Below are positions 1 to 64,000 of a stretch of 64,000 nt of DNA, piece by piece. Under the pieces are notes generated by a model. The model worked only from the letters and a program-made list of their open reading frames with translations, did not search any database and was not told where the DNA came from. Where the stretch lies: positions 3,220,640-3,284,639 of the forward strand of contig OZ253554.1 in the NCBI GenBank assembly GCA_965262675.1, given 5' to 3'. The position numbers and the translations under genes were made by a program. How positions within the stretch are numbered: position 1 is the stretch's first letter; each line of letters opens with the position of its first letter. The DNA is from Terriglobia bacterium. GTDB taxonomy: Bacteria; Acidobacteriota; Terriglobia; 20CM-2-55-15.

Positions 1-2
1 TG

Positions 3-761
3 GTGGGATCCGTTGGAGAGTTCCTGACGATCATCATCGCGACGATCTATAACATCGTGTTCTCGGTGGGGATCGGCATCGTGTTCGTTGTCGAGATACT
101 GGGTCTGGCGGGCGTTTTCGCGATCGCCTACCTCGTCCTGAAGACGCTACGCCTGCTGGTGTGGTGGTTCCCTTCCCAGTTCTCCCGCCTGGTGGACAGT
201 GAAGATCCTTCCGAGATTGGGGTTCGCGCCGGTCTGGCACTGATGATTGCGTTTGTGGCGGTCACGGAGTTGCTGGGAATGGAGGCCATTCTAGGAGCGT
301 TCCTGGCGGGCGCACTGTTCACTTTCGTGTTCCGGGAAAAGGGGATTCTCGAAACCAAACTTGCGGGAATCGGACACGGGTTTTTCATCCCCGTCTTCTT
401 CATTCATGTCGGTGTGGAATTCAATCTCCAGGCTCTGGGCACACTGGAAATCTACCCGCTGATGGGGCGCGTCATTCTCGTCTCGCTGGCAGTCAAGATA
501 CTGGCATCGCTAGTGTTCGTAACGATGGGTTTCTCTATCCGGCAAATCGCCGGCGCCGCGCTTCTGCTGGCGACACCTCTGACGCTGCTGGTGGCCATTG
601 CCGAGATTGGCCTCGATCTGGGCACGCTAACGGAGTTGGAAAACGCGACGATCATCCTGGTCGCGGTACTTTCGGGTCTGCTTTTCCCGACGGCGTACAA
701 GTGGTTGGCAAAAAAATCCAAAGCCGGCGCGCAAATATCGGAAGAAATTCAGCAACCCTGA
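3..761 (+). CDS. Cation:proton antiporter (CPA-family Na+/H+ exchanger), C-terminal fragment; 5' end lies outside the window
   Basis: Polytopic membrane protein. Motifs GAFLAGALF and FFIPVFFIHVGVEFNL are typical of the KefB/NhaP-type exchanger core. The ORF runs into the window edge. Confidence 0.6.
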   Translation: MGSVGEFLTIIIATIYNIVFSVGIGIVFVVEILGLAGVFAIAYLVLKTLRLLVWWFPSQFSRLVDSEDPSEIGVRAGLALMIAFVAVTELLGMEAILGAFLAGALFTFVFREKGILETKLAGIGHGFFIPVFFIHVGVEFNLQALGTLEIYPLMGRVILVSLAVKILASLVFVTMGFSIRQIAGAALLLATPLTLLVAIAEIGLDLGTLTELENATIILVAVLSGLLFPTAYKWLAKKSKAGAQISEEIQQP

Positions 762-784
762 CGGCGCCATTAAGGGCAACAGAC

Positions 785-1696
785 CTATCTGGCAGCGATG
801 ATCAGCGGTTCGCTCAGGGTAAACCCCAGCAAAGTCTCTGCCGGTATATACAGTTGCTCGCCACCGGTCAGCACCTGAACGGTGGCGGCGGCTCCGGCGC
901 CGACGCCGGCGCCGATAGCGGCGCCCTGCCCTCCCCCGGCGATTGCGCCGATGATAGCCCCGATCCCAGCGGCCGTACCGACGCGGCGCGCCGTTTCCTC
1001 GCCGCGCCCTTCCCTCACTTCAGCGTATTCCGCCGTATTCAGAGCGTAAGGCACGCCGTTGACGACGATTCGGGTCAATTCGAGCCGCAACTCCACGGCC
1101 CCTCGAACTCGCCCGCCGCTGGAAACCTGTGCAATCCTGCCGCGGATATCGACCCCTCGCGGCGCCACTTCAATACCTTCAACCAGTAGAGGCTGCTCCA
1201 GCGTCGCGGCGAAGGTTTCTCCGACCTCGTTCTCTTCGCTATCGATGGCGTCGATCATGCGGACCATCAGCCTCGAACCGCTCGGAATCGTCCAGGCGGT
1301 ATTCAGGGCGTTTTCAGCCTCCGGGCTTCGGCCAACCTCTTCACGCGTCCGGAGCCGCACGGACTCGTCATCCGTTTCCGGATTTGCCCTGACCAGCGCC
1401 GGCGGTTCGGTCCCGGTATCGGACGGCGGGACCGCCGCGGCCTGTTCCACTACCGCCGGTGTGGATGAAACCACGTCGTCGCCGAAGCGAATCTCCTGGA
1501 CGGTAAGAAGATCGTATTCGCCAACGCCCGTGTCGGTCCGGAAGCGAATGACTCGCGAACTTCCGCCTTCATAGTATCCGGAGATCCGGTTGCCGTTTCT
1601 GAGCACCAGGGTGTCGGCATAACCGATCCCGGACAGCGATATTGCCGCCGCCGGCAAAACCATCAGCAATAATATGTATTTGAAAGCCTGCCGCAT
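785..1696 (-). CDS. Secreted protein with C-terminal glycine-zipper (GxxxG-rich) segment; paralog of 61631..62272
   Basis: The track ORF 785..1873 was trimmed to an internal ATG (MRQAFKYILLLMVLPAAAISLS signal peptide). C-terminal AGIGAIIGAIAGGGQGAAIGAGVGAGAAATVQVL glycine zipper. Same architecture as the ORF at 61631. Confidence 0.5.
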   Translation of the reverse strand: MRQAFKYILLLMVLPAAAISLSGIGYADTLVLRNGNRISGYYEGGSSRVIRFRTDTGVGEYDLLTVQEIRFGDDVVSSTPAVVEQAAAVPPSDTGTEPPALVRANPETDDESVRLRTREEVGRSPEAENALNTAWTIPSGSRLMVRMIDAIDSEENEVGETFAATLEQPLLVEGIEVAPRGVDIRGRIAQVSSGGRVRGAVELRLELTRIVVNGVPYALNTAEYAEVREGRGEETARRVGTAAGIGAIIGAIAGGGQGAAIGAGVGAGAAATVQVLTGGEQLYIPAETLLGFTLSEPLIIAAR

Positions 1697-1905
1697 GGGA
1701 CCCTCCATCTGGACATACTGGACATACGCGTTGAACAACCGGCAACTCGGCGTCTTAGACGCCTGAATTGACCGAATGTTACCATCCCAGCCAAGCCCGG
1801 ATCGGGGATTCGGACGATGGATTGAGCCGACGGCACGTGGCCCGACCCCCACGGGTTGTGCTACGGGCCGCAAGACCCCCGTCCGAACTGCTAGAATCGT
1901 TCCAT

Positions 1906-1978
1906 GCGCCCGTAGCTCAGAGGATAGAGCACCGGCCTTCTAAGCCGTAGGTCGCAGGTTCGAATCCTGCCGGGCGTA
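1906..1978 (+). tRNA. tRNA-Arg (anticodon TCT)
   Basis: Manual fold: acceptor GCGCCCG/CGGGCGT (G-U at pair 1), D-arm GCTC-AGAGGAT-AGAGC, anticodon stem CCGGC with loop CTTCTAA (TCT), T-arm GCAGG-TTCGAAT-CCTGC, discriminator A. Confidence 0.85.
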
Positions 1979-2209
1979 TTCATTCAGCAGGCACTTCGGC
2001 GGTCACCGCAAAAAGCTCGATCGCCCCCGGCATTCCGGTGCCTGGGAACCGAATCCGTGGGCGATTCGGGCAGACGATTCATGTTATAGTTATCGGCTGT
2101 GTGCGGTCCCAAACCGCGCGTCTGGAACAAGCCTGCAATACATTGTTTTCCGAACAGGCGTACAGGAGAGGTCCAGAAGAAAGCAGAAGAAAGAAAGAAG
2201 GAGCCAGAA

Positions 2210-4063
2210 GTGTCACAGCAGTCCCCCGGCACTGCGGTGCTGGACGAAGGTGGTGGAGGAGAAACGGCCCCTGCAATAAACGACTTCAGTATTCAGGTGG
2301 CCACAATCAACGGTTCGGGCAGTCAGTCTGCCAACATGGTGCTGATGCGATCCATCTTTCAGATGGGCATCCCGGTCAGTGGCAAGAACCTGTTCCCTTC
2401 CAACATCGCCGGCCTTCCAACCTGGTTCACGATCCGCGCCAACAAAGATGGCTGGACAGCTCGCCGGAAGGATCTCGACTTCCTGATTGCGATGAATCCG
2501 GCGACGGCCCGCGAAGACGTCATGAATCTGGGCCCGGGACGCGTCGTCGTTTACGAAGAGCGGTTGAATCTGTCCGATCTGCGCGACGACCTGATCTTTT
2601 ACCCTGTCCCCTTCGCCAAGCTGGCTACCAAAATCACCTCCGACTCGCGGTTGCGCAAGCTGCTGGCCAACATGCTGTACGTGGGTGTGGTCGGCGAGTT
2701 GCTGGCCATCGACACGAACGAGATCGAAACAGCCATCAAGAAACAGTTCAAAAGCAAGAAGAAAGCCGTCGAACTCAACATGCAGGCGATCGCGATCGGA
2801 ATGCGATACGCGCGGGAACAAATCGCCAAGGCCGACCCGTTTCGCTGCGAACGCATGGACAAGACGGTCGGCAAGATCATTGTTGACGGCAACTCCGCAT
2901 GCGCGCTGGGCGCCATGTTTGCCGGTGTGACTGTCGCCACCTGGTACCCGATCACACCGTCGTCGGCGCTTTGTGAAAGTCTGATGGGCTACATGGACCA
3001 GTACCGGCGTGACAAGGATGGCAACGCCACCTATGCGATCGTCCAGGCCGAAGACGAACTCGCCGCCGTGGGCATGGCGATCGGTGCAGGTTGGGCTGGG
3101 GCACGGGCGATGACCAGCACTTCCGGACCCGGCATCTCACTGATGTCCGAGTTTGTGGGTCTGGCGTATTACGCTGAAATCCCGATTGTCATCTACGACG
3201 TCATGCGCGTAGGCCCCAGCACGGGCCTTCCGACCAGAACTCAGCAATCGGACCTGCTCTCCCTGGCTCTGTTATCTCACGGGGACACCAAGCATGTCGT
3301 CATCATTCCCGGCAACATCGAAGAATGCTTCACCCTTTCGCTGGAAGCATTCAACCTTTCGGAGGGACTCCAGACACCGATCTTCGTCATGACGGATCTG
3401 GACCTGGGGATGAACAACTGGATGGCCGATCCGTTCGAGTACCCCACGGGAACAATCGATCGCGGCAAGGTGCTTTCGGCGGAAGACCTGGAACGCATTG
3501 GCGAATTCGGACGTTACCGGGACGTGGACGGCGATGCCATACCCTACCGGACAATCCCCGGAACCCATCATCCTCTGGCGTCGTACTTTACGCGCGGCAG
3601 CGGGCACGATGCCGATGCCAGGTACAGCGAACGCGCCGACGACTATGTGAACAATCTGGATCGACTGAACCGCAAGTACCAGACCGCGCGAAAGATGGTG
3701 CCGGCGCCCGTCGTCGATTACGTCGACGGTGCGAACGTGGGCCTGATTGCATTCGGTACGACTGATGTCGCGGTCGAGGAAAGCCGGGCAGAGCTGGAAG
3801 AGCAGCACGGCATGCGGGTGCACTACCTTCGGCTCCGCGCGCTTCCCTTTACCAGCGAACTCGCCGAATTTATCGATCGGTGCGACCGTGTTTACGTGAT
3901 CGAACAGAATCGCGATGCCCAGATGGCAGGCCTGATGCGGATGGAGTTATCGGGCGACAGAATCGCCAAGATCCGAAACATGCTGCACTATTCAGGTATC
4001 CCGCTTGACGCGCGCTTCATTACCGACGAGTTGATTGCGAGTGAACAGAAGGAGAACCGCTAG
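2210..4063 (+). CDS. korA: 2-oxoacid:ferredoxin oxidoreductase alpha subunit (fused gamma/alpha domains, KorA-like)
   Basis: OFOR gamma-like N-terminal domain (ATINGSGSQSANMVLMRSIF) followed by the alpha catalytic domain. Start trimmed from the track's 2099 to GTG 2210, which has a GAAGGAG Shine-Dalgarno 6 nt upstream. The stop overlaps the next gene. Confidence 0.85.
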   Translation: MSQQSPGTAVLDEGGGGETAPAINDFSIQVATINGSGSQSANMVLMRSIFQMGIPVSGKNLFPSNIAGLPTWFTIRANKDGWTARRKDLDFLIAMNPATAREDVMNLGPGRVVVYEERLNLSDLRDDLIFYPVPFAKLATKITSDSRLRKLLANMLYVGVVGELLAIDTNEIETAIKKQFKSKKKAVELNMQAIAIGMRYAREQIAKADPFRCERMDKTVGKIIVDGNSACALGAMFAGVTVATWYPITPSSALCESLMGYMDQYRRDKDGNATYAIVQAEDELAAVGMAIGAGWAGARAMTSTSGPGISLMSEFVGLAYYAEIPIVIYDVMRVGPSTGLPTRTQQSDLLSLALLSHGDTKHVVIIPGNIEECFTLSLEAFNLSEGLQTPIFVMTDLDLGMNNWMADPFEYPTGTIDRGKVLSAEDLERIGEFGRYRDVDGDAIPYRTIPGTHHPLASYFTRGSGHDADARYSERADDYVNNLDRLNRKYQTARKMVPAPVVDYVDGANVGLIAFGTTDVAVEESRAELEEQHGMRVHYLRLRALPFTSELAEFIDRCDRVYVIEQNRDAQMAGLMRMELSGDRIAKIRNMLHYSGIPLDARFITDELIASEQKENR

Positions 4064-4065
4064 TC

Positions 4066-5106
4066 ATGTCACCCACGACTGCTTCGCCACCGAAGACGAA
4101 TCGGATCGGCCTCGCCATCAACCAGTACAAGGGCGGCGACTCGACTCTATGCGCGGGCTGCGGTCACGATGCGATTACCAGCCAACTGATCCGGGCTTTC
4201 TGGGAGTACGGGGTCGAACCCCATCGTGTCGCCAAACTCAGCGGCATCGGATGCTCAAGCAAGACTCCGGCGTATTTCCTGAACCAGTCCCACGGGTTCA
4301 ACAGTGTTCATGGACGTATGCCTGCCGTCGGAACCGGCGCGATGCTGGCCAACAAGGATCTGATCGCGGTGGGCGTGAGCGGCGACGGCGACAGCGCCTC
4401 GATTGGTCTGGGACAGTTTTGTCATCTGCTGCGCCGCAACGTTCCGATGATCTACATCGTTGAAAACAACGGCGTCTATGGCCTCACGAAGGGTCAGTTT
4501 TCGGCAACAGCCGATTACGGATCGAGATCCAAGGGCGGGACGTTGAATAACCTGCCCGCAATCGACGTCTGCGCCCTTGCCATCCAGATGGGGTGCAATT
4601 TTGTCGCGCGCTCCTTTGCCGGCGACCCCAGGCAACTCGTCGCCCTGATCAAGGCGGCAATCAGCCACCGCGGCACCGTCCTTCTGGATGTGGTCAGCCC
4701 TTGTGTCACGTTCAACAACCATGAGGGATCGACCAAGAGCTATCCGTTCGCGAAACAACACGAAGAACTGCTGCACGAAATCTCATACGTGCCTTTTTTC
4801 GAGCAGATCGAAGTGGACTACGACGAAGGAACGGTGGCAAACGTCAAGCTGCATGACGGTTCGCATCTGAAGTTGCGCAAGGCCGACCGAAGCTACGACC
4901 CCACCAACAAGGCCGAAGCGCTGCAAATGCTGATCCAGACCAATACCGACGAGGAGCTTCTGACCGGGTTGATTTACGTCAGGGAAAACCAACCGGACTT
5001 CCTGTCCACGCTCGATCTCTGCGACAAGCCGCTGGCGCACCTGGGCCCGAAAGATATCGTCCCCAGTGCGGACGTTCTCCGCGAAGTCATGGAATCGCTG
5101 ATGTAG
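4066..5106 (+). CDS. korB: 2-oxoacid:ferredoxin oxidoreductase beta subunit (TPP-binding, KorB-like)
   Basis: TPP-binding motif region GDGDSASIGLGQFCHLLRRNVPMIYIVENNGVYGLTKGQ. ATG at 4066 sits immediately after the korA TAG, which fits translational coupling. Confidence 0.9.
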   Translation: MSPTTASPPKTNRIGLAINQYKGGDSTLCAGCGHDAITSQLIRAFWEYGVEPHRVAKLSGIGCSSKTPAYFLNQSHGFNSVHGRMPAVGTGAMLANKDLIAVGVSGDGDSASIGLGQFCHLLRRNVPMIYIVENNGVYGLTKGQFSATADYGSRSKGGTLNNLPAIDVCALAIQMGCNFVARSFAGDPRQLVALIKAAISHRGTVLLDVVSPCVTFNNHEGSTKSYPFAKQHEELLHEISYVPFFEQIEVDYDEGTVANVKLHDGSHLKLRKADRSYDPTNKAEALQMLIQTNTDEELLTGLIYVRENQPDFLSTLDLCDKPLAHLGPKDIVPSADVLREVMESLM

Positions 5107-5154
5107 TCCCTGGACCAGGCGCGCAACCCTCCGACGGATCTATTACGAGATGAA

Positions 5155-5546
5155 CCGGTTCGATGGGCAGGATCGACCGCGCAATCAACTGTGCGTTTCC
5201 CCAGAATGTGCCGGTCGATGGGCAGGATCGACCGCGCAATCAACTGTGCGTTTCCCCAGAATGTGCCGGTCGATGGGCAGGATCGACCGCGCAATCAACT
5301 GTGCGTTTCCCCAGAATGTGCCGGTCGATGGGCAGGATCGACCGCGCAATCAACTGTACGTTTCCCCAGAATGTGCCGGTCGATGGGCAGGATCGACCGC
5401 GCAATCAACTGTACGTTTCCCCAGAATGTGCCGGTCGATGGGCAGGATCGACCGCGCAATCAACTGTGCGTTTCCCCAGAATGTGCCGGTCGATGGGCAG
5501 TGTCGAGCGCGAATTTAACCGTGTATTTCCGCCCCCCATTCCACCA
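5155..5546. repeat. 55-bp perfect tandem direct repeat array, 6 full copies (5162, 5217, 5272, 5327, 5382, 5437) plus a degenerate seventh
   Basis: Unit GATGGGCAGGATCGACCGCGCAATCAACTGTGCGTTTCCCCAGAATGTGCCGGTC repeats head-to-tail with period 55. Copies 4-5 carry a single G>A variant (tgtacg). There are no spacers and no forward-frame stop codons. The array sits in the korB 3' intergenic region. Confidence 0.9.
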
Positions 5547-5793
5547 ATGTCTTCTCGGTGACTTCTCCGCGGCATCGCGGGCACCGGGCCGGTTCCGAAA
5601 GGATGTAGTCCACGTCGGATCCGTCACTCCCGGTCACTTCGTCCAGGAGCCAGTCGAACGGCGTTTCGGCCTCGGAAGAGCAGAATTCGCAGGCGAGGAT
5701 CAGGGATTGGGCGCGGTAGGCGGTTGACTGAGACAGAGCAAGGACCCGGGACATGCGAGGGTCGATGCACCCGCGAATCCAATCCTCAAACAC
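5515..5793 (-). CDS. Small hypothetical protein with CxxC...CPRC zinc-ribbon-like Cys pairs
   Basis: 92-aa ORF with two Cys pairs (CEFC and CPRCRGE). Coding status not independently supported. Confidence 0.35.
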   Translation of the reverse strand: MFEDWIRGCIDPRMSRVLALSQSTAYRAQSLILACEFCSSEAETPFDWLLDEVTGSDGSDVDYILSEPARCPRCRGEVTEKTLVEWGAEIHG

Positions 5794-5983
5794 TGTCGAA
5801 TCAATCGATTAGGGCTTCGAGTATTCGGGATTGTCACAGAAATCGCGCCATAACGGTCACGTTTTTCCGTCGCGGTTCATCCGCCCCGGTCGTCGGCCGG
5901 GCACAGCAGCATCCGCCAAAGCCGCTACGGACGAATGTTGGCAGATGTGGTAAATTACAGGTTTCACCTACTAAGGTTATTCC

Positions 5984-6895
5984 ATGCGTAACGTCATCAT
6001 CATTGGATCTGGCCCGGCCGGACTGACAGCGGCTGTATATGCCGCCCGAGCCAGTCTGAAACCCCTTTTGATCGAAGGTGCGGAACCTGGCGGGCAACTC
6101 ACGCTCACAACCATGGTTGAAAACTATCCCGGCTTTCCGGAAGGAATCATGGGACCGCAACTCATGGAGGACATGAAGAAGCAGGCCGAACGGTTCGGCA
6201 CCGAATTTCTTACGGGCTATGTCGACCGTGTGGAACTGGACGCAAGCCCGTTCCGGATCTTTGTCGACGAACAGAAATTCGAAGCCCGAACCGTGATCAT
6301 CTCGACCGGTTCTTCGGCAAAGCTGTTGGGTCTCGATAACGAGCGTCGTTTGATGGGCCATGGCGTATCCACCTGCGCCACCTGCGATGGGTTCTTCTTC
6401 AGAGGCAAGAAGATAGCAGTCATCGGCGGCGGCGACTCGGCGATGGAAGAGTCGACGTTTCTGACCAAATTCGCCACCGATGTCCAACTCATTCACCGCC
6501 GGGATGCCTTCAGGGCCTCGACGATCATGGCCGAGCGTGCACTGTCGAACGAGAAAATCAACGTGCACTACAGCACCGTGGTCGAAGACGTACTTGGAGA
6601 TAACGAAGTCACCGGAATCCGGATACGGAACAACAAGGCTGACAAGACTCGGGAGATCGATCTCGACGGTGTTTTCGTGGCGATCGGGCACAACCCGAAT
6701 ACCGGAATTTTAAGGGGATATGTCGACCTGGACGAGAAGGGCTACGTGAAGACCGTTCCAGGCTCGACTGCGACGAACATCCCGGGCGTATTTGCTTGCG
6801 GTGACGTTCAGGATCCCGTATTCAAGCAGGCGGTGACTGCCGCGGGGACCGGATGCATGGCCGCCCTGGAAGCTGAAAAATTTCTGGAACACTGA
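5984..6895 (+). CDS. trxB: Thioredoxin-disulfide reductase
   Basis: N-terminal FAD GxGxxG motif (IIGSGPAGLTAAVYAAR), redox-active CATCDGFFF motif, second NADPH GGGDSAMEE motif. Length 303 aa is typical. Confidence 0.95.
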   Translation: MRNVIIIGSGPAGLTAAVYAARASLKPLLIEGAEPGGQLTLTTMVENYPGFPEGIMGPQLMEDMKKQAERFGTEFLTGYVDRVELDASPFRIFVDEQKFEARTVIISTGSSAKLLGLDNERRLMGHGVSTCATCDGFFFRGKKIAVIGGGDSAMEESTFLTKFATDVQLIHRRDAFRASTIMAERALSNEKINVHYSTVVEDVLGDNEVTGIRIRNNKADKTREIDLDGVFVAIGHNPNTGILRGYVDLDEKGYVKTVPGSTATNIPGVFACGDVQDPVFKQAVTAAGTGCMAALEAEKFLEH

Positions 6896-6908
6896 TAGGC
6901 AAACACCC

Positions 6909-7307
6909 ATGGAAGACGCAGAACACATATTCACTCGCGGCGAGGCCAGGAGCGTCCTGCCCCGCCTGAAGCCGCTACTCCGGGAAATTCGTGAAGAGTG
7001 GCTCCGGATCAAGGAACTGAACCCCGAGATCCAGAAGACCCGTGAAAAGGCCATGCTGGACGGGTACAGCCCCTACGGTGTCGAATATGTGGAGTCCGTG
7101 TCCCACCTGATGCACGTAATGAGTCAGGTTCGGGAAATGGGCGTACTGATCAAGGATCTCGACAAGGGGCTGGTCGATTTCCCTTATTTGAAACACGAGC
7201 GTGTGGTCTATCTGTGCTGGCACCTGGGTGAGGAATCCATCGACTACTGGCACGAAACGGAGTCTGGTTTTTCGTCGAGAGAACCGCTCGACGAAAACGA
7301 CGTATAA
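6909..7307 (+). CDS. Conserved hypothetical protein (DUF2203-like)
   Basis: 132-aa ORF with a VYLCWHLGEE segment reminiscent of the DUF2203 family. Family assignment is from memory only. Confidence 0.55.
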   Translation: MEDAEHIFTRGEARSVLPRLKPLLREIREEWLRIKELNPEIQKTREKAMLDGYSPYGVEYVESVSHLMHVMSQVREMGVLIKDLDKGLVDFPYLKHERVVYLCWHLGEESIDYWHETESGFSSREPLDENDV

Positions 7308-7322
7308 CTTCCCATTCATTTC

Positions 7323-7703
7323 ATGACCGGGCAATCCGACAGGGTTTTCGTTTCCGAGATCGAATGTGCTTCCGCCATCGGCGTCACGGACGAAGAGCGT
7401 GCCGCGCCCCAGCGCTTGTCCATCGATGTCGAGGTCATGACCGACCTGCGCGCCGCAGCTGCCAGCGATGACGTTGCCGATTCCGTGGATTACGGGCAAA
7501 TCGTCCGAATGGTGGCGGACATGGCCGGCAATCGGGAGTACCGCTTGTTGGAATCTCTGGCCGAGCGCATTGCCGGTGGCGTTCTCACTGTACTGGGCGG
7601 CGATTCCGTCCGGGTTCTCGTGCGAAAACTGTCGGCCCCGATACCGACGCCGCTGAAATTTGTATCGGTGGAAGTCGTGCGGCAGAGCAAGAATCGAGCG
7701 TAA
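7323..7703 (+). CDS. folB: Dihydroneopterin aldolase
   Basis: Approximately 120-aa FolB-like pattern: IGVTDEER, QRLSIDVEV, ASDDVADSVDYGQIV, YRLLESLAERIA. Confidence 0.8.
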   Translation: MTGQSDRVFVSEIECASAIGVTDEERAAPQRLSIDVEVMTDLRAAAASDDVADSVDYGQIVRMVADMAGNREYRLLESLAERIAGGVLTVLGGDSVRVLVRKLSAPIPTPLKFVSVEVVRQSKNRA

Positions 7704-7921
7704 CCGATTCTGAACGAAAGCCGCTTGGGCCCATATTTCTATTGAAGAACCCGAAAAAGCTGCGCTATTCTACGTCCCACCTATATGACAGCTCGGCAAA
7801 CTGTACCTGTCAGACTGAAAACGGAAATCTTAATCAAATCTGACCGGTTTCAATCGACCGGAAAGCGCTTTCAAGACTACTGTTCAGGCGGAGAGAAGCG
7901 CGCGTTCCCAAGGAGGCACCT

Positions 7922-10018
7922 TTGGCACCCTTAACCAAGCAACAATCAGTCGGTACCCGGGCAATGAAGTTTGTGGACGCCGCTGTCTGCTATTCGGCGG
8001 GAAAGACCCTTGACACGATTCAATACGTGGCGAAGTATGACGTGAAGGCCTCATTCACTCCGAAATGGGCCGAAAAACCCCTCCAGAAGTCATGGCAGAA
8101 GACCAAACCTGCTCTGGGGTGGCCACGGCAAACCGACTCGCTCTGTCCGAAGTGCGTACTGGAAGCCCGCGAAGCGATCATCAACGGCACGCAGGACTGG
8201 ACAACGCTGCTCCACGAAAAAGTCGGCGAAGTGAAAGCCGACATTATCGAGCGCGACGGGCAGGTGTGGATGGTCAAGGATTGCCCGCTCCACGGTAAGG
8301 TCGAAGACATGATGGCGGTGGATGTCCGCTTCCTGGAATGGATCGAAAAGAATTTCCCGGGACGGGACATGCCGTCGCACAACGACGAAGACCTCCACAA
8401 TCATGGCTCGAGCACGATCAAGCATGGGCGGGGCTCGGTGCTGACCGTCGATCTCACGAACCGCTGCAACATGATGTGCGATCCGTGTTTCATGGACGCC
8501 AATCAAGTCGGTTACGTGCATGAACTGACATGGGACGACGTCAAGGAAATCATGGACAACGCGATGGAAATCAAGCCGCGTCGTCAGATGTCGATCCAGT
8601 TCTCCGGCGGCGAACCGACGATGTCTCCGTTTTTCCTGGATGCCGTCAGTTACGCCCGGAAGTTGGGTTTTTCAAGTACGCAAGCCGCGAGCAACGGTAT
8701 CGAGTTCGCCAAGAGCAAGGAGTTCTGCCGCCAAGCGGCGGAAGCCGGTCTGCGGTTCGTCTACCTGCAGTTCGACGGCGTCGGAAACGATGCCAACAGC
8801 CACCGCCAGGTGGGCAACCTGTTCGATGTGAAACTTCGGGCAATCAACAACCTGCACGAAGCTGGCGTGGAGATCATCCTGGTGGTGACGCTGGTCAACG
8901 GCGTCAACAACGATCAGGTGGGTTCCATTCTGCGTTTCGCGATGGACAACCCCAAGAAGATCGCGTTCATCGCGTTCCAACCCGTCTCGTTCACGGGGCG
9001 TGACGAAGAGGTGACCCCCGAACGGCGTTTGCGGCAACGGTATACGCTGTCGCATCTGGCGCATGACGTGAAACAGCAGGTCGGTATCACCGAACCCACA
9101 CGCGACTGGTTTCCCCTGTCCCTGATGGGCTCCTTTGCCGACTTTGCCGACCTCGCTCATGGCCCGGGCCGCGAATGGGGGCAGGTCAGTTGCGGTTGCC
9201 ACCCGAACTGCGGTGTCGGTACGGCGCTGATGATCAACAAGGAAACCAAGGAGATGGCACCCGTCCCGCAGTTCCTGAATATCCCGGGACTGGTCTCCGA
9301 CATGCAGAAAATCACGGACATGGGCCGTGGCAAATGGATGTCCAACGGTCTGATGGGACTGGCGCTGCTGAAGCACTACAACCCCCACAAGGCGCCCGGC
9401 GGCCTCACATTGTCCGCCCTGTTCAAGAAGTTCGACAAATCGTTCGGTCTGACCGGAAGAAACTATGGTTCCATCGATGGAAATTCCCGTTTGGATGACG
9501 TCGAGAAACGTCGTTCAGACCCCTGGAACTTCCTTTTCGTTGCGGGCATGTGGTTCCAGGATCTGTTCAACTATGACTTCCGCCGCACCGAGATGTGCAT
9601 CATTCCGTACGCGACACAGTTGGGAGAGATCTCCTTCTGTGCGTACAACACCGGAATCGGCTGGCGGAACATCATCGAAAACATGTTCAAGACCCACACG
9701 GTCGCCGAATGGTATCGGGAGCATGGAAAGCACGGCGTCTATGCGGGCGGCAAGAACGTTGAACTTGAAACCACCGAACACAGCCTCAAGATTCGCGCCG
9801 AGGATGCAAACCGGGTCCGCGACCGCGGCGAACTTCCCATGACGGCTGCCGATGAAGAAAAGCAACGCCGGCAGGCCGAGCGTGAAGCGCAAAAAGCCCG
9901 GGAGATCTACGAAGAGATGGTGATGGGCAAACGCCCGAGCAAGATGGATCTGATCAAGATCGAAGTCCTGAACCGCAGGGAAGAAGATAAAGAAGAGGCC
10001 CTTTCCGCCAGCAAGTAG
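7922..10018 (+). CDS. Radical SAM protein with N-terminal rubredoxin-like Cys motif; possibly Tes/GDGT-MAS-like membrane-spanning lipid synthase family
   Basis: CX3CX2C radical SAM motif (CNMMCDPC), SAM-binding GGEPT (QFSGGEPT), N-terminal CPKC...CPLHG motif, C-terminal CGCHPNC motif. TTG start with an AAGGAGG Shine-Dalgarno 5 nt upstream. The family call rests on architecture only. Confidence 0.75.
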   Translation: MAPLTKQQSVGTRAMKFVDAAVCYSAGKTLDTIQYVAKYDVKASFTPKWAEKPLQKSWQKTKPALGWPRQTDSLCPKCVLEAREAIINGTQDWTTLLHEKVGEVKADIIERDGQVWMVKDCPLHGKVEDMMAVDVRFLEWIEKNFPGRDMPSHNDEDLHNHGSSTIKHGRGSVLTVDLTNRCNMMCDPCFMDANQVGYVHELTWDDVKEIMDNAMEIKPRRQMSIQFSGGEPTMSPFFLDAVSYARKLGFSSTQAASNGIEFAKSKEFCRQAAEAGLRFVYLQFDGVGNDANSHRQVGNLFDVKLRAINNLHEAGVEIILVVTLVNGVNNDQVGSILRFAMDNPKKIAFIAFQPVSFTGRDEEVTPERRLRQRYTLSHLAHDVKQQVGITEPTRDWFPLSLMGSFADFADLAHGPGREWGQVSCGCHPNCGVGTALMINKETKEMAPVPQFLNIPGLVSDMQKITDMGRGKWMSNGLMGLALLKHYNPHKAPGGLTLSALFKKFDKSFGLTGRNYGSIDGNSRLDDVEKRRSDPWNFLFVAGMWFQDLFNYDFRRTEMCIIPYATQLGEISFCAYNTGIGWRNIIENMFKTHTVAEWYREHGKHGVYAGGKNVELETTEHSLKIRAEDANRVRDRGELPMTAADEEKQRRQAEREAQKAREIYEEMVMGKRPSKMDLIKIEVLNRREEDKEEALSASK

Positions 10019-10043
10019 CTACCGCATTCAGCCAAATATAGAA

Positions 10044-10069
10044 GGCGGCCCGAAAGGGTCGCCTTTTTT
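10044..10069 (+). terminator. Rho-independent terminator after the radical SAM gene
   Basis: GGCGGCCC-GAAA-GGGTCGCC hairpin (8 bp, one G-U pair) followed by TTTTTT. Confidence 0.6.
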
Positions 10070-10160
10070 GCTGGCCCAGCCGGCCGCCCCGGCAAATTCG
10101 TCAATCGGTATCTGCCTCTTTGCGGTATATCCTATGGTTCAGGTTGTTAGAGGACAGGAA

Positions 10161-10502
10161 ATGAGTTGGGTCACCTTAGCGTTGGGATTGATCCGTGATG
10201 TCGCGACCACCGAACAGGGTCAGGAGATCATTAACGACATCAGATCGGGAACAACCGGAAAGCGCCCGCCAAACCCCGTACCGCCTCGGGAAGAGGAACT
10301 GGGCAAGTGGCGTCAATCGGTAGAAGAACGCTTTTCGGTGACGGATCGGAACATCGGGATGTTGGTCGGCATAGTCAATGCCCAGAACGAAGCACTGGTC
10401 CGGATCCAAAAACGGCAGCGCGTGTGGAACATCGTCCTTGCCGCCGCCGTTCCGATTGTGGTCTCCGGTGCGAGCCTCTGGTGGTTCTTCTTTCGAGGCT
10501 GA
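10161..10502 (+). CDS. Hypothetical protein with C-terminal transmembrane helix
   Basis: Track ORF 10068..10502 trimmed to ATG 10161, which has a GAGGACAGGAA Shine-Dalgarno. C-terminal hydrophobic segment NIVLAAAVPIVVSGASLWWFFF. Confidence 0.35.
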   Translation: MSWVTLALGLIRDVATTEQGQEIINDIRSGTTGKRPPNPVPPREEELGKWRQSVEERFSVTDRNIGMLVGIVNAQNEALVRIQKRQRVWNIVLAAAVPIVVSGASLWWFFFRG

Positions 10503-10551
10503 CTGAAACCGACCGCTTAGAGCCTTTCGATAGACGATCCCACGAAACGGC

Positions 10552-10947
10552 TCATGGCGTTTCGATAGACGATCCCGCGAACAGGCGCCGACCATCCTGG
10601 GTAATAACCCGGGCATTGCAGGTATCGGTTCCATCGTGAGCGCGGAAACCCTCGATCTGCACGTCATCTCCGGTCTTCAGCGTTTCGCTGGTCCACCCAA
10701 GACGGCGTAACGAATTGGGCGTCCCGCCCTCGCACTGCCAGTTCTCGACATCCCCATCCGCATTTCTGACATCCAGATAGAACCAGATATGCGGATTGGT
10801 CCACTCCACCTTCGTGATCTCTCCATCGAGTTCAACGGATTGGTCGGAATCGAAGACCGCCGCAAACGAGTGATGGGCCAACGCCGCGGCCGGTAGTAAC
10901 AGGGCGACTGTACAAAGTGTCAGTATTGCTTTCATCATTCCTTTCAT
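10552..10947 (-). CDS. Small secreted protein, paralog family B (mature N-terminus HHSFAAVFD)
   Basis: Signal peptide ends ...AAALA, then HHSFAAVFD, followed by W.NPH and DGRRLFAGSS motifs. Paralogous to 26764..27186 and 35796..36221. GGAGG Shine-Dalgarno 5 nt upstream of ATG 10947. Confidence 0.7.
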   Translation of the reverse strand: MKGMMKAILTLCTVALLLPAAALAHHSFAAVFDSDQSVELDGEITKVEWTNPHIWFYLDVRNADGDVENWQCEGGTPNSLRRLGWTSETLKTGDDVQIEGFRAHDGTDTCNARVITQDGRRLFAGSSIETP

Positions 10948-11109
10948 CCGGGCCTCCGACCGGCTGAATGTTTCTTCCACCGCAGTGGACGGACCGGCCA
11001 GAACGGATGGTACAAGTGGCCGTTGAAGAGGTCAAGGAAAAGGCTGAAATACGTCCCTCCTGAACATCTTGGAGAGCCAATCCGATGCAACGTCTCTTGA
11101 CACCCGCTC

Positions 11110-11139
11110 TTGACACCCGCGAACAACCGTACCCATAAT
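11110..11139 (+). promoter_or_regulatory. Sigma70-like promoter for the family A gene at 11181, with a duplicated -35 element
   Basis: TTGACA (11110), 18-nt spacer, CATAAT (11134). The 13-bp segment tcttgacacccgc is tandemly duplicated, giving a second TTGACA at 11097. Confidence 0.4.
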
Positions 11140-11180
11140 CGGGGCCACTATCGATCGCCACACCAGACAAGGGGTTCCCA

Positions 11181-11942
11181 ATGAAAATTCGCTTCTCGAA
11201 TTGGACCGTTGTATTCGCTGCCGTTGCCACGATCCTGCTGCTCGTACCAACTGCGACCGAAGCCCAGGACTCGATACCGCGACTCCAGAACGGCAAGCCC
11301 GACTTCAGCGGCATCTGGGACAAGCCGCGTGTGGGCAACATCGTCACGGACTCGAACACCTGCGGTGCGGCGAGCACGGGATGCGTTCAGGAAGGCGCCG
11401 GCGAACCCCCCTACACGGAACTGGGTCAGGCACGTTGGGACGGATATCGAAACGACTGGACCGGCTATTGTCTGCCCTGGGGATATACGCGGGCCTTGCA
11501 GACCTCATATCCGGTCGAGATCGTCCATACCCCCCGTCGCATGGCGTTCCTGTACGAATCCAACAACATTTTTCACGTCGTGAATGTGGACGGAGAACAG
11601 CCAGAAAACCTGGAAGCAACATGGATGGGACGATCGGTATCGCGCTGGGAAGGCGATACGCTGATTATCGATACCCGCGGATTCAACGGAAAGACCTATA
11701 TTGACACGGCGGAACATCCGATGAGTCCCGACATGGTCATCACTGAACGCATCGGCTATATCGATGCCGATCACCTCTCCTATCAGGTCACCTGGAACGA
11801 CCCCGTCATGTACACCCAGCCATTATCTAACAACCGCATCTTCGTTCGAATGGCGCCCGACGCCGAGCTTTTCGAATACTGGTGCATGGAAAACAACAAG
11901 GATCTGCTTGAAGGCCGGCTGCCGCCGCTGATCGAACAGTAG
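11181..11942 (+). CDS. Secreted protein, paralog family A (PDFSGIW / CLPWG / WEGDTLIID motifs)
   Basis: Signal peptide followed by PDFSGIWD, WEGDTLIIDTRGFNGKTY and a C-terminal EYWCMENN Cys. Four other paralogs lie in the window. Confidence 0.75.
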   Translation: MKIRFSNWTVVFAAVATILLLVPTATEAQDSIPRLQNGKPDFSGIWDKPRVGNIVTDSNTCGAASTGCVQEGAGEPPYTELGQARWDGYRNDWTGYCLPWGYTRALQTSYPVEIVHTPRRMAFLYESNNIFHVVNVDGEQPENLEATWMGRSVSRWEGDTLIIDTRGFNGKTYIDTAEHPMSPDMVITERIGYIDADHLSYQVTWNDPVMYTQPLSNNRIFVRMAPDAELFEYWCMENNKDLLEGRLPPLIEQ

Positions 11943-12093
11943 GTCGAACGGTAAGGAAATATCTGTGCGCACAAAAGTGAGTGCGCACTAACATACGACT
12001 CTTCGATTCGGAAATCCGCGATTTCCAATGGTCAACGTCCGGGCGTCGATCCTCCGCTCCTCAAACACTCTGATTCGGGACACCGTACCTTCT

Positions 12094-12600
12094 CTACTGA
12101 ATCGCATCCACGCCCGCTTGCGCCGCCACGCCGTCCTGCGCTCCACTTCCGCCGGAAACGCCAATGCCGCCAATCACCTGTCCATCCACGATAATCGGCA
12201 CGCCGCCATCGAGTGGGACGGCGCCCCGCAGGTTGAGAAGACGCACGCCCTGGCCTCCGGTTGCGACACCATCTTCGAAAACCCGGGTCGGACGCCGGAA
12301 CAGCGCCGCCGAACGCGCCTTGTCGACCGCAACCTCGACACTGCCCGTCTGAGTGCCGTCCATCTTTTCGAAATACACCAGGTGTCCCCCTGGATCCACG
12401 ATCGCAATCGCCATCGTCCAACCGTTCGACCGGGCCTCTTCCGCCGCGGCCGACGCCACGGCCCTGGCGTTCTCGAGGTCGACCGGCATACCGTAGGGGA
12501 TCTGTGGAGGAGGAGCGAAACCCTCCTGCGCGCGAACGGTTGGAGCCAATATCGCCAAAACGCACAGCAAGAGGTGGAAACGAACGAATTGCCGAACCAT
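12094..12600 (-). CDS. GlcG/HbpS-like heme-binding protein (DUF336), secreted
   Basis: Signal peptide. Motif MAIAIVDPGGHLVYFEKMDGTQ and the Gly-rich C-terminus GGIGVSGGSGAQD are typical of GlcG. Confidence 0.75.
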   Translation of the reverse strand: MVRQFVRFHLLLCVLAILAPTVRAQEGFAPPPQIPYGMPVDLENARAVASAAAEEARSNGWTMAIAIVDPGGHLVYFEKMDGTQTGSVEVAVDKARSAALFRRPTRVFEDGVATGGQGVRLLNLRGAVPLDGGVPIIVDGQVIGGIGVSGGSGAQDGVAAQAGVDAIQ

Positions 12601-12758
12601 AGACCTTTTCTCCTCGTCAGCGGGGACGTTATCAGAATTCGGGGTTCGAATTGTATCACCCGCGCAAAGCTTGTCAACCGAGCAGCAGTCGTTGCGCCCG
12701 GCGGTCTATTCTGAAAGAATCCCCACAGTTTCTTGACCGGCCGAGAGGGTCGTGACCA

Positions 12759-14177
12759 ATGCAATCTACCAATACAAATAACCGTTCCCTTCGGTTCGCG
12801 GTCATTCTGACAGTCGTGGCCGTCCTGTGGTTCATACCCGCACCCGAGGGAGTCCAGATCGAGGCCTGGCATCTGCTTGCCATCTTTCTGGGCACCATAT
12901 TGGGACTCATCCTGCAACCGGTACCCATGGGCGCGGTGGTCATCATGGGTTTGACAGCCACGGTATTCACGGGAACGCTCGAAATGGCCGACGCCCTGCT
13001 CGGCTATCAGAGCGCAACCGTGTGGTTGATCGTTTCGGCGTTCCTTTTCGCCCGATGCCTGAACAAGACGGGCCTCGGACGAAGAATTGCGTTTTTTTTC
13101 ATTCGACTGTTTGGCCACAAGACTCTGGGACTGGGTTACGCGCTGGGAATGGCCGACCTTGTTCTGGCGCCCGGCATCCCTTCCGGGACGGCCCGTACCG
13201 GGGGCGTTCTGTTTCCCGTCGTCAAAAGCCTGTCCGTCGCATACCGATCCGAACCCGGGCCCTCGGCGAAGCGCATCGGCGAATTCCTGATGATCTGTAC
13301 CTATCAAATCCATTGCATCACCTGTGCCATGTTCCTGACTGCAATGGTGGCCAACCCATTCATGGTGGAAATGGCCCAGGCGGTTGCCGGCATCGAGATT
13401 ACCTGGACCGGTTGGGCCTTCGCGGCTTTCGTTCCCGGAATCGTCAGCTTCATCGCCTTGCCGCTGATGTTGTTCGCAATGATCAGGCCAGAGATTCGCG
13501 AAACGCCGGAAGCGTCCGAGCTGGCTCGGGACGAACTCGACAAAATGGGTCCCATGAGCCGGGCCGAACGTTCGGTGATGGCCGTGTTCGGACTGGTTTT
13601 CCTGCTTTGGATCACCGGTTCCTTGACCGATCTGCATCCAACGGGTGTCGCGTTCCTGGGGCTATGCCTGATGCTCGTGCTCGAAGTCATCACATGGAAC
13701 GATGTCCTCGAAGAAAGGGCAGGCTGGGACGCGTTGGTGTGGTTTGGAGGATTGGTCGGCATGGCGACCATGCTCAGCCGGCTCGGGCTCACCGAATGGT
13801 TTTCGATGTTTGTCGGCGGATACATGGAAGGCTGGCCATGGCTGTACGTGTTGGCGGTGCTGACCCTGGTGTATCTGTACGCGCACTACTTCTTTGCGAG
13901 CCTGACGGCGCATACAACCGCCTTGTTCGCGCCGTTCCTCGTAACAGCCGTCGCGGCAGGGGCCCCGCCGTATCTTGCGGCGCTCACGCTCGCGTATTTC
14001 TCGAGCCTCTGCGCATCGCTGACCCACTACGCGGGCGGGCCATCGGCCATCTTCTGGGGTGCGGGATATACCGACATCAAGGGGTGGTGGAGTACGGGGT
14101 TCGCGACCTCCGTTCTGTTTGTCGTTATCTGGATGGGAATCGGACCGATCTGGTGGCGAACGCTGGGTCTTTTCTAG
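12759..14177 (+). CDS. DASS-family (divalent anion:Na+ symporter-like) anion transporter
   Basis: 472-aa polytopic membrane protein with DASS/SLC13-like repeated hairpin segments, for example GIPSGTARTGGVLFPV and SLTHYAGGPSAIFWGAGY. Confidence 0.8.
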   Translation: MQSTNTNNRSLRFAVILTVVAVLWFIPAPEGVQIEAWHLLAIFLGTILGLILQPVPMGAVVIMGLTATVFTGTLEMADALLGYQSATVWLIVSAFLFARCLNKTGLGRRIAFFFIRLFGHKTLGLGYALGMADLVLAPGIPSGTARTGGVLFPVVKSLSVAYRSEPGPSAKRIGEFLMICTYQIHCITCAMFLTAMVANPFMVEMAQAVAGIEITWTGWAFAAFVPGIVSFIALPLMLFAMIRPEIRETPEASELARDELDKMGPMSRAERSVMAVFGLVFLLWITGSLTDLHPTGVAFLGLCLMLVLEVITWNDVLEERAGWDALVWFGGLVGMATMLSRLGLTEWFSMFVGGYMEGWPWLYVLAVLTLVYLYAHYFFASLTAHTTALFAPFLVTAVAAGAPPYLAALTLAYFSSLCASLTHYAGGPSAIFWGAGYTDIKGWWSTGFATSVLFVVIWMGIGPIWWRTLGLF

Positions 14178-14229
14178 CGCGAGTTTACTGAAACAGTCCT
14201 TCAGGTTCCAAATATACGTAAACTCGCGC
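14177..14229 (+). other. 12-bp perfect inverted repeat (GCGCGAGTTTAC ... GTAAACTCGCGC) with a 29-nt loop, overlapping the transporter stop codon
   Basis: Left arm 14177-14188, right arm 14218-14229. Candidate terminator-like or protein-binding structure. Confidence 0.4.
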
Positions 14230-14285
14230 GAGCCTGCTTTTCTCACGGGTTGTCTGCTACAGCGCCGGATTCATGCGCCCTGGCG

Positions 14286-14420
14286 CTTGATCCGGCGCGA
14301 GGAACGCGCCGCTACGCGCCCGGCGCGAGGAACGCGCCGTAGAACGCGCCCGCGCTTGATCCGGCGCGAGGAACGCGCCGCTACGCGCCCGGCGCGAGGA
14401 ACGCGCCGCTACGCGCCGTA
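14286..14420. repeat. REP-like GC-rich palindromic repeats: two 69-bp-spaced copies of a segment carrying two hairpins each
   Basis: CTTGATCCGGCGCGAGGAACGCGCCGCTACGCGCCCGGCGCGAGGAACGCGCCG occurs at 14286 and 14355. The motif CGGCGCG-AGGAA-CGCGCCG (7-bp stem) occurs four times. Confidence 0.6.
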
Positions 14421-14477
14421 GCTCTGACGGCGTCTCCGACTCTTCGCGACGAAAACCCGAAAAAAAGGCAGCCTGAA

Positions 14478-15611
14478 TCAACGCACGTATACCTGTCCGT
14501 CCATGATCCGGCGCGCCGTTCCCGCGACCGCGGCCTTCGTCAACTCGAACCCCGAATCCGTCGCTTCGACCTGTATCAGAAAACTGGACACTCCCGACGG
14601 GTGTCCCACGCGGACGACACCGCCGTCGCCGGCCGCGGCACGGGTCACCCGCTCAACAACCGTTCCCTCGATGCGCGCCGCGGCGCCGAGACAAATCCCG
14701 CCGGTCACGGCATATGCCTTGTGCAGCACCCCGAAAGCCAACGTCCGAGCCAAGAGATCGCAAGCCGAACCCGAAACCGTCTCGCCACCGATCGTCCGGT
14801 AATCGTCCGGGGGCGCGACTATTCCGACCTTCGGAATAGCGGGCGATACACTGTCGGCATCCGGCGCCAACTTCATCATCAAGGCGCCCTGAACGCGGAT
14901 CTCATCCATGACGGCCAGAATTCGACGATCGCGTTCGAAATCGTCCGGCAGCTCGCGAGCCGTGAGCCCGACATCGGCGGCACGAGCGAAAATCGCCGGC
15001 GCCGCGGCATCGACCAAACTGACCGCTACCGGACCACAGCCCTTCACGTCGATCGTGTCCACTACATTGCCGGTTGGCAACAGACTGCCCGTCTTCGACC
15101 CCGAAGCGTCGAGAAAGTTGACGATGATCCTGGCACCGGTTCCCGGCACGCCATGAATCGAATACCCACCTTCGGTAACGGCGCGTCCGTCCCGAACCGG
15201 CACCTCGGCCACCATCCGCTTTCCGGTGTTCGTGTTGAAGATGCGGACTGGAGTGAACGGCTCCACGGCGGGCACGAGGCCTTCGTCAACCGCGAACGGC
15301 CCGACACCCTGCGAGATGTTTCCGCAGTTCCCCTGATAGTCCACCAAGCCCTTCTCGATCCCAACGTATCCCAGCGTGTAATCCACGTCGGAATCGGATC
15401 TGGAGGACGATTCGACAATCGCAACCTTGCTGGTGAGCGGGTCCGCACCGCCCAGGCCATCGATCTGTCTCGGATCTGGACTGCCGAAGATTGAAAGGAT
15501 CACGCGGTCGCGGGCCGCCGGATCGGTGGGCAGATCCCGGGCATGCACGAACACGCCCTTGCTGGTTCCTCCGCGAATAACCGCTGCCCGAATACGTTTG
15601 TTCTCATTCAC
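14478..15611 (-). CDS. PrpF/AcnD-accessory family isomerase (2-methylaconitate isomerase-like, DUF453)
   Basis: IRGGTSKG hallmark motif near the N-terminus. Track ORF 14478..15884 trimmed to GTG (MNENKRIRAAVIRGGTSKG), which has a GAGG upstream. Confidence 0.8.
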   Translation of the reverse strand: MNENKRIRAAVIRGGTSKGVFVHARDLPTDPAARDRVILSIFGSPDPRQIDGLGGADPLTSKVAIVESSSRSDSDVDYTLGYVGIEKGLVDYQGNCGNISQGVGPFAVDEGLVPAVEPFTPVRIFNTNTGKRMVAEVPVRDGRAVTEGGYSIHGVPGTGARIIVNFLDASGSKTGSLLPTGNVVDTIDVKGCGPVAVSLVDAAAPAIFARAADVGLTARELPDDFERDRRILAVMDEIRVQGALMMKLAPDADSVSPAIPKVGIVAPPDDYRTIGGETVSGSACDLLARTLAFGVLHKAYAVTGGICLGAAARIEGTVVERVTRAAAGDGGVVRVGHPSGVSSFLIQVEATDSGFELTKAAVAGTARRIMDGQVYVR

Positions 15612-15751
15612 GAATGGGGGCCTCGGCGGATGGTGGCCAAACTCGCGGGGCCCTGCAGGGTTCCGCCACTGAATGCGGTTCGCTCGTATTCCCGGCGGGT
15701 GACGACGCCATCGGCCATCCGTCAAGCCCGCCATCCCGGGAGACCAGGCTC

Positions 15752-15994
15752 CTAGTGGTAGTGCTGGTGCTCCTCGGACCACACACCCGAAGGGCGAGCT
15801 TCGTCGGCATCGCGATTGGACAACGCGTTCAGGAAACCGAGCGCGCCAAGAAGAAGGACACCGCCCAGAACGATCGCAAGCCACTTCCCACTCGACTCAA
15901 TTCGATCCGCGGATTGCTCGCCGTGACACTGCTTGTATTTCTTGCCACTGCCGCAGGGACAGGGAGCATTGCGCCCAACCTTTTCAGTCTTCAT
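15752..15994 (-). CDS. SEC-C motif small protein with one transmembrane helix
   Basis: [14 protein letters not shown] metal-binding SEC-C motif, plus hydrophobic segment [17 protein letters not shown]. Confidence 0.55.
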
Positions 15995-16235
15995 GGTGTT
16001 CGACAGTTTATCCGATCTTCAATATTCGTTTGCAATCAAAAATCGAGGCGGCTTCACTGGTCCCGGCCAGTCGATTGCCCGAAGTTCCCGCCCGGTCCGG
16101 CATGCGCGTTTCCCACCTTCGAATGTGTACTTTCAACGGGGCCATACGGCCTCGATATCAATGGTGGAACCAGAAAACCTTCGGCCACGTCTTCGACTGA
16201 CCGCTAACGCCGGTCGAGAAATCGGCCCAGGCGTC

Positions 16236-18443
16236 TCAGAACCGGAACGTGTACTGCAGCTTTGCCGTTACTCCGCGGTCCGCCATATCGAATCGCATTC
16301 GCCCGTCCGGCTGCTGTTCCCGGATCCATCCCTGATTGAAGACGAAAAACAGATCGCGGCCCGGATCCAGGATCCACTGGACGCGGCTCTGCCATCCCAG
16401 ATTGTTCGAGTCGTTGTCGAACTGGATCAGGTTGAAGAAAGTCAGAAATGGCGTTACCGAATAGTCGGCCCGCAGAGTGAAGATCCGGGCGGCGAAGTTG
16501 CCTTCAGGGAGACGTGCGAATGTCAGATTGTAGGACGCGGCGGCATCGAGGTTCGGGGCCAGTTTGTACTGGAACTGACCGGACAACTCGTTGGCCCGGC
16601 CCGACCAATACGATCCGAACCACCAGGTGGCGCCCACTTTCCAGGGACGATTGTCCGACGAAGAGAACTCGACGCGGTACCGGTCGAAACGGTAGTCGCC
16701 CGGCTGCAGTTCGATGCCGTCCGATATTTCGAACGGTTCGAAGAGTCGTTCGGACTGGCCCCGCCAATTCAACTCGAACCGGTCGCCGGAGTTCCACGTC
16801 CAGTTCAGCGGTGCGGTGAAGAACTGCCAACTTTCGACCTGGCCGGTGTCTATCCGCGTATGCCGTGTGAACGCGAACTGGTGCAGCATCTGGCGAATTC
16901 CGAAGAAATCGCCGGGGCGTGGAGCGAATTCAACGGTGAAATCCAGACGCGTGGTGTCGGGACGTTGAACGAACCCCATTGCCGGATCGAAATTCTTCTC
17001 GGCACGAAGCCAGGCGCCTTCCAGCGACCAGAGGTCGTTGGGATAGGCCACCGCCACCCGGTATGCGCCGGAATCTCCCGATATCCCCTCGTTGCGGACG
17101 CCCACCGCGAACGCCTGGATGTTGAAGTTGCGCCCGGTACCCAGAAAGTTCGATGTTCCCAAGAGCAGGTCGCCTCCGTAGGTGTGCGCCGAACGGCCGG
17201 TTTCCGAGCTTCCTTCCGTGTAGATCATTCCCACATAGGACTGGTTCAGGATGTTCCGCTTGACGCGCGCCGCCAGGTAGTTCTGCGCGTCGGTAAATCC
17301 GGTTTCCCGAGTGCGTGCGTCCAGAATGCCCACGTCGAAACGACCGGCCTTGCCGGCAAGTTTGACGCCGGCGAGGATCGGGACCTCCCGACCGCCGAGC
17401 AGGCCGATCTTTCGACTGAAAAAGGGCAGCAGGGTCGGTCCGAAGCCACCGCTGACACCAAAATCGAACACGCCGGCATTCTCAAGGAAGAACGATCGTT
17501 TCTCCGGGAAAAACAGGGGAAAGCGGTCCAGATTGATCTGGCGATCGTCCACCTCGGTCTCCGCGAAGTCGGTGTTGAGCGTGGTCGTCAACCGGAGGCT
17601 GGGCGTGATGTTGTAGAAGAAGTCCCCGCCGACGTCACCTTCCCGCAGGTTGTTTTCGTCAAAGCGAGAGTCGATCCATCGGCCCGAAACGAACGGACGC
17701 ACATCCAGTCCTCGCCCCTCGTCGATTCCGGTCAGGCCCTCCATGTCGCCGGCCTCGGAAACCTGAACGAAATCCGCGTCCAGACGGGCTCCGGACCAAC
17801 GATCTTCCTCGCGTTTTCGGCCGATCGTGCGGGAGACGTTGAAGCCCCATGCCTGTAGTCCCTGCGAAAAACTCAGGCTCTTGAACGGGATGGCGAACTC
17901 GGCCGTCCATCCATCGTCGTTCTGCCGGATGCGGACGTTCCAGATCGCGTTCCAGTCACTGTTGATTTCGCCATTCTCGATGATCAGGCCGTCGACCAGG
18001 GCACCGGCCGGATTTGTCGAAAAGTAGAAGGCGTTGCGCCGGTCCCTGAATGTGTCCAACAGGACTTCGATCCGATCGTCGACCGAGAGGTCGGCATCGC
18101 GGGACATCTGGGTCGCAACGATCCCTCCGGGGTCGGAGTCGAAACAGACGATGCCAATATAGAGTGTCGCGCTGTCATACAGGACGCGGACCTCGGTGCG
18201 CTCGGTTGGCGCAGCGCCTTCCACGGGCTCGCGCTGCAGGAACTCTCCGATCGGCGCGGTAGATTGCCAGTCCGATTCCGACAGGTCCCCGTCCAGAGTG
18301 ATCGGCGACATCGTCCGGACCGCGATTCCGCGCCGCGCTCCGCCGGTTTGACCGCCGGGTTCGGCGCCCCAGGCGGGCTCCAGACCGAGAATCAGGATAA
18401 CGATGGTTTGGATGAGAATCGTGACTCGGAATGTGGTTTTCAT
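16236..18443 (-). CDS. Secreted CBM9-like/DUF5916 family protein (large beta-rich outer-membrane-associated protein)
   Basis: Signal peptide, N-terminal carbohydrate-binding-family-9-like segment (ITLDGDLSESDWQS...VLYDSATLYIGIVCFD), then a long Tyr/Gly/Asp-rich beta region. Family call is from memory. Confidence 0.7.
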   Translation of the reverse strand: MKTTFRVTILIQTIVILILGLEPAWGAEPGGQTGGARRGIAVRTMSPITLDGDLSESDWQSTAPIGEFLQREPVEGAAPTERTEVRVLYDSATLYIGIVCFDSDPGGIVATQMSRDADLSVDDRIEVLLDTFRDRRNAFYFSTNPAGALVDGLIIENGEINSDWNAIWNVRIRQNDDGWTAEFAIPFKSLSFSQGLQAWGFNVSRTIGRKREEDRWSGARLDADFVQVSEAGDMEGLTGIDEGRGLDVRPFVSGRWIDSRFDENNLREGDVGGDFFYNITPSLRLTTTLNTDFAETEVDDRQINLDRFPLFFPEKRSFFLENAGVFDFGVSGGFGPTLLPFFSRKIGLLGGREVPILAGVKLAGKAGRFDVGILDARTRETGFTDAQNYLAARVKRNILNQSYVGMIYTEGSSETGRSAHTYGGDLLLGTSNFLGTGRNFNIQAFAVGVRNEGISGDSGAYRVAVAYPNDLWSLEGAWLRAEKNFDPAMGFVQRPDTTRLDFTVEFAPRPGDFFGIRQMLHQFAFTRHTRIDTGQVESWQFFTAPLNWTWNSGDRFELNWRGQSERLFEPFEISDGIELQPGDYRFDRYRVEFSSSDNRPWKVGATWWFGSYWSGRANELSGQFQYKLAPNLDAAASYNLTFARLPEGNFAARIFTLRADYSVTPFLTFFNLIQFDNDSNNLGWQSRVQWILDPGRDLFFVFNQGWIREQQPDGRMRFDMADRGVTAKLQYTFRF

Positions 18444-18475
18444 TTCTTCTGGTGTCGTTTCCGCGGGTATCGATC

Positions 18476-19102
18476 TTACAGGTGTCGATCCAAAGCGGCC
18501 GTGGCATCCGCCTTGCGCAGTTCCCGGAGGACGTTCCTGCTCCTGGCACGAATGCCTGGACTCTCCTCCCTGCCCGTTGCTTCCAACGTCAATCGCAACT
18601 CGCGGCGCAGTTCGGCGTAGGGGAGGGCGATGTTGCGGGCGGTGAATATCGCATGCGCGCGAACAGCGATAGGCTGCCGTGGGGACGCGGTGATTTCGAT
18701 GGCGGCGTCGAAGACCTCACCGGCAATATCGTCATCGATCTCGATGAATGAAAGCGCGCGCCACAACTCGCGCCGCATGCTCGCATTCTCGCAGTCCACG
18801 AGCATTTGCCAGATCAGGCGTTGCGCTCGGGCGCCGTCGGGCCGGTTGCGTTCGACGAAACGAGAGAACATCCACGTCATGTACCACTTCACTGGGAGCT
18901 TCCGGCGGCGCATCTCGTCGAAAAACGCTTCGAAGTCTATCCCTTTGCGCGCCATGAGACCGGCCCAACGCGCGACGTTCGGCGTCGTGCGGTCCGAAGC
19001 CAGCGAGTCGGCCAATTCCCGAGGCGAGAGCGGCGAATGGGAACCAGCGGCCGTCAACGCTTGCGAAGCCTTGACGACGGGTCCGGATCTTTCGGCATTC
19101 AT
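18476..19102 (-). CDS. DNA alkylation repair enzyme-like (HEAT-repeat, AlkD-like) protein
   Basis: Helical repeat protein resembling the AlkD/AlkC family. Start ambiguous: internal ATG (MNAERSG) chosen over the TTG at 19165. Confidence 0.45.
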   Translation of the reverse strand: MNAERSGPVVKASQALTAAGSHSPLSPRELADSLASDRTTPNVARWAGLMARKGIDFEAFFDEMRRRKLPVKWYMTWMFSRFVERNRPDGARAQRLIWQMLVDCENASMRRELWRALSFIEIDDDIAGEVFDAAIEITASPRQPIAVRAHAIFTARNIALPYAELRRELRLTLEATGREESPGIRARSRNVLRELRKADATAALDRHL

Positions 19103-19335
19103 GACACCAAAAACTCGGTAATGTCTCGGTTCGAATGCCGTCAGAGACAAACTCCACAATCTCAAACCTGGACACTACGAACAGTTCTTTTTCCTATGCA
19201 GTAGCCCTCAGCTAAAATACCATGCTTGGAAGCTTTGGAACGGGTTGCATAGTTCTCTTGATAAACGACTTCGCCCACGGGGAATTGCTCGTGATCGAGT
19301 GCTTGGGAACGCTCAACGTTAAGGAAGGGTGGTCG

Positions 19336-20997
19336 ATGATTCGTAGTCTGCAATTTGCTGTTGTGCTCCTGTCGGTGGCTGTATTGGGCGGCACGATCGT
19401 CCGGGCTGCGCAGAATAGTGCCGTGGCCGACGCTGCACAGGCGGGCGATCTCATTGGTCTCGGCAACCTCATCGCGTCGAACGCGGATGTGAACGCACCA
19501 TCGGGCGACGGATCCTCTCCGCTGCTTTGGGCGGCCTACAGGTTCGACGTCGAGATGGCCGAGGTTCTCATCGCTGCCGGCGCCGATCTGAACCTTGCCA
19601 ATAACTACGGGATCACGCCTCTTCTCCAGGCGGCTCGGACCGGCGACGCGGCGATGACCGAAGTCCTGCTCCAGGCCGGCGCCAATCCCAATCTCGCCCA
19701 CACCGAGGGCGAAACACCCTTGATGGCCGCATCGCGCGCGGGCAGTGTTGCCGCCGTGCGCCTGCTGATCGACAACGGCGCCATCGTGAATGCTGTGGAT
19801 ACGTTTCAGAACCAGACCGCGCTGATGTGGGCCTCGGTGGAAGGGCAACTCGATGTCGTGGATGTGCTGCTTTCCGAAGGCGCCAATCCCAATCATCGGG
19901 CTCGGGTATCGTCGATCGCCTCACGCAGAAACGCGGATCATCCGACAGGGGGCTTCACGGCCCTGATGTGGGCTGCAAGAAACGGCGAGGAAGATACCGC
20001 GCGGCGGTTGGTCGAAGGGGGAGCGGACCTCAACCTCAAGAACGGCGACGGCGCTTCAGCTACCATGATCGCCATCTACAATGACCGCTTCGATACGGCG
20101 GGGACACTGATCGACCTAGGCGCCGACGTCAATGACGGATCGCTGTACACCGCAGTCGAGATGCGTCGGTCGACGACAGACCAGTTTGCTTTCGACGGCT
20201 CGCGCCTGCGCCCGAATCACGAGAACAGGCTAATGGCTCTGAATCTGATCGCCACCTTGCTCGAGCGCGGCGCCGACCCGCACCAGTGGTTTCAGGGCCA
20301 GTTTCATTCGACGTCGATGCCCAACGGCGACCGATTCGCCAATTCGCCGTTTTTCCGCGCGGCGGTTTCCGCAGACGTCGAAACACTGAAGGTCTTTCTT
20401 CCCTATGTATCCGATATCGATCAGGCGCTGGTTGTCCCGGAGGTTGAAGACGACGGTGGGAGCGGCGGTCCGGGCGGCCGCGGCCGGGCCAATCCCAACG
20501 CCGGCCGGACTGCGGCCATGGCGGCTATGACCGGAGGTCGCGCTCCGGCAATGACGGGTGGTCCGGGATACATCCGATCCGGCGAGGCGCCCTATCGCGA
20601 ACCGGGGAGCCGGAAGCCCGAAGACGCGTTTGCCCTGTTGCTCGACGCCGGTGCGAACCCCGATGCCAAAGCGCCGGATGGTTCGACGTTGCTGCACCAA
20701 GCCGTCCGGTCTCGCAATCTCGACATCATTCGGGCGCTCGGCGATGCCGGCGTCGACTACAACCAGGCCGACGATGACAGCTTGACGGCACTCGACGTTG
20801 CCGAAGGCAGACGACCCGAGGGCGAGGAAGACCCTGGCGCCGGCCCGGCTGGCGGGGGCGGCGGTCGCGGGGGTCCCCCTCCTCCTGAAGTCGCGGCGCT
20901 GCTGCGTGAACTGATGGGCTTGCCGCCGGCGCCCGAACCGCCAGCGGTTATCGAAGATGAAGACGCACCTTTGACGCCGGCCGGAGACGCTCAATGA
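19336..20997 (+). CDS. Secreted ankyrin-repeat protein
   Basis: Signal peptide, then at least 8 ankyrin repeats (G.TPL..AA..G......LL..GA..N motifs). C-terminal Gly/Pro-rich tail. AAGGAAG Shine-Dalgarno 9 nt upstream. The stop overlaps the next gene (ATGA). Confidence 0.8.
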   Translation: MIRSLQFAVVLLSVAVLGGTIVRAAQNSAVADAAQAGDLIGLGNLIASNADVNAPSGDGSSPLLWAAYRFDVEMAEVLIAAGADLNLANNYGITPLLQAARTGDAAMTEVLLQAGANPNLAHTEGETPLMAASRAGSVAAVRLLIDNGAIVNAVDTFQNQTALMWASVEGQLDVVDVLLSEGANPNHRARVSSIASRRNADHPTGGFTALMWAARNGEEDTARRLVEGGADLNLKNGDGASATMIAIYNDRFDTAGTLIDLGADVNDGSLYTAVEMRRSTTDQFAFDGSRLRPNHENRLMALNLIATLLERGADPHQWFQGQFHSTSMPNGDRFANSPFFRAAVSADVETLKVFLPYVSDIDQALVVPEVEDDGGSGGPGGRGRANPNAGRTAAMAAMTGGRAPAMTGGPGYIRSGEAPYREPGSRKPEDAFALLLDAGANPDAKAPDGSTLLHQAVRSRNLDIIRALGDAGVDYNQADDDSLTALDVAEGRRPEGEEDPGAGPAGGGGGRGGPPPPEVAALLRELMGLPPAPEPPAVIEDEDAPLTPAGDAQ

Positions 20998-23423
20998 AGA
21001 GGATGCTTCTCCAAACGGCGGCGCTGATCCTCGTCCTCGCCGGCCTTCCGGCCCTCAGCGAAGCCCGGCAATCGCTGGCGGACTACCAGGGGTTGGTTGA
21101 TCAATACTGTGTCACCTGCCATAACCAGCAGACGCGCATACCCGCAGGGGCGCCGCTCGCGCTGGACACGGTAAACCTTCAAGACCCCAGTGCGGATGCC
21201 GGGATTTGGGAGAAAGTCGTTCGCAAGCTCGGCCTGGGCGCGATGCCTCCACAGGGTGCGCCGACACCTGGTCCGGACGAATTGACGGCGTTCCGATCGA
21301 CATTGATCGCCAGCCTCGACGACGCCGCGGCGCAAACGGACAGCCCGGGACGCTACGTCCTGCACCGTCTGAATCGCAGCGAATACGGCAACGCCGTCCG
21401 CGACCTGTTGGGTGTCGAAGTGGATGTCAGCGAACTCCTCCCGAGCGATGGCGGCGACTTCGGGTTCGACAACATCGCATCGGCGCTCACGATTACCCCG
21501 ATCCTTCTCGAGGGATACCTCTCGGCCGCGTTGCGCATTGCCGATCTTGCGATCGGCGATGTCGAGGCCGAACCGGGCACGTCGACCTATTCGATCAGCA
21601 CGATCGTCACACAGAGGGAGCACGTGGAAGGACTGCCGCTCGGGACGCGAGGCGGCATTGCGGTGACCCATACGTTCCCGGCCGACGGCGAGTACGTGTT
21701 CTATGGACGGCTCCTGCGCACGGTTGCGGAAGGCTACGTCGGGGTCGAGGGCCATGAATCGCCGTTTGACTTCATCGTGACGGTCGATGGCGAGCAGGTG
21801 TTTTCGGCGCCGGTCGGCGGGAGAGAAGACCACGAGTCCAGTTCGGAAAACATCACAGTATCGAAAGATGAAATCGACGAGCGCATGACCTCGCCGCCGA
21901 TCCCGGTTACGGCGGGTCCGCACAAGATCGGATTCACGTTCATCGATCGGCCCACTCAGGAACAGAACGTGTGGAAACCGGTGCTGCGCGAGAGCCTGGA
22001 AGCACACAACCCCTCGGGCATTCCGAGGTTGCGAGCCGGAAACGTCGAAGGACCTTACAACGTCACGGGCATCGGCGACACGCCGACGCGCCGGCGCCTG
22101 TTTACGTGTCAGCCGGCATCGGCGGCCGACGAAGCCCCGTGCGCTGCTGAAATATTGTCCAATGTGGCAAGACGCGCCTTCCGGCGGCCCGTCGACGCCC
22201 CGGACATACAGGCGCCGATTGCCTTCTACGACGCTGCTCGATCCGAAGGTGGCGACTTCGACGCCGGAATCCGCGCGGGTCTGGTTCGGATCCTGGCCAG
22301 TCCGTCATTCGTATTTCGTGCGGAAGAAGACCCGGCGAACCTTCCGCCCGGCGCCGCGCATCGCATCACCGATATCGAACTGGCTTCACGCCTGTCGTTC
22401 TTCCTCTGGAGCAGCATTCCCGACGATGAGTTGCTGGATCTGGCCATCGCTGGCCGATTGAGTGAGCCGGACGTTCTGGAGGCTCAGGTCGGGCGAATGA
22501 TCGCCGATGGCCGGGCCGACGCAATGATCACCGAGTTCGTCGGACAGTGGCTCCAACTCCGCAACATCGACAAGGTAACGCCCGATCTTCTGATGTTCCC
22601 GGACTTCGACGACAACGTCCGGCAGGCGTTCCGCCGCGAAACCGAACTGTTCTTCACGAGCATCGTTCGCCAGAATCGAAGCGCGCTGGAGCTTCTGGAT
22701 GCCGACTATACGTACCTTAACGAACGGCTCGCACGGCACTACGGCATCCGGGGCGTCCTTGGTTCCCAGTTCCGCCGGGTGCGGGTGGAAGATCCGAATC
22801 GGCGGGGCCTGTTGGGCCATGGCAGTGTCCTTACGCTGACCTCGGCCGCGAATCGGACCTCGCCCATCATCCGCGGGAAGTATGTGATTTCGAATCTTCT
22901 GAACACGCCGCCGCTGCCGCCGCCGGCCAACGTGCCGTTGCTGGAGGAGAGCGCGCCGGCGGACCGGCCTTCAACGGTCCGTGAACAACTGGAACTGCAT
23001 CGTGCGAATCCGGCATGCGCGGCTTGCCATCGCAATATCGACCCCGTCGGATTTGCGCTGGAGAACTTCAATGCGGTGGGCCAGTGGCAGGATACGACTC
23101 GAGAGGGGCTGGAGATCGATTCCGCGGGAGTTCTGGTCGACGGTACGTCGGTCGACGGTCCCCTGGAACTGAGGAACGCACTCCTCGCCAGACCCGAGGT
23201 GTTCGTTGGCACGGTCACCGAAAAGTTGATGACCTACGCCTTGGGGCGGGGACTCGAACCCATCGATCTGCCCGTGGTACGCCGCATCATGAACGACGCC
23301 GCGACAGATGATTACGCCATGCAATCGATAATTCTGGGGATCGTCCGAAGTTCCGCCTTTCAGATGCGTACCAAGTTGACGGATACTGTTCCAATCAATC
23401 GACAGACAGCAGAGAGGGATTAG
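20994..23423 (+). CDS. DUF1587/DUF1592/DUF1595/DUF1588/DUF1585 multidomain protein with N-terminal CxxCH (PSD1-like)
   Basis: Signal peptide and a CVTCHN heme-binding motif. The classic partner of DUF1552 proteins in Planctomycetes, Acidobacteria and Verrucomicrobia. Confidence 0.85.
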   Translation: MKRMLLQTAALILVLAGLPALSEARQSLADYQGLVDQYCVTCHNQQTRIPAGAPLALDTVNLQDPSADAGIWEKVVRKLGLGAMPPQGAPTPGPDELTAFRSTLIASLDDAAAQTDSPGRYVLHRLNRSEYGNAVRDLLGVEVDVSELLPSDGGDFGFDNIASALTITPILLEGYLSAALRIADLAIGDVEAEPGTSTYSISTIVTQREHVEGLPLGTRGGIAVTHTFPADGEYVFYGRLLRTVAEGYVGVEGHESPFDFIVTVDGEQVFSAPVGGREDHESSSENITVSKDEIDERMTSPPIPVTAGPHKIGFTFIDRPTQEQNVWKPVLRESLEAHNPSGIPRLRAGNVEGPYNVTGIGDTPTRRRLFTCQPASAADEAPCAAEILSNVARRAFRRPVDAPDIQAPIAFYDAARSEGGDFDAGIRAGLVRILASPSFVFRAEEDPANLPPGAAHRITDIELASRLSFFLWSSIPDDELLDLAIAGRLSEPDVLEAQVGRMIADGRADAMITEFVGQWLQLRNIDKVTPDLLMFPDFDDNVRQAFRRETELFFTSIVRQNRSALELLDADYTYLNERLARHYGIRGVLGSQFRRVRVEDPNRRGLLGHGSVLTLTSAANRTSPIIRGKYVISNLLNTPPLPPPANVPLLEESAPADRPSTVREQLELHRANPACAACHRNIDPVGFALENFNAVGQWQDTTREGLEIDSAGVLVDGTSVDGPLELRNALLARPEVFVGTVTEKLMTYALGRGLEPIDLPVVRRIMNDAATDDYAMQSIILGIVRSSAFQMRTKLTDTVPINRQTAERD

Positions 23424-23426
23424 CCC

Positions 23427-24755
23427 ATGATCATTACAAAGAAGCATCTGCCTCGCCGGTCGTTCCTGCGGGGGGCCTTGGGGACGATGGTGGCGTTGCC
23501 GTTTCTGGACGCCATGGTTCCGGCCTTGTCGGCCCAGACCACGGCGCGGCCGTTCCGATTCGGCGCGATTTACGTGCCGAACGGAATCTACCCGCAATTG
23601 TGGCATCCGGACACGACGGGAAGCGACTTCGAATTCAAGTCGATCATGGCGCCGCTCGAGCCGTACCGCGACTACTTGGTCACGCTCAGTCAGATGAAGG
23701 CTCCGGACGGGAATCCGGAGATGGGTGGTGTGCACATGGGTGCCAGCGCGGCATGGCTGAACGGCGTCGGTCCACTCACCGGCCAGGCAAACTATACCGT
23801 CATCCAATCCAAGAAGACCATCGACCAGTTCATCGCCGACGGGATCGCCGGAGACACTCCCCTGCGGTCCCTCCAGGTGGGAACCGAGGACATGGGAACT
23901 TCCGCGGGCGCCTGCGACGGCTTTCCCTGCGTCTTCTTCAACACCGTTTCATGGCGCGACGACACCAGTCCGCTGCCCATGGGTATCAACCCGCGTGTGA
24001 CTTTCGAACGCATGTTTGGAGAAACCGGTTCGGCGCGTAAACGGCTTTCGAACCTCAAGCTGAAGCAGAGCGTGCTGGATTCGATCGCCGAGGAAGCGGC
24101 CAATATGCAGCGAAGGCTGGGGGCCGCCGATAACGCCATTCTCGATGAGTACCTGACGAACGTTCGCGATGTCGAACAGCAACTTGACCGCATGGAAACC
24201 CGCTCCGACGCCGTTCCCGAGGGCACGTCCGCTCCGACGGGGATCCCCGATACCTTCGACGAACACATGACGGTAACCTACGACCTGATGCGCTTGGCGT
24301 TCCAGGGCGACATCTCACGCGTGTTCACGTTCATGGTCGGTCACGAGGGAAGCAGTCGGAGTTATTCCCACATCGGAATTCCCGAGCCGCACCATCCGGT
24401 ATCGCACCACGCGGACAACCCCGAAAACATCGAGCGGTACGCGAAGGTCACCACCTACCATTCCGTCAAGCTCGCCGAGTTCATCGGCAAGCTCCAGGCG
24501 ACCCCAGACGGCGATGGGACGCTCCTGGACCGATCGGTCATCTACTATGGCAGCGGCATGAGCAACGGCAATGCCCACGACCGCAACAATGCCCCGGTCC
24601 TCCTGATGGGCGGTGCGAATGGCCGGTTGAAGGGCAATCGCCACATCGCCGTGGAAAACAAGGAACCGACAGCCAATCTTCTGCTCGGCATCGCCGATCT
24701 GGCCAATGTTGAGGTCGAACAGATCGGCCACAGCACCGGCCGGCTTGTCCTTTAG
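23427..24755 (+). CDS. DUF1552 family protein with Tat signal
   Basis: RRSFLRGALGTMVALPF Tat motif. Conserved DUF1552 segments such as FGAIYVPNG and HHPVSHH. Confidence 0.85.
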   Translation: MIITKKHLPRRSFLRGALGTMVALPFLDAMVPALSAQTTARPFRFGAIYVPNGIYPQLWHPDTTGSDFEFKSIMAPLEPYRDYLVTLSQMKAPDGNPEMGGVHMGASAAWLNGVGPLTGQANYTVIQSKKTIDQFIADGIAGDTPLRSLQVGTEDMGTSAGACDGFPCVFFNTVSWRDDTSPLPMGINPRVTFERMFGETGSARKRLSNLKLKQSVLDSIAEEAANMQRRLGAADNAILDEYLTNVRDVEQQLDRMETRSDAVPEGTSAPTGIPDTFDEHMTVTYDLMRLAFQGDISRVFTFMVGHEGSSRSYSHIGIPEPHHPVSHHADNPENIERYAKVTTYHSVKLAEFIGKLQATPDGDGTLLDRSVIYYGSGMSNGNAHDRNNAPVLLMGGANGRLKGNRHIAVENKEPTANLLLGIADLANVEVEQIGHSTGRLVL

Positions 24756-24995
24756 TCGCACGAGTTCAAAGAAAGGGGCGGGGGCGCTGTTCTCCTACAG
24801 TTTCGGAATGCTGTCGGTGCGGTTTCGGACTTGATTCGGGCGGTCATAGACCGCCCCTACAATAAGAGTTACGGAGTTGGGCCCAGTTTTTCCGGAATAC
24901 TCCAGACCGGTCGCCACGAGGGAACCATTTTCGCGTTTCTTACGTTGCGCTTGATCCGCGTTTTGCCTCATGCTTCAATTCTGGAGTTGAAGGCA

Positions 24996-25838
24996 ATGAG
25001 ATCCATCGTTTCAAAGTTCCCGAAGACATCGGGGTGTGCCACGGCCGCCATCGTCCTGATTGCCGCGGCCTGCGTCTGGACCGAAGAGGCCACCGCGAGG
25101 CAGACCGGCGATGCCGCCGGTGCAACGATTCCACGAACCGCGGATGGACGTCCGGACTTTCAGGGCATCTGGCAGGTTCGGAACCGGGCCTCGTACAACC
25201 TGGAAGATCACGCCGCGGGGTACGGCATGCCTCCCGGCCGGAGCGTGGTCGATGGCGGGCGAATTCCCTACCAGGCGGCCGCGGTCGAACAAAGGGACGC
25301 GAACTTCAGAGACCGGGAAACCGCCGATCCGCTTTCAAAGTGCTACATGCCAGGCGTTCCGCGGATCATGTACATGGAGCATCCCTTTCAGATTTTTCAA
25401 ACCCCCGACCACATTGCGATGACTTTCGAATGGTCGCTGGTCCACCGACTGATCTACACCGATGGGGAACCGCAACGATATTCCGGACTGGAGTTCTGGA
25501 TGGGGGATTCGCGCGGCCGCTGGGAAGGCGACACGCTGGTCGTTGACGTGACCGGCCACAACAACCGCACATGGTTCGACATGTCCGGCAACTTTCACAG
25601 TGAGGCGATGCGACTGGTTGAGCGGTATACGATGCTCGACCCGGACACCATCGAATACGAGGCGACGATCGAGGATCCCCAGGTGTTCACCCAGCCATGG
25701 ACGATCCGTATGCCGATCTATCGGCACAAGGACATGGACCGGGTCCTCGAGTATCATTGCCAGGCCGAAGTCGAAGAGGCGAACGGGGCGTTCGAACGCG
25801 ATGAACGCACCTGGTATCCTGGGCGGTCGGAGCCATGA
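24996..25838 (+). CDS. Secreted protein, paralog family A
   Basis: PDFQGIWQ, CYMPGVPR, WEGDTLVVDVTGHN and EYHCQAE motifs. Track ORF trimmed to ATG 24996, which has a GGAG Shine-Dalgarno. Confidence 0.75.
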   Translation: MRSIVSKFPKTSGCATAAIVLIAAACVWTEEATARQTGDAAGATIPRTADGRPDFQGIWQVRNRASYNLEDHAAGYGMPPGRSVVDGGRIPYQAAAVEQRDANFRDRETADPLSKCYMPGVPRIMYMEHPFQIFQTPDHIAMTFEWSLVHRLIYTDGEPQRYSGLEFWMGDSRGRWEGDTLVVDVTGHNNRTWFDMSGNFHSEAMRLVERYTMLDPDTIEYEATIEDPQVFTQPWTIRMPIYRHKDMDRVLEYHCQAEVEEANGAFERDERTWYPGRSEP

Positions 25839-26767
25839 GTCACATTCCGAACGCCCCTTCGAGCACCCTTTTCAATCGAGCAATCCGAATGAACCACCCG
25901 AGAAATCCGATGAAACGACGGCGCAATTTCCTGCTTCGAGCCGTTCTGGCGGCAGCGATAACGACACCCCTGGCGATGGCGCCGCAATCCTATGCGGCCC
26001 AGGGACGTGGGAGTGCGGATTCGGCGCCGTCCGGACCCATTCGCCGACTGCCGGATGGCACGCCCGACATTTCGGGCCTCTACCAAGCCGACGGAGGAGG
26101 CGCAAACTACGGACTCGAACAGAAACCCCGGGACTTTCTGACTCCGGCGTCAAGAGGCGTGGTTGTCGATCCGCCCGATGGCATACTGCCGTACCAGGAA
26201 TGGGCGCGAGCGGAACGGATCGACCGCTATCTTCCTCACCGTGGATATGACGATCCGACGGCACATTGTTTCGTGGCCGCAGGCGTCCCACGTTCCCATT
26301 ACGTACCGTCCCCGTTCCAGATACTGCTGCCTCCCGGATATGTCGTTATTCTGTTCGAGCGGATGGCCTGGCGCCAGATTCCCCTTGACGGGCGGGATCA
26401 CATTCCGGAAGACATCCGGCTATGGAACGGCGACTCCGTGGGCCGATGGGAAGGCGATACGCTGGTCGTCGAGACCACGAACATGAACGGCAAGACATGG
26501 CTGAACGAAGTCGGAGACGTGGTCAGTCACGCGCAGACCACCGTCGAACGGTTCACGCCTCTGGATGCCGATACCATCACATACCAGGCCACGGTGACCG
26601 ATCCCATCGCCTACACGGCGCCGTGGACGATGGAAATACCATTGAACCGCAGGGACGACGAAATCCTCGAGGTCGCGTGTCTCGAAGACAATCAGGATCT
26701 GGAACATCTCAAGGATGTCCGCGACGCATGGCGGGCGGAACAAGGACAAGGAGAGACTGGACGATGA
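25835..26767 (+). CDS. Secreted protein, paralog family A (Tat-like RRRNFLLRA signal)
   Basis: PDISGLYQ, CFVAAGVPRS, WEGDTLVVETTNMN and EVACLEDN motifs. Start ambiguous (25835, 25889 or 25910). The stops overlap the neighbouring genes. Confidence 0.7.
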   Translation: MSHIPNAPSSTLFNRAIRMNHPRNPMKRRRNFLLRAVLAAAITTPLAMAPQSYAAQGRGSADSAPSGPIRRLPDGTPDISGLYQADGGGANYGLEQKPRDFLTPASRGVVVDPPDGILPYQEWARAERIDRYLPHRGYDDPTAHCFVAAGVPRSHYVPSPFQILLPPGYVVILFERMAWRQIPLDGRDHIPEDIRLWNGDSVGRWEGDTLVVETTNMNGKTWLNEVGDVVSHAQTTVERFTPLDADTITYQATVTDPIAYTAPWTMEIPLNRRDDEILEVACLEDNQDLEHLKDVRDAWRAEQGQGETGR

Positions 26768-27186
26768 GGGTTAATTTCAGCAGAACGATACGCGCGCTCG
26801 CCACGATTGCGTTCGCCGTGGGCGTGTTTGCCGTTTCGGCCGGCGCACATCACGCCTTCACCGCGGAGTTCGACCCGAACAGCCCGATCGAGGTCACTGG
26901 CAAGGTGACGGATATGTTGTGGTCCAATCCACATGCCTGGATCTATATCGATGTCGAAGGACCCGATGGCGAGGTCGTCAACTGGTCATTCGAGTCGGGT
27001 TCGGCGAACGGGTTGATCCGGCGCGGATGGCGGAAAGAAGACCTGATCTTCGGCACCGAACTTGTGATCACGGGCTGGCAGGTACGCAGTGGAGGACCCT
27101 CCGGGAACGCCAGCAGCATCACTCTTCCGGACGGGCGCCGACTGTTTGCCGGCACGTCCAACCCCGACGCTCAGGAGAACGAGTAA
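26764..27186 (+). CDS. Small secreted protein, paralog family B (mature N-terminus HHAFTAEFD)
   Basis: Signal ...VSAGA, then HHAFTAEFD; WSNPHAWIY; DGRRLFAGTS. ATGA overlap with the upstream family A gene. Confidence 0.75.
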   Translation: MRVNFSRTIRALATIAFAVGVFAVSAGAHHAFTAEFDPNSPIEVTGKVTDMLWSNPHAWIYIDVEGPDGEVVNWSFESGSANGLIRRGWRKEDLIFGTELVITGWQVRSGGPSGNASSITLPDGRRLFAGTSNPDAQENE

Positions 27187-27245
27187 CCCCCAAGCGGACT
27201 GAGCGCGCGCCTTTGGGACTATGGGCTCTGTCGGGAACTGTCTCG

Positions 27246-28976
27246 TTATTCCGGCAACGCGAACACGTAGATCTCATTGTGGCCGCTTGGCGGATTGACG
27301 CCCGCGCCCCGTGCCAGGGCACCGCCCTTGTCGCCTGTTGTGACCGCGACATATTGCGTACCGTCCACGGCATAGGTGATGGTGCTGATCGAAATCGGCC
27401 CGCCCAGGACGGATTCCCAGAGCTGTTCCCCCGTATCCACATCATAGGCACGGAAACGGCGGTTCACGTCGCCGTGAAATACGACGCCGCCTGCCGTCGC
27501 GAGAGTGGATCCCGTGCTGGGAATGGCACTGACCCCGAAGCGCATGATTTCGCCCGTATCCAGATTCACCTTCGCGACACCTGCGAACTCGTCGGGATTC
27601 CCTTCGGGACGTGCCTCGCCGAACCGCCGTTCGCGGTTGTCACCGTCGGCTCGAGTCATGTTGAGGCAGTTGTCGACATAGGGAATGTATAGCGAATTTG
27701 TGCCGGGGTGGAACGAAGACGGCCAGAAACTGGTCGTGTTGAAGAAGCAGATCAGATGGTTTTCGCCCGGTTCCTTCAGGACGAGGTCCCAGTTGAGCTC
27801 GGTCCGGCCCGTGGCGCCATCGATGTTCGAAATCAGGAATCGTTCGGTGTCGAACGGAAACGGCGTGGCCCAGAGGAACTCGCCCGTTCGGCGGTCGTTC
27901 ACAAATATACCTCCGCCCTCTCCCACCATTACCGTGGCGTCGCGTTCCTCGCCGCGAGGAACGTTCGGATTGAACCACTTGACGTATTCCGGCTCGGGGT
28001 TGAAACGGATCGTGGTCAAGATCCGTTCGTTGGTGTAGTCCTCGTCCCAGTCGTCCCCGGGAAGGTGTTGGAAATACCATTTCAACTCACCGGTGTCCGG
28101 GTCCAGCGCCAGCGTGGAGTTACTGTACAGATCCGAAGGCGACGTGCGCGGAATCGTGTCGACTTCGCCGTCATGACGCGCCGCCCGCGTGTTTGGCATC
28201 GGATTGGCGACGCCCCACAGCACGGTATTGGTTTCGGGGTCGTAGGATCCGGGCAGGCCCCAGGTCGATGCCATGTTCCTGTCGTGCGTTTCAGGAGACG
28301 GGTTGCCCCAGGTTTCGTATCCTGGCTCGCCCGGACCGGGAACCGTAAAAAACTTCCACAGTTCCTCGCCGGTTTCGATGTCGTGGGCAGCGATGAAGCA
28401 GCTCTCGCGGGTCCGTGCGCATGCGCGTCCGGAAATCACCTTGCCGTTGACGGCCACGGGGCCGGAAGTGTGGTCGGCTTCACCGGCATAGGTCTGCCAC
28501 CGGACCTCGCCATTGACCGCGTCCAGAGCGACAATGTAGCCGTCGGGCGCCGTGTATAAGATCACGTCGCCATAGATCGCCAGGGTCTTGGTTCGTGCCC
28601 GCCCGGCGGCATCGCCCGCATCGTGGCGATATTCCCACAAGCTGTCGCCGTTGGTGGCATCGACCGCGCGCACGACGGCGCCGGGCTCGACGATATACAT
28701 CACGCCGTCGTGGACTATCGGAATCGCTTCGGCGCTGCCATTGTTCATTCCCCGAGACCAGGCCAGGGTGAGCCCCTCGACATTGTCCCTGTCGATCTGT
28801 TCCAGCGGGCTGAACCGTTGCGCATCGTAGGTGCGACTGAACATGAGCCAGTCGTCGGGACTCGGGTTCTGGAGCATCGCGTCGGAAACCGGCTGGTAGT
28901 CCGGAACCTGAGCGATGGCGGAAGGAACGAACAACAGGAACAATGAAATAGCGGTCAAGTGTCGAGTGAGTCTCAT
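27246..28976 (-). CDS. PQQ-dependent alcohol dehydrogenase-type quinoprotein (8-bladed propeller)
   Basis: Signal peptide. Tryptophan docking repeats and overall similarity to the methanol/ethanol dehydrogenase family. Trimmed to ATG 28976, which has a GGAGG Shine-Dalgarno. Confidence 0.85.
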   Translation of the reverse strand: MRLTRHLTAISLFLLFVPSAIAQVPDYQPVSDAMLQNPSPDDWLMFSRTYDAQRFSPLEQIDRDNVEGLTLAWSRGMNNGSAEAIPIVHDGVMYIVEPGAVVRAVDATNGDSLWEYRHDAGDAAGRARTKTLAIYGDVILYTAPDGYIVALDAVNGEVRWQTYAGEADHTSGPVAVNGKVISGRACARTRESCFIAAHDIETGEELWKFFTVPGPGEPGYETWGNPSPETHDRNMASTWGLPGSYDPETNTVLWGVANPMPNTRAARHDGEVDTIPRTSPSDLYSNSTLALDPDTGELKWYFQHLPGDDWDEDYTNERILTTIRFNPEPEYVKWFNPNVPRGEERDATVMVGEGGGIFVNDRRTGEFLWATPFPFDTERFLISNIDGATGRTELNWDLVLKEPGENHLICFFNTTSFWPSSFHPGTNSLYIPYVDNCLNMTRADGDNRERRFGEARPEGNPDEFAGVAKVNLDTGEIMRFGVSAIPSTGSTLATAGGVVFHGDVNRRFRAYDVDTGEQLWESVLGGPISISTITYAVDGTQYVAVTTGDKGGALARGAGVNPPSGHNEIYVFALPE

Positions 28977-29256
28977 GGACCCTCCTGAAAGAGTGCGAGC
29001 CGATCGCCGATCGATCGTCCGGCCTGAAATTCCTGTTTGACAATCGGTTTCCCGACAACGATACAGATTGCGGTCCAGGGAGTCGATCTCTCGATCCGGT
29101 TTTTCGTCTCGGCCGGTTGAGCGTTCCGGCGAGACTTTCTGGTTTGCCAGGTTCACTCGCCCGCGGACGGAGGTGCCGTCTTGTTCACGCACGCGATGGC
29201 CGGCCTGCTGGCGTTCGGCATGCTCGGCCAGATGGGGTAACGCGTCTCTCGGGCCG

Positions 29257-30552
29257 CTACTGATCTTCTTCGTCGAACTCTTCTTCTCCCAGGCGGAAAG
29301 CCTGGGCCAGTTCCGGGTCGTCGTCGATCCCTAGCGCACGCCGAGCGATGTACTCCCCGATTACCGGTCCCGACTTGAAGGCCTCGGCCGAACCGCCTCC
29401 GGCCAGCCAGACGTTGTCGAAGTCGGGGTGTTGATCGATGATGAAGTTGCGGGTCACGCTGAACTCGTAGTGGCAGGACCGCGTTTCGTTGATTGCGGCG
29501 CCCACGAGATCGGGGAAATGCCGTTCCAGAATCTGACGCGGCTGATCGTGATACCGGGAATCGATCCATCGATCGCTCACGTCGGGGTCGGCGGGCGGGC
29601 GGCCGCCCGTTCGTACGCGGAAACCCCTGTAATCGGGTCCCAGCGCGGGCCAGCCCGTAACCCCGGGGATGCCATAGCTGGGCATGTTGGGGTAGACCCA
29701 CCGCGGGTCTCCGGGCGGCGTGGCGAAGTAGTAGACATGGCCCATCGGAATGCGGATACGGCGTCCCATCAGTTCGGGAAACACTTTGGGAAACCAGGGG
29801 CCGCAAGCGAAAACGAACGTCGACGATGCGATCGAATCCCCGGTTTCGAGCGTGACCGTTTGAAGAGCGCCGCCGGACCGGCTGCCGACGGAAGCGCGGC
29901 CCAAGACCAGCGCGCCGCCCTCCTGTAGAAACACCTGGGCCACGGATTCGATCGCACGGCGCGCCCGGACCACACCCGCGCCGGGTTCGTAGAGAGCGGC
30001 CCCGAGGTTTTCGAACCGGATCCAGGGCCACCGATTAGTGACTTCGTCAGGGCTCAGGAACTCGTAGGGAATCCCCAGGGCGTCCCAGTTTGCGGCGGAC
30101 CGCTCCAGATAGGGGATCATCTCCTCACGAAGGATCAGGTCTCCGGTGTTGTAGAACAACGGCGGCAGGAGCCGGTCGGTGTTTTCCTCGTCCCAGTCTC
30201 TCCAGCGCCGGATCGACTCGACGGCCCAGCGTGTCCAGAGCAGTCCGTGCGCCTCGTCGCCGTATGCGCTGCGGACGCCGCGGGTTTCCCCTCCCGAACT
30301 GGACCTGGAGTTTGCCGGCCCATACGGGTCGACCACGGTGACCGACGCGCCGAGGCGGAGCAGGTGGAGCGCCGTCCACATCCCGAACGAGCCCGCGCCG
30401 ACAACGACCACATCGGGAGAGCCGGCCTGGGGTTTGCCGACGGATGTGAGGCTGAACGTTCCCCGCGCGGCACCCGGAGCCGCGAGGCCGAGAGCCGCTG
30501 TCTTGAGGAAGGTCCGACGGTGGAGCGACGCCTCTTTTCTTCTGGAAGTCAT
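29257..30552 (-). CDS. FAD-dependent oxidoreductase (DAO/sarcosine-oxidase-like), Tat-exported
   Basis: Tat motif HRRTFLKTAALGLAA followed by the VVVVGAGSFGMW Rossmann motif. Track ORF 29257..31341 trimmed to the internal ATG. Confidence 0.8.
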   Translation of the reverse strand: MTSRRKEASLHRRTFLKTAALGLAAPGAARGTFSLTSVGKPQAGSPDVVVVGAGSFGMWTALHLLRLGASVTVVDPYGPANSRSSSGGETRGVRSAYGDEAHGLLWTRWAVESIRRWRDWDEENTDRLLPPLFYNTGDLILREEMIPYLERSAANWDALGIPYEFLSPDEVTNRWPWIRFENLGAALYEPGAGVVRARRAIESVAQVFLQEGGALVLGRASVGSRSGGALQTVTLETGDSIASSTFVFACGPWFPKVFPELMGRRIRIPMGHVYYFATPPGDPRWVYPNMPSYGIPGVTGWPALGPDYRGFRVRTGGRPPADPDVSDRWIDSRYHDQPRQILERHFPDLVGAAINETRSCHYEFSVTRNFIIDQHPDFDNVWLAGGGSAEAFKSGPVIGEYIARRALGIDDDPELAQAFRLGEEEFDEEDQ

Positions 30553-30752
30553 TCCCCACCCCCGCCGATCAAACCCGTCGTATACGCCTTGCCCGGGGGG
30601 ATCTGGATGGGGGCGAGGTCGTTCACGTTGTGCTCGTTGATCTCGGTCCAGTTGATGTAGCTGTTTATACCGGCTCCCGGCCACCCGTGCAAAAAAAGCG
30701 CATCCGATGACGGCCGCCCCGCACGCGGACAGAGGCTGGAACCCCGTTTTTT

Positions 30753-32735
30753 TCAGGGAAGCGCCATCGCCGTCAGCGTGCTTCCGGTTTGAAGCATCAC
30801 ATACTGTTTGCCATCGTAAACGTACGTCATCATACCGTAACGACTGCCGGCCGGAACATCCACCGTACCCACGCGCTCTCCCGTCGCCTTGTCGACCGCA
30901 TAGAGGCGTGGGGAACCGTCGCCCGCGGCGCCGGCATAGATCAGCAACGTTTCGGTCACGGTCATCGGCGCGACGTTGCCCGAGCCCGTGTTCGGGATGT
31001 CCATTCCCTGTAAGTCGGGATGATTCGCGACGCGGTCGGGCGTATCGCCGACCGGAATCCACCAGAGGTGATCCCCGGTGTTCATGTCGATTGCCGTGAT
31101 CCGGCTGTAGGGTGGCTTGTACAGAGGCAAACCGTCGGGTCCGCGAGCCGCCGCGCTTCCCCCCACCGCGAAATCGGCGATCGTCGTGCCGGTGGGTGCG
31201 TCCTCGCGTGCATCGCGCTCGGCGCCTGGGACAATGATCCGCGAGGTGCATGCCTTGCGCGAGGTCACGTACAGGATTCCCGTTGCGGGATCGGCGGCCG
31301 CCGGCCCGTCGATGTTCACGCCGCCGACATCTCCGGGACACCAGAGCGCCCCGCGCTTGTCGAGGTCGTTATCCCGATGAAGCGGGGGATTGAACAAGGG
31401 GCCGATCTGGAACGGCTCGAGCGCTTGGAGCGCCCGCTCCCTCAACTCGGGAGTGAAATCGATCAGGTCGTCGACCGTGAGCCCTTGCATATCGTACGGC
31501 GCCGGGCGGGTCGGGAAAGGCTGGGTCGGGGACAGTTGTTCGCTTGGAACGAGCGATGCCGGGACCGGGCGCTCCTCGATCGGCCAGAGGGGCTCCCCGG
31601 TCTCGCGGTGGAACGCGTACGCGAAGGCCTGCTTCGTCACCTGCACGACGGCGGGAACCTCTTCCCCGTCGACGGTCACGTCGAGCAGCACGGGCGCCGT
31701 CGGTGTGTCGTAATTCCAGATGTCGTGATGCACGAGTTGGTAGTGCCAGGCTCGCTCTCCGGTCTGCACGTCCAGTGCGATCAGGCTGGTGCTGAACAGG
31801 TTGTCCCCGGGCCGGAACCCCCCGTAGAAGTCGATCGTGGCCCCGTTGGTCGGAATGTAGACGATGCCCCGCTCCGGGTCCGCCGCCATCGGCGCCCATG
31901 ACGACACGTCGCCGGTCCATTCCCATGCGTCGTTTTCCCACGTTTCGTGACCGAACTCGCCGGGGCGGGGAATGACGTTGAACTTCCACAGGAATTCTCC
32001 CGTCCGGGCGTCGTAGGCCAGAATGTCTCCCGGAATATTCTCGATGCGCGACTGGTTGTAGCCTTGTTCCGCCGAATTGCCCACGATCACGACATCGTTG
32101 ATGACGATGGGCGGGGACGACGCGGTGATGTAGCCGACTTCCAGCGGGATACCGTCATAGACATCGTACTCGTGGCCCAGATCGGCGAGCAGGTCGACCG
32201 AGCCGGTCGGCCCGAACCCGTCAATCGGAACGGACCCGCCGAAGCCTTCCAGAGGCTGGCCCGTCCCGGCGTCCAGGGCATGGAGGAAGAACGCCGGTGT
32301 CGTGATGTACACGACGCCGCGGCCGTCGATCTCCGCGTATGCGACGCCCTTTCCGTAGTCCTGCCGCATGGAGTATTCCCACCGGCCGGTGTTGGGCTCG
32401 CGGAACGACCAGAGCGTCTCTCCGCTTGCGGCATCGAGTGCGACGACGTGGCGGCGTGGACCGGCGACCGTATACAGCTTGCCGTCGGCGTAGACCGGGG
32501 TCGAGCGCCCGCTGGCGGCGTCAAAGCTGGCGCCGTCCCAGACCCATGCTTCCTGAAGGTTCTCGAAGTTGGAAGCGTCAATCTGGTCGGCCGGAGAGTA
32601 TCGCGTGTGCCGGGCATCGCCTCCGACGAAGCGCCACTGGCCGTCTTCGGTCCCGGTCTGCGCTCCGAGCAGGGCGGGGGTCCACAGGATGCCGGCGGCA
32701 ATGAGCGCCGTTGCGTATCGTCCGGGTAGGATCAT
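30753..32735 (-). CDS. PQQ-dependent dehydrogenase (quinoprotein), secreted
   Basis: Signal peptide MILPGRYATALIAAGILWTPALLGAQ. PQQ propeller repeats (for example AxDxxTGExLW ...). Trimmed from 33308 to ATG 32735, which has an AAGGAGAG Shine-Dalgarno. Confidence 0.85.
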   Translation of the reverse strand: MILPGRYATALIAAGILWTPALLGAQTGTEDGQWRFVGGDARHTRYSPADQIDASNFENLQEAWVWDGASFDAASGRSTPVYADGKLYTVAGPRRHVVALDAASGETLWSFREPNTGRWEYSMRQDYGKGVAYAEIDGRGVVYITTPAFFLHALDAGTGQPLEGFGGSVPIDGFGPTGSVDLLADLGHEYDVYDGIPLEVGYITASSPPIVINDVVIVGNSAEQGYNQSRIENIPGDILAYDARTGEFLWKFNVIPRPGEFGHETWENDAWEWTGDVSSWAPMAADPERGIVYIPTNGATIDFYGGFRPGDNLFSTSLIALDVQTGERAWHYQLVHHDIWNYDTPTAPVLLDVTVDGEEVPAVVQVTKQAFAYAFHRETGEPLWPIEERPVPASLVPSEQLSPTQPFPTRPAPYDMQGLTVDDLIDFTPELRERALQALEPFQIGPLFNPPLHRDNDLDKRGALWCPGDVGGVNIDGPAAADPATGILYVTSRKACTSRIIVPGAERDAREDAPTGTTIADFAVGGSAAARGPDGLPLYKPPYSRITAIDMNTGDHLWWIPVGDTPDRVANHPDLQGMDIPNTGSGNVAPMTVTETLLIYAGAAGDGSPRLYAVDKATGERVGTVDVPAGSRYGMMTYVYDGKQYVMLQTGSTLTAMALP

Positions 32736-33115
32736 GGCTGGGTCTCTCCTTATCGGGCGGCGCCGTTGGCCGCCACGCTTCCGCATTGTCACCGGGATCG
32801 GCTCGGTTGTCGACAAGGATCGTCCGGTCGGGCGCTCACAGGGCGTGGACGACACGGGCGCGATATTTTCGACCCGCCCTGACTCGTCGGCATGACATTC
32901 CAGACAAATGTCGCCGAAGTCATTCACGTCGTCGCAGGTACAGTCCTGGTACATCCGAGGGCCGCGATTCGCGCTTACGTTGGATGCGCAGAGCAGTTCT
33001 ACGGGCAGCTGGGCGACGCTGATGCCAACTGCAAACCGAAGGAACAGAGCCGACGTTGTCGCCGCTGATGTGGCGGTTTCCTCAAACAGATCGATTCGGC
33101 GCCGAAGCCATCTTC

Positions 33116-33146
33116 TTGACTGTATGGCCGTTGCCAACCTATATAT
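33116..33146 (+). promoter_or_regulatory. Sigma70-like promoter for the family A gene at 33205
   Basis: TTGACT (33116), 18-nt spacer, TATATA (33140), in a 470-bp divergent intergenic region. Confidence 0.35.
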
Positions 33147-33204
33147 GAACCTGCGAATCGCCGGGTACCGAGTCGACGTATCGAGCCAAGGGGAGATCGA
33201 CCAC

Positions 33205-34035
33205 ATGAAAGACGGGTTGCGTGGTGGAATCATGGTCCTGGCCGTGGCGGCGGCGATCGTCTCGATAGGGGTGGGAACCACAGCCGCACAGTCGGCGGGC
33301 TCGGACATTCAACGTGCCTGGGACGGCAACCCCGATCTGAACGGGATCTGGCAGGCAATCGGTACCGCACATTGGGACATCCAGGATCATGCGGCCGCCG
33401 CGGGGCTGCCCGAAATGGGAGCGATCGGTGCGATTCCTCCGGGCCAGGGCGTAGTGGACGGCAACGAAATCCCGTATCGGGAATGGGCTCTCGAACAAAG
33501 GCGACAGAATTTCGAGAACCGCTTCACCGAGGATCCCGAGATCAAGTGCTACATGCCGGGCGTCCCACGCTCGACCTATCTCCCGTATCCATTCCAGATC
33601 GTCCAGGGAACCGGCAAGATGATGATGGTCTACGGGTTTGCCGAAACCAATCGCACCATTCACATGGACAAGGAAAACCCTGAGCCCGCGCCTATCGACA
33701 GTTGGATGGGGCGGTCCCACGGGCAATGGGAAGGCGACACGCTCGTCGTGGATGTCGCCGGTTTCAATGGGCAGTCGTGGTTCGACCGGGCAGGTAACTT
33801 TGCCAGCAGCACGTTGCACGTGGTCGAGCGGTATACCCCGATGGGCGCCAATGCAATCATGTACGAGGCCGTCATCGAAGATCCGAACGTGTTCACACGC
33901 CCATGGACCATGCGGATGCCCCTGTATCGACGTCTGGAAGACAACATCCAGATCCTGGAATTCAAGTGCGTCGAATTCTCCGAAGAACTTCTTTATGGCC
34001 ATCTGCGCCGGCAATCGCCAGACCGAGACCAGTAA
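33205..34035 (+). CDS. Secreted protein, paralog family A
   Basis: PDLNGIWQ, CYMPGVPRS, WEGDTLVVDVAGFN and EFKCVEFS motifs. AAGGGGAG Shine-Dalgarno. Confidence 0.75.
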   Translation: MKDGLRGGIMVLAVAAAIVSIGVGTTAAQSAGSDIQRAWDGNPDLNGIWQAIGTAHWDIQDHAAAAGLPEMGAIGAIPPGQGVVDGNEIPYREWALEQRRQNFENRFTEDPEIKCYMPGVPRSTYLPYPFQIVQGTGKMMMVYGFAETNRTIHMDKENPEPAPIDSWMGRSHGQWEGDTLVVDVAGFNGQSWFDRAGNFASSTLHVVERYTPMGANAIMYEAVIEDPNVFTRPWTMRMPLYRRLEDNIQILEFKCVEFSEELLYGHLRRQSPDRDQ

Positions 34036-34050
34036 CGAGGTAAACACGCC

Positions 34051-35790
34051 ATGAAAGCGAAACGTGCAGTCCATATGCTCCTTATCGGAATCGCGTTGGC
34101 CGCCGCCGTGTCAGGCGTGGCCCGCGCAGCCGATTATCATCATGTCCACCTCGCGGTCCCGAGCCCGACCGAAGCGGTCGCATGGTATGAGCGGTACATG
34201 GAGTGTGAGGCGATTCCGGAACGCACGGACGCCGTCTCGTGCGGCGGTGTGGAGATCCATTTCGATGTCCTCATCACGGTGGGCGGGAGCCAGGGCACCG
34301 GCGTGAACCATATCGGCTTCTCGTTCGCGGATCTGACAGGCAAGATGACGGAACTCGAAGGAGTGGGCGTCGGGGGCCGGGGCGTGCGACTCCAACGGTT
34401 CGACGACGGCTCGACTCTGAGCGACGTACCGGGACTGTTCACTCACGGCTTTGTGTTCGATCCGTGGGGGACGCGCATCGAACTCGTGGAGGACCCGAAT
34501 TATCTCGGGTTCCATCATGTCCACCTGAGTTCCACCGACCCGGAAGCGAGCCTGGACTGGTATCGGGAGAATCTGGGGGGCGAGAGAGCCCGCCTCAACG
34601 GACAACTCGACGGACTGTTGTTCGACAACGTGTGGCTCATCGTTTCGGCCCACCCCGAGGGTACGCCCCCGCCGGCGCCTACCGTGGGCCGGGCAATCGA
34701 TCACATCGGTTTTCTCGTATCCGACCTGGACGAGGCAGCGGCCGACATGAGTGAACGCGGGGTTGCGCTCGAGGGCACGGAGACTGGCCGGACATCGGCG
34801 AGACGGGCCTTCATTGCGGGTCCGGACAACGTGGCTCTCGCGGTTGTGGAGCCGGGATGGGAGGGGGTCGTTGCAAATTCTCTGGCAGCGGACATCGGCG
34901 CCGTTCCACTTGGAGAACCGTACACGGTGCCCAGAACGCCGTGGGGCACCCCGGATCTGCAGGGCGTCTGGACTTCGAACCGGGCACACGGCATTCCTCT
35001 CGAACGCCCCCTGGACCTGGCGGACATCGAGGAACTGACTCCCGAAGAAGCCGCCGCGCGCCGCGAACGGGGAACGCTGGGAAGCATTTGGGGTTACGAA
35101 CGGGAATGGCGCGATACGACACTGGGGTTGGTCGGTTCGTCGCCGTCGACCCAGGTGGCCATGGTGGTCGACCCGCCCGACGGACGCGTCCCCCCGCTGA
35201 CGCCGGAAGCCCAGGCGCGGACCGGCGGGGGACGCGGAGGCCGAGGCGGCCTGCCGGCGGGGCCCGAAGACCTGAGCAATTACGTGCGGTGCATCACGCG
35301 GGGTCTGCCCAGCCTGATGATGCCGGGCATCTACAACAACGGCCTGCAGATCGTGCAAAGCCCCGGTCATGTCGCGATTCAGAAGGAGATGATCCACGAA
35401 ACCCGGATCGTTCCAACCGACCCGAAACCGTATCTGGGAGAGAACCTGACCCAGTGGCTCGGCGATTCGCGCGGCCGCTGGGAAGGCGACACGCTGGTGG
35501 TCGAGGTGACCAACTTCAATGGAAGGGCCGTATACCGGAATTCCAGCACGGCGATGAAACTGACCGAGCGTTTCACGCGCATCGGTCCCGAGACGCTGAT
35601 GTACGAATTTACCATCGACGATCCGTCCACGTGGACTCGGCCATGGACCGCGATGTTCACGTTCGAGAAGGACGACGACCAGTATGAACTGGTCGAATAC
35701 GCCTGCCATGAAGGCAACTACGGAATGACAAACATCCTGAACGGCGCCCGCGCGCAGGAATTGGCCGCCGACGAAGACACCGGGAGATAA
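34051..35790 (+). CDS. Fusion protein: two VOC (glyoxalase/dioxygenase-like) domains plus a C-terminal family A domain
   Basis: The N-terminal half has two HVHLAV/HVHLSS ... HIGFSF/HIGFLV VOC-type repeats. The C-terminal half carries PDLQGVW, CITRGLPS, WEGDTLVVEVTNFN and EYACHEGN motifs. Confidence 0.75.
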   Translation: MKAKRAVHMLLIGIALAAAVSGVARAADYHHVHLAVPSPTEAVAWYERYMECEAIPERTDAVSCGGVEIHFDVLITVGGSQGTGVNHIGFSFADLTGKMTELEGVGVGGRGVRLQRFDDGSTLSDVPGLFTHGFVFDPWGTRIELVEDPNYLGFHHVHLSSTDPEASLDWYRENLGGERARLNGQLDGLLFDNVWLIVSAHPEGTPPPAPTVGRAIDHIGFLVSDLDEAAADMSERGVALEGTETGRTSARRAFIAGPDNVALAVVEPGWEGVVANSLAADIGAVPLGEPYTVPRTPWGTPDLQGVWTSNRAHGIPLERPLDLADIEELTPEEAAARRERGTLGSIWGYEREWRDTTLGLVGSSPSTQVAMVVDPPDGRVPPLTPEAQARTGGGRGGRGGLPAGPEDLSNYVRCITRGLPSLMMPGIYNNGLQIVQSPGHVAIQKEMIHETRIVPTDPKPYLGENLTQWLGDSRGRWEGDTLVVEVTNFNGRAVYRNSSTAMKLTERFTRIGPETLMYEFTIDDPSTWTRPWTAMFTFEKDDDQYELVEYACHEGNYGMTNILNGARAQELAADEDTGR

Positions 35791-35795
35791 GACCC

Positions 35796-36221
35796 ATGCG
35801 AACGACTCTTGCCGTCATTCTGGCCTCTGCTCTCATCCTTACGGGCACCGCCCCGTTGATGGCGCACCATGCGTTTTCCGCGGAGTTCGATTCCACCAAG
35901 CCTGTCCGAATACGTGGCAAGATCACGCGCATGGAATGGATCAATCCCCATGCCTGGATGCACCTCGACGTGACACAGGATGACGGCACGGTAGAAAGCT
36001 GGATGATCGAGGCCGGCCCCCCGGGCGCGCTTGTCCGCAGGGGATGGAACAGGGATTCGGTGGTTGTCGGCACGGAGGTGCTGGTGGAAGGCTATCGGGC
36101 TCTGGACGGGTCGAACCGGGCCAACGGCCGCGATGTGACGTTCCCGGACGGCCGCCGGTTGTTCGCGGGATCCTCCGGCACGGGCGCGCCAATCGATGGG
36201 ACCGACCCCACCGAGCGGTAG
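35796..36221 (+). CDS. Small secreted protein, paralog family B (mature N-terminus HHAFSAEFD)
   Basis: Signal ...APLMA, then HHAFSAEFD; WINPHAWMH; DGRRLFAGSS. Confidence 0.75.
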   Translation: MRTTLAVILASALILTGTAPLMAHHAFSAEFDSTKPVRIRGKITRMEWINPHAWMHLDVTQDDGTVESWMIEAGPPGALVRRGWNRDSVVVGTEVLVEGYRALDGSNRANGRDVTFPDGRRLFAGSSGTGAPIDGTDPTER

Positions 36222-36319
36222 CCGCCCCCTTCGGCTTTCGCGCTCGGACCTGCAAACCCGGCACCAATTCCGATTGTTCCATATTGAGAGAGGCCCGCCT
36301 GACGCGCTAAAATAACGCC

Positions 36320-36508
36320 ATGATTCGGAAAGTCATTCACAAGACCCGCCTGCAGGACAGCCAATCGCTGCAACGAGATCTGGACTATTGGCTCAGCCGT
36401 TCCCCCAAGGAACGAATCGACGCCGTCGGGCGCTTACGAAAGCAGGCCCATGGATCTGGAATCCGACTTCAAAGAACTGCTCGAGTTATTCAACGCCCGG
36501 AGCGTTGA
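36320..36508 (+). CDS. Small ORF of unknown function overlapping the start of the next gene
   Basis: 62-aa ORF whose last ~59 nt overlap the NTase-fold gene start in another frame. Coding status uncertain. Confidence 0.2.
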   Translation: MIRKVIHKTRLQDSQSLQRDLDYWLSRSPKERIDAVGRLRKQAHGSGIRLQRTARVIQRPER

Positions 36509-36896
36509 ATTCCTCATCGTCGGCGCCTACGCGCTGGCTCAACACGGCATTCCAAGGTATACCGGCGATCTGGATATCCTCGTCCGGCCCAGCGCGGACA
36601 ATGCCGTGCGAGTGATGGAGGCGCTAAAGGCATTCGGATTCGGAGAGATCGGCTTGGCCCGCCAAGACTTCGAAAAGGCCGGCAACGTCATTCAGCTTGG
36701 TGTGCCACCGGTCCGTATCGACATTGTCACCTCGATTTCCGGTGTTTCATGGGAAGAGGCCGATGGCGAACGGATTGAAGGGCGCTACGGAGACATCGCG
36801 GTCGGCTTCCTGGGCCGGGAACAAATCATCGCAAACAAGCGCGCTTCGGGACGAAAAAAGGACCTCGCCGACCTGGAAGCTCTGGGAGAAGAATAG
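36450..36896 (+). CDS. Minimal nucleotidyltransferase-fold protein
   Basis: GAYALAQHGIPRYTGDLDILV matches the hG[GS]...D.D signature of the nucleotidyltransferase fold. 148 aa. Confidence 0.5.
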   Translation: MDLESDFKELLELFNARSVEFLIVGAYALAQHGIPRYTGDLDILVRPSADNAVRVMEALKAFGFGEIGLARQDFEKAGNVIQLGVPPVRIDIVTSISGVSWEEADGERIEGRYGDIAVGFLGREQIIANKRASGRKKDLADLEALGEE

Positions 36897-37306
36897 TGAC
36901 CGTGAATCCTCATCTTGTTTTCAGCGGTCAGTGCGAAGAGGCGTTCAAATTCTATGAACGCTGTCTTGACGCCAAGATCAAGTTCACCCTTACCTGGGGC
37001 GACTCGCCCCTTGCAAACCAGGTACCGCCGGAATGGGGCGGCAAGGTCCTGCATGCGACTCTGTGGGTCGGCGACACGGTGTTGACGGGAGTGGATGTTG
37101 TTCCCGAGGAGTACGAACCGCCGAGGGGCTTCTCCGTAATGCTTGGCCTCGACGATCCGGTAGCCGCGGAACGTATCTTTGACGTGCTGGCGGAAAATGG
37201 AACGGTGGGAATGCCGCTACAAGAGACTTTCTGGGCCGCACGTTTCGGGGGAGTTGTGGATCGGTTCGGGATACCCTGGGAGATAAACTGCGAAGCAGCG
37301 ACCTGA
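36896..37306 (+). CDS. VOC-family protein (PhnB-like glyoxalase/bleomycin-resistance fold)
   Basis: 136 aa with LHATLWVGDTVLTGVD and MLGLDDPVAAERIFDVLAENG segments typical of PhnB-like VOC proteins. GTG start overlaps the upstream stop. Confidence 0.7.
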   Translation: MTVNPHLVFSGQCEEAFKFYERCLDAKIKFTLTWGDSPLANQVPPEWGGKVLHATLWVGDTVLTGVDVVPEEYEPPRGFSVMLGLDDPVAAERIFDVLAENGTVGMPLQETFWAARFGGVVDRFGIPWEINCEAAT

Positions 37307-37424
37307 CCTGAAACTTAACCATAAGTCATTGATTTTATTGACTTTAAATGGGAGCCTCAAGTGGTTGAGATTCACTCTTGAATGATCTGCCGCAGGCGGG
37401 GGCGCGACTAACCCGCGTTTCGCG

Positions 37425-38192
37425 TCAATCGTCGGCGGCGCCTTGTTTCGCCTCGGGCCGAAAGATCCTGAAGAGCCTGCGAATCGGGTCGTAGAAGTCG
37501 TCGTCGACGCGTTCCTTCAACGGGATGATCGCATTGTCGGTGATCGTGATGTTTTCGGGGCACACCCGGGTGCAGCATTTCGTTATGTTGCAGTATCCGA
37601 TCTCCTGAGCCTTGGCAAGTTCCGCCGTACGATCTTCGGTATCCAGCGGATGCATCTCGAGTGCCGCGGCATGGACAAAAAACCGCGGTCCGATGAACTC
37701 GTCGTGAAGCCGGCGCTCCCGCAGCACGTGGCATACGTCCTGGCACAGGTAGCATTCGATGCATTTCCGGAATTCCTGAACCCGATCCACGTCTTCCTGA
37801 GACATCCGCCAGGTTCCATCCGCGGCGTCGGGAGGACGGGGTTTGAACTTCTTGATCCCGGTCTTGACCTTGAAATTCCAGGACACGTCCGTGACCAGAT
37901 CGCGGATGAGCGGGAAGCTCTTCATCGGTTCGACAACGACGGGCTGGCCGGGTGGCAACTCATTCATCCGTGTCATACACATCAACCGGGGCATTCCGTT
38001 GATTTCAGCCGAACACGACCCACACTTCCCCGCCTTGCAGTTCCACCGTACGGCAAGGTCCGGCGCGTCTTCGGCCTGTATCCTGTGGACGGCATCCAGG
38101 ACGACCATGCCTTCGGAAATCTCGGTTGCGTACGTCTCGAAACCGCCGTCTTCCCCGCTTCCGCGCCATATCCGAAAGGTTACCCAGCTCAT
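37425..38192 (-). CDS. sdhB: Succinate dehydrogenase/fumarate reductase iron-sulfur subunit
   Basis: 2Fe-2S motif CKAGKCGSCSAEING...C, 4Fe-4S motif CIECYLCQDVC, 3Fe-4S motif CNITKCCTRVCP. Confidence 0.9.
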   Translation of the reverse strand: MSWVTFRIWRGSGEDGGFETYATEISEGMVVLDAVHRIQAEDAPDLAVRWNCKAGKCGSCSAEINGMPRLMCMTRMNELPPGQPVVVEPMKSFPLIRDLVTDVSWNFKVKTGIKKFKPRPPDAADGTWRMSQEDVDRVQEFRKCIECYLCQDVCHVLRERRLHDEFIGPRFFVHAAALEMHPLDTEDRTAELAKAQEIGYCNITKCCTRVCPENITITDNAIIPLKERVDDDFYDPIRRLFRIFRPEAKQGAADD

Positions 38193-40009
38193 TGCTGCTC
38201 CTCTATCACCCGTTTCAGTTCCTCCGGCATTTCCCCGATTCTCCGGGCCTCAATCTGCATTTCGCCGTCGGGGCCTTTCCGCACTCTGAAGTTCAGCTTT
38301 CCGAAGGCTGGGTTCTTGCCAGGATAGTCGTCGCGGAAATGGCCTCCGCGGCTCTCCTGCCGCCTGAGCGCCGACCGCGCGATGGCTTCGGACACGACCA
38401 GAAGATTCCCAAGATCGAGCGCCGTATGCCACCCCGTGTTGTATTCGCGGTTACCGTTGACGGCGACCCGATGCGCTCTCTGTTTCAGGGCTTCGATTCC
38501 CTCGAGCGCCTTGACGATTTCCGATTCGGTTCGGACAATACCCACCTGTTCCTGCATCATGCCTTGAAGATCGGCCTGAATCGCATAGGGCGCTTCGGCG
38601 CCGTCCTGAGCGGCCCGGTCGAAAGGCGCCAGCGTGTCGGCAGCGATCTTGTCGACCCGATCCGAATCGATCCGGCCGGGCGCGTTCTCCCTGGCAAACC
38701 GTGCGGCAAACTCCCGCGCGCGTTTCCCGAAAACCAGCAGATCGGACAGCGAATTGCCTCCCAGGCGATTGGCGCCGTGTAGTCCGGTCGCGCACTCGCC
38801 GGCGGCAAAAAGCCCCGGGACCGTCGACATCTGGCTTTCGGGATCCACGAAGATACCGCCCATGACGTAGTGTGTCGTCGGCCCCACTTCCATCGGAGTC
38901 GTGGTGATATCGATGTCGGCAAGTTGCTTGAACTGGTGATACATGCTCGGCAGCTTGCGCTTGATATGGTCGGCCGCGTTCGGGAGCTTTTCCTTGATCC
39001 ATGAGATGTCGAGGTACACGCCCCCATGCGGACTCCCGCGGCCTTCCTTGATCTGCTTCACGATGCACCGCGCAACGTGATCCCGGGTCAGCAGTTCGGG
39101 CGGGCGGCGGGCTGTCTTTTTGCCCTGCGTGTAATCCCACCCTTCCAGTTCATTGTCCGCCGTCTGGTTACGGTAAGCCTCGGGAATGTCATCGAACATG
39201 AAGCGCCGGCCTTCGCTGTTTCGAAGGATGCCGCCTTCCCCGCGAACGCCTTCGGTGACCAGAATGCCGGCGACGCTCGGAGGCCACACCATACCGGTCG
39301 GATGGAACTGCACGAACTCCATGTCCATCAGATCCGCGCCAGCATCGTAGGCCAGGGAATGACCGTCGCCGGTGTACTCCCAACTGTTGCTCGAGATACG
39401 GTAGGCTCGGCCAATGCCGCCGGTTGCCAGGACAATCGCAGGCGCGTCGAACCGCATGAAGCGCCCCCGCTGCCGATCGAAGCCGAAAGCTTCGGCCACA
39501 CGGCCGTCATCTTTCAACAGCGACGCCAAGTTGCATTCCATGTGGACTTCGATCCCCTGATGGATACCATGATCCTGAAGCGTGCGGATCATTTCGAGGC
39601 CGGTTCGGTCACCGACGTGGGCCAGGCGGGGGTACCTGTGTCCGCCGAAGTTCCGTTGCAGGATTCGGCCGTCGACGGTCCGGTCGAACACCGCTCCCCA
39701 GGCTTCGAGTTCGCGAACGCGTTCGGGAGCTTCCTTCGCGTGCAGCTCGGCCATCTTCCAGCTACTAAGGTATTGTCCACCGCGCATGGTGTCCGCGAAG
39801 TGGACCTTCCAGTCGTCGTCCGAGTTGACCGTACCCAGAGATGCCGCAATACCGCCCTCGGCCATCACCGTGTGGGCTTTACCGAGAAGCGATTTGCAAA
39901 TCAGGCCCACTCGCGCACCGGACGATGACGCTTCGATCGCCGCGCGGAGACCGGCCCCTCCGGCGCCCACGACCAGGACGTCGTACTTGAAGGTCTGGTA
40001 CTCCGGCAT
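38189..40009 (-). CDS. sdhA: Succinate dehydrogenase/fumarate reductase flavoprotein subunit
   Basis: FAD motif DVLVVGAGGAGLRAAIEA, covalent-FAD His region (HTVMAEGG), C-terminal capping domain. Trimmed to ATG 40009, which overlaps the sdhC TGA (TGATG). Confidence 0.9.
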   Translation of the reverse strand: MPEYQTFKYDVLVVGAGGAGLRAAIEASSSGARVGLICKSLLGKAHTVMAEGGIAASLGTVNSDDDWKVHFADTMRGGQYLSSWKMAELHAKEAPERVRELEAWGAVFDRTVDGRILQRNFGGHRYPRLAHVGDRTGLEMIRTLQDHGIHQGIEVHMECNLASLLKDDGRVAEAFGFDRQRGRFMRFDAPAIVLATGGIGRAYRISSNSWEYTGDGHSLAYDAGADLMDMEFVQFHPTGMVWPPSVAGILVTEGVRGEGGILRNSEGRRFMFDDIPEAYRNQTADNELEGWDYTQGKKTARRPPELLTRDHVARCIVKQIKEGRGSPHGGVYLDISWIKEKLPNAADHIKRKLPSMYHQFKQLADIDITTTPMEVGPTTHYVMGGIFVDPESQMSTVPGLFAAGECATGLHGANRLGGNSLSDLLVFGKRAREFAARFARENAPGRIDSDRVDKIAADTLAPFDRAAQDGAEAPYAIQADLQGMMQEQVGIVRTESEIVKALEGIEALKQRAHRVAVNGNREYNTGWHTALDLGNLLVVSEAIARSALRRQESRGGHFRDDYPGKNPAFGKLNFRVRKGPDGEMQIEARRIGEMPEELKRVIEEQQ

Positions 40010-40731
40010 CAGAAGATTCTCCAATCGGCGACGACGCCCATGGAGCACATCCGTACGTAGAAATCGGAAAACCCGACCCAGAAAAGGCTGCACCATGCCC
40101 ACTTCATGTGCCCGCGGTTGAGGCAACTCGCGCAGTTGTATCCGGCGCGCCCGAAAATGCCGTTGCTCGGCCGGTCCTTGCCCCCGCCCAGCAGATGCCT
40201 CATCGAGTGACACCCAAGAGCGTACCCTCCCAACATGACGACGTTGACGGCCAGGACGATCGTTCCGACGCCAATGCCGAACGACACCTCGCCGGCGGCA
40301 TCTGTAAACCAGAGGGCATTCCAGACATCCGTGGTGAGAAACACAAGAAAGACGATGGCCAGGTACAGAAAGTATCGATGCAGGTTCTGGACGATCAGCG
40401 GGAACGAATTCTCACCCAGGTAGCTCTTCCGCGGTTCACCGACCGCGCAGGAGGGCGGGTCGGCCCAGAAGGCCTTGTAGTAGCTGCGGCGGTAGTAGTA
40501 GCAGGTGAGTCGAAACCCGCCGGGTGCCCACAGAATGAGCAGTGCCGGTGAAAACGGCAGCCAGACGGGCCATGCGGAAGGGACGGAACCGAAAAGGCTG
40601 TGGGGTGAATCCCCGAAGATCTCCGGCGAATAGAAGGGAGAAAGGTACGAGCCAAAATAGTAGTGCTCACCCTGGAACGCCGCCCAGGTTCCGTAAACGA
40701 TAAAGGCGGAAAGTCCCAGGAAAATCGCCAA
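40009..40731 (-). CDS. sdhC: Succinate dehydrogenase cytochrome b subunit (single-subunit membrane anchor type)
   Basis: Approximately 5-TM hydrophobic protein with conserved His residues, located immediately upstream of sdhA/sdhB. TTG start. Confidence 0.7.
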   Translation of the reverse strand: MAIFLGLSAFIVYGTWAAFQGEHYYFGSYLSPFYSPEIFGDSPHSLFGSVPSAWPVWLPFSPALLILWAPGGFRLTCYYYRRSYYKAFWADPPSCAVGEPRKSYLGENSFPLIVQNLHRYFLYLAIVFLVFLTTDVWNALWFTDAAGEVSFGIGVGTIVLAVNVVMLGGYALGCHSMRHLLGGGKDRPSNGIFGRAGYNCASCLNRGHMKWAWCSLFWVGFSDFYVRMCSMGVVADWRIF

Positions 40732-40895
40732 TGGCTCGACCCACCAGCGGTCCCTGCGCTACGTGTGAGCGAAGCCTTGTCCATGAAGCGAAGACGCTGA
40801 TTGGGCCACGCTATGACTCCTCACAAGTGTGTTGAAAAAAAGCAGGCCCACTATAGGCAAGTGAGTCGGCGTTTGCAACAGCCGCTCGGAATCGC

Positions 40896-42350
40896 CTACC
40901 CGAGTTGGACATCCGATTTCCCGGGCGGCGCCTCTTCCTCGGGCAGCAGCAAACCCAGCACCGCCTTCGACGCTGTCGCATCGCCGCTCGTATGGTAGGC
41001 TTCGTGATTTTTTGCAATATCGTCGAGTTCGTAACGGTAGTTCACCATCAGCCCGGCCGAGGGCCGCATCCCTTTCTCCGAAACGTCGGCGAGCCAATTG
41101 ATACGCTCCAATCGCGCGCCGTTGTTGAGGTGGAAATTGCCCACCCGGTCCACGGCACGACCGTCCTCCCGTTCGTAGAGCAGGAACTCGGCACACAGCC
41201 TCATCAGCGGTCCCTTCAGCGCGTTGGCGGCTCTCGGGTCCAGATGCCAGTTCGCGGATTGGACGAGGTCGGCGAGCGATTCCTTGTTCGCAGCACGAAT
41301 CGCTCCTTCCAGCGCCTCATGCTCGGCCGGCGTCAAACGGAGGCCGTCGACATCCCGAACGCGAACGCTCATGTAACGCCCGAAATCCGGGACCGGAGAC
41401 AGCGTCGCGAAGGTCCGCAAGTTGGGAAGCTCGCTCACCAGGCGGTCGACGACGCGCTTGATAAGGAAGGTTCCCAGATTTACGCCCTTCAATCCCTTCT
41501 GCGTATTCGAAATCGAATAGAAGATGGCCGTGTTGGCAGTGGCCGGGTCGCGGCGGGCGTCTCTTTCGCCGAGCAGTGCCTGAATACTGTCGGACATGCC
41601 CGACACCAGCGCAACCTCAACGAATATGAGGGGCTCCGTGGGCATTCTGGGGTGGAAGAAGGCGTAACAGCGCCGATCCTCTCCAAGGCGATTCTTGAGG
41701 TCATCCCACGATTGGATTTCGTGGACGGCTTCATAGGCGATCAGCCGTTCCAGCAACGCCGCCGGCGACTCCCAGGCAATTCGCTCCAGATTCAGAAACC
41801 CGACATCGAACCACGATGCGAGCAGTCCCTTGAGATCTCTTTCGAGGCTTCGCAAGTACGGGTCCGAACCCTCGAAGCGCCGCAGGTCGGCACGCAAGTC
41901 GACCAGAAACTTCACTCCCGACGGCAAAGAGTTGAACTGTGTCAGCAGTTTCAGGCGGCCTGGAGTCAGAACGGTCCGCAGGCGTTCCTCGATCTCGAGC
42001 GCGGAAGCTCGGTCGTCGTTTTCGCGGATCTCGCCGGCCGCGGCCACGAGCGCCTTCCAGTCGACACCAAAATCGTTCGCTAGGATCTGCAGGAAACGCT
42101 TGCGGCCCGAATCGTTCAGATCCATGTACGATTGCCCCAGAGCGGCGGCTCGGGCACGGCCGGACACCTCGCCGCCTCTGCTTTCAAGGCATTCGCGCAT
42201 CAGGCGCCGCAAGGTTTCGGCGTCCTTGTCGGGCAAGTCGGCGCGGAGACGCGGGACGTCACCTGCTCGAGCCGATTGGCTGATCGAACGCCAAGCGTTA
42301 CGAATATTGACCAGCGTCCGCTGCAGGATGCCCGCGACAGGTGAAGTCAT
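40896..42350 (-). CDS. Malonyl-CoA decarboxylase
   Basis: AIFYSISNTQKGLKGVNLGTFLIKRVV matches the conserved MCD catalytic-domain segment. Length 484 aa. Confidence 0.85.
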   Translation of the reverse strand: MTSPVAGILQRTLVNIRNAWRSISQSARAGDVPRLRADLPDKDAETLRRLMRECLESRGGEVSGRARAAALGQSYMDLNDSGRKRFLQILANDFGVDWKALVAAAGEIRENDDRASALEIEERLRTVLTPGRLKLLTQFNSLPSGVKFLVDLRADLRRFEGSDPYLRSLERDLKGLLASWFDVGFLNLERIAWESPAALLERLIAYEAVHEIQSWDDLKNRLGEDRRCYAFFHPRMPTEPLIFVEVALVSGMSDSIQALLGERDARRDPATANTAIFYSISNTQKGLKGVNLGTFLIKRVVDRLVSELPNLRTFATLSPVPDFGRYMSVRVRDVDGLRLTPAEHEALEGAIRAANKESLADLVQSANWHLDPRAANALKGPLMRLCAEFLLYEREDGRAVDRVGNFHLNNGARLERINWLADVSEKGMRPSAGLMVNYRYELDDIAKNHEAYHTSGDATASKAVLGLLLPEEEAPPGKSDVQLG

Positions 42351-42433
42351 TTCGTGCGCCCCCTGGCGTTTGCGGAAAGCTTGGTATTCGTCAGTTCAGA
42401 CGGTCGTCGGCACGGTAGCGGAACCGATCGGCT

Positions 42434-42553
42434 TCAGTGCTCAGCGCTCTCGTACCGGTCGGCAAACTTCTCGATCGAATATCCGGCCGCGGCCAGAACG
42501 GCGACGGATGCGGCAACCACGCCGACTACTTTAAGGACCAAACCCCAATCCAT
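42434..42553 (-). CDS. Unannotated 39-aa hydrophobic peptide (MDWGLVLKVVGVVAASVAVLAAAGYSIEKFADRYESAEH)
   Basis: Not in the ORF track (under 60 aa). Strong GGAGGGGG Shine-Dalgarno 7 nt upstream of the ATG. Single predicted TM helix. Lies between the membrane protein gene and the MCD gene on the same strand. Confidence 0.3.
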   Translation of the reverse strand: MDWGLVLKVVGVVAASVAVLAAAGYSIEKFADRYESAEH

Positions 42554-42574
42554 TGGGTACCCCCTCCGGACACG

Positions 42575-43507
42575 TTAGAACGAGTTGCCGAGAAAGGGCA
42601 ACATCCGCCCGAAGTAGATGACGCCAAGCCAGAGTGCGATCGTAGAAACGGCTATGACCTTCCCGTGCAGCGGCGGGTCATCCTGCGCTCTCAGCTTCCA
42701 GGCATCGTCGAAGATCGTAAAGTAGATGACGTTGACGCCCGCGATCACTATCAACAGCATCTTCAGATGGAACGACAGGTTCTGCGTATACTGCCCCGGC
42801 GCCGCGATGAAAAACAGCATCCCCGTAATGCCGTTGAGTGCGAAACCCAGCACGCCCCATGGCAGCAGCCGGTGCAACGTCGAAAAAGGAAGGTTCTTCA
42901 CGATGCCCAGCATTCGCAGGTTGACCAGCAACACCACGCCGAACAGAAGCCAAAGACCGATGAAATGGAGCGTTTCGCTCGCCGGCCACGCCCATGTTTT
43001 TTCGACAAACCAGATTCCCAAAGCGGTGCTCCAGCCCACGGCCTCTTCACTGGCAACGATCTCCGCCCCCTGACGAACCTCCGTGTGACGGATTTCTCCC
43101 CCAAAACTCGCCGCACGGGCCATCAATCCGACCGCGATCAGCGCAACGACGAGGACGGCCGACAGGTTCCAGGTAGTCGTGCGTGCGATCCGGCGGTATT
43201 GCCACAGCCCGAACCATGCCAGAGCGCCCGCAATCTGCATGAAAATGAAGGCAAGCAGCGCCGCATCCTGATGGCGGTGGACGTAGGCTTCGGATACCCC
43301 GGGTCCCTCCAGCAGCACTTCCTCCGCCATGTTGCCGGTGACATACGCCGGAATGGTGAGCAGTCCGATGACCACGAACAGGCCCAGGCTGGCGCGGGTC
43401 AGATCCTTACTCTTCCAGACGAGAGCGACGATGAACAGTCCCACTCCAACAATGGCGCCGATGGTCGGAAAGTGATTCAGGAGGATGTGCAGATGCGCAA
43501 GATTCAT
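42575..43507 (-). CDS. Polytopic membrane protein of unknown function (about 8 TM)
   Basis: 310 aa and highly hydrophobic, with regular TM spacing. Confidence 0.6.
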   Translation of the reverse strand: MNLAHLHILLNHFPTIGAIVGVGLFIVALVWKSKDLTRASLGLFVVIGLLTIPAYVTGNMAEEVLLEGPGVSEAYVHRHQDAALLAFIFMQIAGALAWFGLWQYRRIARTTTWNLSAVLVVALIAVGLMARAASFGGEIRHTEVRQGAEIVASEEAVGWSTALGIWFVEKTWAWPASETLHFIGLWLLFGVVLLVNLRMLGIVKNLPFSTLHRLLPWGVLGFALNGITGMLFFIAAPGQYTQNLSFHLKMLLIVIAGVNVIYFTIFDDAWKLRAQDDPPLHGKVIAVSTIALWLGVIYFGRMLPFLGNSF

Positions 43508-43858
43508 GATTTACCTTCGGACTCCGCCACCAGCGGCCCGTGGCAAAACCCCGCGGGGTCCCGGCACCAAAAACTGGGCCGAGTCTACAGAACGATCCAG
43601 TGGAGCGCAACCCGCTCTCCGGATGTGTCGGGAACCGCGCAGCTGGCCGTCGGCCACTCCATCGGTTCCCGACGCCTCACGCCGCAACAGGCGAATCCGG
43701 CTTACCGCTTCGGCGCGTTGTTCGAAGCGCTCGGTTTGGGATATTGGTCGAAATGCCGGTCGCCGAACGGATTCCACATTACAGTGGCCCCGGCACGGCT
43801 CCGAACCACTCCAGATTGTTAACTCCAGAGCTTAACCATTGCCGTTACTATCAAAGTC

Positions 43859-44146
43859 ATGACCGGTATCGAACCGATTCATCCTGGAGAACATTTGGCC
43901 GATTTTCTCGAAGAACTCGGAATCAGCCAATACCGTTTGGCGAAAGCGATCGGCACGCCGCCGCGGCGCATCAACGAGATCGTCCACGGACGCTGATCGA
44001 TCATGGCGGACACGGCGCTACGGTTGGGGCGGGCTTTCGAATTGACACCGGAGTTCTGGCTGAACTTGCAAAACTTGTACGACCTCGATCTTGCCCGCGC
44101 CTCGATCGATACCGGGACCATCGAAGCGCTGCGTACGGCCCAATAG
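43859..44146 (+). pseudogene. higA: higA-family (XRE HTH) antitoxin gene interrupted by an in-frame TGA at 43994-43996; no higB partner
   Basis: Translation [45 protein letters not shown]-stop-SIMADTALRLGRAFELTPEFWLNLQNLYDLDLARASIDTGTIEALRTAQ is colinear with HigA. The stop sits where a conserved Arg/Lys is expected, so a CGA>TGA change is likely. Confidence 0.6.
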
Positions 44147-44382
44147 CCGGGCGGGTCCATTCCGCGGCGGACGATCCGGAAGTTGAAGTCCACGAACGAA
44201 AAAGCACGGGGCCAATGAATAGGAAGTTCGACTTTGTGAGGCGGTTCCGGTGATCGAGGAGTCTGTCGGGAATTGGCTCCCTCGAACTAAGAATCAACAA
44301 CTTACGAGCCATCCTTGGTCTGTAAGTTGTTGATTCTTGGTTGCAGACTTCTTATTCCCGACAGGCTCCGAGATGGCTGCCT

Positions 44383-45672
44383 TTACACAAACGCTCCGAA
44401 TACTCCACCATCGCTTGTAGCAACGCCGAGCAACTTCGCGCGAACCCGGTGAGCTGTGTCTAACGAGATCGGTCCGCCGTGCACTGCTCGGTTCCGGTAG
44501 GGTTTCACTACTTCTATTGCCTTCCGCAACCTATGAAGGTCAATCCCACGCGTGTCGCAAAACTCCTGCAGTTCCGTACGCGGCGATTCCAACGCCAGCG
44601 CAATCTCACCCAGGTTGAGTCGATCCTTCTGACGCCCCCCGATTAGAATCCTCGGGCGGCGACTACCATTTTTGAGCAGTTCGGAATCAGGAAAATTCCG
44701 GAGTCCGCGCCTTCTGAGAAATTCGCAGAGATCATCCAGAATCCCCGTCTTGAGTTGAGTTTCGAAGGCAAAACCGAATCCGGCTATACCGAGGCCAGGA
44801 TCAGGGCAATCGGGATCCTGCAGGGTTCGCTCAGCGGCAAGGGCCTTTGTCTGGGCATCCTCAGACAGGACGTCCCACACCTGACAGGTGAGCTCTGTCT
44901 TGAGCGAATCTTCAACTGCGCGCATTTCAGGCGGATTGCATTTCATCTGATCCACGACAAGCTCGATGCAACGCTCAAGACGCTCGTATTGGTCAATAAG
45001 GGGAATCTGTGAAGCGCTTATCGAATCTAACCTGTCCATCACCTGCTGAAAACGTACGGCATAGGGGTCGTCACGGGGCGCCGTGGCCGAGGCCTCCACC
45101 GACGCCGCGCACCATGCCAAATACAGGATATGCCGCCAATCGAGTTCGCTGATATCGGAGGGATTCCCAGATGATCCTCGGACGAAGTTATCCATCAGGA
45201 TCTGCTGCCAATCGCTACGTTCGGTTTTGACTTCAATGGAAACAACGCCTTCGAGATCGTTCAGGTCTCGATCTGTTGCTGTTGGCAACGTCAATGGCAA
45301 CTTTGGCATCCAATGACCATTCCGTGTCGTGACATCACCGTGTACTCCAATGACGTTCCTGGCGGTCAGGAGACAGAGAAACTCGTCGTCCTTCAATCTC
45401 TGCACGAACATCGCGACCGGACTGCGATCTTCTGACAAACGCCACACGCACCAGGGATGGCGAAGAGACTCCTCGTTGTCGTCCTCGCTTCGAAACCGCG
45501 GGAGGTGAGTCTCTTCGTAACGGCGTATGGCACCGCCGGCGGGCATGTACATCTGGGCGGCTCGAATCCCGAGGAGCCGGAACCACTCATCGACTTGCCT
45601 TCCTTCTGAATTCAATGGATCTTTCCACTTATAGTCGGTGATGCCATTTGCTTGCGCCTCGCTTGGCAGCAC
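44383..45672 (-). CDS. Hypothetical protein with C-terminal HEPN-like Rx4HG motif (candidate RNase effector)
   Basis: 429 aa. Near the C-terminus, LRKAIEVVKPYRNRAVHGG contains R-N-x3-H, which is the HEPN catalytic signature. Sits immediately downstream of the Cys-rich gene and near zorD. Confidence 0.5.
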   Translation of the reverse strand: MLPSEAQANGITDYKWKDPLNSEGRQVDEWFRLLGIRAAQMYMPAGGAIRRYEETHLPRFRSEDDNEESLRHPWCVWRLSEDRSPVAMFVQRLKDDEFLCLLTARNVIGVHGDVTTRNGHWMPKLPLTLPTATDRDLNDLEGVVSIEVKTERSDWQQILMDNFVRGSSGNPSDISELDWRHILYLAWCAASVEASATAPRDDPYAVRFQQVMDRLDSISASQIPLIDQYERLERCIELVVDQMKCNPPEMRAVEDSLKTELTCQVWDVLSEDAQTKALAAERTLQDPDCPDPGLGIAGFGFAFETQLKTGILDDLCEFLRRRGLRNFPDSELLKNGSRRPRILIGGRQKDRLNLGEIALALESPRTELQEFCDTRGIDLHRLRKAIEVVKPYRNRAVHGGPISLDTAHRVRAKLLGVATSDGGVFGAFV

Positions 45673-45705
45673 AGGATACCCGGCCGCTTTCCATTCCAGG
45701 GAAAG

Positions 45706-46428
45706 CTATTCCGTCGCTCGGTCTTGGTCACAGTTCATGCAGGAAACGCATCGGGCCAGAAGTTCCGAGATGGTCTTCAGATTTGTATGATCGAATTTGT
45801 CTAAAGCCTGCTTCAGGGCCAGACGTTCCGTATCGCAGTGGGCACAATCCGCCAAGTGTTGGCGATAATATCCCAGTGGCCAACCGTCGAAATTGTCAAG
45901 GCAACCGCGAGTCAGAAGCGTTTCTTGTTGCCCCAGCTTTTCGCAAACGTCCGTGCCTTCTATTAACTCCTCTCCCCAGGCGATGTCATCATCGGGAAAC
46001 AGGATCGTCCCCCACGTTCCGACGAAATCGAGATCGAAATCCGGCAATTCATCCGGCGTCTGCATCGCGAGGGGAACGGCTGTATCCGAGTAGGGCATGT
46101 CGGAAAGACGCCGCGCAGCTTCCGCCCGTAGTTCTTCCGAAAACAGTGTTTTCCACTCTTCGTTCAAGACTATGGCCTCGATCGTCAGGTCGGGCCGGCC
46201 GCGAGCGCAGATATCGACGGAATCGTCGGACGGTGGCTCCGAAAGCAGTTGCTTGGCGGCGCGCGCCCCGCCCAACTCGCGCACGCGCTCGATGTACTGG
46301 TTGGGAGCGTACTTACAGTCCGCAATAACATGCCGAATGAAATTCATGATTCGATCATTGAAGTTGTTCTCGACAAGTTCGCGTTCGGTCCATCTCAGCA
46401 GCATCTCAGTCTCCATCGCGCGTGACAT
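45706..46428 (-). CDS. Hypothetical Cys-rich protein (CAHCDTERL / CVSCMNC pairs), likely co-transcribed with the HEPN-like gene
   Basis: 240 aa with several CxxC pairs near the C-terminus. 33-nt gap to the downstream gene, 204-nt gap after zorD. Confidence 0.45.
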   Translation of the reverse strand: MSRAMETEMLLRWTERELVENNFNDRIMNFIRHVIADCKYAPNQYIERVRELGGARAAKQLLSEPPSDDSVDICARGRPDLTIEAIVLNEEWKTLFSEELRAEAARRLSDMPYSDTAVPLAMQTPDELPDFDLDFVGTWGTILFPDDDIAWGEELIEGTDVCEKLGQQETLLTRGCLDNFDGWPLGYYRQHLADCAHCDTERLALKQALDKFDHTNLKTISELLARCVSCMNCDQDRATE

Positions 46429-46632
46429 TCATCACGGCTCCATAGCAGTCGTCTTCCGATTTCCGTGCTTCGAGCACGAGCATCTCGTGAGTCTATTCCT
46501 TCGTCGAATTACTTCGCTCTCTACCGCATCGTATCTGTGCGTCCGCGGACCGACGCGAGAGCTTCATCAATGACCGCCGCGCCATGCGTGGTGTCCGACC
46601 GCACGTGCTTGCGCAGAACAACGCCAGAGAGC

Positions 46633-49581
46633 TCAATCCTCAAAGGCCGACCGTTCCATCACATCGACCCGAACCTCCGGCGCATCAGGCACTTTGCCGC
46701 CACGCGCCTCGGTCATCGTGCTGCGGTAGAGATCTTGCACATCACGCTCGGTGGCGGTGGTCGGCGCAAGCACGCGGCGGTTCATCGCCCGTTTCCGTTC
46801 CATCAGGCTGTCGAGCTTCAAATCGAAGCTGTATTCGCCGAAACGCGGGTGCCGTGCCAACGGCAGGTAGACGTGCACGGTCCGGCGTTGTCCGATACGG
46901 AAGACGCGATCGGTGCACTGATCCTCCACGGCCGGATTCCACCACCGCGAAAGATGAATGACGTGGTTCGCCGCCGTCAGCGTCAGACCGACGCCGCCGG
47001 CACGAGGCGACAGGAGCATAACGTCAAAACCCATACGGTCCTGGAACATGTCGACGCGCGCCTTGCGCCTTCCACCGGAGACCGCGCCGTTGATGACGAG
47101 CACATCCTCGCGAAGCCGAAAGCGGTGTCTGAGCGCGCCGATCAGGAAGTCCTGCATTTTGAGCGACTCGACGAAGATCAACACTTTCTCGCCTTGGTCG
47201 GCGACCCCCTCCAGAATCGCGAATGTCTCGGATAACCGCGCCGATTCCCGTATGTACTGATCGACGCTGCGATCGCCCGGCACCGCGGGATGCAGGGAGG
47301 TATTTCGAAGTTTCTGGAGCGTCTGAAGCACACCGCCATCCTGTCGGCCGCGCAGCACGATCTCCGCGTACGCCTCGGCCTGGAACGGCGGCATCTCAAC
47401 CACGCGCCGGTGCACCCGCTTCTCCGGCAGCGTCGCGAGATGGTCTTCCTTGAGCCGGCGCAACATCAGCGCAGGACCCGTCGACTCCGCCGGCTTCGTC
47501 AGCGTGCGATGCAAATCCTCGAGTATCGCGTGGCCTTCCGCGTCTCGTCTTTCGTATCTCCCGCTGAAATCCTTCAGGGTTCCGAACATCCCGGGTTCGG
47601 TCCGGTCCAGCAACGACCAGATATCCGCCGGGCGATTCTCCACGGGCGTGCCGGTCATCAGCAGGGCAAAGTCGACGTTCATGGCAAGCGCCGCGTCCGT
47701 CAGGCGAGCGTTCGGGTTTTTGATTTTCTGGGCTTCGTCAAACACACCGGCGCGCCAGTGGATACGTCCGAAACTGTGCTGATAGTCGCGAAGAGTTTCG
47801 TAGGTGGTCAGCACCCAGTGGGCATCCTTCAGTAGAGCAATGTCCAGGAGCGGTTGTCCGAAAGCGAGATCGTCGCCACGATCCGCCGCGTGTTTCTTTC
47901 GGAGACGCCGCAATTCGCCGCCATGCGCTTCAACGGCCCGGCCGAGTCCTTCTCCGGCGAGATGTTTCGCATGTTCGTCCTTCCAGTTCTTGAGCAATCC
48001 GGTCGGAGCGACAACGAGCGTGGGCTGTTGCGGCAACCCCTCGTTTACGGAATGCGTCTTCAGGCAGGAAAGAAAAGCCAATGCTTCGAGCGTCTTGCCG
48101 AGTCCCATGTCGTCGGCAAGCAGGGCACCCCAACTGCCGGCTTCCCATCTGGTTTCGAGCCAGGCAAGACCCTCCTGTTGGTGGGGAAGAAGTTCGGTCC
48201 GCAAGCCGGGCTTGGACGTCGAAATGCCGGGCCGGCGCCGCTTCCGCTCACGGGTGAACCGAACGGTTTCCAGGTTGTCGATAACGATCAAGATCTGATC
48301 GTCATCGTCGCGTCCGACGGGTGCTTTGTCCGGTTCGGTGCTCGTCCTCGGACGCTGGGCTGACTGATGCCTGCGGATCAGTGCCTCGACGGCGCTGATT
48401 GTGGCCGAATTCGCCGGGATATCGGCGCCGCTATCGGTCCGCACGGTCGGTTCGCCACGCTCGACCGCGCTCTGGATTCGTTCGAGCAGGCCGGACAGGT
48501 CGTCGGGAGACAGCGGCACCATCTGCGAACCGATGCGAAGTCCCGATTCGTCTGGAGGCAACCACGGTTCCGCGGCGTGCCGGATCCACGGAACCGTCTT
48601 GTCGACCCAGATGCCGACGCCGCTGACACGGTCGCTCAATCCGTCATCGCTGAAGACGCTGTCGAGTTCAAACTCGTGCGTGTCGAATGCGCCGCGCAGG
48701 TAGCCCGAAGCGTTCCGCAGGAAATCTCGACGCTCATCGGGCGTGCCCGACTGTGCGCGTTGCACGATGGCGAGAGCCTGTTGGACCTCCGGCGTAAGCA
48801 CGACAAAGGCCCCGCCCCCGGCCGGGTATCGATGCCTGACGCCGGACAGGGCGCGGAAGCGCCGTGCGAAATCCTGCTGGCGGGCCTCTGGCAGCGTGCG
48901 GTCGAACGCTTGCTCGTGATCACCCACATCGGTCGCGCGAGTCGCCCGCCTGCCGACGACCGGGTCGAAGTCCGGTTCGCCGTCCTCGTTCACAAACGGA
49001 TCCAGCTCGAAGCTCGAAGCTACGACGATCTTCAGCGAACGCAGATTGTCGTCACCGACAACGGCGTCGGCCGGCAACATCTCGGCGATCCGTCCCCATC
49101 GAAGCATTCGCGATTCCAGATCCGCCTCGTCCGCCCGGTTGAACAGGTCGATGGCATCGGCGATGGAGTACAGAGGATCGAGCAGCACGAAGTCGCCGCC
49201 GCCCGCATGCAGCCATGCCCCCTCACGTCGCGTGCCGAGGACGCGCCGTCCGTTGCGGAGAAAGCCGTAACGGATCTGGAAGTCGGCGTCGTGTATGGCG
49301 TTGTTCGCGACGACCTCGATCGCGAACGGCGATGCATCGGGAAGCCCGATGTACCGCAGTTCGCCGGGGGTCAATCCGGCGACGCTCGGCCAGGAAACCG
49401 ACAATGAACAACCATCGTCCTTCTCGACGGCGCCGCCGTCATCCCGAAGTCGAATCAGCGCGCCCACGCCGGCCGATCCGTCGGCGATCGATGTCCACTC
49501 GCGGACGGAAACCGGTGGATCGCCCTGCATCCGGACGATCAAGCCGTCCGGCGTCGGCTTGAACCTGAGGCTGTTAGTCAT
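46633..49581 (-). CDS. zorD: SNF2-family helicase with large N-terminal domain (ZorD-like)
   Basis: SNF2_N motifs (LLADDMGLGKT, DEAQKIKN) and helicase-C motifs (RAGGVGLTLTAANHVIHLSRWWNPAVEDQCTDRVFRIGQ). Preceded by ~470 aa of unknown function. Last gene of the zorABCD-like operon. Confidence 0.75.
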   Translation of the reverse strand: MTNSLRFKPTPDGLIVRMQGDPPVSVREWTSIADGSAGVGALIRLRDDGGAVEKDDGCSLSVSWPSVAGLTPGELRYIGLPDASPFAIEVVANNAIHDADFQIRYGFLRNGRRVLGTRREGAWLHAGGGDFVLLDPLYSIADAIDLFNRADEADLESRMLRWGRIAEMLPADAVVGDDNLRSLKIVVASSFELDPFVNEDGEPDFDPVVGRRATRATDVGDHEQAFDRTLPEARQQDFARRFRALSGVRHRYPAGGGAFVVLTPEVQQALAIVQRAQSGTPDERRDFLRNASGYLRGAFDTHEFELDSVFSDDGLSDRVSGVGIWVDKTVPWIRHAAEPWLPPDESGLRIGSQMVPLSPDDLSGLLERIQSAVERGEPTVRTDSGADIPANSATISAVEALIRRHQSAQRPRTSTEPDKAPVGRDDDDQILIVIDNLETVRFTRERKRRRPGISTSKPGLRTELLPHQQEGLAWLETRWEAGSWGALLADDMGLGKTLEALAFLSCLKTHSVNEGLPQQPTLVVAPTGLLKNWKDEHAKHLAGEGLGRAVEAHGGELRRLRKKHAADRGDDLAFGQPLLDIALLKDAHWVLTTYETLRDYQHSFGRIHWRAGVFDEAQKIKNPNARLTDAALAMNVDFALLMTGTPVENRPADIWSLLDRTEPGMFGTLKDFSGRYERRDAEGHAILEDLHRTLTKPAESTGPALMLRRLKEDHLATLPEKRVHRRVVEMPPFQAEAYAEIVLRGRQDGGVLQTLQKLRNTSLHPAVPGDRSVDQYIRESARLSETFAILEGVADQGEKVLIFVESLKMQDFLIGALRHRFRLREDVLVINGAVSGGRRKARVDMFQDRMGFDVMLLSPRAGGVGLTLTAANHVIHLSRWWNPAVEDQCTDRVFRIGQRRTVHVYLPLARHPRFGEYSFDLKLDSLMERKRAMNRRVLAPTTATERDVQDLYRSTMTEARGGKVPDAPEVRVDVMERSAFED

Positions 49582-49651
49582 GGAATCACCACACGGAACG
49601 GGATTAATTCACCCGCCGGACCCGGCGGCGGCACCGTCGAGCGGGACGCGG

Positions 49652-51157
49652 TCATCGAAACGTTGAGCGCCATGAGCGGCTGCGTTCCGATCGGCGCAGC
49701 GTGGGTGGGAAGTACCGATCGCGTTCGATTCTGACACCGGTGTTGTCTCGCAACCATTTCGCGATCTTGTCCTGCCACCGGCCGTATTCGCTGCCCATGT
49801 GCGCTTGCAAATGTGCTCCGGCGATCCGATGGTATTGGCGCGTATGTCTCAGTTCGTTGGCGAAGTAGGTATTCTTGTACAACCCGGGTGTTCCAGAAGT
49901 CCCGTCGAGCCACATGTGGCACGAGCCGTTGTGGCTCCATTCGGCTATGGTCACTCCAGGCATGCGAAAGAGCAGGACGGACTGGTCACTCTGGCCGCCG
50001 CGCAACGCGCTTGTCGTTCCGAGCCCCCCGTCGTTCTTGTTCATCTTGCGGAGCACATCCGCCGCGCGACGACCCAGCACGAACCAGATGTCCTCGATCA
50101 GTTCCCTGGCGAGAAACGCCCGCCAGAAGGCTTCCCGGTAACGCCAATGTCTGTCGAGTGCGGTCTCCTTGACGAGAAGGAAGAACTGCTCCAGCACACG
50201 TTCGACGAGCCATCGGATCACGACGCGCGTGACGTCGTCTGGCACGCCGGACCATTTGTGTTTCCCGGACCGCAGGCGGGGGTCGCCGAAGTGACGCAGA
50301 AAGAACGATTGCAGCCGTTCCTTGACTTCGGGCTTCGGAGACTGGTCAACGAAAGGACCGAGCAACTCAACCGCGGTCCTTACCCGCACGGCCGGTTCGT
50401 CGAAGCGCAATTTGCCGTCGCACTCCAAAAGGGACAGCAACCGCTCGAGGCGGGCATCGCCGAAGCGATTGTTCGTCAGCCGGGCTCGTACGTCCGGGAG
50501 ATACGAGCGAACGCCCGATTCGAGAAACCCGCAACGCGCGAGTCCGGCATCGATCCCGGCTTGGCGCAGGATTTCTTCGGGAGCCGCGTCCGCGGCCGTC
50601 ATCAACTGGTTCACGAACGACCGGCCACCGTTATTCTTCAGAAACCCATAATCCTTGCAGCGCTGACGCCACCGTTTCAGTGACGGCGGAGGTGCTGACG
50701 AAGGACCTTGGATGGTGTTTTCGAGCAACCGGCGTAGATCGTCGAACGTCGGCAGGTCGACCGGATAGACGCGCAAGAACTCGTGCAGCAGCGCCAGTGT
50801 GGACCGCGTGCGGCCGCCCTCCGACAGCCAGCGCCCGTATTCCTGTACGAAGCGGGGGCGCGCGCCCAACCACCGGGCACGGCCCGCGTCCGGCGGTGAG
50901 TAGAACAAAACCCATGGCAATCGCCGGAGGTCGCCGGTTGAGAGGCGGTCGAGAGAATGGTAACGGCGCCACGATTCATTGGCTCGCCGATGCAACGTCT
51001 CCAAGTCGTAGGGCTCGGGCGCTTTGGGCTGAACGTCGCCCAACCGCTTCGCTATACCGGCCGCCGCAGCCCGCGTCCGGCGGGGTTCGAAAGCGCGGTC
51101 AATTTTCGGGAAGCCGACCCAGCGATCGAGCGAATCCCTCAGCGAAGGCGTGTTCAC
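49652..51157 (-). CDS. zorC: ZorC-like protein (EH-signature-type domain)
   Basis: 501 aa, positioned between the MotB-like and SNF2 genes. C-terminal segment IAEWSHNGSCHMWLDG carries conserved E/H as in the ZorC EH-signature domain. Assignment is by context plus motif. Confidence 0.55.
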   Translation of the reverse strand: MNTPSLRDSLDRWVGFPKIDRAFEPRRTRAAAAGIAKRLGDVQPKAPEPYDLETLHRRANESWRRYHSLDRLSTGDLRRLPWVLFYSPPDAGRARWLGARPRFVQEYGRWLSEGGRTRSTLALLHEFLRVYPVDLPTFDDLRRLLENTIQGPSSAPPPSLKRWRQRCKDYGFLKNNGGRSFVNQLMTAADAAPEEILRQAGIDAGLARCGFLESGVRSYLPDVRARLTNNRFGDARLERLLSLLECDGKLRFDEPAVRVRTAVELLGPFVDQSPKPEVKERLQSFFLRHFGDPRLRSGKHKWSGVPDDVTRVVIRWLVERVLEQFFLLVKETALDRHWRYREAFWRAFLARELIEDIWFVLGRRAADVLRKMNKNDGGLGTTSALRGGQSDQSVLLFRMPGVTIAEWSHNGSCHMWLDGTSGTPGLYKNTYFANELRHTRQYHRIAGAHLQAHMGSEYGRWQDKIAKWLRDNTGVRIERDRYFPPTLRRSERSRSWRSTFR

Positions 51158-52065
51158 CGCGCCCCTTCGCCGACCCGTTCACGAACATCGGTCTGGACAT
51201 CGGGTTCGCCCGTCGTCAGCACGCCCTCGGGAGGTTCAAGAAGGAACCGCAGATCAATGCGACGGTGGATGCGTCCGGCGTCGTCGGCCGCGGCACCGAG
51301 TGGCGCCGACTGGAATTCGCCGCCGGGTACCGGCCGCGTGGCGCCGTAACCGCTGGTGCTCAGAATGGGATAGTTCTCTGTGTTCAGCAGGCGCGCCACG
51401 CCCGGTTCGCAAGCGGCGATCATGCCATGCACAGTCGCCGCCCGCATCGAGGACAGTTCGAGATTGTCTCTGAAGCGGTTGCCGGCCGCGACGGGCACAT
51501 CGTCGGTGTGGCCCTCAATCAGCAGGGTCTCGAGGAGCCACGGAAACCGCTGTTCCCCGCATTCATACGCGGATGGATCTGCGGGAAGTTGACAATAGGA
51601 CAGCGCGACGGCGTCTTCGCTCGCCAGTGCGTTCCCGTCCGTCGCCGGAAGCCCGATCAGTTCGCCCGAGACGTAGCATGGTACGACCTCGGCGATGGCC
51701 TCGGCGAGACGTCCGACGTTGACGTGATGTTCAGGGACCGGAGTATCGCTGCCCGACGGGAAGTTGATGGCGTTGTCGGAAAGGCGCAGGACGCCCTGTT
51801 CGTACAGCACTTCGACCCGGATACCGGAATCCTGGAGCAGGCCGGCGATGTCCCCGAGGATCCGGTCGCGCGTTTCATCCGCGGCGGTGAGTTCCTCGGT
51901 GACGTTGGCCTGTTCCTCGGTGATGTTGGCGAGTTGATACGCAAAGACGGCCAGCATGATGATGAAGACGAAGATGAGCGACGAGACGAGGTCGCTCACA
52001 CTGGCAAGATAACTCTGCCCGCCCTGGCCGGCGTCCGGCGAGGGTCTGGATCCGCCGACCATCAC
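51154..52065 (-). CDS. zorB: MotB/OmpA-like protein (ZorB-like): N-terminal TM anchor plus C-terminal OmpA-type peptidoglycan-binding domain
   Basis: TM helix LVSSLIFVFIIMLAVFAY. OmpA-like motifs LIEGHTDDVP, NLELSSMRAATVHGMI and LSTSGYGATRPV. Confidence 0.7.
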   Translation of the reverse strand: MMVGGSRPSPDAGQGGQSYLASVSDLVSSLIFVFIIMLAVFAYQLANITEEQANVTEELTAADETRDRILGDIAGLLQDSGIRVEVLYEQGVLRLSDNAINFPSGSDTPVPEHHVNVGRLAEAIAEVVPCYVSGELIGLPATDGNALASEDAVALSYCQLPADPSAYECGEQRFPWLLETLLIEGHTDDVPVAAGNRFRDNLELSSMRAATVHGMIAACEPGVARLLNTENYPILSTSGYGATRPVPGGEFQSAPLGAAADDAGRIHRRIDLRFLLEPPEGVLTTGEPDVQTDVRERVGEGAR

Positions 52066-53768
52066 GCACGCCTCCGGAGATGCTCGCTCAGATCCTCGAT
52101 CGACGAATGGAGTTCGTTCGTTGCGCCGGCCAGATCCTGTGTGATCTTCGACGTAGTCCCGTCCAGTTCGTTGACAAATTGCGTCACCTGTTTGCAGTAT
52201 CCCGACAGACCTTCGTCGAGCTTCTGGAACACTTGGGCCAGCGAGCCATCGATGCCCTCGAAGCGTTCCCGATACCGGTCCCAGTTGCCGGCCACCGTTT
52301 TCTGGTGCTGTTCGAGCGTATTGACCGCGGCGTCGATACGGCCGACGAGTTCGCTCGTCCGCCCCAGCGCTGCGGCCGCCTTGTCGCTGGAGGCACGGAT
52401 CTCGCTTGCCGCGCGGCCCATAGGTTCAGCGACATCCGCGATCTGACGGTGGGCGACTTCAATCGTCTCGCGCAACGTGTTGATCCGATCAACGAAACTT
52501 GTCATGCTGGCCAGCACCTGCTCGCTCTGTCGTGTGGACCGGTCGAGACTGTGCGCGGCGGCCAGCAGGCCGTCGAGCGATCCGGAGATCTGCGAGGCGG
52601 CCTCGACGCCGGCCGCGGCGGCGGCCGTCCCGGCGCCTGTCAGCCGTTCCGCCAGTTGATGCGAAGCATCCGCCATGATGCGGGTGACATCGCCGAGCGA
52701 TTGTTGCAACGTCTCGGTCATCGCGGTCGCGCCTGCGTCCATCGATGTCCTGACCGTAGTCATGACCGAACTGAGCGCCGCTTGGACGTCCCGTTGCGAC
52801 TGGGCCAGCCCGTCGGATGAGTCCTTCAGGGTGCGGTTCAACTCGGTGACAATAGCGGCCATCTCGTCGAACTGCGATCCGGCGCGTTCCTGCATGGCCG
52901 AGGTAAACCGCTCGAGCGTCTCCTCGATCATCCTTCCGGAGTCGGTCGACCGATCGACGCGAAGTCCCTCGACGGCTTCGACGAGCCGTTCGAGTTGCGG
53001 CGACAATCGGCCGGCGATCTTCTCCTCGAGTGCCTGTTCGAGAGAGAAAATCAATTCACTGTTGAAGCGTTCGAGCTGCATTGTCGCGCGTGTCGCCTGT
53101 TCGAGTTGCTTCAGGGCGACGCCTTCCGGCGTGACGCGCTGCAGGCGGGTCTCGATCGATCCGACCCACTCGTCCAATGCGATGTGGAGTCGCCGGGAAG
53201 CGAAGCGTTCCCCAAGTACGAACAATATGGAACAGACAATTCCGACGATCGATGTCCAGAAAGCCAGCGACGCACCGCCCAGAAGCTGCTGCAGGGAGGC
53301 TGTTATCTCCGCCGGATTGCTGGAGGACAGACCCGAGCTTGCCGATCCGACCCCGCCTGCCAAACCCAAGAACGTACCCAGGATGCCGGCGCCTGTCAGC
53401 AGGTTCGGCACGGCTTGGTAAAAACCGAAAGGGATTTTGGGGAAAATGACGGTAGTGTCGTTCAGATATTGCGACACCACTCCGGTGTTCCGGATCGGGT
53501 CGCCGGAATCCGGTTCAGGAAGAACCAGCGTTTCGACGAATTCCTTCCACGGCAGACCGAAGGCCTTTTCGACGCGCATGTTGTATTCGTCGAATGCGCC
53601 GACAAAGCCTTTTTCTCCGTCAACGCGCTCAAGTTGTTCGCGCACCCCGCGAAGCCTTCGATATAGCGGGCGCGCGCCCAAAGCCAGCATTATCGCGCAG
53701 ACAACAGCTGACAGAGCAATGATCCCGCAGTACCACCATACGAAGCTTTCGGTGAGGAAGAAGCTCAT
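52062..53768 (-). CDS. zorA: MotA/TolQ/ExbB-like proton-channel protein with long coiled-coil tail (ZorA-like)
   Basis: N-terminal TM segments with MotA-like TGAGILGTFLGLAGG and LAFWTSIVGIVCSILFVLG. Followed by ~370 aa of Ala/Gln/Glu/Leu-rich heptad-like sequence. Overlaps the zorB start. Confidence 0.7.
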   Translation of the reverse strand: MSFFLTESFVWWYCGIIALSAVVCAIMLALGARPLYRRLRGVREQLERVDGEKGFVGAFDEYNMRVEKAFGLPWKEFVETLVLPEPDSGDPIRNTGVVSQYLNDTTVIFPKIPFGFYQAVPNLLTGAGILGTFLGLAGGVGSASSGLSSSNPAEITASLQQLLGGASLAFWTSIVGIVCSILFVLGERFASRRLHIALDEWVGSIETRLQRVTPEGVALKQLEQATRATMQLERFNSELIFSLEQALEEKIAGRLSPQLERLVEAVEGLRVDRSTDSGRMIEETLERFTSAMQERAGSQFDEMAAIVTELNRTLKDSSDGLAQSQRDVQAALSSVMTTVRTSMDAGATAMTETLQQSLGDVTRIMADASHQLAERLTGAGTAAAAAGVEAASQISGSLDGLLAAAHSLDRSTRQSEQVLASMTSFVDRINTLRETIEVAHRQIADVAEPMGRAASEIRASSDKAAAALGRTSELVGRIDAAVNTLEQHQKTVAGNWDRYRERFEGIDGSLAQVFQKLDEGLSGYCKQVTQFVNELDGTTSKITQDLAGATNELHSSIEDLSEHLRRRA

Positions 53769-54219
53769 TGCGGCGTAAGATAACCTGGAAAGATCCGCCC
53801 GACGGGAGGGCGATAGGACCGTCGGCGAGTGCGTGTTGCGGCCGTGTTACCGACATACCAAGACGTTGTCATTTTCAGATGTCAAACAAGTTCGATACGA
53901 AGCGTGATAATTCGCGCTGGCGGGTCAACATTTCTTCCGGGAAGGCACAAGCATACATCAAGGAAGAGGGTGCGGCAACGAGGGCAAATTCGTATCGGGA
54001 GTTCCGCTTCGAGTTGGGAGGGGTCGCGGTCTGCGGCTCAGTGAATGCGCCGTCGGTAGCGCCTAGCATGGTGGGAGGCGGCGGGAGAGGAACGCGTACC
54101 GTGGATTGCCGGGACGGGCGGGGACATTCCCTTGCGCGTCCGAGAACGGGCGACGCTTCATGGACCGTGCGCCCCTGCATCCGCTCCCTACGCCTCACTC
54201 CGCGCCAGGCCAAGCCGGC

Positions 54220-55173
54220 TTATCGACTTGGGTAGTACACGCTGTCGATTGGCTGGGGCTCGGTCAGATAGTCCAGTTCCTTGAACGGATAGGTCGGACG
54301 GTCGTGCGAATTGATGAACGCCGACAGATGCTGGGCTTCTTCGTCGGTCGTGCTGCCCGGATCCATGTACGGCATCATGTGACGGATGATCCCGGCCAGC
54401 GTATAGATGCGTGCCGCGCCGGCGCCGTCGTTCCACGAGTCCGGCCCCCACAACGGCCCGGCCTTCTTTGTGCCGATCTGGACTCCCTGCCCGTCCTCGC
54501 CGTGACAGTTGGTACAGCGCTCCAGGAAAATGGTCTCGCCAAGCATGGGGTCGAGTTCATCCAGAGGCAGTCTGTTTTCGGGAGGGATCGTGTTCTGACG
54601 CCGCCAAGGTGCATTCTCTCCCGGCTCGAATCCTCGTGAAAGCCAGCGCAGATACGTTGCCAACGCCTGGACTTCCAGTGTCTCCGGCGTTGGAAGGATC
54701 GTATCGTCGACTGCCGGGTCGCGTGCCGGAAGGTGGCCCGTGGAATTCTGGCTGCGGAAAAAGCAGCCGACGATTCGATCCTCGATCGTAAAGTCCCGGC
54801 CCGCCCGCCGGTTGTATTCCGGGAACATGGCCGTCACTCCGATCAGGGGAAGCGATTTTTCGCGTTGTCCGGCATTCAGGTGGCAGTTGTTGCACGACAT
54901 GTTCCCCCCGCTAAGATGGGGGGCTTCGCCGGGTGTATCGGTGAAGATGCGGTAACCCAATCGGATCCGTTCCGCCAGATCCGAATCGCCCAACGTTGGG
55001 TCGGCGATCGGGTCATTGGGAACGTCCCAAGCCGTGGCCATCGTCGTCGACGAGGAAATTATCGGGGCCGGAAGCTTGCCCAATGCCGGATCGAGAGGAT
55101 CGATTTCGGGCGCGCAAGCCGTTGCCGTCAGGCCTGCAAGCACCAGAACAGTCGCGCGAAAAGGCTCGTTCAT
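54220..55173 (-). CDS. Diheme c-type cytochrome (TsdA-like), lipoprotein-type signal
   Basis: Two CxxCH motifs (CNNCH and CTNCH). Signal ending LAGLTATAC. Confidence 0.8.
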   Translation of the reverse strand: MNEPFRATVLVLAGLTATACAPEIDPLDPALGKLPAPIISSSTTMATAWDVPNDPIADPTLGDSDLAERIRLGYRIFTDTPGEAPHLSGGNMSCNNCHLNAGQREKSLPLIGVTAMFPEYNRRAGRDFTIEDRIVGCFFRSQNSTGHLPARDPAVDDTILPTPETLEVQALATYLRWLSRGFEPGENAPWRRQNTIPPENRLPLDELDPMLGETIFLERCTNCHGEDGQGVQIGTKKAGPLWGPDSWNDGAGAARIYTLAGIIRHMMPYMDPGSTTDEEAQHLSAFINSHDRPTYPFKELDYLTEPQPIDSVYYPSR

Positions 55174-55227
55174 ATCGTTCGAGAGTATAATCTTTGGCGA
55201 AAATCCGAATCAAGAAAGCGAGGACCC

Positions 55228-55938
55228 ATGCCCGAAAAGCCTTTGAAATCGCCCGTGGCACGCCGTTCATTCCTGAGGCGCCTGAGTACAGGCGCAACCG
55301 CATTCGGCGCCGCTTTCGCCGCCGGAACAGCATCGGCGTCACCGCAGACCGGATCGATTGGAAGCGATTGGACGCCAACCCTTCACGAACTGGACGACTG
55401 GTTCGACCGGATGCCCGGTGGCCACCGATTTATCCTCGACAACACCACCGCGGACGGATTCGCCGGAGCGATGGCGTACGCGAACAACTTTTTCCAGGTG
55501 AACAACGACTTTTATGACCTCTCCGACAGCGACTTGGCCGTCGTCCTGCTCGCCCGGCACTTTTCCACGCCATTCGCGTTCAACGACGCGATGTGGGAAA
55601 AATACGGCGCGAGTTGGGCCGATATGGCCCGCTTCAACGATCCGCGGACCAATCAGGCGCCCACGGCCAACCTGTACAACGCGGGTCCGATAACGGGATT
55701 GGGGAACCGTGGCCTGACGCTGGACGGTCTGGTTGGGCGAGGAATGAAAATTGCCCTTTGCCAGGTGGCCGCGCGTGGATTCGCCGGAGGCGCCGCGCGC
55801 GCAGCCGGTGCGGACGCCGACGAGGTGTTCGAAGAGGTCATGGACAACCTGCTCGACGGGGTCCAGCCGGTTCCGGCCGGCATCGTCGCGATCGGCCGCG
55901 CCCAGGAACGCGGGTTCACGTTCAGTTTCACGGCGTGA
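55228..55938 (+). CDS. Tat-exported hypothetical protein
   Basis: RRSFLRRLSTGATAFGAAFAAG twin-arginine signal. Trimmed from the track ORF 54733..55938 to ATG 55228, which has a GAGGA Shine-Dalgarno. Confidence 0.55.
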   Translation: MPEKPLKSPVARRSFLRRLSTGATAFGAAFAAGTASASPQTGSIGSDWTPTLHELDDWFDRMPGGHRFILDNTTADGFAGAMAYANNFFQVNNDFYDLSDSDLAVVLLARHFSTPFAFNDAMWEKYGASWADMARFNDPRTNQAPTANLYNAGPITGLGNRGLTLDGLVGRGMKIALCQVAARGFAGGAARAAGADADEVFEEVMDNLLDGVQPVPAGIVAIGRAQERGFTFSFTA

Positions 55939-56977
55939 CCGGCTGCTGCTGACTGCAGCAGTGAAGGGTTCCGAGACCATGGAGCAGGGCCGTGGAACCG
56001 ACGCCCACAACCCGGTGGGACGGAAAACAGGACTGGATCGCCGCCAAGGCGGTCCGGTCTTTTTGGGGTTGTCCGAACGTCGGCACGACCACGACACCGT
56101 TTCCAATATAGAAGTTGGCATAGCTTGCCGGCAACCGGCCCTCGGGTCCGATGATCGGATCCGGCATCGGAAGTTTCAGCACGCCAAGTTTCCGACCCTC
56201 TTCATCCCTTGCCGCAACCAGACGTGCGTAACAGTCCTTGAGAATCCCATGGTTTTCGTCGGCCGGATCGTCCTCGAAAGCAACCAGAACGGTTGTCGGA
56301 TCGACGAACCGCGCGATGTCGTCGATATGGCCGTCGGTGTCGTCGCCGGCGATGCCCTCCGACAGCCAGATCGCGTTCGAGGCGCCAAGAAATTCTCTCA
56401 GGATGTTCTCGATTTCGGAACGCCCCAGATGCGGATTCCGGTTCGGGTTTAACAGGCACTGTTCGGTTGTCAGCACCGTCCCGCGCCCGTTCACATCGAT
56501 CGAACCGCCTTCGAGTACGATGCCGGGGTCGAACACGGGCAAATCCAGATGCCGGTTCATCTGGGCCGGCACGCGGGCGTCGGCCTTCAGGTCCGCGTAC
56601 TTGTCTCCCCACGCATTGAACGTCCACCGGACCATGGCCGTCTTCCGGGTCCGATCGTTTACTACGAAGGTTGGACCGTAGTCCCGGATCCAACTGTCCA
56701 CGGTCTCGATCGGGTAAAAACGGAGCCGCGATTCGACACCGCGATGACCCAGGGATTCGACCGCGGTGGCCCGAACCTCTTCATTGTCGACCAGGAGTGC
56801 AACGCGTTGCCGATTCGAAAGGGCGGCAATAACCTCGACATAGGTCTGTCGAACATCGGCGATCCGATCCCGACCCCAGGTTTCGAGGTTCGTCGGCCAC
56901 GCCAACCAGACGCATTCCTGCCGCTCCCACTCGGCCGGCATCCGGTAACCGAGCGACCACGGTGTGGGCCGATTCAT
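55928..56977 (-). CDS. aguA: Agmatine deiminase
   Basis: MPAEWE...WLAWP N-terminal signature. DYGPTFV and GGSIDVNGRGT motifs, plus the C-terminal GTLHCCSQQ catalytic Cys region of the agmatine deiminase/PAD superfamily. Confidence 0.85.
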   Translation of the reverse strand: MNRPTPWSLGYRMPAEWERQECVWLAWPTNLETWGRDRIADVRQTYVEVIAALSNRQRVALLVDNEEVRATAVESLGHRGVESRLRFYPIETVDSWIRDYGPTFVVNDRTRKTAMVRWTFNAWGDKYADLKADARVPAQMNRHLDLPVFDPGIVLEGGSIDVNGRGTVLTTEQCLLNPNRNPHLGRSEIENILREFLGASNAIWLSEGIAGDDTDGHIDDIARFVDPTTVLVAFEDDPADENHGILKDCYARLVAARDEEGRKLGVLKLPMPDPIIGPEGRLPASYANFYIGNGVVVVPTFGQPQKDRTALAAIQSCFPSHRVVGVGSTALLHGLGTLHCCSQQQPVTP

Positions 56978-57852
56978 CGAACAAGATCCCGATAGGTATC
57001 CGGACGCCGGTTTTTGAGAAATCCCCAGCCGTCCCGGGACTCTCGCACCCGGTCGAGGTCGATCTCGACGACCAGCACCTCCTCGCGGGTCGATGACGCC
57101 CGGGCGATAACCTGACCGAACGGATCGGCAACGAACGAACCGCCCCAGAACGTCAGGCCGCCCTCCTTTCCGACACGGTTGACGGCAACTGCAAATACAC
57201 CGTTCATGGACGCGTGAGCCCTCATCGCGTCTTCCCAACGCCGGGCCGAAAACGGTTCCTCCCGACGCAGTTCACCGAACCAGCCAATGGCCGTCGGATA
57301 AAAAAGCACTTCCGCACCACGTATGGCGTTGGCCCTGGCCGCCTCCGGAAACCACTGGTCGTAACAGACCAGGGGCGCGACCCGGGTTTTGGGCGTATCG
57401 GCCTGTACGTATCCCAGATTCCCCGGCGCAAAGTAATACTGCTCGTAGTACATGGGGTCGTGTGGGATATGCACCTTGCGGTACTTGGCTGCCCGATTTC
57501 CATCGGGACCAAGGACGAGGGTCGTGTTGTACCGCCTTCCATCGCGCCCCTTCTCGTACATCGAACCGCCCACCAACGTCACACGGTTATTGGCGGCTGC
57601 GGACGACAGAAACCGGGAAATTTTTCCTGGAATCGGCTCCGCGGTGTCCAGAACAGAGGGGTCTTCGGACTGCGCGAAGTAGGGACCGGCGAAGAGTTCC
57701 TGAAGACAAACGATCTCGGCGCCCCGTTCCGCCGCATCCCGAATGCAGGCGGCGGCATGCGCGAGATTGAGATCCATGCCGCGCGTAGATCGCATCTGGA
57801 CAAGGCCAATCCGCAACGGTCTGTTTCGGTGCTGTTCGGACGGCTTCGTCAC
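56974..57852 (-). CDS. aguB: N-carbamoylputrescine amidase (CN-hydrolase family)
   Basis: Nitrilase-superfamily catalytic triad context (E in QELF, K in KYRKVH, C in LVCYDQWFPE). Trimmed to GTG 57852, which has a GGAGGAAG Shine-Dalgarno. 4-nt overlap with aguA. Confidence 0.85.
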   Translation of the reverse strand: MTKPSEQHRNRPLRIGLVQMRSTRGMDLNLAHAAACIRDAAERGAEIVCLQELFAGPYFAQSEDPSVLDTAEPIPGKISRFLSSAAANNRVTLVGGSMYEKGRDGRRYNTTLVLGPDGNRAAKYRKVHIPHDPMYYEQYYFAPGNLGYVQADTPKTRVAPLVCYDQWFPEAARANAIRGAEVLFYPTAIGWFGELRREEPFSARRWEDAMRAHASMNGVFAVAVNRVGKEGGLTFWGGSFVADPFGQVIARASSTREEVLVVEIDLDRVRESRDGWGFLKNRRPDTYRDLVR

Positions 57853-58056
57853 GGTACTTCCTCCGGGCAACCCATCGTCGCATACCCGGATGACAGCTTC
57901 CAACCGACGGGACCTTCGTTGACCCAACCTTGCTACACTACGCAATATGAAGCGTGTGCTCAAAAAGCCCGAGAGGCGCTTCCCGGGAACAGGCATGCAT
58001 GCAAACCGGGAACCGGCCAAGGGATGGCGGCACTCCGGCGCCAGGAATTCAATCGA

Positions 58057-59523
58057 ATGAGCAGTCCTCCGAAAACCGTTCCGCCCACGATGGTTGCCGC
58101 GGGCCTCTTGGCCTGCCTGCTGGTTGGCTTCGGAACGCAGTTTCTTGCCACGCAAACCGGCGACGAAGCCGGCCGCCTGGCGATCTACTTCGAAGACGGA
58201 CCGTTTATTGCGGAAACGTCCGTTCGAAACGGAACCACGTACCTGTCGGTCATCGAACTGGTCCGCCGCATGACCCTTCCCTACACGGATGCCACGGCAA
58301 CTGAAACTTTTACGATCCGGGGGCCGGGAGCGACGCTCGAAATTCGCAATGGCAGCACGACGCTGACACTCGGTACGCGCAGTATCGAAATGGGGGCGCC
58401 GGCGTCGCGGGAAACGGGGCGATGGTGGGTTCCCATGGAGTTTCTGACACTCGGTTTGGCCGACGCCTCAGGCGTCCGTTTTCGGTACGACGATCCGAGC
58501 CCCCGCGTGTTCGCGGGTACGGTCGTCCCGACGTTGCTCGACATGAACGCCGCACAAACTGAAGCCGGCACCCGTCTGACGATCCGCACCGGCCAGAGCG
58601 TGAACGTCCGCGTCCAGCAGGATCCGGCGGCGAATCGCGTCGTCCTCTCCATTGACCCTTCCCCGCTCGACCCCACGCGGGAAGCGTTGGAATATCGCGA
58701 TGGTTCGATCCGCGCGGTCAGGTTCGACGACTCGGAGGGCGTGGCCCGGATCGTGATCGATACCACCGAACAGTTGGCAAACGTCCGTCTCGTACCGACA
58801 GATGAGAACCGAACCTTTCATTTGGATTTCGTCCCCGAGAACACGCCTCCTGAAACCGTCACGGGCCAACCCGCCACCTCGCCGGATCCGCTGTCGTCTG
58901 CCGGCACGGCACGAGTGATCCTGATTGACCCGGGACACGGTGGACTCGATAACGGCGCCAGTGCCCACGGCATTCTGGAAAAGGATCTGACCCTGGCTTT
59001 TGCCCGTCGATTGCGCTCCGCGCTCCAATCCCGGTTCGATGCCACGGTGATTATGACCCGCGATGACGATCGCGAAATGAGCCAGGAGGAACGGGCCACC
59101 ATCGCGAACAATAGCGCCGGGGACCTCTTGATCGGTCTGCATGTTGGGTATTCGTTCGATCGCACCGAATCCAGTTCGTCGCTCTTTGTCATGCACCCGA
59201 TTCCAGGCCGGGACGGCGAGGCGCCATCTGAAGAGGCTCTCTTTCAGCCGTGGTACCGGGCATACATGCAAACCGGCGCCGAAAGCCGGCGTTTCGCCGA
59301 AATCCTTCACCGGAATCTGGACTCCGCGATCCGGCGCTGGGAGTTTCCGGTCCGGCAAGCGCCCGTGGGACTTCTGGCCAGTACGACGATGCCCGCGGTA
59401 ATCGTCGAGCTCGGGAACGCGAATAACGAGGGTGATCTGGCAATGCTCAACGATCCGGACGTTCAGGACGGTATCGTCGCAGCGATCCTCGATACGATCG
59501 GGACGTACGGCGGAGGGACGTGA
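58057..59523 (+). CDS. N-acetylmuramoyl-L-alanine amidase (Amidase_3) with N-terminal AMIN-like domains
   Basis: VILIDPGHGGLDNGA and the ELGNANNEGD motif of the AmiC/CwlD-type amidase. N-terminal TM/signal segment. Confidence 0.85.
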   Translation: MSSPPKTVPPTMVAAGLLACLLVGFGTQFLATQTGDEAGRLAIYFEDGPFIAETSVRNGTTYLSVIELVRRMTLPYTDATATETFTIRGPGATLEIRNGSTTLTLGTRSIEMGAPASRETGRWWVPMEFLTLGLADASGVRFRYDDPSPRVFAGTVVPTLLDMNAAQTEAGTRLTIRTGQSVNVRVQQDPAANRVVLSIDPSPLDPTREALEYRDGSIRAVRFDDSEGVARIVIDTTEQLANVRLVPTDENRTFHLDFVPENTPPETVTGQPATSPDPLSSAGTARVILIDPGHGGLDNGASAHGILEKDLTLAFARRLRSALQSRFDATVIMTRDDDREMSQEERATIANNSAGDLLIGLHVGYSFDRTESSSSLFVMHPIPGRDGEAPSEEALFQPWYRAYMQTGAESRRFAEILHRNLDSAIRRWEFPVRQAPVGLLASTTMPAVIVELGNANNEGDLAMLNDPDVQDGIVAAILDTIGTYGGGT

Positions 59524-59526
59524 ACG

Positions 59527-60168
59527 ATGAGGCGGCAAATGCTCCTCAGTCTCGGAATCATGGCGGTCGCCACGTTATTGAGCGTGATCTACCTTTTCGA
59601 CGTCACCCGTATGGTTCGGACCAGCGCGGAAATCGACGAAGAAGATGCCGGTTTCACCGAACCGGAGCCGCCGCTTTTCGAGCCAACCGACCTCCCGAGG
59701 GAGATCCGGATGTTCTTTCCCGCCACGAACAACGACCTGCTCGTTCGAACCCGCAGGATGACCATTTACGAGTCTTCGGAACCGGTCAACCAGGCGCGGC
59801 AGATCATCGATCACCTGATCGCGGGGCCCGGAAACAACAACCTGTTCATGTCACTACCGGAGGGAACCGAACTCAACGAACTGTTCATTTCCGAAGACGG
59901 CGTCGCGTACGTCGATTTCAACAGCGCCCTGTCGGACAATCATCCCGGCGGAATACTCCCCGAACAGGCGACGATTTATTCCATCGTCAATTCCCTCGCC
60001 TACAACCTCGACAGCATCGAACGGGTGAAAATCCTGATCGGCGGAACCGAAAAAGAGACGCTGGCTGGGCATTGCCTCATTCTGTTACCGTTGCAGACTG
60101 ATCTGACGATCACCGATATTGCCTACCAAGCCGAGTCGGTGGCGGAAAACGCCGGCCAGATACCGTGA
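59527..60168 (+). CDS. GerMN-domain protein
   Basis: 213 aa with an N-terminal TM anchor, located directly downstream of the amidase as is common for GerM-like proteins. Domain call is moderate. Confidence 0.6.
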   Translation: MRRQMLLSLGIMAVATLLSVIYLFDVTRMVRTSAEIDEEDAGFTEPEPPLFEPTDLPREIRMFFPATNNDLLVRTRRMTIYESSEPVNQARQIIDHLIAGPGNNNLFMSLPEGTELNELFISEDGVAYVDFNSALSDNHPGGILPEQATIYSIVNSLAYNLDSIERVKILIGGTEKETLAGHCLILLPLQTDLTITDIAYQAESVAENAGQIP

Positions 60169-60222
60169 CGGCGATAGCCTTCGTAACGGCACCGAACGGA
60201 ACGCGCTGACTGAAAGGAATCG

Positions 60223-60951
60223 ATGCGAGACGACGGACGACGGCCCGACCAACTGCGACCGGTAATCATCACACCCGATTTCATTCCCCACGCCGAAGGC
60301 TCGGTTCTGATCGAGGTCGGCCGGACACGCGTAATCTGCACCGCGACGGTCGAAGACGCTGTTCCCCGGTTCATGAGGGGATCGAACAAGGGTTGGGTCA
60401 CGGCCGAATATTCGATGCTGCCACGCGCAACCGAAAGCAGAACCCCCAGAGAGGCGTCGGTTGGAAAACGGTCCGGTCGAACCCAGGAAATTCAACGATT
60501 GATCGGACGTTCGCTGCGCTCGTCGGCCAATCTGGAGCGGTTGGGCGAACGCACGATATGGGTCGACTGCGACGTCATCGAAGCCGATGGCGGGACCCGC
60601 ACCGCGTCGATCACCGGGGCGTTCGTGGCAATGGTCCGGGCAATGGATACGCTCGTGTCCGACAAGGTCGTCGAGTCGCTTCCATTGCGGTCCAGCCTGG
60701 CCGCCGTCAGTGTCGGGATCGTCAAGGGTACGCCGATGCTGGATCTGAACTACGAAGAAGACTCCGCCGCGGAAGTGGATTTCAATGTCGTCATGACCGG
60801 TGGCAGCGAGTTTGTCGAAGTTCAGGGCACGGCCGAACGTCAGCCGTTTCCACGGCAACGCCTGGACGAGCTTCTGGATCTCGCCCAATCGGGCATCGCC
60901 CAGCTGATCGAAGCGCAACGGTCGATCATCGGCACGGTTCCCCAATGGTGA
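60223..60951 (+). CDS. rph: Ribonuclease PH
   Basis: RPDQLRPV...[16 protein letters not shown]...[22 protein letters not shown] signature segments. Confidence 0.9.
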
Positions 60952-61538
60952 AGCGGCTCGTCGTTGCCAGTACCAACCCGGGTAAGGCCCACGAAATCAC
61001 GGCTGGATTGGAAGGTCTGGATGAATGGTCCGTCGAGGCGCTGCCCGCCGGCCTGCCGGTCGCCGAAGAAACTGGCGCCGCCTTTACCGAAAATGCCATC
61101 CAGAAAGCCGAGTTCTACAGTGGACTCCTGGGAAACACGGTCTGGGTGGTCGCCGACGATTCAGGGCTGGTCGTGGACGCGCTTGGCGGGCGGCCCGGCA
61201 TCAAGTCCTCCCGCTACGCGCCCACCGACGACGCGCGCAATCTGAAACTCCTGGCGGAGATGAGGGGTGTCGAACCAAACCGGCGGTCGGCCCGTTTCAT
61301 CTGCGCACTGGCTCTTGCACGAAACGGCAGGACGCTCTGGAAAGCCGAGGCCCATGTCGACGGGGCGGTGGCAGTCGATCCGGCAGGAGAGAACGGCTTT
61401 GGATACGACCCCCTGTTCTGGGTTCCTGAATTCGGACAGACCATGGGACAGTTGCCGCCGGAAACCAAGAACCGAATCAGCCACCGCGGCCAAGCCCTCG
61501 CGATGCTGCGAACCTGCCTTGAAACCGGGAACTTTTAG
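60945..61538 (+). CDS. rdgB: dITP/XTP pyrophosphatase (Ham1/RdgB)
   Basis: [32 protein letters not shown] and [19 protein letters not shown] motifs. Start overlaps the rph stop. Confidence 0.85.
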
Positions 61539-61630
61539 TTGTTTTCAGCATGCGAGCGGCCATTGGCCGAACGCCGCATTAAACGCTATCAGATCTGGCA
61601 GGTCTAATCGGATATGACAGGAGGCCGCCC

Positions 61631-62272
61631 ATGACTTCGGTATTGATCGCCGTATTGCTTTTGGGACCGGTTGGCGCTACCGGCCAGGGTCCCAGAGATC
61701 TCGATTTGCCTGGAGAGATCCAGCCGTTTCTCGTCGTGCCGGAAGGCACTGTCATCCCGATCGTGTTGACAAGCGAAATCTCGACCAGGAACGCCAAGGA
61801 AGGCGACGGCGTTTACGGCCGCACGGTATTCCCCATCACCGTGGACAATCAGATCGTGATTCCGGTCAACAGCTATGTCCGCGGGCGTATTGTCGGTTCC
61901 GAGCGCGCGGGAAGAATCAGCGGGAAAGCCGAACTGACGATCAACTTCCAAACCATCGTGCTGCCCAGCGGTCTGACATTGTCGATCTTCGGCAGCCTGG
62001 GAGGAATTGGCGGTACGACGGGCGAACGGCGCGGTGAGGCCACCGTGGAGGCCGACTCGGGCACGGGCGCGGATGCGGCGACAATTGGAACCAACGCGGG
62101 AATCGGCGCAGGCGTTGGCGCCATCGGCGGGGGAGCGAGAGGCATCGGCATCGGCGCAGGCGTGGGCGCTGCCGCCGGAGTCGCCCAGGTCTTGCTGGGA
62201 CGCGGAGAAGATGTGGTCCTCCGGCCCGGCACGATGATCGAAATCGTTCTCGACGTACCTCTGGAACCTTGA
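61631..62272 (+). CDS. Secreted protein with C-terminal glycine zipper; paralog of 785..1696
   Basis: Signal peptide. GIGAGVGAIGGGARGIGIGAGVGAAAGVAQVLLG zipper. Colinear with the ORF at 785..1696. Confidence 0.5.
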   Translation: MTSVLIAVLLLGPVGATGQGPRDLDLPGEIQPFLVVPEGTVIPIVLTSEISTRNAKEGDGVYGRTVFPITVDNQIVIPVNSYVRGRIVGSERAGRISGKAELTINFQTIVLPSGLTLSIFGSLGGIGGTTGERRGEATVEADSGTGADAATIGTNAGIGAGVGAIGGGARGIGIGAGVGAAAGVAQVLLGRGEDVVLRPGTMIEIVLDVPLEP

Positions 62273-62485
62273 AGGTCGAGGCGCAACTCCGCACTCCGCC
62301 GGGTCGCCTTCCCACGACGAGATGACGCTTTCGAGGATTCCGATTCACGTCCCGGAAAACAGGAAGCGCGGCCCGTGCCAGGGCGATCGGAGGAGGGTCA
62401 AGGCATCGAAGCGAAAACCTTCCCTATGGAAATCCCATGGATCCGCCTTTGCAACCGTCCTCCTTTTGAATTACCTTGGACACGA

Positions 62486-62560
62486 CGGGGCGTAGCGCAG
62501 CCTGGTTAGCGCGCCTGCTTTGGGAGCAGGAGGTCCCCAGTTCGAATCTGGGCGCCCCGA
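62486..62560 (+). tRNA. tRNA-Pro (anticodon TGG)
   Basis: Acceptor CGGGGCG/CGCCCCG, D-arm GCGC-AGCCTGGTT-AGCGC, anticodon stem CCTGC with loop TTTGGGA (TGG), T-arm CCCAG-TTCGAAT-CTGGG, discriminator A. Confidence 0.85.
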
Positions 62561-63108
62561 CTTTTAGAATCAAAGAGATACATGGATTTTGGCATATCTG
62601 TTTGTACCGTAAACTCCGTCCGCACTGAAAACATTGCAGTTACAGGATTCCGGCGACAAGCTTCGGTGGCCATGATACGAGTGATTTGTTGCCTGATGGC
62701 CGCGCTGTGTTAAGTGTCTTTGCGCCGAACCCTGAAATTGTACTTTCTCTACTACTGGCATTCGCGGACTCACTTGGCGCTGGAGAAGGATTCCCCACAG
62801 ACGAGAGCAGTTCAGCTCCTCGGAACTGGGCCTGTTGTGGAACTGCCACAAGTCGGCGGGTTACACCATCGTTACGAACGCCGCGCCGCCTGAACCGTCA
62901 GACAGATCGTGACCGCACGCAATCGACGTACACAAAGTTTTGTCAATACCCTGCTGAATCTCCGAATCGGATCTCCGTATGAACGGTCATGCCGAACCTG
63001 ACGGTCATCTCGAACGCGGAAAGTAGCGTTTCGCCGTACACGATCTGACCGATTTCGAGTGCGATGGAGTTTCTGGTAGGGACAACCCGTTATGATGGAC
63101 GATTGACT

Positions 63109-64000
63109 GTGCCGCCCACCAACATCGCTGTTCTGGCAGAAAAGCCGTCCGTTGCACGAGACATCGCCCGCGTCCTGGGTGCCGGCAAGAAAGGCGATGG
63201 ATTTCTTCACGGCAATGGCTATGTAGTTACGTGGGCAATCGGGCACCTTGCATCGCTCGCTCAACCGCACGAGATCGATCCCACCTGGAAACAGTGGCGA
63301 CTCGACACACTCCCGATGCTGCCCAGCCGATGGCCGCTCGTGGTCTACGAGAAGACAAGTCACCAGTTTGAGGTCGTCAAGAGGATCCTGCGTTCCGAGA
63401 GAATCTCGGAACTCGTGTGCGCGACCGATGCCGGACGTGAAGGGGAACTGATCTTCCGGTACATCTACGAAGCCGTCGAATGTGGAAAGCCGTTCCGGCG
63501 TTTATGGATCTCCTCACTCACAGCCGATGCCGTTCGAAAAGGTTTTGAGACGTTGCAACCCGGTGCCGACTACGATTGGCTGGCCAACGCCGCGAGGGGA
63601 CGAAGCCGCGCCGACTGGCTGGTCGGTATGAATCTTTCGCGGGCGTACTCCCTCACATTCAACGAAGAGCTGTCGGTGGGCCGCGTGCAGACGCCAACGC
63701 TGGCGATGATCGTGGAGCGCGAACTGGCGATCCGGAGTTTCGTCGTCGAAGAGTATCTCGAAGTTCATGCCACGTTTCGGACCGGCGGCGGAGTCGATTC
63801 GTATCGAGGCGTGTTCGAAAAACGTCTCCCAAAAGACGGCGTCCAGGCCACGGCCATCGTCGAGCGCGCGCGAACGGGCACGGCTTCGGTCGAATCGGCC
63901 GAGGCCAACACGCGACGCCAGGAACCGCAACTGCTCTACGACCTCACCGAACTGCAGCGGTCTGCGAACCGTTTATTCGGGTTCAGCGCGCAGCGGACTC
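63109..64000 (+). CDS. topB: DNA topoisomerase III (type IA), N-terminal fragment running off the window
   Basis: Toprim and catalytic motifs: NIAVLAEKPS, TDAGREGELI, SVGRVQTPTLAMIVERE. GTG start at 63109 is uncertain (TTG at 63103 is the alternative). Not in the ORF track because no stop lies within the window. Confidence 0.8.
   Translation, partial: MPPTNIAVLAEKPSVARDIARVLGAGKKGDGFLHGNGYVVTWAIGHLASLAQPHEIDPTWKQWRLDTLPMLPSRWPLVVYEKTSHQFEVVKRILRSERISELVCATDAGREGELIFRYIYEAVECGKPFRRLWISSLTADAVRKGFETLQPGADYDWLANAARGRSRADWLVGMNLSRAYSLTFNEELSVGRVQTPTLAMIVERELAIRSFVVEEYLEVHATFRTGGGVDSYRGVFEKRLPKDGVQATAIVERARTGTASVESAEANTRRQEPQLLYDLTELQRSANRLFGFSAQRT

Follow-up and report, generated by a model that had tools for sequence, protein, structure and literature searches.

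RnlA (RNase LS) and LsoA are HEPN endoribonuclease toxins of the rnlAB and lsoAB anti-T4 systems, and HepT is a protein of about 130 aa that carries an RX4HXY motif and is paired with a cognate nucleotidyltransferase antitoxin. The ZAS domains, which enter the comparison through their metal-binding pattern, have the spacing C-x(25-29)-H-x3-C-x2-C. As published, the motifs that define HEPN domains are Rx4-6H, with a polar residue (N, D or H) after the arginine, and Ex3[KR], and some HEPN domains are non-catalytic (PMC3710099). In the Zorya system of E. coli, the nuclease activity of ZorD sits in the Snf2-type C-terminal domain (PMC11946911).

The window considered here, a stretch of 64,000 nucleotides from a Terriglobia bacterium, holds two neighbouring open reading frames (ORFs) that a sequence-only reading had taken for a two-gene module appended to a Zorya operon. 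We arrive at a different account, to which we give a probability of roughly 70%: the locus holds one gene, some 680 codons long, which belongs to an undescribed HEPN family and is present here as a disrupted copy; it is independent of Zorya and probably encodes a defence or toxin RNase. Both ORFs do lie on the minus strand where that reading had placed them, and the gene is laid out as follows.

45706-46428, minus strand: upstream ORF, 240 aa, ATG start
44383-45672, minus strand: downstream ORF, 429 aa, GTG start
44383-46428, minus strand: ancestral single gene, 681 codons (240 + TAG + 11 + 429), with one internal amber codon
45706-45708, minus strand: in-frame TAG, aligned with the first Leu of a conserved LL.AEW (P0002, P0006, P0007, P0008 and P0016)
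45673-45705, minus strand: supposed 33-nt spacer, 11 codons (LSLEWKAAGYP), conserved coding sequence in homologues

Translation of the minus strand places both ORFs in the same frame with one TAG as their sole separator, and a TTG leucine codon becomes TAG in one step. The LSLEWKAAGYP that follows the stop matches an LL.AEWKAAG stretch inside homologues that are single polypeptides of 600-700 aa. P0002 and P0006 are single polypeptides, 42-47% identical to the window sequence, that each span both ORFs, and an alignment of the junction shows P0007, P0008 and P0016 reading through it. Full-length homologues of this kind include P0002 (659 aa), P0006 (639 aa), P0021 (650 aa) and P0036 (634 aa), and among the top matches of our representative search there are at least 15 proteins of 600-700 aa with a HEPN C-terminus, most of them with the N-terminal part as well. 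Because the frame is shared, the single TAG falls on a conserved leucine, the "spacer" is conserved and the homologues are fused, the two ORFs are, by sequence comparison, one ancestral gene split by a stop codon and not a gene pair. The 33 nt that had been noted is the distance between the two ORFs, and it is coding rather than intergenic; the upstream ORF is on the same strand as zorD, as claimed, at a distance of 204 nt.

The claim that this analysis displaces is that of a genuine two-gene module resembling a toxin-antitoxin (TA) pair, in which a small Cys-rich protein of 240 aa would serve as regulator or antitoxin to a HEPN toxin of 429 aa that starts at the GTG, each being expressed separately. 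Two proteins are indeed called in the deposited genome, P0003 with 240 aa and P0001 with 389 aa, the stop is followed after 33 nt by a GTG start codon, and a short form that naturally lacks the N-terminal half occurs as P0020 in L023, where no A-type gene lies upstream; fusion elsewhere is also the expected look of a Rosetta-stone relationship. We nevertheless consider such a module very unlikely. Besides the shared frame, the lone stop at a conserved leucine and the coding "spacer", the apparent split at L006 turns out to be a deletion with a frameshift when set against the read-through protein P0007, the two sequences showing no other difference over their overlap; L014, which is N-terminally truncated, reads through the junction; the fused form predominates among diverse relatives; and two cleanly separated genes were found at none of the examined loci. 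An apparent "B-only" match in L022 is a contig-end artefact. Genuine gene fission, suggested by L006, was rejected on the same comparison with P0007. Reassignment or suppression of the stop codon was rejected too, since TAG terminates ordinary genes here and the window contains no suppressor tRNA. With a GTG 33 nt after the TAG, re-initiation could still yield the C-terminal 429-aa fragment.

The relation of the gene to Zorya is best seen in the layout of its upstream neighbours, a type I Zorya system on the same strand, and of the segment on which the gene sits.

52062-53768, minus strand: zorA, type I Zorya
51154-52065, minus strand: zorB, type I Zorya
49652-51157, minus strand: zorC, type I Zorya
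46633-49581, minus strand: zorD, truncated (PADLOC E-value 8e-292)
44181-46633, no strand: window-specific segment of 2453 bp, standing in place of 391 bp that encode the ZorD Mrr_cat domain in L015

The zorD of the window stops 8 codons into the Mrr-like nuclease domain of its relatives (…MERSAFED, then stop); Mrr_cat is detected in L015 and L016 (E 6e-18), and ZorD is fused to Mrr_cat in outgroups. L015, a Terriglobia relative, is 94% identical in DNA across Zorya and its flanks and has no copy of the gene, and blastn synteny with it stops at window position 46634 and restarts at about 44180. The segment has a GC content of 55%, against 63% for Zorya. The gene is absent from L015-L018, L015 being the close relative and the other three ZorD loci more distant. 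No Zorya was found around three distinct homologues whose loci extend over several kb on either flank or both (L001, L007/L008 and L023), nor around four whose flanks are shorter (L012/L013, L009, L010 and L022). Because it lies on a segment that replaces the end of zorD and is absent in a 94%-identical relative, the gene is, judged from synteny, not part of Zorya, and the proposal that it had been appended to the operon as an accessory is not supported. A survey of neighbourhoods had been suggested to see whether the pair travels together or with Zorya; the two parts do co-occur, as one gene, and Zorya accompanies them at none of the homologue loci examined.

A stronger version of the Zorya connection would make the gene a functional accessory or replacement effector that displaced the Mrr-like nuclease domain of ZorD. 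Its position 204 nt downstream of zorD on the same strand, an insertion that took out precisely the Mrr_cat domain, and a crude scan of the 204-nt gap in which no sigma-70-like promoter was seen would all suit this role. We find it extremely unlikely, however, given the absence of the gene from the close relative and the three other ZorD loci, the lack of any examined family member adjoining Zorya, the difference in GC content, and the premature stop in the gene itself. Moreover, because the nuclease activity of E. coli ZorD sits in the Snf2-type domain (PMC11946911), Zorya would have no obvious need of a replacement effector.

Beyond the 3' end of the gene, two further features bear on the state of the locus.

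43859-44146, plus strand: higA remnant, interrupted in frame by a TGA (43997-43999)
44253-44374, no strand: long imperfect hairpin with 53-nt arms and a 17-bp perfect core, directly 3' of the stop codon

The degraded higA had been recognised correctly, and relative to L015 the higB gene is deleted (~305 bp). The defence islet is thus decaying, with zorD truncated, higB deleted and higA carrying a nonsense codon. Close relatives of the gene are broken as well (L006, L014 and P0005, the last a 146-aa fragment). Because an in-frame TAG occupies the position of a conserved leucine, on the segment that replaced the end of zorD, the gene as deposited is probably a recently inactivated copy. The hairpin lies inside the inserted segment, has a predicted RNA fold of -60.4 kcal/mol (z -7.6), is unique in the window and is absent 3' of the homologues. 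An attC-like or repeated-element reading of it is unsupported on account of this uniqueness and absence, and of the lack of R''/R' at its outer ends. No plausible small ORF lies directly 3' of the gene, where the hairpin is followed by the convergent higA remnant.

The TAG itself is either a nonsense mutation or an assembly error. If the codon arose through faulty base calling in this long-read metagenome-assembled genome (MAG), the gene would be intact, not inactivated, and the full 680-aa HEPN protein would be made. We judge such an artefact unlikely. Both halves are free of frameshifts and retain 42-47% identity to P0002, as an intact gene would, and two more in-frame stops, the TGA of higA in the window and a TAG in the zorD of L015, have a GATC motif immediately downstream, a placement at which base-calling errors linked to methylation could occur. 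The context of the TAG in question (GAATAGCTT), however, contains no GATC, the structural decay nearby (the ~305-bp higB deletion and the replaced nuclease domain of zorD) is not a matter of base calling, and the close relatives of the gene are broken independently.

The identity of the encoded protein is clearest in its C-terminal part.

44386-44922, minus strand: HEPN domain, residues ~251-429 of the 429-aa ORF
44479-44496, minus strand: R393-N-R-A-V-H398, the HEPN Rx4-6H motif, its Arg followed by a polar residue (coordinates checked)
44749-44763, minus strand: E304-T-Q-L-K308, the second HEPN motif, Ex3[KR], conserved

The HEPN signature pointed out in LRKAIEVVKPYRNRAVHGG is present in the 429-aa ORF, and this string, like CAHCDTERL and CVSCMNC, was found in the ORF translations. 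It is conserved across the family together with the second motif, Ex3K: R393, H398, E304 and R411 are each at least 90% conserved, and since this holds for R393 and H398 over 52 family members, the Rx4-6H motif is no chance match. Alignment A6 shows either K or R at position 308, and nearly every long family member contains R[NDGA]xxxH. An AF2 model, with an overall pLDDT of 86 that rises to about 96 over the C-terminal domain, sets the motif within an all-alpha, up-down helical bundle of the HEPN kind. The paralogue P0016 has a DUF4145-type HEPN at the same position, and the NCBIfam model HP0729_fam gives recurrent weak matches over the region. The HEPN identity of the domain is thereby supported. 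The HEPN, Abi_2 or Swt1-like match that had been expected at the C-terminus did not appear, as no HEPN Pfam model matched the family even at E≤10, and searches of PDB sequences with single sequences and profiles returned nothing. Foldseek against the PDB gave no significant match (best E 1.6), with RnlA and HepT among the insignificant ones; going by these insignificant matches, the modelled domain appears closest in fold to RnlA/LsoA.

Upstream of the HEPN domain, the protein comprises three further elements.

46099-46428, minus strand: N-terminal domain, ~100-110 aa, all-helical, unnamed in Pfam
45835-45945, minus strand: Cys/His motif C162-x28-H191-x3-C195-x2-C198, conserved
44923-45672, minus strand: central domain, covering residues 1-250 of the 429-aa ORF; it contains a conserved LP(S/T)DGDL strand and an extended helical stretch

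The N-terminal domain is found elsewhere either alone or fused to GmrSD_N, HNH, HEPN_Swt1, NucS_C, GIY-YIG, SLFN-AlbA_2 or HepT; its matches in plasmid and phage collections carry only "hypothetical" or DUF3883 annotation, and a search with a model of it gave no RnlA-like match. Three residues of the central domain, D136, W155 and A190, do not vary in alignment A6, and the AF2 secondary structure agrees with the layout given above. The clustered cysteines, from which a zinc finger had been suggested, are conserved as C-x28-H-x3-C-x2-C, a type of motif present in 22 of the 30 long family proteins, and their pattern marks a probable zinc site. C162, H191, C195 and C198 provide the ZAS-type H-x3-C-x2-C with an upstream Cys ligand. 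Membership of the ZAS anti-sigma group (zf-HC2) was rejected, as there was no match to the model or to the fold with a partner ECF sigma factor. A sigma factor gene lies ~5 kb away at L007, an observation uninformative for the ZAS idea.

These resemblances lend themselves to a view of the C-terminal part as a non-catalytic helical or HEPN-like module and of the whole protein as a regulator, for instance a zinc- or redox-responsive anti-sigma-like or an RNA-binding one. The ZAS-like pattern is joined here by a weak RseA match on P0036, a weak PagR/ArsR-like similarity over residues 328-399 and the insignificance of the Foldseek matches, and non-catalytic HEPN domains are on record (PMC3710099). 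Both catalytic HEPN motifs are strongly conserved, however, as is typical of active HEPN RNases (PMC3710099), and no sigma factor gene adjoins the gene in the window. A regulator without catalytic activity therefore strikes us as very improbable, and we retain the reading of the protein as a probable RNase.

The absence of a recognisable family, also remarked on from the sequence, held up: Pfam, PADLOC and PHROGs gave no match to either ORF, NCBIfam gave only the weak HP0729_fam, and PADLOC v2 run on the window ORFs and 10 family members returned a single, chance-level match to IetA. A word-indexed homologue search recovered 2-3 relatives per query, even with a 21-sequence profile, and the family was opened up by an exhaustive search of cluster representatives. 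At E≤1e-3 this search found 1,527 of them and at E≤1e-10 it found 274, many of the matches having only the N-terminal domain in common. A scan of metagenome contigs added one locus, L014; a genome-contig collection, in which the genome of the window is not included, contained no relatives, and plasmid and phage collections contained no match to the HEPN half. The family is thus large, and no part of it is covered by a Pfam, NCBIfam, PADLOC or PHROG model. Its members have MNT/HepT, DUF433/PIN-like, HicA/CopG and HSDR_N genes as neighbours.

Characterised HEPN proteins suggest by analogy that the intact product would most likely be a metal-independent endoribonuclease. Its HEPN domain may be kept inactive by the N-terminal and central regions until a trigger is sensed, whereupon it would cut cellular RNA, phage RNA or both. 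The gene would then be a single-protein abortive-infection or toxin-type defence gene, a role that fits the tendency of family members to lie among toxin-antitoxin genes. As for the history of the locus, a 2.45-kb segment of lower GC content replaced the 3' end of zorD and brought the gene with it; the stop codon would have been gained afterwards. A bolder combination of these elements would have an undescribed single-polypeptide anti-phage system, built from a sensor N-domain, a zinc- or redox-type C-H-C-C switch and an RnlA-like HEPN RNase, turned by the amber codon into a working regulator and toxin module in place of the Mrr-like domain of ZorD. We regard this combination as highly improbable; if it were true, the locus would hold a natural effector swap in Zorya.

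Under the preferred reading of one disrupted HEPN gene, our findings remove a false lead, in that the locus contains no new two-gene Zorya accessory, and flag a sizeable uncharacterised HEPN family that Pfam, NCBIfam, PADLOC and PHROG do not cover. The N-terminal domain may be a module that defence nucleases share for sensing or regulation, since it also occurs in proteins of the GmrSD, HNH, Swt1-HEPN, NucS and GIY-YIG types, and it merits definition as a family. The locus also offers a view of defence-islet turnover at close range, in which an insertion truncated zorD, the imported nuclease gene was later stopped, and higBA decayed nearby.

Set against known systems, the gene shares with type I Zorya (ZorABCD) physical adjacency and strand, whereas it is no conserved Zorya component and its arrival truncated zorD. 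With the ZAS domains of RsrA, ChrR and RslA it has in common the placing of the four ligands within a helical region. HepT/MNT differs in that the protein here is a multidomain one of 680 aa, with no MNT partner in the window. RnlA and LsoA show no sequence similarity to it, no match to RnlA models of Pfam or NCBIfam and no match among PDB sequences; where RnlA has its NTD and NRD TBP-like domains, the protein here has an unnamed helical domain together with the Cys/His motif and the central domain, and no RnlB- or LsoB-like antitoxin gene is adjacent, only the hairpin 3' of the gene. None of the Pfam or PADLOC models for AbiD/AbiF Abi_2, AbiJ, AbiU2, AbiV, ApeA, Swt1-like or DUF4145 proteins matches the family, and to our knowledge neither the Cys/His motif nor the central LPSDGDL domain is found in these single-protein HEPN families. 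With them, nevertheless, the gene shares both a C-terminal HEPN effector and its organisation as a solo gene for a larger protein among toxin-antitoxin and defence genes, and its N-terminal domain is common to proteins with Swt1-type HEPN, HNH, GmrSD and NucS nuclease domains.

Both ORFs claimed downstream of zorD are present on the minus strand, behind a type I Zorya operon of the same orientation, and every peptide string quoted from them is found in their translations:

52062-53768, minus strand: zorA, type I Zorya
51154-52065, minus strand: zorB, type I Zorya
49652-51157, minus strand: zorC, type I Zorya
46633-49581, minus strand: zorD, type I Zorya (PADLOC E-value 8e-292)
45706-46428, minus strand: smaller ORF, 240 aa, ATG start
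44383-45672, minus strand: larger ORF, 429 aa, GTG start
44479-44496: RNRAVH, in the larger ORF
43859-44146, plus strand: higA remnant, with an in-frame TGA at 43997-43999

As the sequence-only reading had it, neither ORF belongs to a recognisable family: searches of Pfam, PADLOC and PHROGs gave no match, and the sole NCBIfam match is a weak one to HP0729_fam (E 5e-4, residues 368-419 of the 429-aa ORF).

Judged by sequence, the supposed pair is one gene. Translated across the gap, the two ORFs lie in one frame with a single TAG between them (…CDQDRATE*LSLEWKAAGYPVLPSEAQANGITDYKWKDP…), giving a read-through ORF of 681 codons, and P0002 (659 aa), the nearest relative in the database, is one polypeptide spanning both at 42-47% identity. 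An exhaustive profile search over 1.84 billion representatives returned 1,527 proteins at E<=1e-3 (274 at E<=1e-10 and 26 at E<=1e-30); many are full-length, at 600-700 aa, P0006, P0021, P0025, P0036 and P0054-56 among them. In a junction alignment, P0002, P0006, P0007, P0008 and P0016 read through without interruption; the TAG of the window (45706-45708) falls where the conserved stretch LL.AEW(KAAG) has its first Leu, one step from TTG, and the 11 "spacer" codons (LSLEWKAAGYP) correspond to that same stretch. The 33 nt thought to separate two genes are therefore coding sequence, and the two-gene module is not supported.

Leads for a genuine split were weighed among the relatives. The locus L006 (P0004) resembled one, with its second half in another frame, and was rejected as a deletion with a frameshift when judged against P0007, which reads through the junction and is identical to L006 in the overlapping sequence on both sides of it. 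P0067, a candidate form consisting of the C-terminal part only, is cut by a contig end. P0020 (locus L023) is a genuine short form lacking the N-terminal half, and no gene of the N-terminal type was found upstream of it. In the window TAG is an ordinary stop that ends the malonyl-CoA decarboxylase gene and 16 of 54 long ORFs, and no suppressor tRNA was found there.

The HEPN assignment is supported, at a probability of about four in five. Catalytic HEPN domains are defined by two motifs, Rx4-6H, in which a polar residue follows the Arg, and Ex3[KR] (PMC3710099); both are present here and conserved, as R393-N-x3-H398 and E304-x3-K308 (429-aa ORF numbering). The C-terminal domain scores with known HEPN proteins (AF0298 8.2, 2jpu 8.0, TT1696 7.7, sacsin HEPN 7.3) and lower, at 5.4-6.6, against Csx1, ST0689, Csm6, HepT toxins and AbiF. 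P0016, a paralogue alike in its N-terminal two-thirds, carries a DUF4145-type HEPN in place of this domain (E 7e-4), a displacement consistent with a slot for HEPN effectors. The expected remote-homology match did not appear: profile searches of PDB sequences and HEPN Pfam models found none, and Foldseek against the PDB gave no significant match.

AlphaFold2 models built on family alignments are confident, with a pLDDT of 84.6 for the 240-aa part and 86.0 for the 429-aa part, rising to about 96 over the last 180 residues. The N-terminal domain (residues 1-110) is helical and is followed by a disordered linker and a helical region bearing C162-x28-H191-x3-C195-x2-C198 (240-aa ORF numbering); of the 30 listed proteins that reach 550 aa or more, 22 have the H-x3-C-x2-C core, and the Cys upstream of it is conserved. 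The central domain has an invariant LP(S/T)DGDL-type strand in the family alignment. The N-terminal domain, which matched no Pfam, NCBIfam or PADLOC model and gave no significant match in a PDB fold search, is common among the representatives as a stand-alone protein of ~100 aa. Its ~95-aa helical pattern (…GG.e.Ak.LL….SdGf..L…gRlDLtvEalvL.p.w..LFt.eEl..Ar.RL…) is found in P0087, P0098, P0138, P0084, P0139, P0148, P0092 and P0072, and it stands alone, in tandem (P0029, P0089) or fused to GmrSD_N, HNH, Swt1-HEPN (HEPN_Swt1), NucS_C or GIY-YIG; it is also terminal in proteins with SLFN-AlbA_2 or HepT. We regard it as a candidate regulatory or sensor module shared by defence nucleases.

A ZorD-based scan located a relative locus, L015, in a Terriglobia (Acidobacteriota) MAG whose ZorD is 92% identical. 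Over Zorya and the housekeeping genes downstream of it, DNA synteny with the window is ~92-94%; this synteny stops exactly at window position 46634 and picks up again near 44180, delimiting the following:

44181-46633: window-specific segment, 2,453 bp, 55% GC versus 63% for Zorya
44253-44374: imperfect hairpin inside this segment, 120 nt, 53-nt arms, 17-bp perfect core

Besides the interrupted gene, the segment contains the 204 nt upstream of it and the hairpin just past the stop codon. The hairpin (-60.4 kcal/mol, z -7.6) is unique in the window, has no T-tract and was not found 3' of homologues; it is a candidate terminator, RNA stabiliser or recombination scar. The L015 counterpart of the segment is 391 bp encoding an Mrr_cat nuclease domain (E 6e-18), and in Latescibacterota and Gemmatimonadota outgroups (L016-L018) Mrr_cat is fused in frame to ZorD; the ancestral state was therefore ZorD with Mrr_cat. 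In the window, ZorD retains 8 codons of that domain before its stop (…MERSAFED*; zorD 3' end at 46633-46660). The HEPN gene thus came in through a replacement that cut zorD short; it is not a conserved Zorya component. L015 itself has an in-frame TAG (8908-8910) between the ZorD helicase and Mrr_cat (region 8900-9312). In E. coli, ZorD nuclease activity maps to the Snf2-type C-terminal domain (PMC11946911).

The proposed role as a Zorya accessory is likewise not supported: L015 has Zorya without the gene, and Zorya genes are absent both from three distinct homologue loci where several kb of flanking sequence are available (L001, L007/L008, L023) and from four with shorter flanks (L012/L013, L009, L010, L022). 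Homologue neighbours are MNT/HepT pairs (L007/L008, L012/L013), DUF433/PIN-like, HicA/CopG, HSDR_N and Tn3-family fragments, and plasmid and phage collections gave no match to the HEPN half of the family. The MNT/HepT pairs lie directly beside distant family members, once downstream and once upstream:

L007 10142-10745: MNT (NTP_transf_2) and HepT pair, adjoining P0036
L012 934-1556: MNT (NTP_transf_2) and HepT pair, adjoining P0015

This adjacency may have a functional basis, or it may arise by coincidence in TA islets.

The defence islet is decaying. The degraded higA reported beyond the ORFs is indeed a remnant, in which a conserved Arg codon has gone from CGA to TGA, and ~305 bp holding higB have been lost from the window by comparison with L015, which has an intact HigB (Pfam E 1e-13) and an intact HigA (9349-9994). 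The nearest relatives of the HEPN gene are often broken too, by a deletion at L006, by N-terminal truncation at L014 and as the 146-aa fragment P0005. This N-terminal fragment (L002-L005) is 53% identical to the 240-aa ORF and, in several contigs of Terriglobia, adjoins a DUF433/PIN-like TA pair; one of these contigs, at 580,507 bp, matches in length the contig that carries the L015 Zorya and is probably identical with it. Because both halves of the window gene are otherwise intact, its stop is either a recent mutation or a base-calling error in a long-read MAG. Three in-frame stops lie in defence/TA genes of two related long-read MAGs (45706-45708 and 43997-43999 in the window, 8908-8910 in L015), two of them, in window higA and L015 zorD, immediately 5' of GATC; they could reflect real decay or methylation-linked base-calling error.

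The window gene belongs, in disrupted form, to a sizeable multidomain HEPN family that no model covers; that family and the N-terminal domain it shares with other proteins deserve definition and testing, and the window locus itself is probably a pseudogene. From the deposited sequence, translation would end after residue 240, and a restart at the GTG that lies 33 nt past the stop could give an unregulated or inactive C-terminal fragment. If the intact protein works like RnlA/LsoA and other HEPN proteins of defence, its HEPN domain most likely mediates dimerisation, and the dimer would form a composite R/H active site for metal-free RNA cleavage. The N-terminal, Cys/His and central parts would hold the HEPN domain inactive until infection or stress supplies a cue, and cells would then undergo growth arrest or abortive infection.

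Follow-up and report, generated by a model that had tools for sequence, protein, structure and literature searches.

A chromosomal zorABCD locus that very probably encodes an intact type I Zorya anti-phage system in an uncultured soil Acidobacteriota bacterium

We analyzed a 64,000-nucleotide stretch of DNA (the window) from an uncultured soil bacterium of the Acidobacteriota (Terriglobia), and we conclude that a chromosomal four-gene locus within it is very probably an intact type I Zorya anti-phage system (zorABCD). Zorya I has been known since 2018, and its structures and mechanism followed in 2024-2025. [quoted passage not shown] The features are as follows, with genes delimited by the longest-ORF listing:

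52062-53768, minus strand: zorA, 568 aa, ATG start
51154-52065, minus strand: zorB, 303 aa, GTG start
49652-51157, minus strand: zorC, 501 aa, GTG start
46633-49581, minus strand: zorD, 982 aa, ATG start
49582-49651, minus strand: zorC-zorD intergenic spacer, ~67-70 nt between the zorC stop and the zorD ATG by reading of the sequence
53769-54219, minus strand: upstream intergenic region, ~450 nt from the cytochrome c gene to zorA, presumed promoter/5'-UTR

An earlier note, made from the sequence alone, had given coordinates and lengths for these four minus-strand ORFs that are exact by the longest-ORF listing. Its claim that the genes overlap start to stop holds for the zorA/zorB and zorB/zorC junctions, each of which is a 4-nt GTGA overlap with start/stop coupling, but not for zorC and zorD, which are separated by the spacer; a GGTGAT Shine-Dalgarno-like element lies in that spacer immediately 5' of the zorD ATG. 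The real start of zorB is probably the ATG at 52062, giving a protein of 302 aa. Long ORFs are also present on the opposite strand of this DNA of ~62% G+C (e.g., 50680-52446, plus strand, 588 aa), and ORF length alone is therefore no proof of coding. All four ORFs are nevertheless full length relative to their own clade, and all four protein sizes fall within the length range of the PADLOC type I models. A frameshift in zorC was suspected since a 120-aa ORF (49578-49940) ends 4 nt into zorD; this was rejected on the grounds that many short-class homologs end in the same way as ZorC (…RSWRSTFR).

Identification of the locus as type I zorABCD, as the earlier note had proposed together with a PADLOC run as a check, is borne out by type I matches for all four proteins, including ZorA and ZorC (ZorA1, 2e-44; ZorB1, 1e-59; ZorC1, 5e-114; ZorD1, 8e-292). 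These profile E-values (1e-44 to 1e-292) place all four genes far beyond chance. PADLOC models of type II/III Zorya and of other SNF2 defense systems scored far below those of type I; for example, the ZorA2/ZorA3 models reached at most 63 bits versus 150 for ZorA1, which places the protein outside types II and III. The partner genes are likewise ZorC and ZorD rather than ZorE (HNH) or the ZorF/ZorG of types II/III. NCBIfam models, in turn, were matched below their cut-offs: the best ZorA model, NF033914 (subfamily antiphage_ZorA_1), gave 162 versus a cut-off of 190 bits, and the equivalogs NF041794 (ZorA1), NF041789 (ZorC), and NF041790 (ZorD) gave 68 versus 750, 25 versus 490, and 321 versus 1500 bits, respectively. 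This indicates that the proteins are distant from the E. coli-type equivalogs, not that Zorya I features are absent. The identical protein-database entries for ZorA and ZorC carry no source-given name; P0121, a database protein 100% identical to ZorA, is annotated with Pfam PF28082 'ZorA-like_t1'.

ZorA comprises three transmembrane (TM) segments, a membrane-proximal cytoplasmic domain, and a helical tail of ~355 residues (~214-568). In the AF2 monomer model the motor portion (1-210) has a pLDDT of 74-89 and a MotA-like fold, and the C-terminal region (214-567) is entirely helical, in keeping with the MotA/TolQ-like TM core and the long tail (put at ~370 aa) that had been described from sequence. 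Structure prediction had also been suggested as a check, and the best Foldseek matches to the model were six ZorA chains (2e-10 to 5e-7), with the E. coli and Shewanella type I proteins foremost (8qyd_A, 2e-10; 8vvn_C, TMt 0.72). The clade profile of ZorA retrieved the same two structures from the PDB (8vvn_C, 8e-24; 8qyd_A, 2e-23). Pfam gave no MotA_ExbB match to ZorA. The GxLGT motif reported earlier is present as GILGT at 128-132; the label 'plug motif' does not stand, as the ion-filter Thr of the TM2 helix lies within this motif and plugs are a feature of MotB. Profile alignment to 8qyd_A equates E76/E79 with the Ca2+-site Glu residues E86/E89 of E. coli ZorA, T132 and S173 with the ion-filter residues T147 and S184, and P121 with P136. 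Among 40 homologs, T132, S173, E76, and E79 are invariant or at least 90% conserved. One finding that weighs against Zorya I function is the length of the tail, which is ~150 residues shorter than that of E. coli ZorA, where every tested tail truncation abolished defense (PMC11946911).

ZorB has a single TM segment (18-50) that carries Asp25 and a predicted periplasmic, divergent OmpA/MotB-like C-terminal peptidoglycan-binding domain. The TM anchor and OmpA domain noted earlier are thus both present, the latter with a Pfam OmpA match (E 0.002) below the gathering score. The C-terminal domain aligns to residues 135-232 of Shewanella ZorB and carries the GHTD...NxxLxxxR motif (GHTD at 185-188; N201/L204/R208), and D25 aligns to the Asp of 'SFSDLMS' (D24) in the same protein (8vvn_B, 4e-15). 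D25, four Cys residues (130, 158, 169, and 219), and the peptidoglycan-binding motif are invariant in three orthologs. The single-sequence PDB search with ZorB returned the Shewanella chain only and did not retrieve E. coli ZorB.

ZorC, for which an E/H-containing motif had been claimed, matches Pfam EH_Signature at 5e-45 and is predicted to be an EH-signature, DNA-binding partner. A single-sequence PDB search with ZorC gave no match, and E. coli ZorC was reached only with the clade profile; the AF2 model (pLDDT 83, pTM 0.80) had that protein as its single significant PDB fold (8r68, 5.6e-7, TMt 0.64). Across 35 homologs there is no variation at E405, H452, or W460, and conservation extends to D334, R340, and W344. 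Profile alignment equates D334/R340/W344 with D332/R335/W339 of E. coli; direct alignment covers these three only, and from spacing and invariance E405/H452 would correspond to E400/H443. This ZorC is of the short form, ending ~20 residues past the EH core in an Arg-rich tail, and the E. coli-type C-terminal globular domain is absent as judged by sequence, homolog ends, and the AF2 model. Deletion of that domain in E. coli ZorC abolishes DNA binding and defense (PMC11946911). Short ZorC is common in the clade, other members of which (577-638 aa) have an extra C-terminal region of ~100 aa, and lengths of 432-483 occur among the PADLOC ZorC1 models, so the C-terminal domain is not universal in the family.

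ZorD is covered by its PADLOC model over residues 11-964 and contains SNF2-rel_dom (Pfam, 1e-50) and Helicase_C (2e-13) domains. It is, as claimed, an SNF2 helicase with a large N-terminal domain: the N-terminal region spans ~460 aa and is ZorD-type by profile. The match to E. coli ZorD (8qy7_A, 8e-76 over 312-941) aligns E536 with E651 and the DEAQ box (615-618) with residues 730-733 of that protein, and a Walker A motif (GLGKT) lies at 493. A C-terminal Mrr nuclease domain is absent from ZorD, which is predicted to be an ATP-dependent nuclease effector. Collectively, these alignments indicate that the residues essential by E. coli mutagenesis are kept in all four proteins, with E405/H452 of ZorC as putative equivalents.

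Judged from the homologous systems of E. coli and Shewanella/Serratia, five ZorA would surround two ZorB in the inner membrane as a 5:2 rotary motor powered by ions. On perturbation of the envelope by a phage, the periplasmic domain of ZorB would bind peptidoglycan, and ions passing ZorB Asp25 and the ZorA Thr132/Thr172/Ser173 filter would rotate ZorA together with its cytoplasmic coiled-coil tail, which may extend roughly 50 nm (at ~1.4-1.5 Å per residue). The tail would then recruit and activate ZorC, the EH-signature DNA binder, and ZorD, the SNF2 ATPase/nuclease that would be autoinhibited until the trigger, and the two would degrade incoming phage DNA close to its entry site. Roles of the residues concerned are documented (PMC11946911 and PMC11890865), and there is precedent for phage protection by type I Zorya (PMC11946911). 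By the same homology, the system would assemble, run on H+ or Na+, be expressed, and protect against phage in this Acidobacteriota host.

The earlier note had named the proton motive force as the energy source. The Zorya I identity stands, and the proton is not established, because the ZorA filter carries the Thr-Thr-Ser triad of Na+-binding stators; proton drive is thus not settled. It is possible, if somewhat doubtful, that the motor of this same Zorya I system runs on Na+ in place of protons, or on either ion. The three hydroxyl residues T132, T172, and S173 are invariant in 40 clade members and align to the motifs 'GVIGTF' and 'AFLTSV' of Shewanella ZorA, from a type I structure that shows bound Na+ (PMC11890865). 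Every Na+-driven stator keeps the corresponding PomA residues (T158/T185/T186), and H+-driven stators have Ala in place of T158 and T185 (PMC10374538). E. coli ZorA, which is assigned as H+-driven, has G183 where T172 stands here. However, the triad is necessary but not sufficient for Na+ use, the soil Acidobacteriota host gives no sign of a sodium-motive lifestyle, and the assignment is read from sequence alignment only.

The reading of the locus as an intact Zorya I system also has to be weighed against a silent or decaying remnant, or recruitment to a non-defense role, despite intact ORFs. The region directly upstream of zorA (53769-53900), previously described as AT-rich and promoter-like, is only mildly AT-rich (G+C 0.545 versus 0.605 for the window; 12th percentile of 132-nt windows) and holds no sigma-70-type consensus, so that the description is weakly supported and no promoter is recognizable. 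A conserved upstream regulatory element or small gene was considered and rejected: the upstream region has no Rfam family and no conservation relative to the L002 and L003 loci, and the codon bias of a 112-aa ORF inside it is not coding-like. Also consistent with a remnant are the ZorC that lacks a domain essential in E. coli and, in L001, a 94%-identical relative, a zorC product of 438 aa whose frame diverges past residue 418. Conversely, the four ORFs retain their full clade length and all essential residues, short ZorC is frequent, and the frameshift seen in L001 may stem from an error in long-read assembly. Third-position G+C in the zor genes (0.73-0.75) is at least that of the cytochrome c host gene next to them (0.71), which fits genes that have been in the genome, and under selection, for a long time. 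We therefore consider a remnant or recruited operon very unlikely.

The zorABCD order is repeated in nine other loci, L001-L003 from genomes labeled Terriglobia, Acidobacteriota, and Latescibacterota, and L005-L010 from unlabeled metagenome contigs. L001 is syntenic with the window, and the flanks of the other eight are unrelated to it, L002 and L003 having been compared with the window at the protein level. The retention of gene order among unrelated flanks suggests that the operon behaves as a mobile module. Amidase-GerM-RNase PH-Ham1 synteny pointed to a Gram-positive host (a Firmicute), in which Zorya would be unusual; this was rejected, since the nearest genomes come from Terriglobia/Acidobacteriota, a diderm group. 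Pfam, PADLOC, NCBIfam, and PDB-profile searches assigned no family to the two ORFs that follow zorD. A rare RNxxxH (HEPN-like) gene is inserted directly downstream of zorD and could, in a reading that we consider improbable, be an uncharacterized defense gene in the same hotspot. The HEPN-like gene is split at about 45672-45706, which may be genuine or a long-read indel error.

A plain MotAB/TolQR/ExbBD stator lying beside an unrelated SNF2 helicase (DISARM DrmD or Dpd DpdE), which would accord with the Pfam results for ZorA and ZorB and with PADLOC matches of ZorD to DpdE (251 bits, 4e-75) and DrmD (93 bits, 3e-27), is effectively refuted by profile scores (969 bits for ZorD1) and by the ZorA and ZorC fold matches, given that the ZorA model reaches 2e-10 against ZorA structures but stays at E >= 0.02 against those of TolQ, ExbB, and MotA, that the long helical tail is present, that ZorC is specific to Zorya I, that the four-gene order recurs in nine loci, and that the neighbors scanned include no other DISARM/Dpd gene or any PADLOC match.

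As a new but ordinary member of Zorya I, the locus would be called automatically by PADLOC. Its modest value lies in recording an intact Zorya I from uncultured Acidobacteriota (Terriglobia) with scores short of the NCBIfam cut-offs, in cautioning against assuming proton coupling, and in exhibiting natural combinations of parts (a ~570-aa ZorA with a shorter tail, a ZorC without its C-terminal domain, and an optional Mrr on ZorD) that bear on which E. coli mutagenesis results generalize. Among close relatives, the presence of ZorC C-terminal domains and that of ZorD Mrr domains vary independently. A coupling of long ZorC to Mrr-bearing ZorD was rejected, since L006 has a long ZorC without Mrr and L010 a short ZorC with Mrr. 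A more tentative proposal, which we think improbable, is that these proteins define a 'minimal' soil-bacterial Zorya I clade, with a ~30% shorter tail, the C-terminal DNA-binding domain of ZorC replaced by an Arg-rich tail, and a Na+-type filter. If true, the clade would be a natural deletion series for the parts of Zorya that are truly required, and might include a Na+-coupled defense motor in a non-marine bacterium.

In comparison to known systems, the locus shares with E. coli Zorya I the zorABCD order; the three TM helices, Ca2+-site Glu, filter Thr/Ser, and a homologous tail tip in ZorA; the essential Asp (D26 in E. coli), NxxLxxxR peptidoglycan motif, and four Cys in ZorB; the EH network in ZorC (D334, R340, W344, E405, H452, and W460 here, E405 and H452 by spacing); and the Walker A motif, Glu (E536), and DEAQ box in ZorD, with Mrr lacking in both. 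It differs in that aligned-core identity is merely ~16-18% for ZorA and ZorC. E. coli ZorA is longer (729 versus 568 aa; tail of 507 versus ~355 residues), as is its ZorC (560 versus 501 aa), whereas E. coli ZorB is shorter (246 versus 303 aa), with an insertion of ~40 aa here; the N-terminal domain of ZorD is ~110 aa shorter here.

Among PDB sequences, ZorA and ZorB both match best to type I ZorAB of Shewanella sp. ANA-3 (PDB 8VVN; Nat Commun 2025, PMC11890865), which has the same 'TS' pair in the pore-lining helix and the same ZorB Asp. Shewanella ZorA differs in length (696 aa, tail 236-696), and its Na+ binding was demonstrated, where here sequence alone suggests it. The expected pentamer-around-dimer membrane architecture would be that of the MotAB/PomAB and TolQR/ExbBD 5:2 motors, with which the B-subunit Asp and the GxxGT pore helix are also shared, as is the OmpA-like peptidoglycan anchor with MotB; those motors, however, have no cytoplasmic coiled-coil tail and no ZorC/ZorD partners, and their structural similarity is much weaker. 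By ZorB homology, a MotB-type plug/linker is not evident in ZorB here. The closest correspondence is to PADLOC-DB models PDLC00605 (ZorA1), PDLC00610 (ZorB1), PDLC00622 (ZorC1), and PDLC00634/00629 (ZorD1), matched near full length at 150, 200, 380, and 969 bits, with nothing substantially different; the ZorA tail past residue 393 lies outside the best model's alignment, and the best ZorC1 model, with 462 positions, is short too. These near full-length matches show that the sequence subfamily is already in the Zorya I reference set, and the tail length, short ZorC, and Mrr-free ZorD are variations within known ranges.

The four genes of the operon were recovered in the ORF listing at exactly the coordinates assigned to them in the earlier note:

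52062-53768, minus strand, zorA (568 aa, ATG start)
51154-52065, minus strand, zorB (303 aa, GTG start)
49652-51157, minus strand, zorC (501 aa, GTG start)
46633-49581, minus strand, zorD (982 aa, ATG start)

Long antisense ORFs also occur in the region (e.g., 50680-52446, plus strand, 588 aa), as follows from DNA with a G+C content of ~62%, and ORF length by itself is therefore no proof of a gene. When compared with PADLOC-DB, all four proteins matched type I models best, which upholds the proposed type I identity. ZorA matched ZorA1 (2.3e-44, 150 bits, residues 9-393; ZorA2 and ZorA3 at ≤63 bits) and ZorB matched ZorB1 (1.2e-59, 200 bits, the better of two stretches spanning residues 15-133; ZorB3 at 34 and ZorB2 at 30 bits). 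ZorC matched ZorC1 (5.4e-114, 380 bits, residues 5-477), with 11 of 11 matches being ZorC1 models, and ZorD matched ZorD1 (8.2e-292, 969 bits, residues 11-964; DpdE at 251 and DrmD at 93 bits). Pfam identified ZorC as EH_Signature (5e-45) and ZorD as SNF2-rel_dom (1e-50) with Helicase_C, but for ZorB it yielded only a sub-threshold OmpA match, and for ZorA only coiled-coil noise; P0121, a database entry identical to ZorA, is annotated with the newer Pfam family PF28082 ('ZorA-like_t1'). NCBIfam Zorya models were matched with every score under the curated cut-off, which places these proteins at a distance from E. coli-type equivalogs. Given these scores, and since neither P0121 nor P0001 (the entry identical to ZorC) carries a source-given name, NCBIfam-dependent pipelines would probably leave this system unnamed, while PADLOC models find it readily.

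Structural comparisons agreed with these assignments. Among PDB entries, ZorA as a single sequence matched Shewanella ZorA (8vvn_C, 1e-12) and E. coli ZorA (8qyd_A and its deletion variants, 3e-8), and a profile of 40 clade members matched both more strongly (8e-24 and 2e-23, respectively). The AF2 model has a confident motor part (residues 1-210, pLDDT 74-89), built of a beta-hairpin and three long TM helices, and then a near-unbroken helix (214-567), bearing out the anticipated MotA-like core and long helical tail. The low confidence of the helix is expected for a single chain of a pentameric bundle. In a Foldseek search of the PDB with this model, six ZorA chains were the sole matches at ≤1e-3 (2e-10 to 5e-7; TM-score on target 0.62-0.72), with TolQ, ExbB, and MotA appearing only at E values of at least 0.02. 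ZorB matched Shewanella ZorB (8vvn_B, 4e-15) and ZorD matched E. coli ZorD (8qy7_A, 8e-76, residues 312-941 against 424-1065). E. coli ZorC (8r68_A) was found by sequence solely with the clade profile (5e-6). The ZorC model was confident (pLDDT 83, pTM 0.80) and its only significant fold match in the PDB was E. coli ZorC (5.6e-7, TMt 0.64, 435 columns). Both sequence and fold are conserved in the window system, as are the following residues, with roles of E. coli residues taken from PMC11946911:

ZorA E76 and E79 (E. coli E86 and E89), Ca2+ site
ZorA P121 (E. coli P136), kink in the cytoplasmic H3 helix
ZorA I129 (E. coli I144), adjoins the ZorB Asp
ZorA T132 and S173 (E. coli T147 and S184), ion-selectivity filter
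ZorB D25 (Shewanella D24, E. coli D26), essential Asp
ZorB GHTD 185-188 and N201, L204, and R208 (E. coli N152, L155, and R159), peptidoglycan binding
ZorB cysteines 130, 158, 169, and 219 (two disulfides in E. coli), domain stability
ZorC D334, R340, and W344 (E. coli D332, R335, and W339), EH electrostatic network
ZorC E405, H452, and W460 (E. coli E400, H443, and W458, by position), EH signature
ZorD GLGKT 493-497, Walker A, ATP binding
ZorD E536 (E. coli E651), ATP ribose contact
ZorD D615-E616-A-Q (E. coli 730-733), DEAQ box

Across the clade, the listed ZorA positions show either no variation or conservation of at least 90%, and those of ZorB are unchanged in three orthologues of ~70% identity. 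Because the direct alignment stops short of ZorC E405, H452, and W460, these were matched to E. coli residues by their spacing and their invariance among 35 homologues.

The earlier note had all four genes overlapping start to stop. Direct reading of the sequence confirmed a GTGA overlap at the zorA/zorB and zorB/zorC junctions (ZorB orthologues begin at the next ATG, giving a TGATG overlap), but ~67-70 nt lie between the zorC stop and the zorD ATG. The description of the region upstream of zorA (53769-53900) as AT-rich and promoter-like is weak: its G+C content (0.545 versus 0.605 for the window) ranks merely at the 12th percentile of 132-nt windows, and a consensus scan revealed no sigma-70-type site upstream of zorA. 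The intergenic space is actually ~450 nt (53769-54219), within which we identified no Rfam match, no sequence conservation in more distant Zorya loci, and no convincing small ORF. In L001, a related locus from a Terriglobia MAG, two extra copies of the 9-mer TTTTACATC relative to the window are present ~110 nt upstream of zorA (about 7260-7290) and adjoin a TTGACA hexamer. In two unrelated genomes, a gene of the Uma2 family (putative endonuclease) lies directly 5' of zorA and overlaps its start (L003, 6797-7423, identified by eye; L007, 2854-3429, identified with Pfam); such a gene is absent from the window.

Collinearity between L001 and the window, at ~94% nucleotide identity, extends over 61136-46661 and resumes over 44180-37954. 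A 2.5 kb segment of lower G+C content (0.55) directly 3' of zorD (44180-46660) is missing from L001. This part of the window includes three ORFs:

45706-46428, minus strand, 240-aa ORF
44383-45672, minus strand, 429-aa ORF in a different frame, 33 nt from the first
43540-44253, plus strand, 237-aa ORF between the inserted segment and a DUF2214-like membrane protein gene

The two minus-strand ORFs are jointly collinear with one 659-aa protein (P0242), and they thus represent one split or frameshifted gene. With 83 representatives among 1.84 billion proteins, its family is rare; it had no match in Pfam, PADLOC, NCBIfam, or the PDB and displays a near-invariant, HEPN-like RNxxxH motif (R392-N393-xxx-H397) along with E303. 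The RNxxxH motif is typical of HEPN RNases. The P0242 gene itself is neighbored by small unknown genes and by HSDR_N-like and DUF4158 (Tn3-type) genes. The split gene is a candidate for an uncharacterized defence gene in a variable hotspot beside Zorya. The 237-aa ORF had no family match and its codon bias is not coding-like (third-position G+C 0.53). Since it is only partly kept in L001, there in two pieces, it is possibly a decaying gene.

The database proteins identical to ZorA and ZorC are encoded on a 5.54-Mb contig. From the collinearity with L001, the host is an uncultured, diderm member of the Acidobacteriota, in line with what is known of type I Zorya, which is distributed in Gram-negative phyla. 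Flanking housekeeping genes encode fumarate reductase/succinate dehydrogenase, malonyl-CoA decarboxylase, a dihaem-type cytochrome c, agmatine deiminase, a C-N hydrolase, an AmiC-type amidase, GerM, RNase PH, and Ham1. Third-position G+C is similar in the operon (0.73-0.75) and the adjoining cytochrome c gene (0.71), which suggests long residence in the host lineage. The zorABCD order is kept in nine of nine related loci (L001-L003 and L005-L010), and the flanks are wholly unlike those of the window in all but L001, indicating that the four genes form a conserved, mobile module. The only Rfam or ARAGORN matches in the window, tRNA-Arg(TCT) (1905-1979) and tRNA-Pro(TGG) (62486-62561), do not adjoin the operon, which is therefore not a tRNA-linked island.

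Within the clade, ZorA is 513-631 aa long (mostly 563-600 aa), with one outlier of 732 aa. ZorC relatives fall into a short (~480-540 aa) and a long (~575-640 aa) class, the latter with an extra C-terminal region of ~100 aa. The L001 zorC (10001-11317) diverges past residue 418 and stops at 438 aa, a frameshift that is possibly a long-read assembly error. Roughly half of clade ZorD proteins (~1100-1140 aa long) carry a C-terminal Mrr_cat restriction-endonuclease domain; the rest (~970-990 aa long), that of the window among them, end directly after the helicase core. Pfam detected Mrr_cat in L003 (zorD at 11800-15216), L005 (8118-11432), L007 (8006-11314), and L010 (7478-10786) but not in L006 or L009, and the L002 ZorD (977 aa) aligns end to end, leaving no space for it. 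The ZorC classes and the presence or absence of Mrr_cat combine freely across clade loci.

By homology to the E. coli (PMC11946911) and Shewanella (PMC11890865) systems, on which each step is modelled, a ZorA5B2 complex would be placed in the inner membrane. An infecting phage would perturb the envelope, the ZorB domain would engage peptidoglycan, and ion flow via Asp25 would rotate ZorA and its tail. ZorC and ZorD would then be recruited and activated, and the entering phage DNA degraded. For the window system, what is shown is conservation of sequence and fold, whereas its assembly, coupling ion, expression, and phage protection are inferred.

Several features distinguish this system from those characterized. 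ZorA is shorter than in E. coli (729 aa) or Shewanella (696 aa), with a tail of ~355 rather than 507 residues as in E. coli, although the tail tip can still be aligned to the E. coli tip (clade profile, second domain) and the length has precedent in PADLOC ZorA1 models, which span 487-727 positions. T172, invariant in the clade and directly preceding S173, completes a Thr/Thr/Ser triad shared with Shewanella ZorA, the structure of which has Na+ bound (PMC11890865), and comparable to T158/T185/T186 of PomA (PMC10374538). In contrast, E. coli ZorA, assigned as proton-driven (PMC11946911), has Gly at this position; either H+ or Na+ may thus be the coupling ion here. ZorB has an insertion of ~40 aa between its first helix and its peptidoglycan-binding core when compared to studied ZorBs. 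ZorC ends in an Arg-rich tail shortly past the EH core and lacks the C-terminal globular domain of E. coli ZorC, deletion of which abolishes DNA binding and defence (PMC11946911). ZorD, like that of E. coli, lacks a C-terminal Mrr_cat domain. Collectively, the type I Zorya interpretation stands with small corrections, and the operon adds a member to a known kind that has recently become well characterized; a standard tool would call it.
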